Assembly: GCA_964016885.1 (NCBI GenBank)
Contig: OZ024741.1
Span: 267,902,001 to 267,966,000, forward strand
DNA length: 64,000 nucleotides
Direction of reading: 5' to 3'
Origin: Eledone cirrhosa
Lineage: Eukaryota
This document shows, one piece after another, positions 1 to 64,000 of the stretch. The position numbers and the translations under genes were made by a program. Every line of letters starts with the position of its first letter. Positions within the stretch are counted from its first letter, which is position 1. Below the pieces are notes generated by a model. The model ran no database searches, had not been told where the DNA came from, and saw only the letters and a program-made list of their open reading frames with translations.

Positions 1-120
1 ATATCTGTTATTTTTTGTAGCATAACTAGAATTTCAGAGAAACTTTAGGCTTCATAAACTAAACTTGAGTTAATTTTAGAATCACTTCTTACCCAGTAAA
101 CTTATTACTATTATTACTAT

Positions 121-153
<33 letters not shown>

Positions 154-882
154 ATAATACCTAGAACACCAACAAAATGATATTAATATAATAGATTAAA
201 TAGCAAAGGGTAAATTTAGCTGAACTAAATAGATATAAAAAAAAAGTTAAGAGGGTACCGGAAAGTTATATGATTTTCTCTAAGACTTAAAAATAAAGTA
301 GAGGCTACTAATGAGGGGAGGTTAAGCAGGATGCTTGAATATGTTGTTCCTAAACATCTTTCACTTCATCTTATCGTCGAACAAACGAAGAACCTTCTGT
401 TGATCACTCAAACTAAATTGAGGTTTCAACAGGAAATATACTCTTGTTTTGACCACTTTGCTTTTGAACATTCACACTCACACAAACTCCCACTTATATC
501 TAAAATATGTGCATCTACATACATGCCTTCATTATATACATTATTGTTCTTATAGAATTTAAAGTGTTCTCTGACTTTTATAATTACAAATACATTTTAT
601 ACAAGTTTACAAGGATCTTTTATTTTTCTGTTATGGTTTTAAATCAAATAGAGAAGACAACATCTTTGACCTTTGCAGAACCTCCAAGAATAGTGGTCAG
701 AAAAGAAGAAAGAAAACATGGCTCATGACTTGCTTACTAACCGTACTGAAATAGTTCCATTGTAGCTTTTTCTTTTTCAGAAATCAAACATATAGAAAGG
801 ATTAAAGAATCAAACGGGGTTCAGAATTAACAATAAGAACTGCATGAATTAATATCCTATTTTATTTTTTATTTATCCTACA

Positions 883-1545
883 CTAGCAGTAAAGCCCGGC
901 GTTGCTCGGGGTCGCTCAGTAGCTGTGTTAAAGTTACAATGTTAAGTTTCTTTTTTGGCTTAAAGTCTGTCTGCACGACTGTCTGTCTGCACGCCTAACG
1001 AAATTTACAGATACATATATTTTAAATAAACTTATATAATTTTTGCTTTTTTTTACGAAATATTTGCTTGTTTTACGTAGTCTTTAAATAGACTTGTTTT
1101 CAAGTAAAAATATTGTTTTAAAAGGCTTTTAAATGGAAATGAAGCAAAACGGAAGCTTAGTGTTCGAACTGATGAATTTTGCAGGTCAAAATTTTGCTGG
1201 CTCGACAACTGTTCGTGTATTGTGTTAATGTCATTTTAAACGCTGAGAAAGCCAGCGTAATTTTTTTAATTTTTGCACGCAGAAAATGTAAACAACGTAA
1301 GACGCTCAATGTAAACAGAACAAAGGGAAATAACTCGTCACTTACGCTCAAAAATCGATACATTAGATTCGATTTCGTCACATAGGGTGGGTCAATTTGA
1401 AATATTTTTTTTCCGATGTCTTCGCTAGGGCTCAATGTACAAGTATAGCAATTTCGGTGCAATTCCGTCAGAGATTCTAAGAGGAGATGTGTGCCAAAAA
1501 TCGATAGACAGACAGACAACCACAGCTTTATATATATAGATAAGA
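883..1545 (-). mobile_element. Non-autonomous Helitron-like element
   Basis: The minus strand starts TC (..tcttatctatatatataaagctgtggttgtctgtctgtc, with a GTCT microsatellite). It ends with a GC hairpin (cccgagcaacgccggg) shortly before a terminal CTAG followed by T. The same ~30-bp 3' end recurs at 10418-10449. Confidence 0.65.
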
Positions 1546-3361
1546 TTATTATCATACAACTACATAGAGAAAAACTAACATGTTCTGCCTAATAATAATT
1601 ACAAGGAAGTAAAGTTAAAGTGATGCATGTTTATATGGGATGTAAAGATGTGTGTTAAACCATATTATAAATACCTTGATAGAGCATAATTCTTTGAATT
1701 AATGACATGTAAATCTTAGTGTCTGAAAGAATATGTTTAACACAAGGAAAACATTGGCAGGGTAAAAGGTTGCAAAGTACAATAATGTCCAATATAGGAC
1801 TGGGAGAAAGAATTGTATCTCTTCTTCAAAAATTGAGTCTCAACTCTCCTTTTATAACTTATTCCAATACATATTGGAATAAGCTATAAAAATTAGTGAA
1901 GCCACAGATAAAAAGAAAAAGGGCTCAGCTGTAAATGTTTGAATACGTCAAGTGTGAAAGATGTATAAAAACAACATAATAGACATTGTAATATCTTTGA
2001 ATATTTAAGGTGAAAGATCGACCTCTATAAAGCTCTATAGCTTGAAAATGACTTTTGTTATGTGTAGTATAAGTATCGCATTCATCAGAATATAATATAC
2101 ACGCTAATTTTGAGAAAGAAGGTTAAGTAAAAGAAATATTTAATAAAATAAAAGGCTTGTGAGCCCAGCAATCATATAGATATCTCAATGTACATATTTA
2201 TAGCACTAAAAAGGCAAATAAAACCAAAGAAATATCACATCTTAATTTATTATAAAATAGTTCCATTGTAGCTTTTTCTTTTTCAGAAATCAAATAATTT
2301 TCTCTTTTACAAAAAAGGTAGCATGGGCATATAACATGCAGGTAGGCCCAGGACAGGATTTAATGGGGTGCAAAGAGGGCAATTGCCTCAGGCCCCTTGC
2401 AGTGGGGGCCCTTCCTGCGATAGCTGTAACAATTTATCTGTGCCCTCAGCTAGGCTTTTTAGTTTTAGGATGGTTAGAATTTTTTAATTTAATACCAGTA
2501 TGAGTATGTGTAACTTTTCGATTCCAATTACTTGTGCCAATCTAATTTTGATATGTAAAATTTGGAGATTTGCTGTGTATGAAGAGTCTCCCAAACCTGA
2601 AGTGCCCCCCCCCCCCTTAATTACCAAATATAAACTTATTGTTCATGTGAAAGAGGTTGAAAGAGCAACTGGAACAGTGTTGTTAATATAATTTTAAATA
2701 ACATTCTATTATTAATATTGGGGTTAGTGAAATAAATGCAGTAAAGCAATTCCTAAGAATCAGAGAATCTATCACTACCTCCATTAGGTGGTTTATAAAT
2801 GATAAAAACTGCACATCTGCCTGTTGTAACAGCCAATATTAGAAATACACTAAGAGATAATTAAAATTGTCAAAATTGTGAAACAGTGAAAAAAACATAA
2901 ATGTAATAAAATAACACATTATAGTGTAGTTTTCTTTATAACATACTAACACCTGACTCAGTAGATAAAGCTGCTAGGAAATTGAGAACATGTGTATCTC
3001 TGAAATATCACCACTCCTTATCATTATCATTTATAATGATAGGTGATATACAGTAAGCATACATGATTGATTTAGTTGACATTTAAGCAATTATCACTAA
3101 AGTCTCTGTCTGACTGTAAGACAGATGATTTTTTTTTTTTCTAAACAAGAGTAGGATTGTAACATTTTAACAAAATTTCTTTCTTTTGCAAATGTTTTAA
3201 TTAGCAGGATTAAAGTAATTCATTGTAGCTTACTTGGTAGTTCCATAGCTACTTTATGTTTGAGTAGTTAGCAATAGGAAGACATTTAACTTAAGAATAG
3301 ATGTAGAATTGTTACATTAGGATAAGTGATGACTCATGTAAACATTTACATTTATATACAC

Positions 3362-3510
3362 TAGGAAGGGCATCCAACTGTAGAAACCAAGCCAGAATCA
3401 GTTTTGTATAAGCAAGACATGATCACCTGACCTGGCATTGCTCACAACAGGATAATTCATGTAACCCATGCCAGCGTGGACAAATCGATGTTAAACGGAG
3501 AAGATGAGGA
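3362..3510 (+). mobile_element. Old degenerate RTE-type 3' end (LINE remnant or RTE-tailed SINE)
   Basis: Contains aggaagggcatccaactgtagaaacc and aacccatgccagcgtgga...gatgttaaac followed by a decayed GAT-like tail. This matches the RTE 3' UTR motifs elsewhere in the window. Confidence 0.6.
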
Positions 3511-3652
3511 TAAAACCATACAACCTGAGCACTGTACAGAATGATTTTCATTATTTCATAAAACTGAGCAATAGATGTAGACATATTTCTCTCTCTGTCA
3601 TTTAATCCCTTAATATTTTATTTTTTTTCTTATGTGTGTATGTATATATATA

Positions 3653-4852
3653 ATAGCTGCAGTACCCGGGAAAGGTGAGGTTATTCGCAGTTCCCAGAGT
3701 GTGCCTGAAAATGCTAACAACCCTGGATGCCCATACTGGATTTTCAATAGCAACCTTTGCTAGGTGTGTTTATGGCAGATCAATTTTTTGTGTGGTACTA
3801 TCAATAGCTGTTTAAGTCATAAGTCCTTCATCCATCCAGCTTTCTTCATTCAGAGTGAATAAACCGGGGAAGTTTGAGCTCGAAGAGTATCAAACTTATT
3901 CAACAAACTTATGTATAAGAATAGCAAACTTACTGCCTTAGCGCTCAAGAGCAAACACAGAACAATTGAGGAAGTTATCACAATTATTGAAGAAATTATA
4001 GCCGAATGAACATATTCAGGTACTGTTCAAGCATCCTGTATATCACCATTTATAAAGCCCTTCGAATGACTGAAGCAATTCAATAAAACCATCCCGTTTT
4101 CCCCTTATAATAGACATAACCCGAGAAAACACACCATAATAAGTCGGATAAACAATAGAAGTGTTGACCCTAAAGAGGGCCTTGTAATGTTCACTGTTGC
4201 AAAGTGTCAATAATGGGAGAAGTTACATCTTAATTTGTGTTAATCTTCCCACGATCCGACACCTCGAAATATTGACAAAATAAACTCTACTCTCAAAGAC
4301 GGCATATTACAATTAACATGCCGGGAGTACAACTATTCGTCAACATACGATTTGGGTTTTATTCTTCAGATTAATCTCATGGTAAGCCAACTTCCAGGTC
4401 ATTGATCATCACACTTTTTTGTAACTTATCACCGATGCCTGCAGTTGACCTTAATGTGACCTACGCGTGTGCACGTGTTCAGAATCCATATCAATGGATG
4501 TTATATATATATACACATAGACATCTGATCAGTCGTCAAGCAAAATTAGGTTGTCGCCTGCTTTGTTTGAAATTTCATTATGTATATTTCTAATAAGTTG
4601 TTGCCTCATTTTGGAAGACTGAGTTGTTGGAGGAGGAAGGGGAGAAGTGGGAGGGAGGGTTTAACTGAAACGTCTTCTCTTTCCTCCATTGTAAAGATGT
4701 CCCCAAGGGTTCCATGATTAGCTTAACCAATATTAGCTATTCCAATATTAGCTTAACATGTGTGTAAAGTGTTATCAGGATCGGATCACTGGTGTAGGTG
4801 CCAATTGGTTATACACAGATACACAGACAGAAATTGCCATTTATATAGTAGA
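3653..4852 (-). mobile_element. Probable degenerate non-autonomous Helitron-like element
   Basis: The left end (atagctgcagtacccggg) resembles the Helitron 3' end at 883. The right end (cacagacagaaattgccatttatatagtaga|t) resembles its 5' end at 1510-1545. The terminal CTAG and hairpin are imperfect. Confidence 0.4.
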
Positions 4853-5112
4853 TATATATATATTATATATATACAGATATATATATATAAATATAACCTA
4901 TATATGGTGAACTAACTATATATATCTATATATAATAGCTATATATAATATCTATATGTATATATAATATCTCTGTTATATATATATATATATATATATC
5001 TATATATATATCTATATATATATGTATGTATATAATATCTATATATAATATCTATATATATATATGTTTATATATAATATCTATATATATATATATGTAT
5101 ATATATAATATC

Positions 5113-5211
<99 letters not shown>

Positions 5212-5285
5212 GTATATATATAATATCTATATATATATGTATATATATAATATCTATATATATATATATGTATATATATAATATC

Positions 5286-5316
<31 letters not shown>

Positions 5317-5933
5317 GTATATATATAATATCTCTATATATATGTATATATATAATATCTCTATATATATGTATATATATAATATCTCTATATATATATG
5401 TATATATATAATATCTATATATATATATGTATATATATAATATCTATATATATATATGTATATATATAATATCTCTATATATATGTATATATATAATATC
5501 TCTATATATATGTATATATATAATATCTATATATATATATGTATATATATAATATCTATATATATATATATGTATATATATAATATCTATATATATATAT
5601 GTATATAATACTCCGCCTTTCTCGACTCCATCCTCGCCCCCCTTGTCACCACCCTCCCCTCCCACATCTCCGACACCAACCACGCCCTGCGCCTTTTCGA
5701 CTCCTTCACCTTACCACCCGGCCCACAGCCCTTCCTCTTCACCCTAGACATCAAGTCCCTCTATACCGTCATCCCCCACGCCGACTGCCTACGCGCCCTC
5801 AAACACTACCTCGACCTTCGCCCCTCCCTCATTCCCTCCACCCCCACCCTCCTTCGCCTCGCCGAGCTGGTCCTCCCCCCTCAATTGTTTCTCCTTCTCG
5901 GGTGAGTTTTACCAACAGGTCACGGGGGTAGCC

Positions 5934-7104
5934 ATGGGCACAAGAATGGGCCTGAACTATGCCAACCTTTTTGTTGGCCATGTTGAGGCCCAAATCTTTG
6001 CCCAGTACACCGGCCCCACGCCCGAACTGTACGGTCGTTACATTGACGACTGTATCGGAGCCACGACCCTCACCCGAGAACAGCTCGACTCCTTTCTCTC
6101 CTTCTTCTGCTCCTTCCACCCCTCCCTCCATTTCACCACCTCTATCTCCACCACCCACGTCCACTTCTTAGACATCTCCGTCGCCTTCGACCCCTCCCAC
6201 CACTCCCTCGTCACCTCCGCCTTCTTCAAACCCTCCGACTCCCACTCTTACCTCAACTTCACCTCTTCCCACCCCACCCACACTAAACACTCTATTTCCT
6301 ACTCCCAACTCCTCAGGATCCGCCGCCTCTGTAGCCGAGATGCTGACTTCGAGTCCCAGGCCCTTTCCCTAGTCAGCCATTTCATCCGCAGAGGTTACCC
6401 CCCCTCTCTCGTCCACACCGCTCTCACCTGCGCCCGTGCTGTCCACCGCTCCACCACCCTCACCCCACGCCACCGCACACCCACCCACCATCTCCCCTTC
6501 CCCATCACCTACCACCCCTCCACCTTACCCCTCCACCGCACCATCCGCCGCCTCCAGTCCGACCCCTCCACCTCCCACATCTTCCCAACCCCACCACTCC
6601 CCTCCTTCAAACGCGCACGCAATCTCCGCACCCTCCTCGTCCACAGCTCCCTACCCCCCAACCCACGCTCTGTTTCCCCCCCCCCCCCGGTTCCTTTCCC
6701 TGTTCTAGGCCCCGCTGCAACACCTGTCCCCACATCACCAACACCACCACCTTCCAGGGTCCCAACGGCCACTCTCTCTCTGTCCGGCATGCCTTCCGCT
6801 GCACCTTCTCCAACCTAGTCTACGGACTTCGCTGTACGGAGTGCAGCGCGACTTATGTCGGACAGACGGGACGTCGCCTGGCGGACCGATTCACTGAGCA
6901 CCTCCGGGATATTCGTCTCGGTGGTAGTTCCCCCATCGCCCGCCACTTTGGTGGCCCTAGACATTCCGCACGCCATCTCACAGTCTGTGGCCTACTCCAA
7001 TGCCACGGAACACCCGCCAATCGCCTTAGAGTCGAACAAAGAACTATCTTCATCTTACAGACCCACACTCCCCCCGGCCTGAACTCCCCACCCTTATTCC
7101 TTTA
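5934..7104 (+). pseudogene. PLE reverse transcriptase / GIY-YIG endonuclease, disrupted
   Basis: ORF 5934-6818 holds the RT core and thumb (FFKPSDSHSYLNFTSSHP, SQLLRIRRLCS). The GIY-YIG domain is in another frame after the poly-C run near 6680. Confidence 0.88.
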
Positions 7105-8557
7105 GCCTTCGACCGCCCCCCTCCCCCCACACTTATCCCCCACTAACACCACTAACACACCCCTCCTTTTCACCGCCCACCCCACAACTAACAATACTAA
7201 CACCTCCACTCCACCCCTCATCCGACCACCCTTCCCCAACTAACATACTAACATCTCTCCATTCTTCTCCTCCTCCCCCCTCCTTATCACACGCACACAC
7301 CCACCGGCACATATATACACGCGCTCACACTAAACACACACCCTACTACCACCACTAACCCTCACACCTCCATCCCACCACCCCGCAACTAACCTCACTA
7401 ACACCCCCTGACCCCAAGCACACAAACAAATGCACCCACTTACACCACCCACCCCACACGCAACTAACATCACTAACACCCCCCAACCCCACGCACACGT
7501 ACCCACACACCCTCGTACACCACCAACTCTACACACCCTACCACCACTAACCCCCACTCACACCTGCATTCAACCCTTCCCCACCTCCCGTATACTAACA
7601 CCCACTAACACCGCCTTCATCAAACTACACACACACCAGTACACCACACTCCCTCCATAGAACTACACACACCCTTCTCTCCCCGCTCCACCCACACCCT
7701 CGCTCCACACTCACTCATCCCACTAATATCTCTACTAATACACACACACACCCTCCTCACTCCAACTTTCACACCTACCCATCCTCGCTCCTTTACCATT
7801 CCACCGACTGCTGCTATGGCCTCTGACCACCTCCCAGCACAAACAGACACACAGCACTCCCACTGCTTGACCACTTCCTGTTGCGTGCGCACCCCACATC
7901 TCTCCTCTTCCGACCATCTCTACATAGAATACTCGTATGTGGAACTTGACCACCACGGAATCCACTAAACATCATAGGATTTTACCAACTTTTCAACCAT
8001 CCTCTTAGGGAATCACCTATATAACTCACCCACACAACACACCCAAAAAAAATTTTTTTCTCCACACGCCACCTACACCCACAATACGCTTAAACCCCAC
8101 ACACACATGCTTTCCACCACATATTTACACCCTCAGCCTCCTGATTCCTCTCGCCCCACCCCTCTATCCACACACGCACAGACACTCCGGCCTACAACCC
8201 CCCCCACACACACACCTCTTCCTGAACATGCAACCCAGTTCTTCCCTCAACCCTTACTTTCACATATATACACACACACACACACACACACCACCTTCAG
8301 CCCTCCCCGCTCGGACGCCCCGTCTCCCTCTCCCCACTCCACCTGCCACCACCACTACACACCCCACACCCTTCCACCACCTGTTTTACCCACTTTTTAA
8401 TTTCAGTTTATTTTTATCATGCTTTTATATTTAATTTTATTTCATTCCTTGTATTTTGATCATGCTTTATTTTTATTTTTATTCTTAATTTCATTCACAC
8501 CGTTTCCTTTCGCTATATGTCTCTCCACCACTCTTTGAACTCTGTTCCCACACACTT

Positions 8558-8595
8558 CTCACCTGAGGAAGGGCTTATGCCCGAAACGTCGTTCC
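8558..8595 (+). ncRNA. Minimal hammerhead ribozyme of the PLE 3' end
   Basis: CTGAGGA (8563-8569), stem II GGGC-ttat-GCCC, then GAAAC-GTC with palindromic ACGT. Stem I pairing is weak. Confidence 0.7.
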
Positions 8596-8814
8596 CCACC
8601 ACCACCCCATTCTCCAGAGCGTGAAATTAATAAACATTCGTTGTACTGCCTCTCTGTTTTGTTCCTGTTCAAATTTTTCCATAATATATATATATATATA
8701 ATATCTATATATATATATGTATATATATTATATGTATATATATTATATATATAATATATATATATGTATATATATAATATCTATATATGTATATATATAT
8801 ATATATATAATATC

Positions 8815-8845
<31 letters not shown>

Positions 8846-8873
8846 GTATATATATAATATCTATATATATATG

Positions 8874-8903
<30 letters not shown>

Positions 8904-8904
<1 letters not shown>

Positions 8905-9640
8905 GGGCATTGTGTGCAGAGGATATACGCAGACTAGAGAGGAACGAAGCTTGCATGCTCCGCTGGATGTGTAACAGTAATATACGTGAACGGCAAAGCA
9001 TAAACGAACTAAGGAAAAAATTAGAGATAAGAGGGATCAGATGTTGTTTACTCGAGAGAAGGCTGCGTTGGTATGGACACGTGATGCGCATGAAAGTCGA
9101 TAGCTGTATTACAAAGTGCAGGGCAATAAAGATAGACGGTAGCCACGGAATAGGCAGACCTAGAAAAACATGGGATGAGCTGATAAACTCCGACCTCACA
9201 CACTTACACCTCTCCAAGACAATGTCACTGGACCGTGACCTTTGGCGGTACTCAGTAACAGAGAAGACCCGCCTTGCCAGTAGGCATCTCTAACAAACTA
9301 CACCCCGTCCCGCCACCACCCCCACCCCATCCACACCACCCCGTTCTATGTAAAGTTATGTTGGTGCCGCGCCATCCAGGCCGAAACAAATGAGATCGTG
9401 TAGGTGTCACGACAAAAAAACACACAGTCCACGCTGTAATGTGGCCGTGTAGGCAACACGGTAAAAACCTCCCAGACCCACACTGTAAATGTGGTTGGTG
9501 TTAGGAAGGGCATCCAACTGTAGAAAACCTGCCAGACAGTCCTATGCGAGCAAGACAATCACTCTTGCCTCAAGTGGGACTACCCCCGTCCAAACCCATG
9601 CAAGCGTGGAACACGGACGTTAAACGTTGATGATGATGAT
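8904..9640 (+). mobile_element. RTE LINE family A, 5'-truncated
   Basis: Nearly identical to the 3' end of 42398-45945 (RRLRWYGHVMRM, GRPRKTW). Ends in a (GAT)n tail. Confidence 0.95.
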
Positions 9641-9697
9641 AATATCTATATATGTATATATATATATATATATGTATATATATAATATCTATATATG

Positions 9698-9731
<34 letters not shown>

Positions 9732-9744
9732 ATATCTATATATG

Positions 9745-9778
<34 letters not shown>

Positions 9779-10035
9779 ATATCTATATATGTATATATAT
9801 ATATATGTATATATATAATATCTATATATATATATGTATATATATAATATCTATATATATATATGTATATATATAATATCTATATATATATATATGTATA
9901 TATATAATATCTATATATATATATATGTATATATATAATATCTATATATATATATATATGTATATATATAATATCTATATATATATATATGTATATATAT
10001 AATATCTATATATATATATGTATATATATAATATC

Positions 10036-10067
<32 letters not shown>

Positions 10068-10417
10068 TATACGTTTGTATAATTGTAGCTATGGTGCTTC
10101 CATAGGCGGTATGCCAAAATTAGCACTCAATATTCATACAGAGCAGAGTGTGGATAGTATAAAAAAACGAAAAATCAGTGACGCATCTGGACTCAGTTTA
10201 TTGCGTGTTACAATTGTTTCGTCGGCAGGTAGCTCAAGACATGATCACTGTATGGATCTGGCTGATTCTATGGCTGCAGTTTCCTTCGGACACGGGTAGT
10301 TCGTTCGGAGCAAATTTTATCACTGGGATGTTATCGTCGAAGAACACCTTCAAAAAACATCTTATATAAATACATATATATATGTATATATACATATATA
10401 TATATTTATATAATATA

Positions 10418-10781
10418 CTAGCATTAAAGCCCGGCGTTGCTCGGGGTCAGTAAATTACCAAAGTTAGGTTGCACCACCCATTTTATGGCAGCACTTTTTT
10501 GTCTGCCAGACACTGGGTGAATGAATTGCAGACCTGGACTGCCGAAGCAGGAGCTGCGCCAGCAGTGACAATTGTAGTTTCGCCTATGGATATTATCTCT
10601 GTGCAAAGAAGTGTTGAAATTTATTGTTTCACAGTACTTGCGCAACACGCGCATAGACGATGCCAGCCGAACAACAGAGCTGCGATGGAGTTGGTCTGCA
10701 TGGTTGTCTAATGTGTGTTTTCTAAATTTAAGACAGTAGGGAGTGGTGTGATATGGTGGAGAGTTTGCTGCTGTTTCTAGA
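10418..10781 (-). mobile_element. Helitron-like 3' end with a different internal sequence
   Basis: ctagcattaaagcccggcgttgctcggggtc matches 883-912, then the sequence diverges completely. Confidence 0.5.
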
Positions 10782-10896
10782 TAATATCTATATATATATA
10801 TATATGTATTTATACAATATCTATATATGTATATGTATTTATATAATATCTACATATGTATATGTATATATATAATGTCTAAATATATATATAATT

Positions 10897-12162
10897 CTAG
10901 AGAAGAAATTCCAAACATGGAAGCATGGCCTAGAATCAAAAGGCCTTAAAGTTAACTTGTCTAAGACTAAAGTTCTAGTTGTAGGAAGGAAAATAGGGCA
11001 CCAGTCCCATCTGGGAAATGGCCATGTTCAGTGTGTAGGAAAGGAGTAGGCAGAAACTCCATTTTATGTCCCAAATGCAAAGTATGCGTGCATAAAAGAT
11101 GTAGTGGGATCACAGGTAAGCTAACTAGGAATATAGATTTTATATGTGGCCGGTGCTCTGGTACAATAAGTAGCAGCAAGTGCCCACAGAATACTAGCTC
11201 ATTCCATTGCACAGATGGTTCTATAGAAATAGTGGACAGCTTCCGTTACCTGGGTGACAAAATCAGCAGTGGGGGAGGGTGCTGTGAAAGTACAGCAGCT
11301 AGAGTCAGAACGGGATGGAAAAAGTTCAGAGAGCTTATACCACTATTGGCCACTAAAGCGTTCTCTCTAAAAATGAAAGGCAGGCTGTATGATGCCTGCA
11401 TACGAACAACAATGTTACATGGCAGTGAGACTTGGGCATTGTGTGCAGAGGATATACGCAGACTGGAGAGGAACGGAGCTTGCATGCTCCGCTGGATGTG
11501 TAATAGTAATATACGTGAGCGGCAAAGCATAAACGAACTAAGGGAGAAATTAGGAATAAGAGGGATCAGATGTTGTTTACTCGAGAGAAGACTACGTTGG
11601 TACGGTCACATGATGCGCATGAAAGACGACAACTGTATAAAAAAGTGCAGGGCGATAAAAAGAGACGGTAGCCACGGAGTAGGCAGACCCAGAAAAACCT
11701 GGGACGACTTGATAAAAACCGACCTCACACACTTACACCTCTCCAAGACAATGTCACTGGACCGAGATCTTTGGCGTTACACAGTTATACAGAAGACCCG
11801 CCTTGCCTAAGTACAAAGCGAAACCTACAGTCAGTATACAAAATACACCCCCACCCCATCCACACCACCCCCTAAAATGTGAATTATGTTGGTACCACAA
11901 CATCCAGTCCGAAACAAATGAGGTCGTGTAGGTGTCACAACAAAAAAACACACAGTCCACGCTGTAATGTGGCCGTGTAGGTAACACGGTAAAAACCTCC
12001 CAGTCCACACTGTAAACATGGTTGGTGTTAGGAAGGGCATCCAGCTGTAGAAAACCCGCCAGACAGTCCTGAGCAAGACAACCAATCTTGCCTCAAGTGG
12101 ACAATTCCCGTCCAGACCCATACTAGCGTGGAAAATGGACGTTAAACAATGATGATGATGAT
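10897..12162 (+). mobile_element. RTE LINE family A variant, 5'-truncated
   Basis: ORF 11031-11810 is the RT C-terminal region with the Cys-rich finger. RTE 3' UTR and (GAT)n tail follow. Confidence 0.95.
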
Positions 12163-12495
12163 AGGAAAATGTTTAACCCCGACGGCAGAGCTCAAGCCGT
12201 TTAGACAGCTATTTCTGGACTACATTAGAATATTTAGCATGGTAATATATAGCCAAACTTTTCACGGGATAATTCCTTATATGGGAAGATTGTAGTTGTG
12301 AAAAGGAGTGGTCAAAATTTCTTGTAAACACAAAGAAATTTTGACCACTCCTTTTCACAACTACAATCTTCCCTTATAAGGAATTATCCCGTGAAAAGTT
12401 TGGCTATTTATTTACCACGCTAAAAATTCTAATTTAGTCTAGAAATAGCCGTCTAAACGGCTTGAGCTCTGCCGTCGGGGTTAAACATTTTCCTA
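12161..12495. repeat. Imperfect ~335-bp palindrome of the small fold-back family
   Basis: taggaaaatgtttaaccccgacggcagagctcaagccgtttagac... is mirrored by ...gtctaaacggcttgagctctgccgtcggggttaaacattttccta. The centre is near 12328. Confidence 0.9.
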
Positions 12496-12518
12496 AATAT
12501 ATATATACATATACATAT

Positions 12519-12636
12519 GGCCTTCAGAATCGCTTGATCTCTGCCGTCGAGGTTAAACATTTTCCTACTACCCTAGGTATTGAGTACGCTATTGCGTTAT
12601 GGTCCATCTGGTTACTTACCTCACTTCCTTCATTAT
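12519..12636 (+). mobile_element. Small fold-back family, terminal fragment
   Basis: gtattgagtacgctattgcgttatggtccatctggttacttacc is homologous to 38357-38416 and to the reverse complements at 21588 and 53264. Confidence 0.75.
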
Positions 12637-12708
12637 ATAAATATATATATATATGTGTGTATTTATATAATATCTATCTCTCTCTCCCTCTCTCTTTCCC
12701 TCTGTCTT

Positions 12709-12743
<35 letters not shown>

Positions 12744-12763
12744 ATATATATATAATATATATT

Positions 12764-12815
<52 letters not shown>

Positions 12816-12849
12816 TTTATATAATATATATTTATATATATATAATATA

Positions 12850-12904
<55 letters not shown>

Positions 12905-13309
12905 TTTATATAATATATATTTATATATATATAATATATATTTATATAATATATATATATATATATATCTCACTTTTTTTCTGTGATATATATATATAAT
13001 ATATGTATATATATATGTATATATATATGTGTATATATATATGTATATATATGTGTATATATATATGTATATATATATGTATATATATATGTGTAATTAT
13101 ATATATATGTATATGTGTAATTATATGTATATGTGTATATATATGTATATATGTATATGTGTATATATAGTATATATGTATATATATATTTATATATATA
13201 TATATCTATGTATATATATATATATATAATATATATATATATAATATATATATATATAATATCTATGTATATATATATAATATCTATGTATATATATATA
13301 ATATCTATG

Positions 13310-13369
<60 letters not shown>

Positions 13370-14091
13370 ATATCTATGTATATATATATAATATCTATTT
13401 ATATATAAATATATATATAATAGATATTATATATATATATATAATATTTATATATGTATGTATATATATATATTATATATATATATATTAATATATATAT
13501 ATATAATATTTATATATGTATGTGTATATATATATATATATTAATATATATATATATATAATATTTATATATGTATGTATATATATATATTATATATATA
13601 TATATATTAAAATATATATGTATATATATTTTAATATATATATATATATAATATTTATGTATATATATATATAATATTTATATATATATATATATATATA
13701 TTAAAATATATATGTATATATATGTCATCATCATATATATATAATATTTATATATATATATATATATATAATATTTATATATATATATATATATTTTATA
13801 TATATATATATTAAAATATATATGTATGTATATATATAATATTTATATATATATATATATTTTATATATATATATATTAAAATATATATGTATATATATA
13901 TATAATATTTATATATATTAAAATATATATGTATATATATATATAATATTTATATATATTAAAATATATATGTATATATATATATAATATTTATATATAT
14001 ATATTTTATATATATATATATTAAAATATATATGTATATATATATATATGTCTATATATATATATAATATTTATGTATGTGTATATATATA

Positions 14092-14143
<52 letters not shown>

Positions 14144-14154
14144 GTATATATATA

Positions 14155-14162
14155 TGCCAATA

Positions 14163-14196
<34 letters not shown>

Positions 14197-14243
14197 CATA
14201 TACGATTTCAGATAAAGAATCTTGCTAAACAAATTCAGAAACG

Positions 14244-14246
<3 letters not shown>
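14155..14246. repeat. Short dispersed repeat, copy of 25980-26070
   Basis: catatacgatttcagataaagaatcttgctaaacaaattcagaaacgaaa occurs at both sites with one mismatch. Confidence 0.8.
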
Positions 14247-14278
<32 letters not shown>

Positions 14279-14562
14279 TATATATATATATATATATGAA
14301 TATATATATATATATATGAATATATATATATGAATATATATATATATATATGAATATATATATATATATATATATATGAATATATATATATATATATATG
14401 AATATATATATATATATATATATGAATATATATATATGAATATATGAATATATATATATGAATATATATATATATATATATGAATATATATATATATATA
14501 TATGAATATATATATATGAATATATATATATGAATATATATATATATAAGCATATATATATA

Positions 14563-14596
<34 letters not shown>

Positions 14597-14606
14597 TATA
14601 TATATA

Positions 14607-14666
<60 letters not shown>

Positions 14667-14959
14667 AAAAACAAATAACGAAACGAAATTAAATTTCGTT
14701 TCGTTTGTAACTCACTTTTGTATGACTGACGCTTAAACAATTAAGTTAAAAATGTACATCCACATATGTATACTGAAATACTAGTATGCATATGAATACA
14801 CACACGTGTACATATGTAGATGTACCGAGTTTTTCACTGGACACTTTACTGTGAGTGTCCAGCTATTCTGTATGTAAACACACAGACAAACCGGTTTTTA
14901 GAGTCATACTGGTTTTCGAGGAAACACCTTTCCTCTATTCTCCAGAAAGCCAGACAAGG

Positions 14960-15004
14960 AATATTGGACTAGTTTCGATGTTGTTACATCTCATCAGCAA
15001 TATT
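14960..15004 (-). ncRNA. Type I hammerhead ribozyme (also at 15426, 15892, 16358, 16824)
   Basis: Minus strand reads AAUAUUG-CUGAUGA-GAUG-UAACAA-CAUC-GAAAC-UA-GUC/CAAUAUU. Perfect 7-bp stem I, 4-bp stem II, full core and a GUC cleavage triplet. Confidence 0.95.
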
Positions 15005-15063
15005 TACCTATCTTCCGGCCTTTCTAGAGAATCGTAAAAGCACATATCGTTATATGCTTTTTC

Positions 15064-15098
15064 TATGAAAATTAGTAGTGGGCAGACTAATTTGCATA
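15064..15098 (-). promoter_or_regulatory. Octamer-containing inverted repeat conserved between the 466- and 474-bp units
   Basis: tatgaaaatta-N13-taatttgcata with ATTTGCAT at 15090-15097. The counterpart in the 474-bp unit is at 56323-56358. Function is inferred only. Confidence 0.4.
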
Positions 15099-17295
15099 GA
15101 GCGTGAGTACGTACCGGTTCAGCGGAGACGATAAAAACAAATAACGAAACGAAATTAAATTTCGTTTCGTTTGTAACTCACTTTTGTATGACTGACGCTT
15201 AAACAATTAAGTTAAAAATGTACATCCACATATGTATACTGAAATACTAGTATGCATATGAATACACACACGTGTACATATGTAGATGTACCGAGTTTTT
15301 CACTGGACACTTTACTGTGAGTGTCCAGCTATTCTGTATGTAAACACACAGACAAACCGGTTTTTAGAGTCATACTGGTTTTCGAGGAAACACCTTTCCT
15401 CTATTCTCCAGAAAGCCAGACAAGGAATATTGGACTAGTTTCGATGTTGTTACATCTCATCAGCAATATTTACCTATCTTCCGGCCTTTCTAGAGAATCG
15501 TAAAAGCACATATCGTTATATGCTTTTTCTATGAAAATTAGTAGTGGGCAGACTAATTTGCATAGAGCGTGAGTACATACCGGTTCAGCGGAGACGATAA
15601 AAACAAATAACGAAACGAAATTAAATTTCGTTTCGTTTGTAACTCACTTTTGTATGACTGACGCTTAAACAATTAAGTTAAAAATGTACATCCACATATG
15701 TATACTGAAATACTAGTATGCATATGAATACACACACGTGTACATATGTAGATGTACCGAGTTTTTCACTGGACACTTTACTGTGAGTGTCCAGCTATTC
15801 TGTATGTAAACACACAGACAAACCGGTTTTTAGAGTCATACTGGTTTTCGAGGAAACACCTTTCCTCTATTCTCCAGAAAGCCAGACAAGGAATATTGGA
15901 CTAGTTTCGATGTTGTTACATCTCATCAGCAATATTTACCTATCTTCCGGCCTTTCTAGAGAATCGTAAAAGCACATATCGTTATATGCTTTTTCTATGA
16001 AAATTAGTAGTGGGCAGACTAATTTGCATAGAGCGTGAGTACGTACCGGTTCAGCGGAGACGATAAAAACAAATAACGAAACGAAATTAAATTTCGTTTC
16101 GTTTGTAACTCACTTTTGTATGACTGACGCTTAAACAATTAAGTTAAAAATGTACATCCACATATGTATACTGAAATACTAGTATGCATATGAATACACA
16201 CACGTGTACATATGTAGATGTACCGAGTTTTTCACTGGACACTTTACTGTGAGTGTCCAGCTATTCTGTATGTAAACACACAGACAAACCGGTTTTTAGA
16301 GTCATACTGGTTTTCGAGGAAACACCTTTCCTCTATTCTCCAGAAAGCCAGACAAGGAATATTGGACTAGTTTCGATGTTGTTACATCTCATCAGCAATA
16401 TTTACCTATCTTCCGGCCTTTCTAGAGAATCGTAAAAGCACATATCGTTATATGCTTTTTCTATGAAAATTAGTAGTGGGCAGACTAATTTGCATAGAGC
16501 GTGAGTACGTACCGGTTCAGCGGAGACGATAAAAACAAATAACGAAACGAAATTAAATTTCGTTTCGTTTGTAACTCACTTTTGTATGACTGACGCTTAA
16601 ACAATTAAGTTAAAAATGTACATCCACATATGTATACTGAAATACTAGTATGCATATGAATACACACACGTGTACATATGTAGATGTACCGAGTTTTTCA
16701 CTGGACACTTTACTGTGAGTGTCCAGCTATTCTGTATGTGAACACACAGACAAACCGGTTTTTAGAGTCATACTGGTTTTCGAGGAAACACCTTTCCTCT
16801 ATTCTCCAGAAAGCCAGACAAGGAATATTGGACTAGTTTCGATGTTGTTACATCTCATCAGCAATATTTACCTATCTTCCGGCCTTTCTAGAGAATCGTA
16901 AAAGCACATATCGTTATATGCTTTTTCTATGAAAATTAGTAGTGGGCAGACTAATTTGCATAGAGCGTGAGTACGTACCGGTTCAGCGGAGGCGATAAAA
17001 ACAAATAACGAAACGAAATTAAATTTCGTTTCGTTTGTAACTCACTTTTGTATGACTGACGCTTAAACAATTAAGTTAAAAATGTACATCCACATATGTA
17101 TACTGAAATACTAGTATGCATATGAATACACACACGTGTACATATGTAGATGTACCGAGTTTTTCACTGGACACTTTACTGTGAGTGTCCAGCTATTCTG
17201 TATGTAAACACACAGACAAACCGGTTTTTAGAGTCATACTGGTTTTAACTTAATTATATATATATGAATATATATATATATATATATATGAATAT

Positions 17296-17872
<577 letters not shown>

Positions 17873-17875
17873 AGA

Positions 17876-18031
<156 letters not shown>

Positions 18032-18338
18032 CAAATATATATATATATATACAAATATATATATATATATGAATATATATATATATATATATATACAAAT
18101 ATATATATATATATACAAATATATATATATATATACAAATATATATATATATATGAATATATATATATATATATATATACAAATATATATATATATATGA
18201 ATATATATATATATATATATATATGAATATATATATATATATCTACAAATATATATATATATATGAATATATATATATATATATATGAATATATATATAT
18301 ATATATATATATGAATATATATATATATATATATATGA

Positions 18339-18375
<37 letters not shown>

Positions 18376-18380
18376 TATGA

Positions 18381-18417
<37 letters not shown>

Positions 18418-18499
18418 TATGAATATATATATATATATATGAGTATATATATATATATATGAATATATATATATATATATGAATATAAATATATATATA

Positions 18500-18545
<46 letters not shown>

Positions 18546-18547
<2 letters not shown>

Positions 18548-18704
18548 TAAGTTAAAAGTGTACATCCACATATGTATACTGAAATACTAGTATGCATATA
18601 AATACACACACGTATACATATGTACATGTACCGAGTTTTTCACTGGACACTTTACTGTGAGTATCTAGCTAGTCTGTATGTAACCAAACAGACAAACCGG
18701 GTTT
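18546..18704 (-). mobile_element. Diverged partial monomer of the 466-bp family
   Basis: Matches 14740-14897 with several substitutions and does not include the ribozyme. Confidence 0.88.
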
Positions 18705-18933
18705 ATATTAATATATATATATTAATATATATATATATATATTAATATATATATATTCATATATATTAATATATATATTAATATATATATATATATATAT
18801 ATATTAATATATATATATTAATATATAAATATATATATATTAATATATATATATATTAATGTATATATATATATATATATTAATATATATATATATTAAT
18901 GTATATATATATATATATATTAATATATATATA

Positions 18934-18973
<40 letters not shown>

Positions 18974-19146
18974 TATATATATATATATATATATATTAAT
19001 ATATATATTAATATATATGAATATATATATATTAATATATATGAATATATATATATTAATATATATATATATATATGAATATATATATATTAATATATAT
19101 ATATATATATGAATATATATATATTAATATATATATATATATATTA

Positions 19147-20079
19147 CAGCCACAGGAAACAAGTACCACCAATCTCTGGGAGGGCCCTGTAGAAACAGTA
19201 GACAGCTTCTGCTACCTAGGTGACCGAATTAGCAACGGAGGTGGGTGCTCAGAAAGTACAATAACTAGGGTAAGAACGGGATGGAAGAAGTTTAGGGAAC
19301 TACTACCACTGCTAGCTGCAAAAGGCTTCTCCCTCAGAATGAAAGGCAGACTGTATGATGCGTGTAATGTTGCATGGTAGTGAGACCTGGGCGCTGAAGG
19401 TGGAAGACTTACGTAGATTAGAGAGAAACGAAGCCTGCATGCTCCGATGGATGTGTAACAGTAATATACGTGAACGACAAAGCATAAAGGAATTGAGAGA
19501 GAGACTGGCATAAGAGGAATCAAAATGCTGCGTGCAGAGAGGCGGTTCGCTGGTATGGACATGTGATGCGTATGAAGGATGACAGCTGCATAAAAAGGTG
19601 CAGAGCACTAGAAGTTGATGGAAACCGCGGAGTGGGGAGACCCAAGATGACTTGGATGAGGTGATAAAAGCCGACCTTACCCAACTACACCTCTCAAAGT
19701 CAATGACACACGACCGTGACTTCTGGCGTCACGCAGTAATACAAGGTACCCGACCTCCCATGGGTACATGCTGAAGCATATAAACAATATGCCCCCCCCC
19801 TCCACCGCAAGGTGGCCGTGGAGGTGCCACGGCAAAAAAGCACCCAGCCCACACTGTAAAGTGGACGTGTAGGCGCCACGAAAAAGCACCCAGCACTCAC
19901 TGTAAATGAGGTTGGTGTTAGGAAGGGCATCCAGCTGTAGAAATCAAGCCAGATCAGTTCCTGTATGAGCAAGGCATGGTCAGCCGACCAGACACTGCCC
20001 ACAACAGGACAACCCGTCTAACCCATGCTAGCGTGGAAGAACGGACGTAAAACGGTGATGATGATGATGATGATGATGA
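19147..20079 (+). mobile_element. RTE LINE family B, 5'-truncated, with small deletions
   Basis: Near-identical to the reverse complement of 46075-47022 (QPQETSTTNLWEGPVETVDSFCYLG). Ends in a (GAT)n tail. Confidence 0.95.
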
Positions 20080-20160
20080 TATTAATATATATATATATAT
20101 ATATATATATTAATATATGTATATTAATATATATATATATATATATATAATTAATATATA

Positions 20161-20195
<35 letters not shown>

Positions 20196-20491
20196 TATAT
20201 ATATATATTAATATATATGAATATATATATATATATATTATATATATATATATATTAATATATATGAATATATTATATATGAATATATATATATTAATAT
20301 ATATATATATATATTAATATATATATATTAATATATATATATATATATAATATATAATATATATATTAATATATATATATATATATATTAATATATATGA
20401 ATATAATATATGAATATATATATATGAATATATATATATAATATAATATATATATATATATATGAATATATATATATTGAATATATATATA

Positions 20492-20529
<38 letters not shown>

Positions 20530-20582
20530 TATATATATATTAATATATATATATATATATATATGAATATATATATATGAAT

Positions 20583-20626
<44 letters not shown>

Positions 20627-20683
20627 GAATATATATATATAATATATATATATAATATATATATATATATGAATATAAATATA

Positions 20684-20727
<44 letters not shown>

Positions 20728-20922
20728 TATATATATATTAATATATATATATTAATATATATATATTAATATATATTAATATATATATATATATATATGT
20801 ATTAATATATATATATTAATATATATATATTAATATATATTAATATATATATATATATATATTAATATATATATATTAATATATATATTAATATATATTA
20901 ATATATATATATATATGTATTA

Positions 20923-20958
<36 letters not shown>

Positions 20959-21189
20959 TAATATATTAATATATATATATATTAATATATATTAATATAT
21001 ATATATATATTAATATATATATATATATATATTAATATATTAATATATATATATATTAATATATATTAATATATATATATGTATTAATATATATATATAT
21101 ATTAATATATATATATTAATATATTAATATATATATATATTAATATATATATATATTAATATATATATATATATATTAATATATATATA

Positions 21190-21241
<52 letters not shown>

Positions 21242-21587
21242 ATTAATATATATATATATTAATATATATATTTATATATATATATATTAATATATATATA
21301 TATTAATATATATATATATTAATATATATATATATTAATATATATATATATATATATATTAATATATATATATATATATATATATATTAATATATATATA
21401 TATTAATATATATATATATATATATATTAATATATATATAAATTAATATATATATTAATATATATATATTAATATATATATATATTAATATATATATTTA
21501 TTAATATATATATATTAATATATATATATATTAATATATATATATATTAACATATATATTTATATTTATATATATATATATTTATAT

Positions 21588-21768
21588 ATAACGAAGGAAA
21601 TGTGGTAAGGAACCAGGTGGACCATAACGCACCAAAGTACTCAATACTTGAGGTAGTAGAGTGGGTAATAGGAACCAGTAAGACCCCGACAGCTGAGCTT
21701 AATTCTAAGTCCAGAATTAGCCGTCGAAACGGCTTGAGCTCAGCTGTCGGGGTCTTACTGGTTCCTAT
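21588..21768. mobile_element. Small fold-back family copy
   Basis: ataggaaccagtaagaccccgacagctgagct...agctcagctgtcggggtcttactggttcctat forms inverted arms, with an ~80-bp unpaired left extension. Confidence 0.8.
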
Positions 21769-21771
21769 ATT

Positions 21772-21808
<37 letters not shown>

Positions 21809-21941
21809 ATTTATATATATAAATATTTATATATATATATATTTATATATATATATATTTATATATATATATATTTATATATATATATATTTATATATAT
21901 ATATATTTATATATATATATTTATATATATTTATATATATT

Positions 21942-21974
<33 letters not shown>

Positions 21975-22096
21975 ATTTATATATATTTATATATATTTAT
22001 ATATATTTATATATATATTTATATATATATATATTTATATATATTAATATATATTTATATATATATTTATATATATATATATATATTTATATATAT

Positions 22097-22134
<38 letters not shown>

Positions 22135-22415
22135 ATTTATATATATTAATATATATTTATATATATATTTATATATATATATATTTATATATATTAATAT
22201 ATATATATATTAATATATATTTATATATATATTTATATATATATATTAATATATATTTATATATATATTTATATATATATATTAATATATATTTATATAT
22301 ATATTTATATATATATATATTTATATATATATATATTTATATATATTAATATAAATATATATTAATATATATTTATATATATATATATATTTATATATAT
22401 TAATATATATATATA

Positions 22416-22449
<34 letters not shown>

Positions 22450-22609
22450 TATATATATATATATATATATTAATATATATATATATGAATATAGACATAG
22501 AATATTCGAAAATATTCTGTATGTTTATAATAAACATTTTGAAGACCTAATCGCTATAGAATAGAATACGTCACGTATTACAATTAGATTCTCGATAAAA
22601 GCAAGGGAA

Positions 22610-22652
22610 GTAATCTACGCGTTTCATTCTTGTTAGAATTCATCAGGACTAC
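22610..22652 (-). ncRNA. Type I hammerhead ribozyme (7 minus-strand copies every 310 bp, to 24470)
   Basis: GUAGUC-CUGAUGA-AUUC-UAACAA-GAAU-GAAAC-GC-GUA/GAUUAC. Stem I is extended by the 16-bp attctcgataaaagca / tgcttttatcgagaat pairing. Confidence 0.93.
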
Positions 22653-24731
22653 ATATCCAGTGCTTTTATCGAGAATGACACAGCTAGAGACTTATAGAAT
22701 ACTTAGCTGTGTACAGGAACTGGTTTGAAAGAGCGGTTGCCGGTCCGGCAGAAATTAGAAATTGGAATAAATGCTCTGAAATAGCGATATATATATGAAT
22801 ATAGACATAGAATATTCGAAAATATTCTGTATGTTTATAATAAACATTTTGAAGACCTAATCGCTATAGAATAGAATACGTCACGTATTACAATTAGATT
22901 CTCGATAAAAGCAAGGGAAGTAATCTACGCGTTTCATTCTTGTTAGAATTCATCAGGACTACATATCCAGTGCTTTTATCGAGAATGACACAGCTAGAGA
23001 CTTATAGAATACTTAGCTGTGTACAGGAACTGGTTTGAAAGAGCGGTTGCCGGTCCGGCAGAAATTAGAAATTGGAATAAATGCTCTGAAATAGCGATAT
23101 ATATATGAATATAGACATAGAATATTCGAAAATATTCTGTATGTTTATAATAAACATTTTGAAGACCTAATCGCTATAGAATAGAATACGTCACGTATTA
23201 CAATTAGATTCTCGATAAAAGCAAGGGAAGTAATCTACGCGTTTCATTCTTGTTAGAATTCATCAGGACTACATATCCAGTGCTTTTATCGAGAATGACA
23301 CAGCTAGAGACTTATAGAATACTTAGCTGTGTACAGGAACTGGTTTGAAAGAGCGGTTGCCGGTCCGGCAGAAATTAGAAATTGGAATAAATGCTCTGAA
23401 ATAGCGATATATATATGAATATAGACATAGAATATTCGAAAATATTCTGTATGTTTATAATAAACATTTTGAAGACCTAATCGCTATAGAATAGAATACG
23501 TCACGTATTACAATTAGATTCTCGATAAAAGCAAGGGAAGTAATCTACGCGTTTCATTCTTGTTAGAATTCATCAGGACTACATATCCAGTGCTTTTATC
23601 GAGAATGACACAGCTAGAGACTTATAGAATACTTAGCTGTGTACAGGAACTGGTTTGAAAGAGCGGTTGCCGGTCCGGCAGAAATTAGAAATTGGAATAA
23701 ATGCTCTGAAATAGCGATATATATATGAATATAGACATAGAATATTCGAAAATATTCTGTATGTTTATAATAAACATTTTGAAGACCTAATCGCTATAGA
23801 ATAGAATACGTCACGTATTACAATTAGATTCTCGATAAAAGCAAGGGAAGTAATCTACGCGTTTCATTCTTGTTAGAATTCATCAGGACTACATATCCAG
23901 TGCTTTTATCGAGAATGACACAGCTAGAGACTTATAGAATACTTAGCTGTGTACAGGAACTGGTTTGAAAGAGCGGTTGCCGGTCCGGCAGAAATTAGAA
24001 ATTGGAATAAATGCTCTGAAATAGCGATATATATATGAATATAGACATAGAATATTCGAAAATATTCTGTATGTTTATAATAAACATTTTGAAGACCTAA
24101 TCGCTATAGAATAGAATACGTCACGTATTACAATTAGATTCTCGATAAAAGCAAGGGAAGTAATCTACGCGTTTCATTCTTGTTAGAATTCATCAGGACT
24201 ACATATCCAGTGCTTTTATCGAGAATGACACAGCTAGAGACTTATAGAATACTTAGCTGTGTACAGGAACTGGTTTGAAAGAGCGGTTGCCGGTCCGGCA
24301 GAAATTAGAAATTGGAATAAATGCTCTGAAATAGCGATATATATATGAATATAGACATAGAATATTCGAAAATATTCTGTATGTTTATAATAAACATTTT
24401 GAAGACCTAATCGCTATAGAATAGAATACGTCACGTATTACAATTAGATTCTCGATAAAAGCAAGGGAAGTAATCTACGCGTTTCATTCTTGTTAGAATT
24501 CATCAGGACTACATATCCAGTGCTTTTATCGAGAATGACACAGCTAGAGACTTATAGAATACTTAGCTGTGTACAGGAACTGGTTTGAAAGAGCGGTTGC
24601 CGGTCCGGCAGAAATTAGAAATTGGAATAAATGCTCTGAAATAGCGATATATATATGAATATAGACATAGAATATTCGAAAATATTCTGTATGTCTCTAG
24701 CTGTGTCATTCTCGATAAAAGCACTGGATAT

Positions 24732-24774
24732 GTAGTCCTGATGAATTCTAACAAGAATGAAACGCGTAGATTAC
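24732..24774 (+). ncRNA. Type I hammerhead ribozyme (also at 25042 and 25352)
   Basis: gtagtcctgatgaattctaacaagaatgaaacgcgtagattac is read directly on the plus strand. Confidence 0.93.
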
Positions 24775-25625
24775 TTCCCTTGCTTTTATCGAGAATCTAA
24801 TTGTAATACGTGACGTATTCTATTCTATAGCGATTAGGTCTTCAAAATGTTTATTATAAACATACAGAATATTTTCGAATATTCTATGTCTATATTCATA
24901 TATATATCGCTATTTCAGAGCATTTATTCCAATTTCTAATTTCTGCCGGACCGGCAACCGCTCTTTCAAACCAGTTCCTGTACACAGCTAAGTATTCTAT
25001 AAGTCTCTAGCTGTGTCATTCTCGATAAAAGCACTGGATATGTAGTCCTGATGAATTCTAACAAGAATGAAACGCGTAGATTACTTCCCTTGCTTTTATC
25101 GAGAATCTAATTGTAATACGTGACGTATTCTATTCTATAGCGATTAGGTCTTCAAAATGTTTATTATAAACATACAGAATATTTTCGAATATTCTATGTC
25201 TATATTCATATATATATCGCTATTTCAGAGCATTTATTCCAATTTCTAATTTCTGCCGGACCGGCAACCGCTCTTTCAAACCAGTTCCTGTACACAGCTA
25301 AGTATTCTATAAGTCTCTAGCTGTGTCATTCTCGATAAAAGCACTGGATATGTAGTCCTGATGAATTCTAACAAGAATGAAACGCGTAGATTACTTCCCT
25401 TGCTTTTATCGAGAATCTAATTGTAATACGTGACGTATTCTATTCTATAGCGATTAGGTCTTCAAAATGTTTATTATAAACATACAGAATATTTTCGAAT
25501 ATTCTATGTCTATATTCATATATATATCGCTATTTCAGAGCATTTATTCCAATTTCTAATATATATATATATATATTTATATATATTAATATATATATAT
25601 ATTAATATATATATATATATATATA

Positions 25626-25698
<73 letters not shown>

Positions 25699-25802
25699 TA
25701 TATATATATATATATTAATATATATATATATATATTAATATATATAAATATATATTAATATATATATATATATTGTTATACTTTGGGAGGGTCATGTTGC
25801 CA

Positions 25803-25845
<43 letters not shown>

Positions 25846-25932
25846 TATATATATATATATTAATATATATAAATATATATTAATATATATATATATATTG
25901 TTATACTTTGGGAGGGTCATGTTGCCAATATG

Positions 25933-25979
<47 letters not shown>

Positions 25980-25988
25980 GCCAATATG

Positions 25989-26020
<32 letters not shown>

Positions 26021-26068
26021 CATATACGATTTCAGATAAAGTATCTTGCTAAACAAATTCAGAAACGA

Positions 26069-26100
<32 letters not shown>

Positions 26101-26689
26101 TATATATATAAATATATATATAAATATATATATTAATATATATATATATATTAATATATATATATATTAATATATATATATTAATATATATATATATTAA
26201 TATATATATATATTAATATATATATATATATATATATTAACATATATATATATATTAATATATATATATATATTAATATATATATATATATTAATATCCA
26301 CCTCTTTTATACCATAAACGTGGTATTGTCTTTGCGCGTAATTGTTTTTCACCGCTCCTATTAATGACGTATCTTATTCGTTTTTTCCCGTTCTTTGCCA
26401 GCGAACGTTTCCACGAACCAAAGTATCGTCTTCCTGTCTTCCTTTTTTGAAATATACACTTCTGCATTTAGAGATTGACTTTGTTAGTTTCAGAAGATCC
26501 CGTTAAGGGTGAAAGCAGCGATTCTTTGCTTAAACTTTAATCTGTTATTTTAAGTATATTTGCTCTACGGTTCTTATATATTTGCTATATATTTATCCTT
26601 ATCGAGCCCTCTTTGGATTTTAGTCTTGAAATTTATTATTATTACTATTTGGCTCCCTCGGTTGAGCACACTACTGACTTATATTCATC

Positions 26690-28776
26690 ATGCAGAAACA
26701 ACATCTGTATATTTCTACAAAGAACATACCTGTACCAAGCAGGAAAACATACCTAAAACTCCTGATACAGAAAACAGACGCGTTCATTAAAAGGTTGCGT
26801 TGGCGTGCCTTTTATTTCGATAACCCGCGAAAAGCAGACAACAAACATGATAAATTTGGATTTAAAACCTATAATAACCCCCCCGTGTAACTCAGCATTG
26901 CTACCCTTCGGAGTATCAAATTTCGGAATAGGAGCAATTCCTTCCAGCAAGACCTGAAGAATAGAATTCGTTCTATTAAGGATTCTAATGCCGTGCACGT
27001 CCATTCCGACAAAACTGGCAACCTATATCAAGTGGAGCGCAGTACTTACCATCAACTACTACATAATGCTGTAACTAAGGATTACCGTAAAACTAATCGG
27101 TGCGTCATCAATGAAATCAACGATGCTGGGTTTAAAATCACATCTGATCCGAACCTCTGGACCCTATTTCTCCCCACTTTACCCTGAAGGATCAAAAATC
27201 CAATTTTCCGAACAACCCCTCTATTCGGCTTATTAACCCTACGAAGTCCGATTTAGGTAGACTTAGTAAAACGATTCTTGATAGAATTATACCTGTAATT
27301 AGAAGTTTGGCCCCTCTTGCACTGTGGAACAATTCTTTCGCGGTGATTGATTGGTTCAATGGCATATGCAACAAGGAACATTGCCGTTTCATACAATTCG
27401 ACATCAACAATTACTACTCCTCCATCACTTTACCACTTCTCCTTAGAGCTATCAATTTCACTAAAACACTCACAGTGGTTAAGGATTTTTAAGTTGATGT
27501 CATCGTCAATGCCCGAAAGTCAGTGATTAATTTCGACGACTCTATTTGGATTAAAAAATCCAATAGTACCCCATACGACGTTAGTATGGGCGCCAGTGAT
27601 TCTGCGGAGGTTACTAATCTTATCGGCCTTTTTCCTTCTTTTCTCTATCAAGGACGAATTCCCCAACGCGGGCGGTGGTTTGTACCGTGACGATGGTCTT
27701 TTGACCATGACTAAGTGCGGACCTCGTGCTTGCGACAGGTTCAGAAAAGAACTCACAGCCTTCTTTAAAGGCTTCAACCTCTCTATACAGGTTGAGGCCA
27801 ATCTCTCGGTCGTTAATTACCTCGACGATACCCTCAATTTATTGAATGGGTTGTATTACCCGTATAGAAAGCCAAATGATACGCTTAATTACATAAGTAA
27901 GCATTCCAACCATCCTGCCAGCATAACCAAGAACCTGGTAAGAAATGTTTCGTTGAGGCTTTCCCGTCTTTCCACCAACGAGCGTATTTTCAACGACCAT
28001 TCCACTTATTACAATGAAGCTCTTGCTCGAAGTGGTTTTGTCGATAGGTAGCATATACAGAGTACGAAAATAGACCTAGAAGAAATAGATCCCATCGCAT
28101 TTGTTGGTATAACCCACCATATAATATGGAGGTGGCCACACCATTAGCTAAGATCTTTCTTTCCCTTATTACGAAGCATTTTCCCCCTACACATAAATAT
28201 AGTAAAATTTTGAATAGAAATACTATTAAAATTTCTTACTCTACGACTCCTAACCTTGCACATAACATCACAGCTTCAAATTTAGGTAAACTACCTAGCC
28301 GTAGGAACACGTGCAACCCTGTAGTTAGTAGTAACTGTAATTGTAGGAATCGGGTTGATTGCCCCCTATCCGGGAAATGCCTCTCTAGTAACATTGTCTA
28401 CAAATGTAAGGTTGTAACACCCACGTCCTGTTGGGCCTACATAGGGTTAACCGCCAATAGATTAAAGCAGCATCTTTACACGCATACCCATTCTTTTCGT
28501 TACCCTCTAAGAAGGAATATGACGTCACTTTCAGCTTATATCTGGAGTCTAAAAGACAACCACACCCAATATAAGTTACACTGGGAGATCCTAGCTAGGG
28601 CTAGATCGTATAACGGAAATAAAAGACCATGTGACCTCTGCGCCGCTGAGGCCCTGGAAATACTCTACGCCACAGACCACATCTTAAACAGAAAATCTGA
28701 GGCAATTTCGGCTTGTAAACATAAATTGCACAAAACTTTCCTGTATTACAACCCCACGTTATACCCTAACGGATAG
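26690..28776 (+). pseudogene. PLE RT + GIY-YIG polyprotein with several stops and frameshifts
   Basis: Colinear ORF pieces at 26690, 26993, 27307, 27596 and 28126. Confidence 0.88.
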
Positions 28777-29911
28777 TACGATCTATACGTGGATATTTTA
28801 CGTCTTAATGTGGGAGCTAAGTATATGTTTTGTTTATACCATTACTTATTTGCATAGGTAAGTATATATTACCCGTATGTTTCGTGAAGGTAGGTATACC
28901 TTCTCGTACGTATATTTGATTGTTTATGTTATGGCGTATAATTTTTTTATTTTTTTTATTCTGGTACATATGGTTTGGCTATGTGTATACGGGAGTTTTG
29001 CGTCTGTGTGAGTATGCAGGTTTGTACGTATGTAGGGTGTGTGTATATGTGTACTTCATGTTTTGGTTGACTTACGTCTCCGAACATTCGTGTATTTACA
29101 TGTAGGTATGTGTGTGCGCTTGTTATATACGTATTTATTTATTTATATACGTTTATATAATTATTTATTTATTTGTATACACGCATACACACACACACAT
29201 ATTTATATGTGCGTGGTTTTGTATACCTATGGTAAGGGTTTTGCGTATGCTTGTGTATGTATGTATTTGTTTGCGTGTATGTATTTATTTATTTCTATTA
29301 CTTCTGTATTGTATTTATTTACTTTGTTCTTAACTCTGTAGCGGAGATTCATTCGGTCTCCTAGTTAGGACTTTAGTCTACGACTTCTGCTATACCATTT
29401 ACGTGGTTTTGTCTTTGTGTGCTATTGTTCTCCACGCTCCACATATGACTTATTATCTTCATTTTTTTCGTTCATTGCCAGAGAACGTCTCTATGAACCA
29501 CCTAAGAGAACATTGGTCTACAACCTCTTTTATACCATAAACGTGGTTCTGTCTTTGCGCGTAACTGTTTTTCACTGCTCCTATTAATGACGTATCTTAT
29601 TCGTTTTTTACCGTTCTTTGCCAGCGAACGTTTCCACGAACCAAAGTATCGTCTTCCTGTCGTCCTCCGGTTGCAACGTTTTTTTAAATACCCACTTCTG
29701 CGTTTACAGATTGACTTTGTTAGTTTCAGAAGATCCCGTTAAGGGTAAAAGCAGCGATTCTTTGCTTAAACTTTGCTTAAACTTTATTTTTATTTTACTC
29801 CTCTTATTTTGCTCCTTTTACTTTACTCTTTAAACTCCTCCCAACTTATCCCCACATATATTCTTCTGTTTTGGCTTTGTCAATGCTTGTATACTTTGTA
29901 TTTACTCTTTA

Positions 29912-29957
29912 TGCTCTGAAGAGTCCCACTTCTAGTGTGGACGAAACACTGTTAGCA
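29912..29957 (+). ncRNA. Minimal type I hammerhead ribozyme of the PLE 3' end
   Basis: UGCU-CUGAAGA-GUCC(cacuucuagugu)GGAC-GAAACA-C-UGUU/AGCA, followed by ATTAAA. Confidence 0.85.
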
Positions 29958-30139
29958 ATTAAAGATATACCTATGTTCTAAGCGCTCTTTGTTGTTAATT
30001 GTATATTAATATATATATATATATATATATATTAATATATATATATATTAATATATATATATATGTTAATATATATATATATATATATTAATATATATAT
30101 ATATATTAATATATATATCTATTAATATATATATATATT

Positions 30140-31601
30140 TGGCGTCCATCAGGGCTCTGTTCTCAGCCCCCTACTATTTATTATTGCCCTTCAGGCTATA
30201 ACAGATGAGTTCAAGACCGGCTGCCCATGGGAACTCCTATACGCAGACGACCTGACACTCATAGCGGAATCAATGGCCGAGCTAGAGAAGAAATTCCAAA
30301 CATGGAAGCACGGCCTAGAATCAAAAGGACTTAAAATTAACCTGTCTAAGACTAAAGTTCTAGTTTGTAGGAAAGAAAATAAGGCGGCGGTCCCTTCTGG
30401 GAAATGGTCGTGCTCGGTGTGTAGGAAAGGCGTAGGTAGAAACTCCATTTTATGTCCTAAATGCAAAGTATGGGTGCATAAAAGATGTAGTGGGATCACA
30501 GGTAAGCTAACTAAGAACATAGATTTTACATGTGGCCAGTGCTCTGGTGCAATAAGTAGCAGCAAGTGCCCACAAAATACTAGCTCTTTCAATTGGGCAG
30601 AGGGTTCTATAGAAATAGTGGACAGCTTCCGTTACCTGGGTGATAAAATCAGCAGTGGGGGAGGGTGTTCTGAAAGTACAGTAGCTAGAGTCAGAACTGG
30701 TTGGAAAAGGTTCAGAGAGCTTATACCACTATTAGCTACTAAAGGGTTCTCCCTAAAAATGAAAGGCAGGTTGTACGATGCCTGCATACGAACAGCAATG
30801 TTGCATGGCAGTGAGACCTGGGCATTGTGTGCAGAGGATATACGCAGACTAGAGAGGAACGAAGCTTGCATGCTCCGCTGGATGTGTAACAGTAATATAC
30901 ATGAACGGCAAAGCATAAACGAACTAAGGAAAAAATTAGAAATAAGAGGGATCAGATGTTGTTTACTCGAGAGAAGGCTACGTTGGTATGGACACGTGAT
31001 GCGCATGAAAGTCGATAGCTGTATAACAAAGTGCAGGGCAATAAAGATAGACGGTAGCCACGGAATAGGCAGACCTAGAAAAACCTGGGACGAGCTGATA
31101 AACTCCGACCTCACACACTTACACCTCTCCAAGACAATGTCACTGGACCGAGACCTTTGGCGGTACTCAGTAACAGAGAAGACCCGCCTTACCTAAATAC
31201 ATAGTAAAACCTACTACAGCCAGTAGGCATCTCTAACAAAATACCCCCCCCCCCCGTCCCACCACCACCACCCCCACCCCATCCACACCACCCCGTTCTA
31301 TGTAAAGTTATGTTGGTGCCACACCATCCAGGCCGAAACAAATGAGATCGTGTAGGTGTCACGACAAAAAAACACACAGTCCACGCTGTAATGTGGCCGT
31401 GTAGGCAACACGGTAAAAACCTCCCAGACCCACACTGTAAATGTGGTTGGTGTTAGGAAGGGCATCCAACTGTAGAAAACCTGCCAGACAGTCCTATGCG
31501 AGCAAGACAATCACTCTTGCCTCAAGTGGGACTACCCCCGTCCAAACCCATGCAAGCGTGGAACACGGACGTGAAACGTTGATGATGATGATGATGATGA
31601 T
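30140..31601 (+). mobile_element. RTE LINE family A, 5'-truncated
   Basis: GVHQGSVLSP, LYADD, ORF 30273-31196, 3' UTR and (GAT)n tail. Confidence 0.95.
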
Positions 31602-31613
31602 ATATATATATAT

Positions 31614-32157
31614 ACAAAGTAAAACCTACTCCAGTCAGTAGCCATCTCTAACAAAATACACCCCCGTCCCACCACCCCCACCCCAACCATACCGCCCCTT
31701 TCAATGTAAAGTTATGTTGGTCCCACAACATCCAGGCCGAAACAAATGAGATCGTGTAGGTGTCACGACAAAAAAAACACACAGTCCACGCTGTAATGTG
31801 GCCGTGTAGGCAACATGGTAAAAACCTCCCAGCCCCACACTGTAAATGTGGTTGGTGTTAGGAAGGGCATCCAGCTGTAGAAAACCCGCCAGACAGTCCA
31901 CACTGTAATGTGGCCGTGTAGGCAACACGGTAAAAACCTCTCAGCCCCACACTGTAAATGTGGTTGGTGTTAGGAAGGGCATCCAGCTGTAGAAAACCCG
32001 CCAGACAGTCCACGCTGTAATGTGGCCGTGTAGGCAACACGGTAAAAACCTCTCAGCCCCACACTGTAAATGTGGTTGGTGTTAGGAAGGGCATCCAGCT
32101 GTAGAAAACCCGCCAGACAGTCCTATGCGAGCAAGACAATCACTCTTGCCTCAAGTG
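31614..32157 (+). mobile_element. RTE family A 3' UTR with a 3 x 112-bp internal tandem repeat, tail deleted
   Basis: acagtcc recurs at 31781, 31893, 32005 and 32117. The copy is fused directly to an opposite-strand LINE. Confidence 0.9.
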
Positions 32158-34776
32158 TTCTCACCACCTTCCCCCATGTTTTTCGTGGTCTACCTCTACC
32201 ACGTCTTCCTCCAACTGGCGTTTCCCGGTACTTCTTCACCCATCGGTCATCCTCCATACGCATCACATGTCCATACCACCTCAGTCTCCTCTCCCGTACA
32301 CTACATTCTATCCCTCTCAGACACAGTTTCTCTCTCAACACATTCATGCTGGGTCGTTCACACACATTTACACTGCACATCCAACAGATCATGCTTTCCT
32401 CATTTCTCTCCAGCCATCGCATATCCTCTGAAGTTGCTGCCCATGTCTCACTACCATGCAGCATCGCGCTCTTCAAACAGGCATCATACAAGCAGTCTTT
32501 CGTATGCAGCGAGAAACCCTTCTTTGTCAGCAGAGGAAGCAGCTCCCTAAACTTCTTCCAACCCGTCATTATTCTAGATATTATGGCCTCGGAACACCCT
32601 CCTCCCATGCTAATCTGATCTCCTAGTTACCGGAAGCTATCCACCACTTCTCTAGCGCCCTCCTGCATTTGAAAAATGTGTCTATCAATGCGACTCTACT
32701 GTCTTATTTCCCTGTACATCTACTGCATACATATTTCTCCCTATGTGTTAGTTTGCCTGCTATCCCGCTACATCTCTTGTGTACCCAGGATCTGCATTGT
32801 GTGCATTTTATAGAATTTATGCCAGTTCCTTTTCTGCATATCGAACATGGCCATTTCCCTGACGGAATCAGGGTTTTGTCCTCTTTTCTACACCTCAACA
32901 CTTTTGTCTTAGCTAGGTTCACTCTCAGTCCTCTTGCTTCCAACTGCTGTTTCCGTAGCCAGAATTTATTCTCTAGCTCGTCTACTGATTCTGCTATAAG
33001 AACCAGATCATCAGCATGGACAGCATGGACACCCATGGACAGCCAGTCTTAAACTCCTCTGTTATGGCTTGGAGGACTATAATGAACAAGAGCGAGCTGA
33101 GGACCGAACTTTGATGTACTCCTACTTGTATCTGGAATTCCTACCCTGACTTTACTGAGAGTACCTCTGTACAAAGTTTGCGCTGTCCTCACAAGCCATT
33201 CCTCAACACCTAGCTTCTTTAGGGACCACCAGATGACAGATCGGGGTACCCTATCAAAGGCCTTCTCTAGGTCAACAAAGGCAATTATCTCACCAAGAAG
33301 AGGGCATCTGTTGTACTCTTCCCAGGCACAAAACCAAACTGCATCTCATCTAGTTTGACCCTTTCTCTAATTAGTTGTGCTAATATCCTTTCTGCCACTT
33401 TCATAACCTGATCCATCAGTTTTATACCCCTATAATTGCTCCTCTCCAGAGCTTCCTTTTTACCTTTGTAGCAATTTATGAGAATACTCCTGCACCAGTC
33501 TTTGGGTATGACACCACCATATATAGCCTGATTGATGATGCGTGCAACCAGTTTAGTGCCTACGTCCCCTGATGCCTTCAGCATCTCAGCAACTATTCCC
33601 GTTGGTCCAGCAGCCTTACCATTTTTCATTTCCTTAATCACCTCTTGGACCCTATATTCGTCAATCTCAATAGCTGGTCCCTCTGTCGGATCTACTAAGG
33701 GTAATTTCTCTCTCTCCCTATCGTTCTCCACATTCATCAGTCTCTCATAATGACATTTCCAGGCCTCCTTTTTCTGATCATTCGTGACACTAAGTACACC
33801 GGCATCATCCCGGACACATTTATCTCCAACAACATCCTGATTTGCATTGACACACTGCCTTGCAATGTGGAACACCGCACACCTCTGATCTTCCCGTCGC
33901 AGAACATTGGCAAACCTCCTACTCTCTGCCTCCCTGCGTACTAAGTACACCTGACGTCTAGCTTCTCTCTTAGCGGCTGTATATTCTTCCCTACTCCCAC
34001 CCTTTTTCCAAGCCTTCCATGCTAGTCTTTTGTCTCTAATGGCCTTATCTACTGTGCTGTTCCACCACCAGGTCACTCTCTGTCTGGTTGGAGCTCTGCT
34101 CCAGCCACAAGTTTCATCAGTAGCCTGCAGCAAGTTGTCACGTAAGAAATTCCAGTTATTATCTATGCCATACGTCTCTAAATCGTCTTCTTTTTCGTCA
34201 TATTCATCTTGAAGGGCTTTCCTAAATTTGTATTTTAGTGAAAGGTCTTTTAGCTTCCAGACCTTTCTTCTCCACACCTTCCTGTATGTCTCATTCCATC
34301 TCTTGCTTCTCATATACATCTTGAATACATCTTGCATCTCATATACATCTTGAAGGGCTTTCCTAAATTTGTATTTTAGTGAAAGGTCTTTTAGCTTCCA
34401 GACCTTTCTTCTCCACACCTTCCTGTATGTCTCATTCCATCTCTTGCTTACTGAGATATCACTAACGACTAACCTATGCTGTGGGGTACATTCTTCCCCA
34501 GGGTTTGCCTTGGTATTAGACACTATCTGCCTGTCCCGCTGCCTAACTAGTAAGAAGTCAATCTGGCTTATGTGCTCACTAGATTTGTAGGTTTTTAGGT
34601 GATTGGCAGGTTTCTGGAAGTTTGTGTTGCAAATAGTCAATGTACCCGCATCACAAAATTCAAGAAGTCTCACTCCTTCTTCATTTCTTGAGCCGTAACC
34701 GTGCCCACCATGTACCCCAGTGTAACCATCCTGGAGCTGTCCAACATGACCATTGAAATCTCCTGCTAGCATAACG
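32156..34776 (-). mobile_element. RTE LINE family C, degraded and truncated at both ends
   Basis: APE motif AGDFNGHVG and RT pieces homologous to 39162-41048. It has an internal duplication (SKRWNETYRKVWRRKVWKLKD twice) and deletions. Confidence 0.93.
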
Positions 34777-34812
34777 ATATATATATAATATCTATATATG
34801 TATATATATATA

Positions 34813-35789
34813 GTTAGGGAAGCAGAAAATTGCTTATTGTGATCGAGTTTGTGGTTAAGAAAGCCAGTTTCATGGACGGTTTCAACGTACGGTTAGGGGT
34901 AACTCCACAAGTTTGTAAGAATTCCGTTCAATCCTGGAGTACAAAGTATAAAAGAGAAAACACAGGTAAGCATTAAGAGAAGGATTTTATCCAGGTATTT
35001 ACGACCGTTTCATTGGTAACTGAAACCTTATATTGCTATACTGCAAATAGCAGCCACTCAATGATAATTGTTGTTCACGTCCAAATTTTCAAAATAGTGA
35101 GTAAGTTACTCTTGAAATAGTTCTTAATATATAGAGAAAAATATTTTTTTTGGAATTGTATTTACTAGTTTAGAGAGAGAGGAAGAGGAATTAGAAAGTG
35201 AGGGGACAAACGGAATAGTATAGAGAGAGAGGAAGGGGGAGAAGAGTTAGGAAGTAGAGTGACAAACTGAGATGGAGTGAGGGGTAGAGGTGGAAGGATT
35301 CTTTGATTAGTTTTGATATGTAGACTTCATGTCCGTGATTGTAGTGAGTTAAAGAGAATTAAATTGATCATAGTGGGAGGATTGGAGAGAGAGAGAGGAG
35401 GGGGAGAGATAAAGATATATATATATAAAATAATAATGATAAAAATAAAAGTAAAGAAAGGGGGGGGAGAAACAAGAAAAGAAAAGATAGCCAAAAAGGG
35501 GAGGGAAGAAAAGAAGAAAACGAAAAGAAATAGAAGACGAATGAAGGAGAAGGGAGGGATATAGGTATTGGTTTTTGTGGGTAATTAAAGGGGTTAGATA
35601 CAATAAGAGCGTATAAAGTCTAAGTATATGCAGTTTGTCAGTTGGTAGTAAGAGGTTAAGGGTTCGATTTGCACTTTCTTTGAATCTATGATTACAATAA
35701 ATTGATATTTCGATTTTATTGTTGAGTAATTTATTCTTCGAACTCAAAATGTGGAACAGCTCAAGGTCACATAATCGACAGCTTTTCAT
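34813..35789 (-). mobile_element. PLE 3' fragment
   Basis: KSCRLCDLELFHILSSKNKLLNNKIEISIYCNH aligns with the GIY-YIG C-terminus RPCDLCAAEALEIL..ILNRKSEAISACKH of ORF 28126. Flanked by (TA)n. Confidence 0.7.
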
Positions 35790-35940
35790 ATATATATATA
35801 TATTATGGAATACTGTTGGCTTCTTGTTACAATACTTTCTATACCTTTCATTTATATATATATATATATAATATCTATATATGTATATATATATATAATA
35901 TCTATATATGTATATATATATAATATCTATCTATGTATAT

Positions 35941-38045
35941 ATCATCATCATCATCATCATCGGTTAACGCCCATCTTCCATGCTTGCATGGGTTTGGACG
36001 GGAGTTTTCCCACTTGAGGCAAGAGTGGTTGTCTTGCTCACATAGGACTGTCTGGCGGGTTTTCTACGGCTGGATGCCCTTCCTAACACCAATAACATTT
36101 ACAGTGTGGAACTGGGACGTTTTTACCGTGTTACCTACACGGCCACATTACAGCATGGACTATGTGTTTTTTTGTCGTGACACCTACACGACCTCATTTG
36201 TTTCAGGCTGGATGTTGTGGTACCAACATAAATTTACATTGAAAGGGGTGGTGTGGATGGAGTGGGGGTAGTGGGACGGGGGGTGTATTTTGCTAGAGGT
36301 GCCTACTGACTGTAGTAGGTTTCACTTTGTACTTAGGTAAGGCGGGTCTTCTCTATTACTGTGTAGCGCCAAAGATCTCGGTCCAGTGACATTGTCTTGG
36401 AGAGTGTAAGTGTGTGAGGTCGGAATTTATCAAGTTGTCCCAGGTTTTTCTGGGTCTGCCTACTCCGTGGCTACCGTCTATTTTTATTGCCCTGCACTTT
36501 TTTATACAGCTGTCGTCTTTCATGCGCATCACGTGACCATACCAACGTAGCCTTCTCTCGAGTAAACAACATCTGATCCCTCTTATTTCTAATTTTTCCC
36601 TTAGTTCGTTTATGCTTTGCCGTTCACGTATATTACTATTACACATCCAGCAGATCATGCAAGCTCCGTTCCTCTCCAGTCTGCGTATATCCTCTGCACA
36701 CGATGACCAGGTCTCACTGCCATGCAACATTGCTGTTTGTATGCAGGCATCATACAGCCTGCCTTTCATTTTTAGGCAGAACCCTTTAGCGGCTAATAGT
36801 GGTATAAGCTCTCTGAACTTTTTCCATCCAGTTCTGACTCTAGCTACTGTCCTTTCAGAGCACCCTCCCCCACTGCTGATTTTGTCACCCAGGTAACGGA
36901 AGCTGTCCACTATTTCTAGAGAACCATCTGTGTAATTGAATGAGCTAGTATTCTGTGGGCACTTGCTGCTACTTATTGCACCAGAGCACCGGCCACATAT
37001 AAAATCTATGTTCTTAGTTAGCTTACCTGTGATCCCACTACATCTTTTATGCACCCATACTTTGCATTTGGGACATAAAATGGAGTTTCTACCTACTCCT
37101 TTCCTACATACTGAGCATGGCCATTTCCCGGATGGGACCGGCGCCCTATTTTCCTTCCTACAAACTAGAACTTTAGTCTTAGACAGGTTAATTTTAAGGC
37201 CTTTTGATTCTAAGCCATGCTTCCATGTTTGCAATTTCTTCTCTAGTTCGGACATTGATTCAGCTATGAGCGTTAGATCATCTGCGTATAGGAGTTCCCA
37301 TGGGCAGCCGGTCTTACACTCGACTGTTATAGCCTGAAGGGCAATAATAAATAGTAGGGGGTTAAGAACAGAGCCCTGATGAACACCAACTTTTACACTA
37401 AACTCTTCACTATATTCGTTGTTAATTCTAACCTTGCTGACTGTTTCTTTATACATGGCTTGTATAGCTCTCACAAGCCATTCATCAACACCTAGTTTTC
37501 TAAGAGCCCACCAGATAATGGAACGGAGGACTCTGTCGAAGGCTTTCTCCAAGTCGACAGAAGCTAAGTATAGGGGTTTATTTAGCTAGGTACTTCTCCT
37601 GTAGTTGTCGTACAATGAAAAGAGCGTCTGTGGTACTTTTGCCTGACACAAACCCGAACTGCATTTCATCTAGATGAATTCTCTCTCTGATTAGTTGCAC
37701 TATTACTTTTTCTGTGACCTTCATGACCTGGTCGATTAATTTAATGCCTCTATAATTACTCCTATCTAGGGCATCTCCTTTACCCTTGTAGCAGTTAATG
37801 ATGATGCTGCTACGCCAGTCCTTCGGAACAACCCCATTCTGTATGACATGGTTTACTATCCGGGTGACCATAGTGTTACCCACCGTTCCAGGAGCTTTCA
37901 GCAACTATTTCCGAAGCCCCAGCCGCCTTACCCGTCTTCATATCTTTGATTGCCTTACTTATTATACTACCTTCGACTAACACTGCTGGTCCCTCTATTG
38001 GGTCGTTGTGGGGAGACTGTCTTTCTCCCATTTGTTCTCCCCATT
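35941..38045 (-). mobile_element. RTE LINE family A variant, 5'-truncated and frameshifted
   Basis: ORFs 37578-37904 and 36356-37552 (QGSVLNP, YADD), 3' UTR, and an (ATC)n tail at the left. Confidence 0.95.
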
Positions 38046-38121
38046 TAGTAGCCTTTCGTAGTAACAGCTTCCAAGCACAATACATATATACACAATATAT
38101 ATATATATATTTACACACACA

Positions 38122-38167
<46 letters not shown>

Positions 38168-38242
38168 ATATATATATATATATATATATACAATATATAT
38201 ATATATATATATATACAATATATATATATATATATATATATA

Positions 38243-38416
38243 TAGGAATGAGTAGGACGTTTCGACGGCTAATTCTTGTCCAGAATTAGCCGTCGAAACG
38301 GCTTGAGCTCAGCCGTCGGGGTCCTACTGGTTCCTATTACCCACTCTCCTACCCTAAGTATTGAGTACTTTGGTGCGTTATGGTCCACCTGGTTCCTTAC
38401 CACATTTCCTCCATTA
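38243..38416. mobile_element. Small fold-back family copy
   Basis: cgtttcgacggctaattct...agaattagccgtcgaaacg inverted arms, followed by the conserved ...ggtccacctggttccttaccacatttcctccatta end. Confidence 0.8.
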
Positions 38417-38445
38417 TATATATATATATATATACAATATATATT

Positions 38446-38495
<50 letters not shown>

Positions 38496-38528
38496 ATATA
38501 TATATATATATACAATATATATATATAT

Positions 38529-38570
<42 letters not shown>

Positions 38571-38870
38571 ATATATATATATATATATACAATATATATT
38601 TATATATATATATATATATATACACAATATATATATATATACAATATATATTTATATATATATATACACTATATATATATATATATACAATATATATATA
38701 TATATACACTATATATATATATATATATACAATATATATATATATACACTATATATATATATACACTATATATATATATATATACACTATATATATATAT
38801 ACACTATATATATATATATATACACTATATATATATATATACAATATATATATATCTACACTATATATAT

Positions 38871-38941
<71 letters not shown>

Positions 38942-38955
38942 ATATATATACATAT

Positions 38956-38991
<36 letters not shown>

Positions 38992-39137
38992 ATATATATA
39001 TATATACTATATATATATATATATACTATATATATATATATATATACTATATATATATATACTATATATATATACAATATATATATATATATATACTATA
39101 TATATATACAATATATATATATATATATACTATATAT

Positions 39138-41200
39138 ATCATCATCATCATCATCATCATTTTACGTCCGCTTTTCCCTGCTTGCAAGGGTGGGACGGGT
39201 CTTATTCAGCACAGCATCTCTCCACTCGTCACGGTCCCTCGTCATCTCCACCGTGAGCTTCAATGATCTGAGGTCTGTTCTCACCACCTCCGCCCATGTT
39301 TTTCGTGGTCTACCTCTACCACGTCTTCCTTCAACTGGCATTTCCTGGCACTTCTTCACCCATCGGTCATCCTCCATGCGCATCACATGTCCATACCACC
39401 TCAGTCTCCTCTCCCGTACACTACATTCTATCCCTCTCAGACACAGTTTCTCTCTCAACACATTTATGCTGGGTCGTTCACGCACATTTACACTGCACAT
39501 CCAACGGAGCATGCTTGCCTCATTTCTCTCCAGCCGTCGCATATCTTCTGCGGTAGCTGCCCATGTCTCACTACCATGCAGCATCGCGCTCCTCACACAG
39601 GCATCATACAACCGGCCTTTCGTACGCAGGGAGAAACCCTTCTTCGTCAACAGAGGAAGCAGCTCCCTAAACTTCTTCCAACCCGTCCTTATTCTAGATA
39701 CTATGGCCTCGGAACACCCTCCTCCCATGCTAATCTGATCTCCTAGGTACCGGAAGCTATCCACCACTTCTATAGCGCCCTCTCGCATTTGAAAAATGTG
39801 TCTATCAGTGCGACTTCTACTGTCTAATTTCCCTGTACATCTACTGCATACATATTTCTCCCTACCTGTTAGTTTGCCTGCTATCCCGCTACATCTCTTG
39901 TGTACCCAGGACCTACATTGTGTGCATTTTATAGAATTTATGCCAGTTCCTTTTCTGCATATCGAACATGGCCATTTCCCTGACGGAATCAGGGTTTTGT
40001 CCTCTTTTCTACTCATCAACACTTTTGTCTTAGCTAGATTTACTCTCAGTCCTCTTGCTTCCAACTGCTGTTTCCATAGCCGGAATTTATTCTCTAGCTC
40101 CTCTACTGATTCTGCCATAAGAGCCAGATCGTCAGCATAGAGAAGTTCCCATGGACAGCCAGTCTTAAACTCCTCTGTTATGGCTTGGAGGACTATAATG
40201 AACAAGAGCGGGCTGAGGACCGAACCCTGATGTACTCCTACTTGTATCTGGAATTCCTCACTAAACTCCATTCCTACCCTGACTTTACTGAGAGTACCTC
40301 TGTACAAAGTTTGCACTGTCCTTACAAGCCATTCCTCAACACCCAGCTTCCTTAGGGACCACCAGATGACAGATCGGGGTACCCTATCAAAGGCCTTCTC
40401 TAGGTCAACAAAGGCTAAGTATAGTGGCTTATTCTTCTCTAAGAACCTCTCTTGCATTTGTCTCACCAAGAAGAGGGCATCTGTTGTACTCTTCCCAGGC
40501 ACAAAACCAAACTGCATCTCATCTAGTTTGACCCTTTCTCTAATTAGTTGTGCTAGAATCCTTTCTGCCACTTTCATAACCTGATCTATCAGTTTTATAT
40601 CCCTATAATTGCTCCTCTCCAAAGCATCCCCTTTACCTTTGTAGCAATTTCTGAGAATACTGCTGCACCAGTCTTTGGGTATGACACCACCATATATAGC
40701 CTGATTGATTATGCGTGCAACCAGTTTAGTGCCTACGTCCCCTGATGCCTTCAGCATCTCAGCAACTATTCCCGATGGTCCGGCCGCCTTACCATTTTTC
40801 ATTTCCCTAATCGCCTCTTGGACCCTATATTCGTCAATCTCAATAGCTGGTCCCTCTGTCGGATCTACCAAGGGTAATTTCTCTCTCTCCCATTCGTTCT
40901 CCACATTCATCAGTCTCTCATAATGACATTTCCAGGCCTCCTTTTTCTGGTCATTCGTGACACTAAGTACACCGGCATCATCCCGGACACATTTATCACC
41001 AACAACATCCTGATTTGCATTGACACACTGCCTTGCAATGTGGAACACCGCACGCCTCTGATCTTCCCGTCGCAGAACATTGGCAAACCTCCTACTCTCT
41101 GCCTCCTGCGTGCTAAGTACACCTGACGTCTAGCTTCTCTCTTAGTGGCTGTATATTCTTCCCTACTCCACCCTTATTCCAAGCCTTCCATGCTAGTCTT
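39138..41200 (-). mobile_element. RTE LINE family C, 5'-truncated
   Basis: The open frame 39162-41048 (628 aa) holds a complete RT (DLEKAFD, QGSVLSP, YADD, YLG). The stop codon abuts the (GAT)n tail. Confidence 0.96.
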
Positions 41201-41656
41201 TATATATATATATATATACTATATATATATACAATATATATATATATATACTATATATATATATATACTATATATATATATATACAATATATATATATAT
41301 ATACTATATATATATATATATACTATATATATATATATACAATATATATATATATATACTATATATATATATATACTATATATATATATATACTATATAT
41401 ATATATATACAATATATATATATATATATATATATACTATCTATATATATATACTATATATATATATATATACTATATATATATATACATACTACATATA
41501 TATATATACTATATATATATATATGCTATATATATATTTATACTATATATATATATATGCTATATATATATATATAGTATATATATATATATATATATGC
41601 TATATATATATATATACTATATATATATATATATATATGCTATATATATATATATA

Positions 41657-41729
<73 letters not shown>

Positions 41730-41820
41730 TATATATATATATAGTATATATATATAGTATATATATAGTATATATATATATATAGTATATATATATATAT
41801 ATAGTATATATATATATATA

Positions 41821-41854
<34 letters not shown>

Positions 41855-41982
41855 TATATATATATATAGTATATATATATATATATAGTATATATATATA
41901 TATATAGTATATATATATATATATATATAGTATATATATATATATAGTATATATATATATATAGTATATATATATATATATA

Positions 41983-42018
<36 letters not shown>

Positions 42019-42397
42019 TATATATATATATAGTATATATATATATATAGTATATATATATATATAGTATATATATATATATATAGTATATATATATATA
42101 TAGTATATATATATATATATAGTATATATATATATATATAGTATATATATATATATATATAGTATATATATATATATAGTATATATATATATATATAGTA
42201 TATATATATATATATAGTATATATATATATAGTATATATATATATATATATATAGTATATATATATATATATATATAGTATATATATATATATATATATA
42301 GTATATATATATATATATATATAGTATATAGTATATATATATATATATATAGTATATAGTATATATATATATATATATAGTATATATATATATATAT

Positions 42398-45300
42398 AAG
42401 AGCGAAAATGCCAAAGTTAAAGTCAAATTCACCTCGTGGACGAGAATGCGAGCACTCCTCTTTGTTTCGTCCGCGGATGGCTAACATAACCCTATCTCCT
42501 CCCGCCCCCACCACCCCCACCCTCCAAACGCAACCCAAACCTTCAGAGTTGGTACCATAAATGTAGGCACCCTAAAGGGTCGCGCTAACGAGGTTGTAGA
42601 GATGCTTGAACGTAAGGAGGTCGATGTTTGTTGTATTCAAGAGACCAGGTGGAGGGGTGGGTCTGCTAGATTCATTGAGGGTAAAAAACGATGTTATAAG
42701 CTTTTCTGGGTGGGAAACGACGATGGGCTGGGTGGAGTAGGAATCATGGTAGCAGAAAAGTGGGCAGATAAGATAATAGACGTAAATAGAGTGAACGACA
42801 GAATAATTAAAATAAGACTTGTCCTCAATAGAACTACGGTGACAGTAATATCTGCGTACGCACCCCAATCCGGACTGCCCGGCACTATAAAAGACAGATT
42901 CTATGAGACACTGTTGCTAACTACCTCCCAAATATCTGACAGTGACTATATAATTATTGCAGGCGACCTAAATGGTCACGTTGGACAACATTGTGACGGC
43001 TACGACGAAATCCATGGAGGCTATGGGTTTGGTACTAGAAATGAGGAAGGCTCCAGAATCCTGGAATACTGTGATGCAAATAACCTAACTATCTGTAACA
43101 CTAACTTCAAAAAACGTGACAATCACCTGATTACCTATAGATCCGGGGAACACACAAGCCAGGTAGATTATATCCTTACCAGAAGACGTGACAGAGTGTC
43201 TGTTGTAAACACTAAATCCCTCCCCCATGAAGAATGCACCTCCCAACATAGACTGATAATTAGCGACCTCATAGTCAGGACGAGACGTACCCGACAGCAG
43301 AAGAGGACTATCCTCAGGAGGAAAATATGGAAACTAAAGGACCCCACAGCCAGAAATAAATTTCAAAGCATATTACTTGATGCTTTCGACAGTAAGGAAG
43401 AGCATCTAGAATCGGACAATATAGAGGGACAGTGGAAATTTCTGAAAGCAAACCTGCTGTTGGCGACAGACGAGGTCTGTGGCTGGAGCAGGCCTGTAGG
43501 CAGGAGGAGAGTAACATGGTGGTGGAACAATAGGGTGGAGGGGTCAATTAAGGCCAAAAAGCAGGCTTGGAAAGTATGGCGGGATGGGGGAAGTAGAGTA
43601 GACTATCAAGTGGCCAGGAGGAAAGCTAGGAGAGAAGTGTACTTAGCAAGAAGGGAAGCGGAGGAAAGAAAGTTCAAGCATGTTCTACAACGCGATGACC
43701 AAAAACGTGAGGTGTTCAGGATTGCCAGGCAATGCGTCAAGGAAAACCGTGATATTGTCGGGGAGAAGTGTGTACTTAACGATGATGGCATACTTGCCAT
43801 CACCGACACTGATAAGAAGGTAGCTTGGAAGTGTCACTATGAAAGGCTACTAAATGAGGAGAATAAATGGGAGAAAGACAGTCTCCCCCATATCGACCCG
43901 ATAGAGGGACCAGCAGTGTTAGTCGAGGGGAGTATAATAAGTAAGGCAATCAAGGATATGAAGACTGGTAAGGCGGCTGGGCCTTCGGAAATAGTTGCTG
44001 AGATGCTGAAGGCATCTGGCACGGTGGGACACACCATGGTCACCCGCATAGTTAACCAAGTCGTACAGAATGGGGTTGTTCCGAAGGACTGGCATAGCAG
44101 CATCATCGTTAACTGTTATAAGGGTAAAGGAGACGCCCTAGATAGGAGTAACTATAGAGGCATTAAATTAATCGACCAGGTCATGAAGGTCACGGAAAAA
44201 GTAATAGCGCAACTAATCAGAGAGAGAATTGATCTAGATGAAATGCAGTTCGGGTTTGTGTCAGGCAAAAGCACCACAGACGCTCTTTTCATAGTACGAC
44301 AACTACAGGAGAAGTACCTAGCTAAAGGTAAACCCCTCTACTTAGCTTTTGTCGACCTGGAGAAAGCCTTCGACAGAGTCCCCCGCTCCATTATCTGGTG
44401 GGCTCTTAGAAAACTAGGCGTTGACGAATGGCTTGTGAGGGCTATACAAGCCATGTATAAAGAAACAGTCAGCAAGGTTAGAATTAACAACGAATATAGT
44501 GAAGAGTTTAGCGTAAAAGTTGGCGTCCATCAGGGCTCTGTTCTCAGCCCCCTACTATTTATTATTGCCCTTCAGGCTATAACAGAGGAGTTCAAGACAG
44601 GCTGCCCATGGGAACTCCTATACGCAGACGACCTGACACTCATAGCGGAATCAATGGCCGAGCTAGAGAAGAAATTCCAAACATGGAAGCACGGCCTAGA
44701 GTCAAAAGGACTTAAAATTAACCTGGCTAAGACCAAAGTTCTAGTTTGTAGGAAAGAAAACAAGGCGGCGGTCCCTTCTGGGAAATGGTCGTGCTCGGTA
44801 TGTAGGAAAGGCGTAGGTAGAAACTCCATCTTATGTCCTAAATGCAAAGTATGGGTGCATAATAGATGTAGTGGGATCACAGGTAAGCTAACTAAGAACA
44901 TAGACTTTACATGTGGCCGATGTTCTGGTGCAATAAGTAGCAGCAAGTGCCCACAAAATACTAGCTCTTTCAATTGCGCAGAGGGTTCTATAGAAATAGT
45001 GGACAGCTTCCGTTACCTGGGCGATAAAATCAGCAGTGGGGGAGGGTGCTCTGAAAGTACTGTAGCTAGAGTCAGAACTGGTTGGAAAAAGTTCAGAGAG
45101 CTTATACCACTATTAGCTGCTAAAGGGTTCTCCCTAAAAATGAAAGGCAGGTTGTACGATGCCTGCATACGAACAGCAATGTTGCATGGTAGTGAGACCT
45201 GGGCATTGTGTGCAGAGGATATACGCAGACTAGAGAGGAACGAAGCTTGCATGCTCCGCTGGATGTGTAACAGTAATATACGTGAACGGCAAAGCATAAA

Positions 45301-45945
45301 CGAACTAAGGAAAAAATTAGAGATAAGAGGGATCAGATGTTGTTTACTCGAGAGAAGGCTGCGTTGGTATGGACACGTGATGCGCATGAAAGTCGATAGC
45401 TGTATTACAAAGTGCAGGGCAATAAAGATAGACGGTAGCCACGGAATAGGCAGACCTAGAAAAACATGGGATGAGCTGATAAACTCCAACCTCATACACT
45501 TACACCTCTCCAAGACAATGTCACTGGACCGTGACCTTTGGCGGTACTCAGTAACAGAGAAGACCCGCCTTGCCAGTAGGCATCTCTAACAAACTACACC
45601 CCGTCCCGCCACCACCCCCACCCCATCCACACCACCCCGTTCCATGTAAAGTTATGTTGGTGCCGCGCCATCCAGGCCGAAACAAACGAGATCGTGTAGG
45701 TGTCACGACAAAAAAACACACAGTCCACGCTGTAATGTGGCCGTGTAGGCAACACGGTAAAAACCTCCCAGACCCACACTGTAAATGTGGTTGGTGTTAG
45801 GAAGGGCATCCAACTGTAGAAAACCTGCCAGACAGTCCTATGCGAGCAAGACAATCACTCTTGCCTCAAGTGGGACTACCCCCGTCCAAACCCATGCAAG
45901 CGTGGAACACGGACGTTAAACGTTGATGATGATGATGATGATGAT
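42398..45945 (+). mobile_element. RTE LINE family A, near full length
   Basis: Single long APE-RT ORF, ~330-bp 3' UTR and (GAT)n tail, with (TA)n on both sides. Confidence 0.97.
42602..45589 (+). CDS. RTE LINE APE endonuclease / reverse transcriptase (995 aa; frame open from 42485)
   Basis: CIQETRW, SAYAPQ, AGDLNGH, QVDYIL and SQH mark the APE domain. DLEKAFD, QGSVLSP, YADD and YLG mark the RT. RRLRWYGH and GRPRKTW mark the RTE C-terminus. Confidence 0.95.
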   Translation: MLERKEVDVCCIQETRWRGGSARFIEGKKRCYKLFWVGNDDGLGGVGIMVAEKWADKIIDVNRVNDRIIKIRLVLNRTTVTVISAYAPQSGLPGTIKDRFYETLLLTTSQISDSDYIIIAGDLNGHVGQHCDGYDEIHGGYGFGTRNEEGSRILEYCDANNLTICNTNFKKRDNHLITYRSGEHTSQVDYILTRRRDRVSVVNTKSLPHEECTSQHRLIISDLIVRTRRTRQQKRTILRRKIWKLKDPTARNKFQSILLDAFDSKEEHLESDNIEGQWKFLKANLLLATDEVCGWSRPVGRRRVTWWWNNRVEGSIKAKKQAWKVWRDGGSRVDYQVARRKARREVYLARREAEERKFKHVLQRDDQKREVFRIARQCVKENRDIVGEKCVLNDDGILAITDTDKKVAWKCHYERLLNEENKWEKDSLPHIDPIEGPAVLVEGSIISKAIKDMKTGKAAGPSEIVAEMLKASGTVGHTMVTRIVNQVVQNGVVPKDWHSSIIVNCYKGKGDALDRSNYRGIKLIDQVMKVTEKVIAQLIRERIDLDEMQFGFVSGKSTTDALFIVRQLQEKYLAKGKPLYLAFVDLEKAFDRVPRSIIWWALRKLGVDEWLVRAIQAMYKETVSKVRINNEYSEEFSVKVGVHQGSVLSPLLFIIALQAITEEFKTGCPWELLYADDLTLIAESMAELEKKFQTWKHGLESKGLKINLAKTKVLVCRKENKAAVPSGKWSCSVCRKGVGRNSILCPKCKVWVHNRCSGITGKLTKNIDFTCGRCSGAISSSKCPQNTSSFNCAEGSIEIVDSFRYLGDKISSGGGCSESTVARVRTGWKKFRELIPLLAAKGFSLKMKGRLYDACIRTAMLHGSETWALCAEDIRRLERNEACMLRWMCNSNIRERQSINELRKKLEIRGIRCCLLERRLRWYGHVMRMKVDSCITKCRAIKIDGSHGIGRPRKTWDELINSNLIHLHLSKTMSLDRDLWRYSVTEKTRLASRHL

Positions 45946-46074
45946 ATAGTATATATATATATATATATAGTATATAGTATATATATATATACTATATAGT
46001 ATATATATATATACTATATAGTATATATATATATACTATATAGTATATATATATATATATATACTATATAGTAT

Positions 46075-49000
46075 ATCATCATCATCATCATCATCATCAC
46101 CGTTTTACGTCCGTTCTTCCACGCTAGCATGGGTTAGACGGGTTGTCCTGTTGTGGGCAGTGTCTGGTCGGCTGACCATGCCTTGCTCATACAGGAACTG
46201 ATCTGGCTTGATTTCTACAGCTGGATGCCCTTCCTAACACCAACCTCATTTACAGTGAGTGCTGGGTGCTTTTTCGTGGCGCCTACACGTCCACTTTACA
46301 GTGTGGGCTGGGTGCTTTTTTGCCGTGGCACCTCCACGACCACCTTGCGGTGGGGGGGGGGGGCATATTGTTTATATGCTTCAGCATGTACCCATGGGAG
46401 GTCGGGTACCCTGTATTACTGCGTGACGCCAGAAGTCACGGTCGTGTGTCATTGACTTTGAGAGGTGTAGTTGGGTAAGGTCGGCTTTTATCACCTCATC
46501 CCAAGTCATCTTGGGTCTCCCCACTCCGCGGTTTCCATCAACTTCTAGTGCTCTGCACCTTTTTATGCAGCTGTCATCCTTCATACGCATCACATGTCCA
46601 TACCAGCGTAACCGCCTCTCCTGCACGCAGCATTTGATTCCTCTTATGCTCAGTCTCTCTCTCAATTCATTTATGCTTTGTCGTTCACGTATATTACTGT
46701 TACACATCCATCGGAGCATGCAGGCTTCGTTTCTCTCTAATCTACGTAAGTCTTCCACCTTCAGCGCCCAGGTCTCACTACCATGCAACATCGCTGTTCG
46801 GATACACGCATCATACAGTCTGCCTTTCATTCTGAGGGAGAAGCCTTTTGCAGCTAGCAGTGGTAGTAGTTCCCTAAACTTCTTCCATCCCGTTCTTACC
46901 CTAGTTATTGTACTTTCTGAGCACCCACCTCCGTTGCTAATTCGGTCACCTAGGTAGCAGAAGCTGTCTACTGTTTCTACAGGGCCCTCCCAGAGATTGG
47001 TGGTACTTGTTTCCTGTGGCTGTTTGCTTGCTGTTTCAGCACAGCTGCTGCATGTGAATCCTACATTCTTAATTAAGCTTCCTGAGATCCCGCTACATCT
47101 CTTGTGTACCCATTGTTTGCATTTGGGGCAAAGAATGGAGTTCCTACCTACACCTTTCCTACATACTGAGCAAGGCCATTTCCCTGAGGGGATCTGGGTT
47201 CTGTTTTCTCGTCTACTTATAAGGACCTTAGTCTTTGTCATGTTGACTTTGAGGCCCTTTCTCTCTAGTCCCTGCTTCCAGGTTTGGAATTTATTCTCTA
47301 GTTCTACCATAGATTCAGCTATGAGTGCGAGGTCATCAGCATACAGGAGTTCCCATGGGCATCCGGTCTTAAACTCCTCCGTTATTGCCTGCAGGACTAT
47401 GATGAACAGGAGAGGGCTAAGAACAGAGCCCTGGTGGACCCCAACCTGTACGCTAAATTCCTCGCTATACTCATTGCCAATCCTAACTTTGCTGACTGCT
47501 CCCCTATACATGGCTTGTACCGCTTTCACAAGCCATTCATCTACTCCTAGTTTTCTAAGAGCCCACCAGATTACTGCACGTGGAACTCTGTCAAAGGCTT
47601 TCTCAAGGTCGACAAATGCCAAGTAGAGTGGCTTACTTTTAGCTAGGTACTTTTCCTGTAATTGCCTCACAAGGAAGAGCGCATCAGTGGTGCCTTTCCC
47701 TGGAACAAACCCAAATTGCATCTCGTCTATATTCACCCGGTCCCTAATCAGCTGTGCTATAACTCTTTCTGTTACTTTCATGACCTGGTCCATCAACTTT
47801 ATACCTCTATAGTTTCCTCTATCTAGTGCATCGCCTTTACCTTTGTAGCAGTTGACAATGATGCTACTGCACCAATCTTTTGGTATGGCCCCCTCTAGTA
47901 TTACCTGGTTAACGATACGTGTGGTTATAGTGTGACCTACAGACCCAGATGCCTTCAGCATCTCGGCAGCTATACCCGATGGACCGGTTGCCTTCCCTAT
48001 CTTCATATCTCTGATTGCCTTACTTACTACACTGCCGCTGACTTGTACTGCTGGTCCCTCTATAGGGTCTACGTGGGGTAGGGTCTCTTCTTCCCATGCA
48101 TTCTCCTCATTTAGTAATCTATCATAATGACTCTTCCATGCATCTTTCTTCTCAGCACTTGTGAGGGCAAGCTCACCTTTATCATTCCGGATACACTTCT
48201 CTCCAATGACATCACAACTATCTCTGACACACTGCCTCGCAATCTTGAATACCTCCTGTTTCTGGTCCTCACGTTGTAAAACATGCTTGAATTTTCTATC
48301 CTCTGCTTCCCTCCTAGCTAAGTATACTTGTCGCCTAGCTTCCCTCTTGGTCTCTATGTAATGTACCCTGCTCCCCCCGTTCTTCCATTCTTTCCATGCC
48401 TGTCTCTTGGCCTTGACTGCTTCATCTACCTTATTGTTCCACCACCAAGTCACTCTCCTCCTGCTTGAGGTCTTACTCCAGCCACAAACCTCATCCGTCG
48501 CCTCTAGTAAGTTATTTTTTAGGAACTCCCAGTTCTCTTCTACGTTAAATGTCTCTATCTGTTCTTCTTTACTGTCGTAGGCGTTGAGTAAAATATCTTT
48601 AAATCTGTTACTGGTTGAGGGGACTTTCAGCTTCCAGATCTTTCTTCTCCAGGTTGGCCTCTGTTTCAGGGCTCGTCTAGTTCTGACCGTGAGGTCGCTG
48701 ACAACTAAGCTATGTTGGGATGTACATTCCTCACTAGGGAAGGCTTTTGTGTTTACGACCGTCCATCTGTCACGTCCTCTGATGAGGATAAAATCTAACT
48801 GACTAGAGTGCTCCCCTGATCTATAGGTGATCAGGTGGTTGTCGGGTTTTTTAAAGTTTGTGTTACATATCGACATGTCATTGGCGTCGCAGAATTCTAG
48901 AAGTCTGAATCCTTCCTCATTCCTTGTGCCAACTCCATGGCCTCCATGTACTCTATTGAAGCCGTCGCAGTGTTTACCTACGTGTCCGTTAAAATCTCCT

Positions 49001-50237
49001 GCAATGATTAGGAAGTCCTTGTCGTCTGTTAGAGCAGTAGTGTGTATTAGGGACTCGTAAAACCTATCCTTAAGTTCGTCTGGCAGCCCCGATTGGGGTG
49101 CGTAAGCTGATATTATTGTGGTAATTGTCTTATTCAGGACTAGTCTGAGTTTAATGATTCTTGCATTTACCCTGTACACTGAGATTACTTTATCTACCCA
49201 CTTGTCAGCTAATAGTATACCTACACCATCCATCCCATCGTCATTTCCCACCCAGAAAAATTTGTAGCACTGGCTTTTTCCTACAAGGACTCTAGCAGAC
49301 CCTCCTCTCCATCTAGTCTCTTGCACACAGCATACATCAACTTCCTTTCGCTCTAGCATTTCTACGATTTCTCCTGCTCTTCCTTTCATTGAGCCTACAT
49401 TGATGGTACCAACTCGGAGTTTTGGGCATTTGTCGACACTCGTAGGGGAGGGTCTCTGGGTTGGCGCTTCACGTGGGTGCTTGGTAGCTCGCAGATTCAT
49501 ATTTCATCTATTGATTCAGAGTTGCTCGTGTATTCCCAGCTCATCCATCCCTAACGGTGGGAAAATTGAGGGCTAGAAGGACAGTGGTGGTGGGGGTAAT
49601 GGCAGGGTGTGTTGGGATGCGCCAGAGGAGGAGAGAGTTAGTTAGGCAGGTAGTAGCAGCAGCAGCAGTGGAAATGGCATGCTAGGTTTGATTGGTCGAA
49701 TAGACTATGGTGGTGTGTGGGGGTGGGGGGGAGGGAAATTGTGAGGTAGGAACTGAGGGTCGCATGGTAAATATCCAAGTTAATACTACATCAGTAAAAT
49801 TAACAATAATAACGTCATGAAAAAGCTACTAAGAGAAACCCTCGAAAATTTATCGCTAATACAGCAGGGAAAATTTAACGCTAATACAGCAGGGAACATC
49901 ATAATATTAACGACATGAAAAAGCTACTAAGAGAAACCCTCGAAAATTTATCGCTAATACAGCAGGGAAAATTTAACGCTAATACAGCAGGGAACATCAT
50001 AATATTAACGACAATATGTAGGCTAAAATACCTTCGTAGATTAGGTGGATGGCTGGCTGGGAAAATTTGAATCAGCTCAGTGGTACATTTTAGCAGAGAA
50101 GAATGGCAAAGTGTCTTATCTCTTCAATATTTTCAGATTGAATGAATTAGGTTAAAGACAGGGTAGTAAGCCTTAAAGAAGTGCATAGAGGGGGGGGGGG
50201 GTAGGAACTGAGGGTCGCATGGTAAATAACTGAGAGT
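46075..50237 (-). mobile_element. RTE LINE family B, apparently full length with a ~740-bp 5' UTR
   Basis: Intact ORF, (ATC)n tail at the left, and a 5' UTR with internal repeats, all inside (TA)n. Confidence 0.97.
46381..49500 (-). CDS. RTE LINE APE endonuclease / reverse transcriptase (1039 aa)
   Basis: LRVGTINV, CVQETRW, AGDFNGH, DLEKAFD, QGSVLSP, YADD, YLG and RRLRWYGH in an uninterrupted frame. Confidence 0.96.
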   Translation of the reverse strand: MNLRATKHPREAPTQRPSPTSVDKCPKLRVGTINVGSMKGRAGEIVEMLERKEVDVCCVQETRWRGGSARVLVGKSQCYKFFWVGNDDGMDGVGILLADKWVDKVISVYRVNARIIKLRLVLNKTITTIISAYAPQSGLPDELKDRFYESLIHTTALTDDKDFLIIAGDFNGHVGKHCDGFNRVHGGHGVGTRNEEGFRLLEFCDANDMSICNTNFKKPDNHLITYRSGEHSSQLDFILIRGRDRWTVVNTKAFPSEECTSQHSLVVSDLTVRTRRALKQRPTWRRKIWKLKVPSTSNRFKDILLNAYDSKEEQIETFNVEENWEFLKNNLLEATDEVCGWSKTSSRRRVTWWWNNKVDEAVKAKRQAWKEWKNGGSRVHYIETKREARRQVYLARREAEDRKFKHVLQREDQKQEVFKIARQCVRDSCDVIGEKCIRNDKGELALTSAEKKDAWKSHYDRLLNEENAWEEETLPHVDPIEGPAVQVSGSVVSKAIRDMKIGKATGPSGIAAEMLKASGSVGHTITTRIVNQVILEGAIPKDWCSSIIVNCYKGKGDALDRGNYRGIKLMDQVMKVTERVIAQLIRDRVNIDEMQFGFVPGKGTTDALFLVRQLQEKYLAKSKPLYLAFVDLEKAFDRVPRAVIWWALRKLGVDEWLVKAVQAMYRGAVSKVRIGNEYSEEFSVQVGVHQGSVLSPLLFIIVLQAITEEFKTGCPWELLYADDLALIAESMVELENKFQTWKQGLERKGLKVNMTKTKVLISRRENRTQIPSGKWPCSVCRKGVGRNSILCPKCKQWVHKRCSGISGSLIKNVGFTCSSCAETASKQPQETSTTNLWEGPVETVDSFCYLGDRISNGGGCSESTITRVRTGWKKFRELLPLLAAKGFSLRMKGRLYDACIRTAMLHGSETWALKVEDLRRLERNEACMLRWMCNSNIRERQSINELRERLSIRGIKCCVQERRLRWYGHVMRMKDDSCIKRCRALEVDGNRGVGRPKMTWDEVIKADLTQLHLSKSMTHDRDFWRHAVIQGTRPPMGTC

Positions 50238-50354
50238 ATATATATATATATATATACTATATAGTATATATATATATATATATATATATAGTATATATAT
50301 ATATATATATATACTATAGTATATATATATATATATATATATATATACTATATA

Positions 50355-50386
<32 letters not shown>

Positions 50387-50392
50387 TATATA

Positions 50393-50424
<32 letters not shown>

Positions 50425-50603
50425 TATATAGTATATATATATATATATACTATATATATATATATACTATATAGTATATATATATATATATATATATATA
50501 CTATATAGTATATATATATATATATATATATATACTATATAGTATATATATATATATATATATATATACTATATAGTATATATATATATATATATACTAT
50601 ATA

Positions 50604-50637
<34 letters not shown>

Positions 50638-50643
50638 TATATA

Positions 50644-50675
<32 letters not shown>

Positions 50676-50893
50676 TATATAGTATATATATATATATACT
50701 ATATAGTATATATATATATATACTATATAGTATATATATATATATATATATACTATATAGTATATATATATATATATATATATACTATATAGTATATATA
50801 TATATATATATATATATACTATATAGTATATATATATATATATATAATAATACTATATAGTATATATATATATATATATATATACTATATAGT

Positions 50894-50924
<31 letters not shown>

Positions 50925-51185
50925 ATAGTATATATATATATATATATATATACTATATAGTATATATATATATATATATATATACTATATAGTATATATA
51001 TATATATATATATACTATATAGTATATATATATATATATACTATATAGTATATATATATATATATATATATACTATATTGTATATATATATATATATACT
51101 ATATAGTATATATATATATATATATACTATATAGTATATATATATATATATAGTATATATAGTATATATATATATATACTATATA

Positions 51186-52462
51186 GCGATCAAAAGTTTA
51201 CCCTAAAATGGGAGAAATTAGCTAAAACCCAAAGCTTTTCCAGGAGCCAAAATTTCTGCAAATTGTGTAATCTTGAGATTTATTACATAATCACACACAA
51301 GAAGAAACTGCTGAATAACAGAATTGAACGAACATTATTCTGCCGTCACAGAACTAAAACCCTTTTTTTCCCACTACAAGCCGAATATTACATAAAAGAG
51401 GGACATCCCCCAACTATATAAACCTTAATCTAGTTAGAAAAATATAAAAACAATCTCTTCTCAACATATATTAATAACCTTAAATTACCACACTAATAAT
51501 GGAAAGATATGCTGATGAGAATAGGTGCAAATATGCGATAATGAATGTGTCTAAAAACGTCCATAAGTATGTATATATATGTGAAAATGTATATAAATAA
51601 GTAAAAATATATATATATGTTTGATGTGTATAGTTAGATGTAAGTGTATTCATGTATTAAAGTGCTTATATATATGTGTATATATATGTGTATATATATA
51701 TGTGTATATATATATATATATGTATGTATATATATATGTATATGTATGTATATATGTGTATATAGATGTGTATGTATGTGTATGTGTGTACACATGGACT
51801 AGAGTAAGTATGTATATATGTGTGTCTATACGTGTGTATATAAAGATAAGTTGAGTATGAAAATGTATACACATGAGCGCGTATGTATGTACATGAATAC
51901 ATGTGTGTATATATATGTTTATGCATGTGTATATATATGTAAGTATGAATATGTGAATTGTGAGTATATGTATTTTGTAGAGGTGTGCAAATATATTTGT
52001 GTGTGAATGCGTGGGTGAAAGGATACGTACACTTGAAAGAAAAATTTAAGTCTGAATGTTAATTAAGTGCAAACACAAAACCAACCACGCATATCTTTAC
52101 TATCTCTAATCCTTCTATAGATTTAGAAAAATAACCAATAATATATTCTATAAAAAATGTCAAAACAACAGATGGGAATCTAATTACTCACTGCCACCAA
52201 GAATTCTCACTGCTATCGAAAAACCACTCCTTCAACTATTCTTCTAACAACTTCACCCCTCCCTCCTAATATTCTCTATACAAACTAAATAGGTCCTCAG
52301 TAATATTATTCTGATGAAATGACAGTAAATAATAACATTGAAATATTGAATGTCTGCATAACTAAAAGTTTGTAGATAGCAGCTGTTTTAGGTTATGTAA
52401 CTGTTATAGAAACACGTGTCAATAAATTCCTTTCAACTAAACTGTATCCATTCAAATCTTTC
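51186..52462 (+). mobile_element. PLE 3' fragment with a hammerhead
   Basis: From ~51188 it translates as DQKFTLKWEKLAKTQSFSRSQNFCKLCNLEIYYIITHKKKLLNNRIERTLFCRH, colinear with the end of ORF 28126. A TA/TG-rich 3' region and a ribozyme follow. Confidence 0.8.
52306..52425 (+). ncRNA. Type I hammerhead ribozyme with a long stem II insertion
   Basis: UUAUU-CUGAUGA-A-AUGACAGU...ACUGUUAU-A-GAAAC-ACGU-GUC/AAUAA, with a palindromic stem III (ACACGTGT). Confidence 0.85.
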
Positions 52463-52468
52463 TATATA

Positions 52469-52558
<90 letters not shown>

Positions 52559-52566
52559 ATATATAG

Positions 52567-52660
<94 letters not shown>

Positions 52661-52677
52661 GTATATATATATATATA

Positions 52678-52711
<34 letters not shown>

Positions 52712-52975
52712 TATATATATATATAGTAGTATATATATATATATAGTATATATATATATATAGTATATATATATATATATATAGTATATATATATATATA
52801 GTATATATATATATATATATATATATATACTATATATATATATATATATATATACTATATATATATATATATATATATACTATATATATATATATATATA
52901 TATACTATATATATATATATATATATATACTATATATATATATATATATATACTATATATATATATATATATATA

Positions 52976-53013
<38 letters not shown>

Positions 53014-53230
53014 TATATATATATATATATATATATAGTATAGTATATATATATATATATATATAGTATATATATATATATATATATAGTATATATATAT
53101 ATATATATATATAGTATATATATATATATATATATACTATATATATATATACTATATATATATATATATATATATACTATATATATATATATACTATATA
53201 TATACTATATATATATATATACTATATATA

Positions 53231-53263
<33 letters not shown>

Positions 53264-53266
<3 letters not shown>

Positions 53267-53383
53267 ACGAAGGAAATGTGGTAAGGGACCAGGTGGACCA
53301 TAACGCACCAAAGTACTCAATACTTGAGGTAGTAGAGTGGATAATAGGAACCAGTAAGACCCCTGGGGTCTTACTGGTTCCTA
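53264..53383. mobile_element. Small fold-back family copy
   Basis: Near-identical to 21588-21690. It ends in the perfect palindrome taggaaccagtaagacccc-t-ggggtcttactggttccta. Confidence 0.8.
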
Positions 53384-53421
53384 TATATAATATATATATA
53401 TATATATAGTATATATATATA

Positions 53422-53468
<47 letters not shown>

Positions 53469-53497
53469 TAGTATATATATATATATATATATATATA

Positions 53498-53573
<76 letters not shown>

Positions 53574-53597
53574 ATATATATATATATAATATATATA

Positions 53598-53635
<38 letters not shown>

Positions 53636-54119
53636 TATATATATATATATATATACTATATATATATATATACTATATATATATATATATACTATATATA
53701 TATATATATATACTATATATATATATATATACTATATATATATATATACTATATATATATATATATATACTATATATATATATATATATACTATATATAT
53801 ATATATATATACTATATATATATATATATACTATATATATATATATACTATATATATATATATATACTATATATATATATATATACTATATATATATATA
53901 TATACTATATATATACATATATACTATATATATATATATATACTATATATATATATATACTATATATATATATATATACTATATATATATATATACTATA
54001 TATATATATATACTATATATATATATATATACTATATATATATATATATATATATATACTATATATATATATATATATACTATATATATATATATATATA
54101 TATACTATATATATATATA

Positions 54120-54157
<38 letters not shown>

Positions 54158-54221
54158 TATATATATATATATATATATACTATATATATATATATATATA
54201 CTATATATATATATATATATA

Positions 54222-54273
<52 letters not shown>

Positions 54274-54413
54274 TATATATATATATACTATATATATATA
54301 TATATATATACTATATATATATATATATATATACTATATATATATATATATATATACTATATATATATATATATACTATATATATATATATATATATACT
54401 ATATATATATATA

Positions 54414-54444
<31 letters not shown>

Positions 54445-54516
54445 CTATATATATATATATATATATATATACTATATATATATATATACTATATATATAT
54501 ATACTATATATATATA

Positions 54517-54714
<198 letters not shown>

Positions 54715-54742
54715 TATATATATATATATATATAGTATATAT

Positions 54743-54774
<32 letters not shown>

Positions 54775-54816
54775 GTATATATATATATATATATAGTATA
54801 TATATATATATATATA

Positions 54817-54927
<111 letters not shown>

Positions 54928-55037
54928 GTATATATATATATATAGTATAAATATATATATATAGTATATAGATATATATATATAGTATATATATATATAT
55001 ATAGTATATATATATATATAGTATATATATATATATA

Positions 55038-55257
<220 letters not shown>

Positions 55258-55358
55258 TATATATATATATATATACTATATATATATACTATATATATAT
55301 ATATATACTATATATATATATATATACTATATATATATATATATATACTATATATATA

Positions 55359-55424
<66 letters not shown>

Positions 55425-55442
55425 TATATATATATATATATA

Positions 55443-55541
<99 letters not shown>

Positions 55542-55547
55542 TATATA

Positions 55548-55626
<79 letters not shown>

Positions 55627-55636
55627 TATATACATA

Positions 55637-55690
<54 letters not shown>

Positions 55691-55700
55691 TATATACATA

Positions 55701-55781
<81 letters not shown>

Positions 55782-55782
55782 T

Positions 55783-55828
<46 letters not shown>

Positions 55829-55846
55829 ATATATATATATATATAT

Positions 55847-55892
<46 letters not shown>

Positions 55893-55935
55893 ATATATAT
55901 ATATATATATACAATATATATATATATATATATAT

Positions 55936-55984
<49 letters not shown>

Positions 55985-56042
55985 GTAAGTATGCATGTAT
56001 ACGTACATACATATATGTATACAGACGTACAGTAGCATCCAC

Positions 56043-56073
<31 letters not shown>

Positions 56074-56231
56074 CATATGCATACAGGTACACATACATAT
56101 ATGCACGTATCAGTTTAGCGGCGCTTATTATAACGTCGCTTTGTTCGTTTGTAAACAAACTGAACAGCCTGAATTTATGCCATACGGTGTTAAGGCAACC
56201 ACGTCACCTTTTTGTTCAACACTGACACAGG

Positions 56232-56276
56232 AACGATGTACTAGTTTCAAGCTTGTTAGCTATCATCAGCACCGTT
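56232..56276 (-). ncRNA. Type I hammerhead ribozyme (9 minus-strand copies every 474 bp, to 60024)
   Basis: AACGGUG-CUGAUGA-U-AGC-UAACAA-GCU-U-GAAAC-UA-GUA/CAUCGUU. Stem I is 7 bp with one G-U pair. Confidence 0.93.
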
Positions 56277-56516
56277 TACCCATCTGCCAGATAGTTGAAC
56301 GTTCGAAAGTATATACTTTCCTTATGAAAATTAACGGCTGAGCAGCCTAATTTGCATATTGAGTGAGTTAAATCGGTAAGGCATACCGAAAACGATAAAT
56401 TGAAACAAAATGAAAACGAAATTTCATTTCTCACTCTTAGTATGGCACTTACTTAAATGTAAGTATGCATGTATACGTACATACATATATGTATACAGAC
56501 GTACAGTAGCATCCAC

Positions 56517-56547
<31 letters not shown>

Positions 56548-56990
56548 CATATGCATACAGGTACACATACATATATGCACGTATCAGTTTAGCGGCGCTT
56601 ATTATAACGTCGCTTTGTTCGTTTGTAAACAAACTGAACAGCCTGAATTTATGCCATACGGTGTTAAGGCAACCACGTCACCTTTTTGTTCAACACTGAC
56701 ACAGGAACGATGTACTAGTTTCAAGCTTGTTAGCTATCATCAGCACCGTTTACCCATCTGCCAGATAGTTGAACGTTCGAAAGTATATACTTTCCTTATG
56801 AAAATTAACGGCTGAGCAGCCTAATTTGCATATTGAGTGAGTTAAATCGGTAAGGCATACCGAAAACGATAAATTGAAACAAAATGAAAACGAAATTTCA
56901 TTTCTCACTCTTAGTATGGCACTTACTTAAATGTAAGTATGCATGTATACGTACATACATATATGTATACAGACGTACAGTAGCATCCAC

Positions 56991-57021
<31 letters not shown>

Positions 57022-57464
57022 CATATGCATACAGGTACACATACATATATGCACGTATCAGTTTAGCGGCGCTTATTATAACGTCGCTTTGTTCGTTTGT
57101 AAACAAACTGAACAGCCTGAATTTATGCCATACGGTGTTAAGGCAACCACGTCACCTTTTTGTTCAACACTGACACAGGAACGATGTACTAGTTTCAAGC
57201 TTGTTAGCTATCATCAGCACCGTTTACCCATCTGCCAGATAGTTGAACGTTCGAAAGTATATACTTTCCTTATGAAAATTAACGGCTGAGCAGCCTAATT
57301 TGCATATTGAGTGAGTTAAATCGGTAAGGCATACCGAAAACGATAAATTGAAACAAAATGAAAACGAAATTTCATTTCTCACTCTTAGTATGGCACTTAC
57401 TTAAATGTAAGTATGCATGTATACGTACATACATATATGTATACAGACGTACAGTAGCATCCAC

Positions 57465-57495
<31 letters not shown>

Positions 57496-57938
57496 CATAT
57501 GCATACAGGTACACATACATATATGCACGTATCAGTTTAGCGGCGCTTATTATAACGTCGCTTTGTTCGTTTGTAAACAAACTGAACAGCCTGAATTTAT
57601 GCCATACGGTGTTAAGGCAACCACGTCACCTTTTTGTTCAACACTGACACAGGAACGATGTACTAGTTTCAAGCTTGTTAGCTATCATCAGCACCGTTTA
57701 CCCATCTGCCAGATAGTTGAACGTTCGAAAGTATATACTTTCCTTATGAAAATTAACGGCTGAGCAGCCTAATTTGCATATTGAGTGAGTTAAATCGGTA
57801 AGGCATACCGAAAACGATAAATTGAAACAAAATGAAAACGAAATTTCATTTCTCACTCTTAGTATGGCACTTACTTAAATGTAAGTATGCATGTATACGT
57901 ACATACATATATGTATACAGACGTACAGTAGCATCCAC

Positions 57939-57969
<31 letters not shown>

Positions 57970-58412
57970 CATATGCATACAGGTACACATACATATATGC
58001 ACGTATCAGTTTAGCGGCGCTTATTATAACGTCGCTTTGTTCGTTTGTAAACAAACTGAACAGCCTGAATTTATGCCATACGGTGTTAAGGCAACCACGT
58101 CACCTTTTTGTTCAACACTGACACAGGAACGATGTACTAGTTTCAAGCTTGTTAGCTATCATCAGCACCGTTTACCCATCTGCCAGATAGTTGAACGTTC
58201 GAAAGTATATACTTTCCTTATGAAAATTAACGGCTGAGCAGCCTAATTTGCATATTGAGTGAGTTAAATCGGTAAGGCATACCGAAAACGATAAATTGAA
58301 ACAAAATGAAAACGAAATTTCATTTCTCACTCTTAGTATGGCACTTACTTAAATGTAAGTATGCATGTATACGTACATACATATATGTATACAGACGTAC
58401 AGTAGCATCCAC

Positions 58413-58443
<31 letters not shown>

Positions 58444-58886
58444 CATATGCATACAGGTACACATACATATATGCACGTATCAGTTTAGCGGCGCTTATTA
58501 TAACGTCGCTTTGTTCGTTTGTAAACAAACTGAACAGCCTGAATTTATGCCATACGGTGTTAAGGCAACCACGTCACCTTTTTGTTCAACACTGACACAG
58601 GAACGATGTACTAGTTTCAAGCTTGTTAGCTATCATCAGCACCGTTTACCCATCTGCCAGATAGTTGAACGTTCGAAAGTATATACTTTCCTTATGAAAA
58701 TTAACGGCTGAGCAGCCTAATTTGCATATTGAGTGAGTTAAATCGGTAAGGCATACCGAAAACGATAAATTGAAACAAAATGAAAACGAAATTTCATTTC
58801 TCACTCTTAGTATGGCACTTACTTAAATGTAAGTATGCATGTATACGTACATACATATATGTATACAGACGTACAGTAGCATCCAC

Positions 58887-58917
<31 letters not shown>

Positions 58918-59360
58918 CATATGCATACAGGTACACATACATATATGCACGTATCAGTTTAGCGGCGCTTATTATAACGTCGCTTTGTTCGTTTGTAAAC
59001 AAACTGAACAGCCTGAATTTATGCCATACGGTGTTAAGGCAACCACGTCACCTTTTTGTTCAACACTGACACAGGAACGATGTACTAGTTTCAAGCTTGT
59101 TAGCTATCATCAGCACCGTTTACCCATCTGCCAGATAGTTGAACGTTCGAAAGTATATACTTTCCTTATGAAAATTAACGGCTGAGCAGCCTAATTTGCA
59201 TATTGAGTGAGTTAAATCGGTAAGGCATACCGAAAACGATAAATTGAAACAAAATGAAAACGAAATTTCATTTCTCACTCTTAGTATGGCACTTACTTAA
59301 ATGTAAGTATGCATGTATACGTACATACATATATGTATACAGACGTACAGTAGCATCCAC

Positions 59361-59391
<31 letters not shown>

Positions 59392-59834
59392 CATATGCAT
59401 ACAGGTACACATACATATATGCACGTATCAGTTTAGCGGCGCTTATTATAACGTCGCTTTGTTCGTTTGTAAACAAACTGAACAGCCTGAATTTATGCCA
59501 TACGGTGTTAAGGCAACCACGTCACCTTTTTGTTCAACACTGACACAGGAACGATGTACTAGTTTCAAGCTTGTTAGCTATCATCAGCACCGTTTACCCA
59601 TCTGCCAGATAGTTGAACGTTCGAAAGTATATACTTTCCTTATGAAAATTAACGGCTGAGCAGCCTAATTTGCATATTGAGTGAGTTAAATCGGTAAGGC
59701 ATACCGAAAACGATAAATTGAAACAAAATGAAAACGAAATTTCATTTCTCACTCTTAGTATGGCACTTACTTAAATGTAAGTATGCATGTATACGTACAT
59801 ACATATATGTATACAGACGTACAGTAGCATCCAC

Positions 59835-59865
<31 letters not shown>

Positions 59866-60474
59866 CATATGCATACAGGTACACATACATATATGCACGT
59901 ATCAGTTTAGCGGCGCTTATTATAACGTCGCTTTGTTCGTTTGTAAACAAACTGAACAGCCTGAATTTATGCCATACGGTGTTAAGGCAACCACGTCACC
60001 TTTTTGTTCAACACTGACACAGGAACGATGTACTAGTTTCAAGCTTGTTAGCTATCATCAGCACCGTTTACCCATCTGCCAGATAGTTGAACGTTCGAAA
60101 GTATATACTTTCCTTATGAAAATTAACGGCTGAGCAGCCTAATTTGCATATTGAGTGAGTTAAATCGGTAAGGCATACCGAAAACGATAAATTGAAACAA
60201 AATGAAAACGAAATTTCATTTCTCACTCTTAGTATGGCACTTACTTAAATGTAAGTATGCATGTATACGTACATACATATATGTATACAGACGTACAGTA
60301 GCATCCTGTGTCAGTTCCTGTGTCAGTGTTGAACAAAAAGGTGACGTGGTTGCCTTAACACCGTATGGCATAAATTCAGGCTGTTCAGTTTGTTTACAAA
60401 CGAACAAAGCGACGTTATAATAAGCGCCGCTAAACTGATACGTGCATATATGTATGTGTACCTGTATGCATATG

Positions 60475-60505
<31 letters not shown>

Positions 60506-60745
60506 GTGGATGCTACTGTACGTCTGTATACACATATGTATGTACGTATACATGCATACTTACATTTAAGTAAGTGCCATACTAAGAGTGAGAAATGAAA
60601 TTTCGTTTTCATTTTGTTTCAATTTATCGTTTTCGGTATGCCTTACCGATTTAACTCACTCAATATGCAAATTAGGCTGCTCAGCCGTTAATTTTCATAA
60701 GGAAAGTATATACTTTCGAACGTTCAACTATCTGGCAGATGGGTA

Positions 60746-60790
60746 AACGGTGCTGATGATAGCTAACAAGCTTGAAACTAGTACATCGTT
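60746..60790 (+). ncRNA. Type I hammerhead ribozyme (also at 61220, 61694, 62168, 62642)
   Basis: aacggtgctgatgatagctaacaagcttgaaactagtacatcgtt is read directly on the plus strand. Confidence 0.93.
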
Positions 60791-60948
60791 CCTGTGTCAG
60801 TGTTGAACAAAAAGGTGACGTGGTTGCCTTAACACCGTATGGCATAAATTCAGGCTGTTCAGTTTGTTTACAAACGAACAAAGCGACGTTATAATAAGCG
60901 CCGCTAAACTGATACGTGCATATATGTATGTGTACCTGTATGCATATG

Positions 60949-60979
<31 letters not shown>

Positions 60980-61422
60980 GTGGATGCTACTGTACGTCTG
61001 TATACATATATGTATGTACGTATACATGCATACTTACATTTAAGTAAGTGCCATACTAAGAGTGAGAAATGAAATTTCGTTTTCATTTTGTTTCAATTTA
61101 TCGTTTTCGGTATGCCTTACCGATTTAACTCACTCAATATGCAAATTAGGCTGCTCAGCCGTTAATTTTCATAAGGAAAGTATATACTTTCGAACGTTCA
61201 ACTATCTGGCAGATGGGTAAACGGTGCTGATGATAGCTAACAAGCTTGAAACTAGTACATCGTTCCTGTGTCAGTGTTGAACAAAAAGGTGACGTGGTTG
61301 CCTTAACACCGTATGGCATAAATTCAGGCTGTTCAGTTTGTTTACAAACGAACAAAGCGACGTTATAATAAGCGCCGCTAAACTGATACGTGCATATATG
61401 TATGTGTACCTGTATGCATATG

Positions 61423-61453
<31 letters not shown>

Positions 61454-61896
61454 GTGGATGCTACTGTACGTCTGTATACATATATGTATGTACGTATACA
61501 TGCATACTTACATTTAAGTAAGTGCCATACTAAGAGTGAGAAATGAAATTTCGTTTTCATTTTGTTTCAATTTATCGTTTTCGGTATGCCTTACCGATTT
61601 AACTCACTCAATATGCAAATTAGGCTGCTCAGCCGTTAATTTTCATAAGGAAAGTATATACTTTCGAACGTTCAACTATCTGGCAGATGGGTAAACGGTG
61701 CTGATGATAGCTAACAAGCTTGAAACTAGTACATCGTTCCTGTGTCAGTGTTGAACAAAAAGGTGACGTGGTTGCCTTAACACCGTATGGCATAAATTCA
61801 GGCTGTTCAGTTTGTTTACAAACGAACAAAGCGACGTTATAATAAGCGCCGCTAAACTGATACGTGCATATATGTATGTGTACCTGTATGCATATG

Positions 61897-61927
<31 letters not shown>

Positions 61928-62370
61928 GTGGATGCTACTGTACGTCTGTATACATATATGTATGTACGTATACATGCATACTTACATTTAAGTAAGTGCC
62001 ATACTAAGAGTGAGAAATGAAATTTCGTTTTCATTTTGTTTCAATTTATCGTTTTCGGTATGCCTTACCGATTTAACTCACTCAATATGCAAATTAGGCT
62101 GCTCAGCCGTTAATTTTCATAAGGAAAGTATATACTTTCGAACGTTCAACTATCTGGCAGATGGGTAAACGGTGCTGATGATAGCTAACAAGCTTGAAAC
62201 TAGTACATCGTTCCTGTGTCAGTGTTGAACAAAAAGGTGACGTGGTTGCCTTAACACCGTATGGCATAAATTCAGGCTGTTCAGTTTGTTTACAAACGAA
62301 CAAAGCGACGTTATAATAAGCGCCGCTAAACTGATACGTGCATATATGTATGTGTACCTGTATGCATATG

Positions 62371-62401
<31 letters not shown>

Positions 62402-62844
62402 GTGGATGCTACTGTACGTCTGTATACATATATGTATGTACGTATACATGCATACTTACATTTAAGTAAGTGCCATACTAAGAGTGAGAAATGAAATTTC
62501 GTTTTCATTTTGTTTCAATTTATCGTTTTCGGTATGCCTTACCGATTTAACTCACTCAATATGCAAATTAGGCTGCTCAGCCGTTAATTTTCATAAGGAA
62601 AGTATATACTTTCGAACGTTCAACTATCTGGCAGATGGGTAAACGGTGCTGATGATAGCTAACAAGCTTGAAACTAGTACATCGTTCCTGTGTCAGTGTT
62701 GAACAAAAAGGTGACGTGGTTGCCTTAACACCGTATGGCATAAATTCAGGCTGTTCAGTTTGTTTACAAACGAACAAAGCGACGTTATAATAAGCGCCGC
62801 TAAACTGATACGTGCATATATGTATGTGTACCTGTATGCATATG

Positions 62845-62875
<31 letters not shown>

Positions 62876-63038
62876 GTGGATGCTACTGTACGTCTGTATA
62901 CATATATGTATGTACGTATACATGCATACTTACATTTAAGTAAGTGCCATACTAAGAGTGAGAAATGAAATTTCGTTTTCATTTTGTTTCAATTTATATA
63001 TATATATATATATATATTGTATATATATATATATATAT

Positions 63039-63080
<42 letters not shown>

Positions 63081-63098
63081 ATATATATATATATATAT

Positions 63099-63144
<46 letters not shown>

Positions 63145-63187
63145 ATATATATATATATATATACAATATATATATATATATATATAT

Positions 63188-63237
<50 letters not shown>

Positions 63238-63425
63238 ATATATATATATATATATACAATATATATATATATATATATACAATATATATATATATATATA
63301 TATACAATATATATATATATATATACAATATATATATATATATATACAATATATATATATATATATACAATATATATATATATATTTACAATATATATAT
63401 ATATATACAATATATATATATATAT

Positions 63426-63648
63426 TGTGAAGGCGTGTGGCCGAGTGGTTAGAGAATTGGATTCCTAATCGTGAGATTGTGACTTCGATTCCTGGACCGG
63501 GCGATGCATTATGTCCTTGAGCAAGACACTTTATTTCACGTTGCTCCTTCTACCTGGAGTTGCGACCGATAGAGAGTACTAGCAATTAGAAAGACCAACG
63601 GAAACATTGTTTCCTCGGTCCGATTTGACGAAAGTCGATCGACTGTCG

Positions 63649-63650
<2 letters not shown>
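63426..63650 (+). mobile_element. tRNA-derived SINE with a CORE-like segment
   Basis: A-box tggccgagtgg (63438), B-box-like ttcgattcc (~63484), then tgtccttgagcaagacacttta, which resembles the CORE domain. The 3' boundary is uncertain. Confidence 0.75.
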
Positions 63651-63697
<47 letters not shown>

Positions 63698-64000
63698 ATA
63701 TATATATATATATATACAATACATATATATATATCTGTTTCGTTCTTTGTATCTTTACCCTTTCTAGCAGTCTCTCTCTCTGTTAGCCTCTTCCTCAACT
63801 TTCACTCACTCATAGCCTGTCACTACCTCTCCTCCTCTTCTCTTTCTTCCCGCTTGACCTGTCCGATTCCTTTTCTCGCGCACTCTTGGCCAAGCCGGTA
63901 TGAAATTTTTTTTCTCTCTCTCTCTCTCGTCTGCGACTTCACAGAACTTATGTTTACCGAATTCGCAGACCAGACCCCTTGTTCTTCGCCCCCCCCCCCC

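Follow-up and report, generated by a model that had tools for sequence, protein, structure and literature searches.

Three tandem arrays lie within (TA)n in the 64,000-nt stretch of Eledone cirrhosa DNA analysed here (the window), and every unit in them carries a hammerhead ribozyme motif. What kind of element are they, and does the loop and bulge that their hammerheads have in common point to an unusual ribozyme, to a common origin, or to something already known? The units were defined with Tandem Repeats Finder as 466, 310 and 474 nt. The 466-nt array (14664..17246, minus strand) holds 5.5 copies and is followed by a short inverted piece of the same unit (17243..17255, plus strand), read directly from the sequence, which ends at a second fixed site near unit position 228. 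The other two insertions occupy both strands: that of the 310-nt unit (22477..25560) has 7.2 minus-strand copies and then 2.8 plus-strand copies, and that of the 474-nt unit (55980..62997) has 9.1 followed by 5.7. Copies inside an array are 99-100% identical, unit GC is 34-37%, and the units are non-coding, the longest frame of the 474-nt unit being 101 codons on the opposite strand. A motif scan of the window found one hammerhead per unit, 29 altogether (5 in the 466-nt, 10 in the 310-nt and 14 in the 474-nt array).

The first of the five 466-unit hammerheads, identified by sequence, motif scan and Rfam HH9, spans 14957..15009 on the minus strand from internal loop 1 to internal loop 1. Its helix I, AUAUUG/CAAUAU, pairs 15003-14998 with 14966-14961; the core CUGAUGA at 14997-14991 is followed by stem II, GAUG/CAUC, and then by GAAAC-UA-GUC, with the predicted cut site between 14967 and 14966. 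Loop 2, UAACAA, occupies 14981..14986. Internal loop 1 consists of a 5' strand, G-U-A-A (15004..15007), and a 3' strand, U-C-C-U (14957..14960), the first U of which is present in 28 of 29 representative sequences. Past the internal loop, stem I has a long distal extension (14936..15035, minus strand) that closes the monomer in the predicted fold. Equivalent hammerheads are found by motif scan at, for example, 24726-24778 (plus strand) in the 310-nt array and 60741-60793 (plus strand) in the 474-nt array; the latter has U·U at its stem II base and is also recovered by HH9 alignment. In all 29 the loop reads UAACAA and the internal loop UA(A/U)/U, and the stems and loop quoted in the initial annotation are present in the sequence of all three units.

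The stems had also been described as fully covarying, which proves to be right for most of their length. In an alignment of the 29 representatives, drawn from four lineages, two-sided compensatory change occurs in 12 of the 18 named pairs; covariation is seen in five of the six pairs of helix I and in the three outer pairs of helix II. The covariation score was 0.564, compared with at most 0.143 for slid partners and 0.224 for shuffles (0/500), the shuffle control being one that ignores the relatedness of the 29 rows within their four lineages. Helix I is 6 bp long and 96% paired, and in the common form it leads into an internal loop G-N-U-A-N opposite U-N-C. A seventh stem I pair (A-U) had been counted as well; it forms in only 9 of the 29 representatives, and its U belongs to the internal loop. 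Helix II has three firm pairs, and its junction-proximal fourth pair, where the description breaks down, is unpaired in 20 of the 29 rows: within the window helix II is 4 bp in the 466- and 310-nt units and 3 bp in the 474-nt unit, with the U·U at its base.

From their sequence, we identify the array motifs as canonical metazoan type I hammerheads and the loop and bulge as the ordinary docking motif of that class: the core CUGANGA...GAAA...UH, three helices and an open helix I are present, and the nucleotides expected to dock loop 2 on internal loop 1 are conserved. As characterized in the part of Cervera and de la Pena 2014 consulted here (PMC4209133), the canonical form has a 6-bp helix I and a 4-bp helix II that make contact via conserved loop nucleotides, and a palindromic helix III of 1-2 bp; its monomers cleave poorly, whereas its dimers are active. 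The units share with it the 6-bp helix I, the conserved loop nucleotides and the short helix III (1-2 bp) with its palindromic loop, and differ in that the last bulge base of the window's 466- and 474-nt units is A, where known canonical type I hammerheads have a pyrimidine. The match to Schistosoma mansoni Sm-alpha, as given in the available sections of Dufour et al. 2009 (PMC2632901), runs position for position, with a 6-nt loop Y-A-A-N-N-A and an internal loop G-U-A-N opposite U-C-C-N. The 5' strand of internal loop 1 is thereby the counterpart of G5U6A7C8, and by inference from the same source the first U of the 3' strand is predicted to be the reverse-Hoogsteen partner of loop 2 A6. The same internal loop occurs in Rfam Hammerhead_HH9 (RF02275), whose consensus loop is CAAAAA. 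Loop 2 begins with C in Schistosoma and HH9, whereas that of the units begins with U, able to pair with A6; in the Rfam consensus the former also have a longer, stable helix III, unlike the array motifs. HH9 aligns full length to the units, with 38.9 bits for the 466-nt unit (E 1.2e-8) and 23.0 and 18.5 bits for the others, so that none of the hammerheads reaches the RF02275 gathering threshold of 52 bits, and an Rfam scan of the window returned no family at or above its cut-off. Among known systems, newt satellite 2 and axolotl HHR_Amex1/2 are close to the array hammerheads, and the U·U of the 474-nt unit is as in HHR_Amex2 (both from the portion of PMC7229834 consulted).

Because the loop and bulge are those of an ordinary metazoan type I motif, also found in HH9 and Schistosoma, they show constraint rather than special efficiency or kinship, and they add nothing new to hammerhead biology. 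The initial annotation was correct that the array hammerheads are unlike the minimal Penelope-type ones in the window, since those at 8563 and 29916 lack both the UAANNA loop and the bulge. The minimal Penelope form, with a long helix II bearing an extra base, a short helix I and no loop-loop motif, is not that of the array motifs, a contrast between canonical and Penelope-type hammerheads that the available text of PMC4209133 already describes. Further hammerhead-like families with other helices II and III were encountered at fetched loci (L023:2848, minus strand; L028:2600, plus strand; L031, L049, L092, L095, L099 and L109), some of them with GAAAG in place of GAAAC and a five-base loop 3.

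How such a motif cleaves turns on helix III, which is absent from the initial annotation. Its local form is AC-NN-GU only, 1-2 bp, and the hexamer as a whole is a palindrome, ACUAGU at 14968..14973 (minus strand) in the 466-nt unit and ACGCGU in the 310-nt unit. The two central bases change together and are self-complementary in 28 of the 29 rows. A helix III that is palindromic and only 1-2 bp long indicates cleavage as a double hammerhead, in which the hexamers of neighbouring units are predicted to form one 6-bp helix III. In constrained folding of adjacent ribozymes the double hammerhead is better than two single ones by 15.0, 17.2 and 10.8 kcal/mol for the three units; it is the minimum-energy fold for the 310-nt unit (probability 0.99), the inter-unit helix III has a low predicted probability in the 466-nt (0.03) and 474-nt (0.00) units, and the local, single-unit helix III has a predicted probability of 0, all from a program that cannot model a 2-nt loop or tertiary contacts.

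These observations bear on the reading of the initial annotation, according to which the motif is an extended hammerhead of unusual efficiency whose monomer cleaves, which selection keeps invariant and which all three families have inherited from one ancestor. A coral retrozyme with canonical tertiary contacts does cleave fast when its motif is single, at about 0.8 per min (PMC7229834, in part), and the loop and bulge are constrained, as such a ribozyme would have it. Against this reading, helix III measures 1-2 bp, its loop is palindromic and its local form has a predicted probability of 0, and the U·U at the base of stem II in the 474 lineage is that of the slow axolotl HHR_Amex2, whose monomer cleaved 22% in an hour and whose dimer did much better (same portion of PMC7229834). 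Special or necessarily efficient catalysis is thus not supported, the architecture being the canonical type I that PMC4209133, as far as consulted, calls poor as a monomer, and we regard this reading as improbable. Even dimers need not be active in vitro: of the Xenopus retrozyme dimers in the available part of Li, Clavereau and Pollet 2026 (bioRxiv 10.64898/2026.07.22.740005), 1 of 9 cleaved.

Whether the loop is invariant can be judged across the 3.0-Gb genome, which was scanned with a pattern that fixes only the core and the ends of helix III and leaves the loop free. This gave 39,462 matches, compared with 58 for a reversed control, so the motif is not a product of chance; ACUAGU (23,648) and ACGCGU (14,352) account for 38,000 of them. 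UAACAA, described as invariant, is the loop in 27,894 of the 39,462 matches and fails as a rule beyond the window. With the 4,912 matches changed at position 4 (UAA[AGU]AA) and the 5,027 changed at position 5 (UAAN[CGU]A), the form UAANNA covers about 37,800 (96%) and is the genome-wide rule. Position 1 is other than U in 357 copies and position 6 other than A in 188, out of some 38,000-39,000, which leaves about 1,080 matches for loop positions 2-3, other lengths and chance. In a slightly shorter pattern, the U of the 5' bulge strand is changed in 580 matches, many of which are junction truncations or belong to one local satellite. The variants at positions 4 and 5, found in about a quarter of copies, sit in young, expanding subfamilies of every lineage, and their abundance is a further point against a ribozyme held invariant. 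All of these counts are of copies, not events, and a few subfamilies dominate them. For loop positions 2, 3 and 6 the parsimony counts from the 29-row alignment are not taken as proof, since some of its rows were retrieved with patterns in which those positions are fixed; the genome counts are free of that bias.

Under this wider sampling the loop is conserved at positions 1-3 and 6 and not at positions 4-5. The data support constraint on loop positions 1-3 and 6 and on the bulge U, with positions 4-5 free to drift; the proposal that selection maintains the docking nucleotides is borne out to that extent. Because a dispersed, mobile 312-nt subfamily has the loop AAAUAA and one 12-copy two-armed insertion carries A6 -> G, the loop contacts are not absolute. 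With their four lineages, the roughly 39,000 young copies provide natural variants at each contact position, and hence a test bed for them.

The claim of one ancestor for the three families divides in the same way. With the ribozyme removed, the 466- and 474-nt bodies align end to end (z 24, 0 of 200 shuffles), which indicates that these two units have common ancestry. The 310-nt body shows no alignment to either in local scores with shuffles (z 1.2 and 1.7), and this part of the claim, together with the efficient-monomer reading that contains it, loses ground. The shared loop is no proof of kinship, because amniote HH9 and Schistosoma hammerheads have the same motif. There are slight hints of kinship for the 310-nt unit: the sharp insertion site reads AT|CG in all three families, a point in favour of a single ancestor, and z exceeds 4 in 2 of 12 loci of an old family. 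Global identity of the unit bodies was dropped as a measure, as it lies at 70-74% of aligned pairs in all three pairs and does not discriminate. The old family just mentioned is dispersed and homologous to the 474-nt unit, with stem II AGGG/CCCA and A·A at its base, the loop UAAUGA and the helix III ACAUGU; a separate pattern for ACAUGU gave 611 matches, and the sequence upstream aligns to the 474-nt unit in 12 of 12 loci (z at least 5.7).

We conclude that the three arrays are very probably new members of the known non-LTR retrozymes, each unit with a canonical type I hammerhead that is likely to cut paired with that of a neighbouring unit, as a double hammerhead, loop 2 being predicted to dock on the stem I internal loop. 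We consider the element type already known because the loop and bulge match a known contact motif and the copies are likely cut in pairs, yielding circles for Penelope-type copying. Each is a non-coding tandem array in which two or more units of a few hundred bp, every one with its type I hammerhead, follow one another; the units combine low GC with a highly self-paired monomer; and they are dispersed and mobile, with 39,462 motifs and separate insertions in 40 fetched regions. The monomers, as the segments between successive cut sites, have a much more favourable predicted folding than shuffled sequences (z -10.3, -4.7 and -7.6 for the three units), and the predicted fold is closed by stem I, as a circle would be. 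The metazoan non-LTR retrozymes of Cervera and de la Pena 2020 (PMC7229834) and bioRxiv 10.64898/2026.07.22.740005, in the parts consulted, are likewise non-coding tandem units with one type I hammerhead each, GC below 50%, a self-paired monomer, thousands of copies and co-existing Penelope-like elements. At 466 and 474 nt, two of the units are slightly above the 150-450 bp range given in the former and inside the 51-972 bp of the latter. Neither source, in its accessible sections, describes retrozymes with head-to-head arms that stop at two fixed 3' ends, or with a U6-like motif upstream. We found no prior description in cephalopods or with a U6 promoter in the literature searched, and the supplement of PMC7229834, outside that search, may include these or related units.

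The ends of the insertions suggest how such arrays may be made. We compared 40 regions chosen from match lists, mostly from the first 62 Mb of contig 1 and favouring matches on both strands, so that the share of two-armed insertions among them is not a genome estimate. The 5' ends are scattered; each family has two sites at which its 3' ends meet (TA)n, namely unit positions 139 and 163-172 (310), 301-303 and 228-234 (466), and 313-318 and 253-260 (474). In the window itself the 310-nt insertion stops at 139 and 172, the 474-nt insertion at 259 and 318, and the 3' end of the 466-nt array, read as RNA, falls at 302-303. Where both ends of a two-armed insertion are visible, the arms point outwards with one end at each fixed site in 31 of 32 cases (17/17 for the 310-nt, 9/9 for the 466-nt and 5/6 for the 474-nt unit, the window's two included), a count that omits single-armed and edge-cut cases and in which two of the nine 466 cases look like duplicates. 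In one of four sequencing runs of unrecorded kind, (TA)n is joined at 15131 and at 15597, which are the same fixed end. Polymerase III terminators were considered as the source of the insertion ends and not adopted; they fit the 466 site, which follows a T5 run, and not the 310 or 474 sites.

Penelope elements leave a comparable record: a 5'-truncated copy in inverted orientation, a bias to (TA)n, and one end that carries a tail (available part of Craig et al. 2021, PMC8557442), the tail being the stretch between two reverse-transcription start sites, with both target strands cut and extended (Frangieh et al. 2024, PMC11167929). The arrays resemble such insertions in the inverted 5'-truncated copy at the 5' end, the (TA)n targets and the two-site tail, and ends with one fixed site per arm fit the Penelope 'tail' signature. 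The two sites lie about 26, 59 and 72 nt apart in the units, compared with 30-40 bp in Penelope (PMC11167929 and the consulted part of PMC8557442). Unlike Penelope, the units have no ORF, and both arms hold many exact unit copies. The two fixed ends are direct genomic evidence on the machinery that moves animal retrozymes, and they also bear on how Penelope elements make inverted, tailed insertions.

An alternative is that the arrays arise by DNA-level amplification or by copying of uncleaved linear transcripts, the hammerhead being a relic of a Penelope repeat that looks conserved through recent founder expansion. The 99-100% identity of array copies and the few subfamilies that dominate the counts could be so explained, and Penelope insertion in vitro did not need hammerhead cleavage (PMC11167929). 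However, four lineages with different stems have kept the core, loop positions 1-3 and 6, the bulge and the palindrome through two-sided changes, and the arms, random at their 5' ends and fixed at their 3' ends, hold as many as 14 exact copies, which fits a template circle copied over and over. We therefore consider a mere relic very unlikely, and retain the retrozyme reading. Amplification at the DNA level was seen at one site: a local satellite of about 55 kb made of 469-nt units (contig 1, 95,631,000-95,687,000), with higher-order variation and an altered bulge, is DNA-level amplification after insertion. Other observations on the insertions are a 310-unit insertion nested in the internal AT tract of a 474-unit insertion (locus L168) and a near-identical 90-nt non-repeat segment in the (TA)n flanks of both the 466 and 310 arrays (14155-14246 and 25980-26070). 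The inversion junctions show microhomology in the 310 array (24683-24700) and a short duplicated piece in the 474 array (60300-60320), as expected from template switching or end joining.

A possible helper family is represented in the window by a broken Penelope-like element (26290..30010, plus strand), which also served as an object of comparison and carries a long-helix-II hammerhead without the UAANNA loop (29916-29946, plus strand). Its family is abundant, with tens of thousands of candidates, some of which have open frames of 709-713 aa (L192, L194, L196). The nearest Atlas clusters of the 713-aa frames carry GIY-YIG, RVT_1 and HTH_animal; Pfam assigned neither the Penelope-like fragments nor the 713-aa frames to a family, and a comparison with solved structures gave no match, so the putative Penelope-like assignment is based on Atlas neighbours and layout. 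A second, probable Penelope-like element (5748-8680, plus strand) ends in (TA)n, has a minimal hammerhead at 8563-8586 and has a fragment with no Pfam match. No sequence homology was found between the units and either of two Penelope-like elements compared with them, and none links the units to the abundant family.

A further question is how the arrays are transcribed. A 12-mer, TATGCAAATTAG, lies 131 nt upstream of the cut site (15087..15098, minus strand) and recurs upstream of this genome's U6 genes, in a comparison made once the data had been seen. The form TATGCAAAT(T/G)AG is common to the 466-nt, 474-nt and old families, 116-131 nt upstream of the cut, and a TATA-like stretch lies 42-43 nt beyond the 12-mer in all three; the 310-nt unit is without the 12-mer. 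There are 19 matches to it in the window, all in the 466 and 474 arrays, where 0.13 are expected. Of 14 U6 regions examined, four have the 12-mer, 76-78 nt upstream of U6; these represent three unlinked loci (among L227, L228, L229 and L242), and each has a long T run as well as TATA at -30; the remaining ten regions resemble pseudogenes. None of the six U2 upstream regions has the motif, a result that bears on the polymerase II promoter of snRNA type that was also considered. Several features speak against a simple polymerase III model: the spacing from 12-mer to TATA is about 4 nt shorter than in U6, T4-T5 runs occur inside the units, and the 12-mer also forms a hairpin in the RNA fold. A U6-like promoter has a precedent in that newt satellite 2 has an snRNA-type promoter (cited in the consulted text of PMC2220036). 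The 12-mer is a candidate promoter element of the 466/474 lineage, and with it the question of how these arrays come to be transcribed has an answer that can be put to the test.

Taken as a sequence of events, we propose that transcription of an array would come first, driven perhaps by the U6-like element in the 466/474 lineage, and that the palindromic hexamers of adjacent units would then pair as a 6-bp helix III, allowing both sites to cleave. Loop A6 would pair with the internal-loop U and hold the active fold, in the manner of the Schistosoma ribozyme. With its own stem I closing it, the monomer could be ligated into a circle, and a Penelope-type RT/GIY-YIG protein may nick (TA)n and copy the circle from two fixed internal sites, one for each target strand, which would yield multi-copy, head-to-head arrays. 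Selection on the elements' own replication would hold the bulge and loop positions 1-3 and 6 constant and leave positions 4-5 to drift. Our more specific hypothesis is that the retrozymes record Penelope integration on a circular template, in which an RT acting as a dimer starts synthesis on both nicked strands of (TA)n, each at its own defined site of one ribozyme-made circle, and rolls round it, producing the head-to-head arms, and that one lineage moreover transcribes from a captured U6-type promoter ahead of the hammerhead; we advance this combination tentatively, at somewhat less than even confidence.

The window also holds other elements. Two open frames that face each other, 42485-45586 (plus strand; 1,034 codons) and 46384-49503 (minus strand; 1,040 codons), are young LINE copies, and the first of them has endonuclease, RT and PHD domains. 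Directly after the flank of the 474 array, at 63426-63560, lies a short interspersed element with tRNA-like boxes, which may resemble an octopus SINE.

Follow-up and report, generated by a model that had tools for sequence, protein, structure and literature searches.

Retrozyme circles have been demonstrated, and PLEs have been named as candidates for retrozyme mobilization (Cervera and de la Pena 2020, PMC7229834), after PLE tandems had been proposed to be templated by circles (Cervera and de la Pena 2014, PMC4209133). More recently, the PLE case was built on co-occurrence and on a phylogeny of the PLE terminal repeat (pLTR), with later local expansion being favored (Li, Clavereau and Pollet 2026, 10.64898/2026.07.22.740005). 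PLEs themselves leave an inverted copy with a tail at one end and prefer (TA)n (PMC8557442), and their inversions have been explained by self-priming (Arkhipova et al. 2013, PMC3846280). The protein of PAc, the Anolis Poseidon PLE, cuts and extends both strands; two internal start sites define the tail, and the start site does not differ between strands in vitro (Frangieh et al. 2024, PMC11167929). The main text of PMC11167929 mentions neither circles nor retrozymes.

The window, which is the whole 64,000-nt stretch of Eledone cirrhosa DNA analyzed here, contains arrays resembling the animal non-LTR retrozymes. Their units are non-coding tandems of 310-474 bp, each with one type I hammerhead and a short palindromic stem III, and the arrays are dispersed in a genome that also contains PLEs. 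Retrozymes are described as head-to-tail tandems in the accessible portions of PMC7229834 and Li et al. (2026), whereas those studied here are mostly head-to-head with two fixed ends; the terms "inverted," "target site," and "microsatellite" do not occur in the main text of PMC7229834. EN+ PLEs (accessible portions of PMC8557442 and PMC3846280) share with them the head-to-head copy, the tail at one end, the (TA)n location, an upstream hammerhead, and microhomology joints. The retrozymes differ from EN+ PLEs in being non-coding, in having multi-unit arms and tails of 26-76 nt depending on the family, and in the uniform distribution of their inner ends, which in PLEs are piled at the start site. 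The likeness to the PAc reaction in vitro extends to two start sites bracketing the tail, cutting and extension of both strands, an AT-rich target, and a predicted dimer; that reaction showed no strand difference in start site in the portion of PMC11167929 cited, whereas the genome examined here shows strictly one site-A and one site-B end per insertion (sites defined below). A search of the openly accessible literature turned up neither a description of retrozymes arrayed head-to-head nor a strict one-A, one-B rule. Mobilization of retrozymes by PLEs has already been proposed, and no evidence for it from insertion anatomy was found in the literature outside subscription papers.

The relevant features of the window are listed below. 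Positions in the 310-bp unit are numbered from the predicted hammerhead cleavage site (after 24768).

22477..24694, minus strand: left arm of the 310 array, 7.15 identical 310-bp units; outer 3' end at site A
24693..25560, plus strand: right arm of the 310 array, made of 2.80 identical units, with its outer 3' end at unit 172 (site B)
24683..24694, no strand: head-to-head inner junction of the 310 array, unit 92 joined to unit 235
24723..24788, plus strand: type I hammerhead ribozyme whose short stem III is palindromic; cleavage predicted after 24768
25528..25560, plus strand: PLE-like "tail" between sites A and B, at the right outer end only
20085..22486, no strand: left (TA)n-rich target tract
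25559..26291, no strand: right (TA)n-rich target tract
55980..60306, minus strand: left arm of the 474-bp retrozyme array, 9.1 units; site A end (259)
60304..62997, plus strand: right arm of the 474-bp retrozyme array, 5.7 units; site B end (318)
14664..17246, minus strand: array of 5.5 retrozyme units of 466 bp, not inverted, whose 3' end is at site B (303)
21590..21770, no strand: small palindromic insertion from another family, head-to-head, within the left TA tract; ends offset by ~80 nt

The 310-bp unit is a type I hammerhead retrozyme. Each unit carries a hammerhead with a conserved core, stems I and II, and a short palindromic stem III, and the window array has 10 cores, one per unit (3 on the plus strand and 7 on the minus strand). 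The array consists of tandem non-coding units with at least two complete type I hammerheads, and such arrays are dispersed and multicopy and have no LTR features, as expected of a non-LTR retrozyme. One variant of the 310 ribozyme core has 3,923 exact matches in the 3.0-Gb Eledone cirrhosa genome. Searched at the Rfam gathering score, the window gave no match; the 310 ribozyme matched HH9 at 23 bits (E 0.004), under the gathering score of 52. Near-identical 310 sequence was also seen in runs labeled as 17 different organisms, which may reflect contamination, diet, or wider spread.

An earlier note on this DNA had described both the 310 and 474 arrays as having an antisense left arm and a sense right arm, and mapping of the two arrays bore this out, with 3' ends facing outward. 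The outer ends of the 310 array lie at unit 139, ambiguous to ~129 (window 22477-22486), and at 172, and those of the 474 array at 259 and 318; these positions reproduce the offsets of 33-43 nt and 59 nt given in the note, as well as its statement that neither outer end is at the cleavage site. The ambiguity at site A comes from an (AT)5 run within the unit at that point, and it extends over 10 nt because the allele at position 131, which is rare (47/52 insertions have the other), lengthens the (AT)n. The window B end is a minority variant (7/63); the mode is 165 (41/63), and the usual 310 offset is therefore 26-36 nt. The description of the ends as AT-rich with microhomology to TA held in part: all run into (TA)n, but the overlap at site B is 1-3 nt, weak, and not needed. 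The (TA)n flanks of the 310, 466, and 474 arrays make target-site duplications unreadable. Both 310 arms match the unit without mismatch (2218 nt in the left arm and 868 nt in the right) and meet at a 2-nt exact overlap within an imperfect 10/12 match of the two arms, and the 474 junction carries a short templated duplication. A search for autonomous PLE coding capacity within 22477-25560 found no non-repeat frame of at least 120 aa. The TA tracts hold other insertions as well. Palindromic mini-insertions of ~180-200 bp, with ends offset by ~80 nt, lie in (TA)n at window positions 21590-21770, 38258-38410, and 53266-53400; the center varies between copies of this family, which has matches in 52 fetched sequences. 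Recurrent ~35-bp insertions were seen at 25775-25810 and 25895-25930, and also beside three other loci (L033, L084, and L093).

Genome-wide, the outer 3' ends of 310 insertions use two fixed sites: A, at +126-139 after the cleavage site, and B, at +165-172. Counts were taken from fixed-length patterns only, because variable-gap patterns inflated the reverse-strand counts, and gave near-equal numbers of site-A (1,240) and site-B (1,344) ends. In the 186 Mb of contig C1 common to both end lists (90 A and 100 B ends, 50 of them unpaired), all 70 head-to-head pairs combined A with B and none was A+A or B+B, an outcome with a chance probability of 0.5^70 (~8e-22). Twenty unpaired ends were fetched; 14 belonged to inverted insertions with a variant partner (A+B), among them one with an 11-nt B arm (L196) and one whose junction contains a 270-nt insert (L197), while 5 were single-armed and 1 was at a gap. 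The first 12 loci, unselected for their ends, comprised 10 head-to-head, 2 single-armed, and 0 tail-to-tail arrays, and no tail-to-tail array was present among the first 100 core matches of 310 or of 466. TA was reached by 22 of the 24 outer ends in this unselected set plus the window. All 63 inverted insertions that were sequenced (41 picked as A+B pairs and 22 not preselected) had one end at 126-139 and the other at 154-172; the B end fell between 165 and 172 in 61 of them, and one of the two exceptions was shortened by a SNP. L197, L196, and L194 (assembly gap) stand outside the 63, and L031, with a complex junction, outside the junction statistics.

The other two families behaved similarly. 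In the 474 family, the end lists examined (37 A and 100 B ends) yielded 19 pairs, every one of them A+B; a few of the fetched loci had a second end outside both sites. The 466 ribozyme core has 1,633 matches in the genome; 17/20 fetched loci were inverted, of which 16 were A+B with an offset of ~70-75 and one had a non-standard end. The 466 and 474 units are ~70% alike over 120 nt across site B, a region in which B is preceded by a hairpin and followed by an octamer-like motif. An snRNA-type promoter role, as in newt satellite 2, is possible.

Autonomous PLEs in the same genome provided an internal control. GIY-YIG matches amounted to 10,596 candidates, and 150 were scored. One locus (L073) contains a 938-residue open frame with an RT, a C-x4-C-x2-C motif, and GIY-YIG at the C terminus; judged by this motif it is probably of Neptune/Nematis type, with the arrangement described in the accessible portion of PMC8557442. 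Resident PLE copies are head-to-head in (TA)n and have offset ends downstream of a hammerhead-like motif, the offset being ~35-65 nt, family by family. In the family represented by L073, L074, and L078, 18/20 A-anchored and 12/20 B-anchored insertions were inverted, and all 30 of these were A+B, in TA; the site-B pattern matched only 24 places, so pairing was taken from fetched sequence. Ends and polarity in the retrozymes and the autonomous PLEs were therefore far from random (A+B in 70/70, 19/19, 16/17 and, for the PLE, 30/30). The inner ends of the PLE control behaved differently from those of the retrozymes: 39 of 84 fell within 9 nt, ~30 nt after a TATA box, a pile-up that is expected as the mark of a linear RNA 5' end. 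Two of 86 PLE arms had been excluded (an old copy in L190 and an extra fragment in L228). Most copies of this PLE family (L078:6366-6374 region and L173-L232) are ~150-210-bp end stubs, which suggests that a short pLTR transcript behaves as a mobile element in its own right.

The PLE-type double priming proposed in the earlier note is upheld by the two-site ends, the TA target, and the same architecture in autonomous RT/GIY-YIG PLEs. Its further claim of direct structural evidence for PLE mobilization survives as a shared signature but not as direct evidence. No pLTR homologous to the 310, 466, or 474 units was found in 50 GIY-YIG loci of the 10,596 candidates. Matches of 65-70% to the units at GIY-YIG loci were considered and proved to be retrozyme copies or relatives inserted nearby, not pLTRs. 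Given PLE-like anatomy and no pLTR homologue in the 50 loci, the units therefore appear to act as PLE substrates without established pLTR descent. The link between retrozymes and PLEs, which rests on the shared insertion signature, is supported, and the partner would be some PLE family. A distant (~68%) 310 relative keeps the core of the tail and ends at the homologous B site (L044:2433-2900, L089:8950-9130, and L073:290-700); from this sequence conservation, the tail is likely a recognition signal.

The arms and inner junctions of the 63 inverted 310 insertions were then compared. The longer arm was A in 31 and B in 32, arm lengths were uncorrelated (rho 0.12), both arms had at least 2 units in 40 insertions, and the longest arm reached 27 units. 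The 126 inner ends were uniform over the 310 unit (chi-square p 0.51), and the two inner ends of an insertion were unrelated to each other. The vicinity of the cleavage site was avoided, with 1 inner end within 5 nt against 4.5 expected, and 559 cleavage sites were read through in the arms. Apparent clusters of inner ends at unit 132 and 296 were an artefact of the window's rare alleles and disappeared when common alleles were allowed. Microhomology of at least 2 nt occurred at 30 of 47 flush junctions compared with 18% at random (p 6e-12), and 16/63 junctions contained 1-16 extra nt, often copied from nearby. This anatomy fits two cDNAs, one per target strand, joined via their 3' ends.

Several other routes to such inversions can be weighed against these data. 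The accessible portion of PMC3846280 attributes PLE inverted repeats to a single target-primed cDNA that folds back and self-primes at palindromes. A haplotype common to both arms would be expected from this process, as would the short templated, hairpin-like inserts at some junctions; however, a copied arm cannot outgrow its template or halt at the other fixed site, whereas either arm may be the longer here and the pair is always A+B, and the inner ends are tied neither to palindromes nor to each other. Priming twice is favored because either arm may exceed the other, each with its own fixed end, and fold-back, already largely refuted by arm-length symmetry, is very improbable. L1 twin priming uses two target primers and leaves outward 3' ends with microhomology at the inversion, and thus gives the same polarity as the head-to-head arrays. 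Its operation through the abundant APE-RT-PHD LINEs of the window, intact copies of which lie in the same TA tracts, is nevertheless hard to credit: both retrozyme sites are internal and fixed, where twin priming would fix one end, and no poly(A) or repeat tail accompanies them; each of the four examined LINE ends has a (GAT)n tail, which is absent from retrozyme ends; and the first retrozyme cDNA does not halt at the second primer, the B arm stopping at site A in 5/63 insertions versus 4.1 expected and not at the excess that a collision predicts. Nor do the units resemble LINE-dependent SINEs, as the window LINEs and the units share only one 16-nt chance match. Two LINE frames in the window (42485-45589, plus strand, 1,034 aa; 46381-49503, minus strand, 1,040 aa) have APE, RT, and a PHD finger; they are 75% alike and lie tail-to-tail around one TA tract with (GAT)n ends. 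An origin in long-read fold-back chimeras or assembly artefacts could be read into the 100% identity of the arms and into the window 310 inner junction, which was not bridged in four contig sets of one other sample. Chimeras, however, would not yield offset fixed ends, strict pairing, and unequal arms, and independent contig sets contained three other strand-switch joints (depth 5-35) and TA-tailed loose ends that map to A and B; one junction (L197) even holds a later 270-nt insertion. Independent data thus corroborated junctions at other loci but not the window junction itself, and an artefactual origin has a negligible probability.

PLE double priming of the retrozyme arrays is therefore regarded as highly likely, and the remaining alternative concerns its template. 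In each of the 52 insertions compared, which represent 23 haplotypes, the two arms agreed in haplotype, and in 13 of these a variant private among the 52, a sample of more than 1,300 insertions, was present in all units of both arms; sporadic variants numbered 65 in 133,670 nt (~0.05%). The one-unit bottleneck, together with inner ends that do not pile up at a 5' end, points to a circular monomer template, and we infer the circularity of the retrozyme RNA from insertion anatomy. The same double priming could instead take place on a linear multimer, as a long transcript left uncleaved, or on two copies of the RNA. Two insertions (L113 and L120, 2/52) have a single-unit variant in both arms at equal distance from the 3' end; this register match therefore argues for multimer templates, and against a monomer circle, in those two, and is a sign that both primers were on the same molecule, in register. 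Uncleaved RNA was also the main substrate in vitro (accessible portion of PMC11167929), and random truncation could give uniform inner ends too. As a general account, a linear multimer is unlikely, because private variants fixed in every unit in 13/52 insertions, against the sporadic rate, need a one-unit bottleneck and because, in contrast to the PLE control, the inner ends do not accumulate at any 5' end. A 19-unit arm in L104 has two variants recurring with a 7-unit period, which could reflect either a template of seven units or the duplication of a block at a later time. Two sequencing runs contained a single low-depth 340-nt self-joining contig of the 310 unit, which was kept out of the argument.

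Collectively, these results make it probable that the head-to-head retrozyme arrays in (TA)n, with their A+B ends, arose from a PLE RT/GIY-YIG protein priming on both cut strands, mostly on circular retrozyme RNA. According to this model, arrays would be transcribed, self-cleave, and circularize to monomers, as is established in other retrozymes of animals. A PLE protein, probably a dimer, would bind the tail region and nick both (TA)n strands, and one 3'-OH would prime at A and the other at B. Each RT would travel around the circle and stop at a random point, so that the arms comprise multiple units and vary in length independently. The 3' ends of the two cDNAs would then anneal, either through 1-5 nt or by way of short templated inserts, and each cDNA would be copied from the other to give the second strands. 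Single-armed insertions could result where one priming was aborted. By extension, the balance tips slightly toward PLE integration being an asymmetric two-primer reaction, in which A and B are each used once on the same RNA and the cDNAs template each other; on a retrozyme circle, this would become double rolling-circle reverse transcription, with kilobase arrays born whole in one step.

The identity of the retrozyme mobilizer, and whether the circle is an intermediate, have so far been argued from co-occurrence and phylogeny. In this genome, each family has over a thousand young insertions that bear a PLE-specific two-site signature, for which autonomous PLEs act as the internal control. The strict A+B rule limits the options for the later steps of PLE integration, namely the formation of inverted repeats, the tail, and the second strand, and it predicts exactly where synthesis should start in vitro, how the strands should differ, and that a circle should give multi-unit products. 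If the model is correct, the arrays, with arms of up to 27 units, would record in the genome that circular RNA is retrotransposed in animals and would offer a one-step origin for satellite arrays in place of slow unequal crossover.
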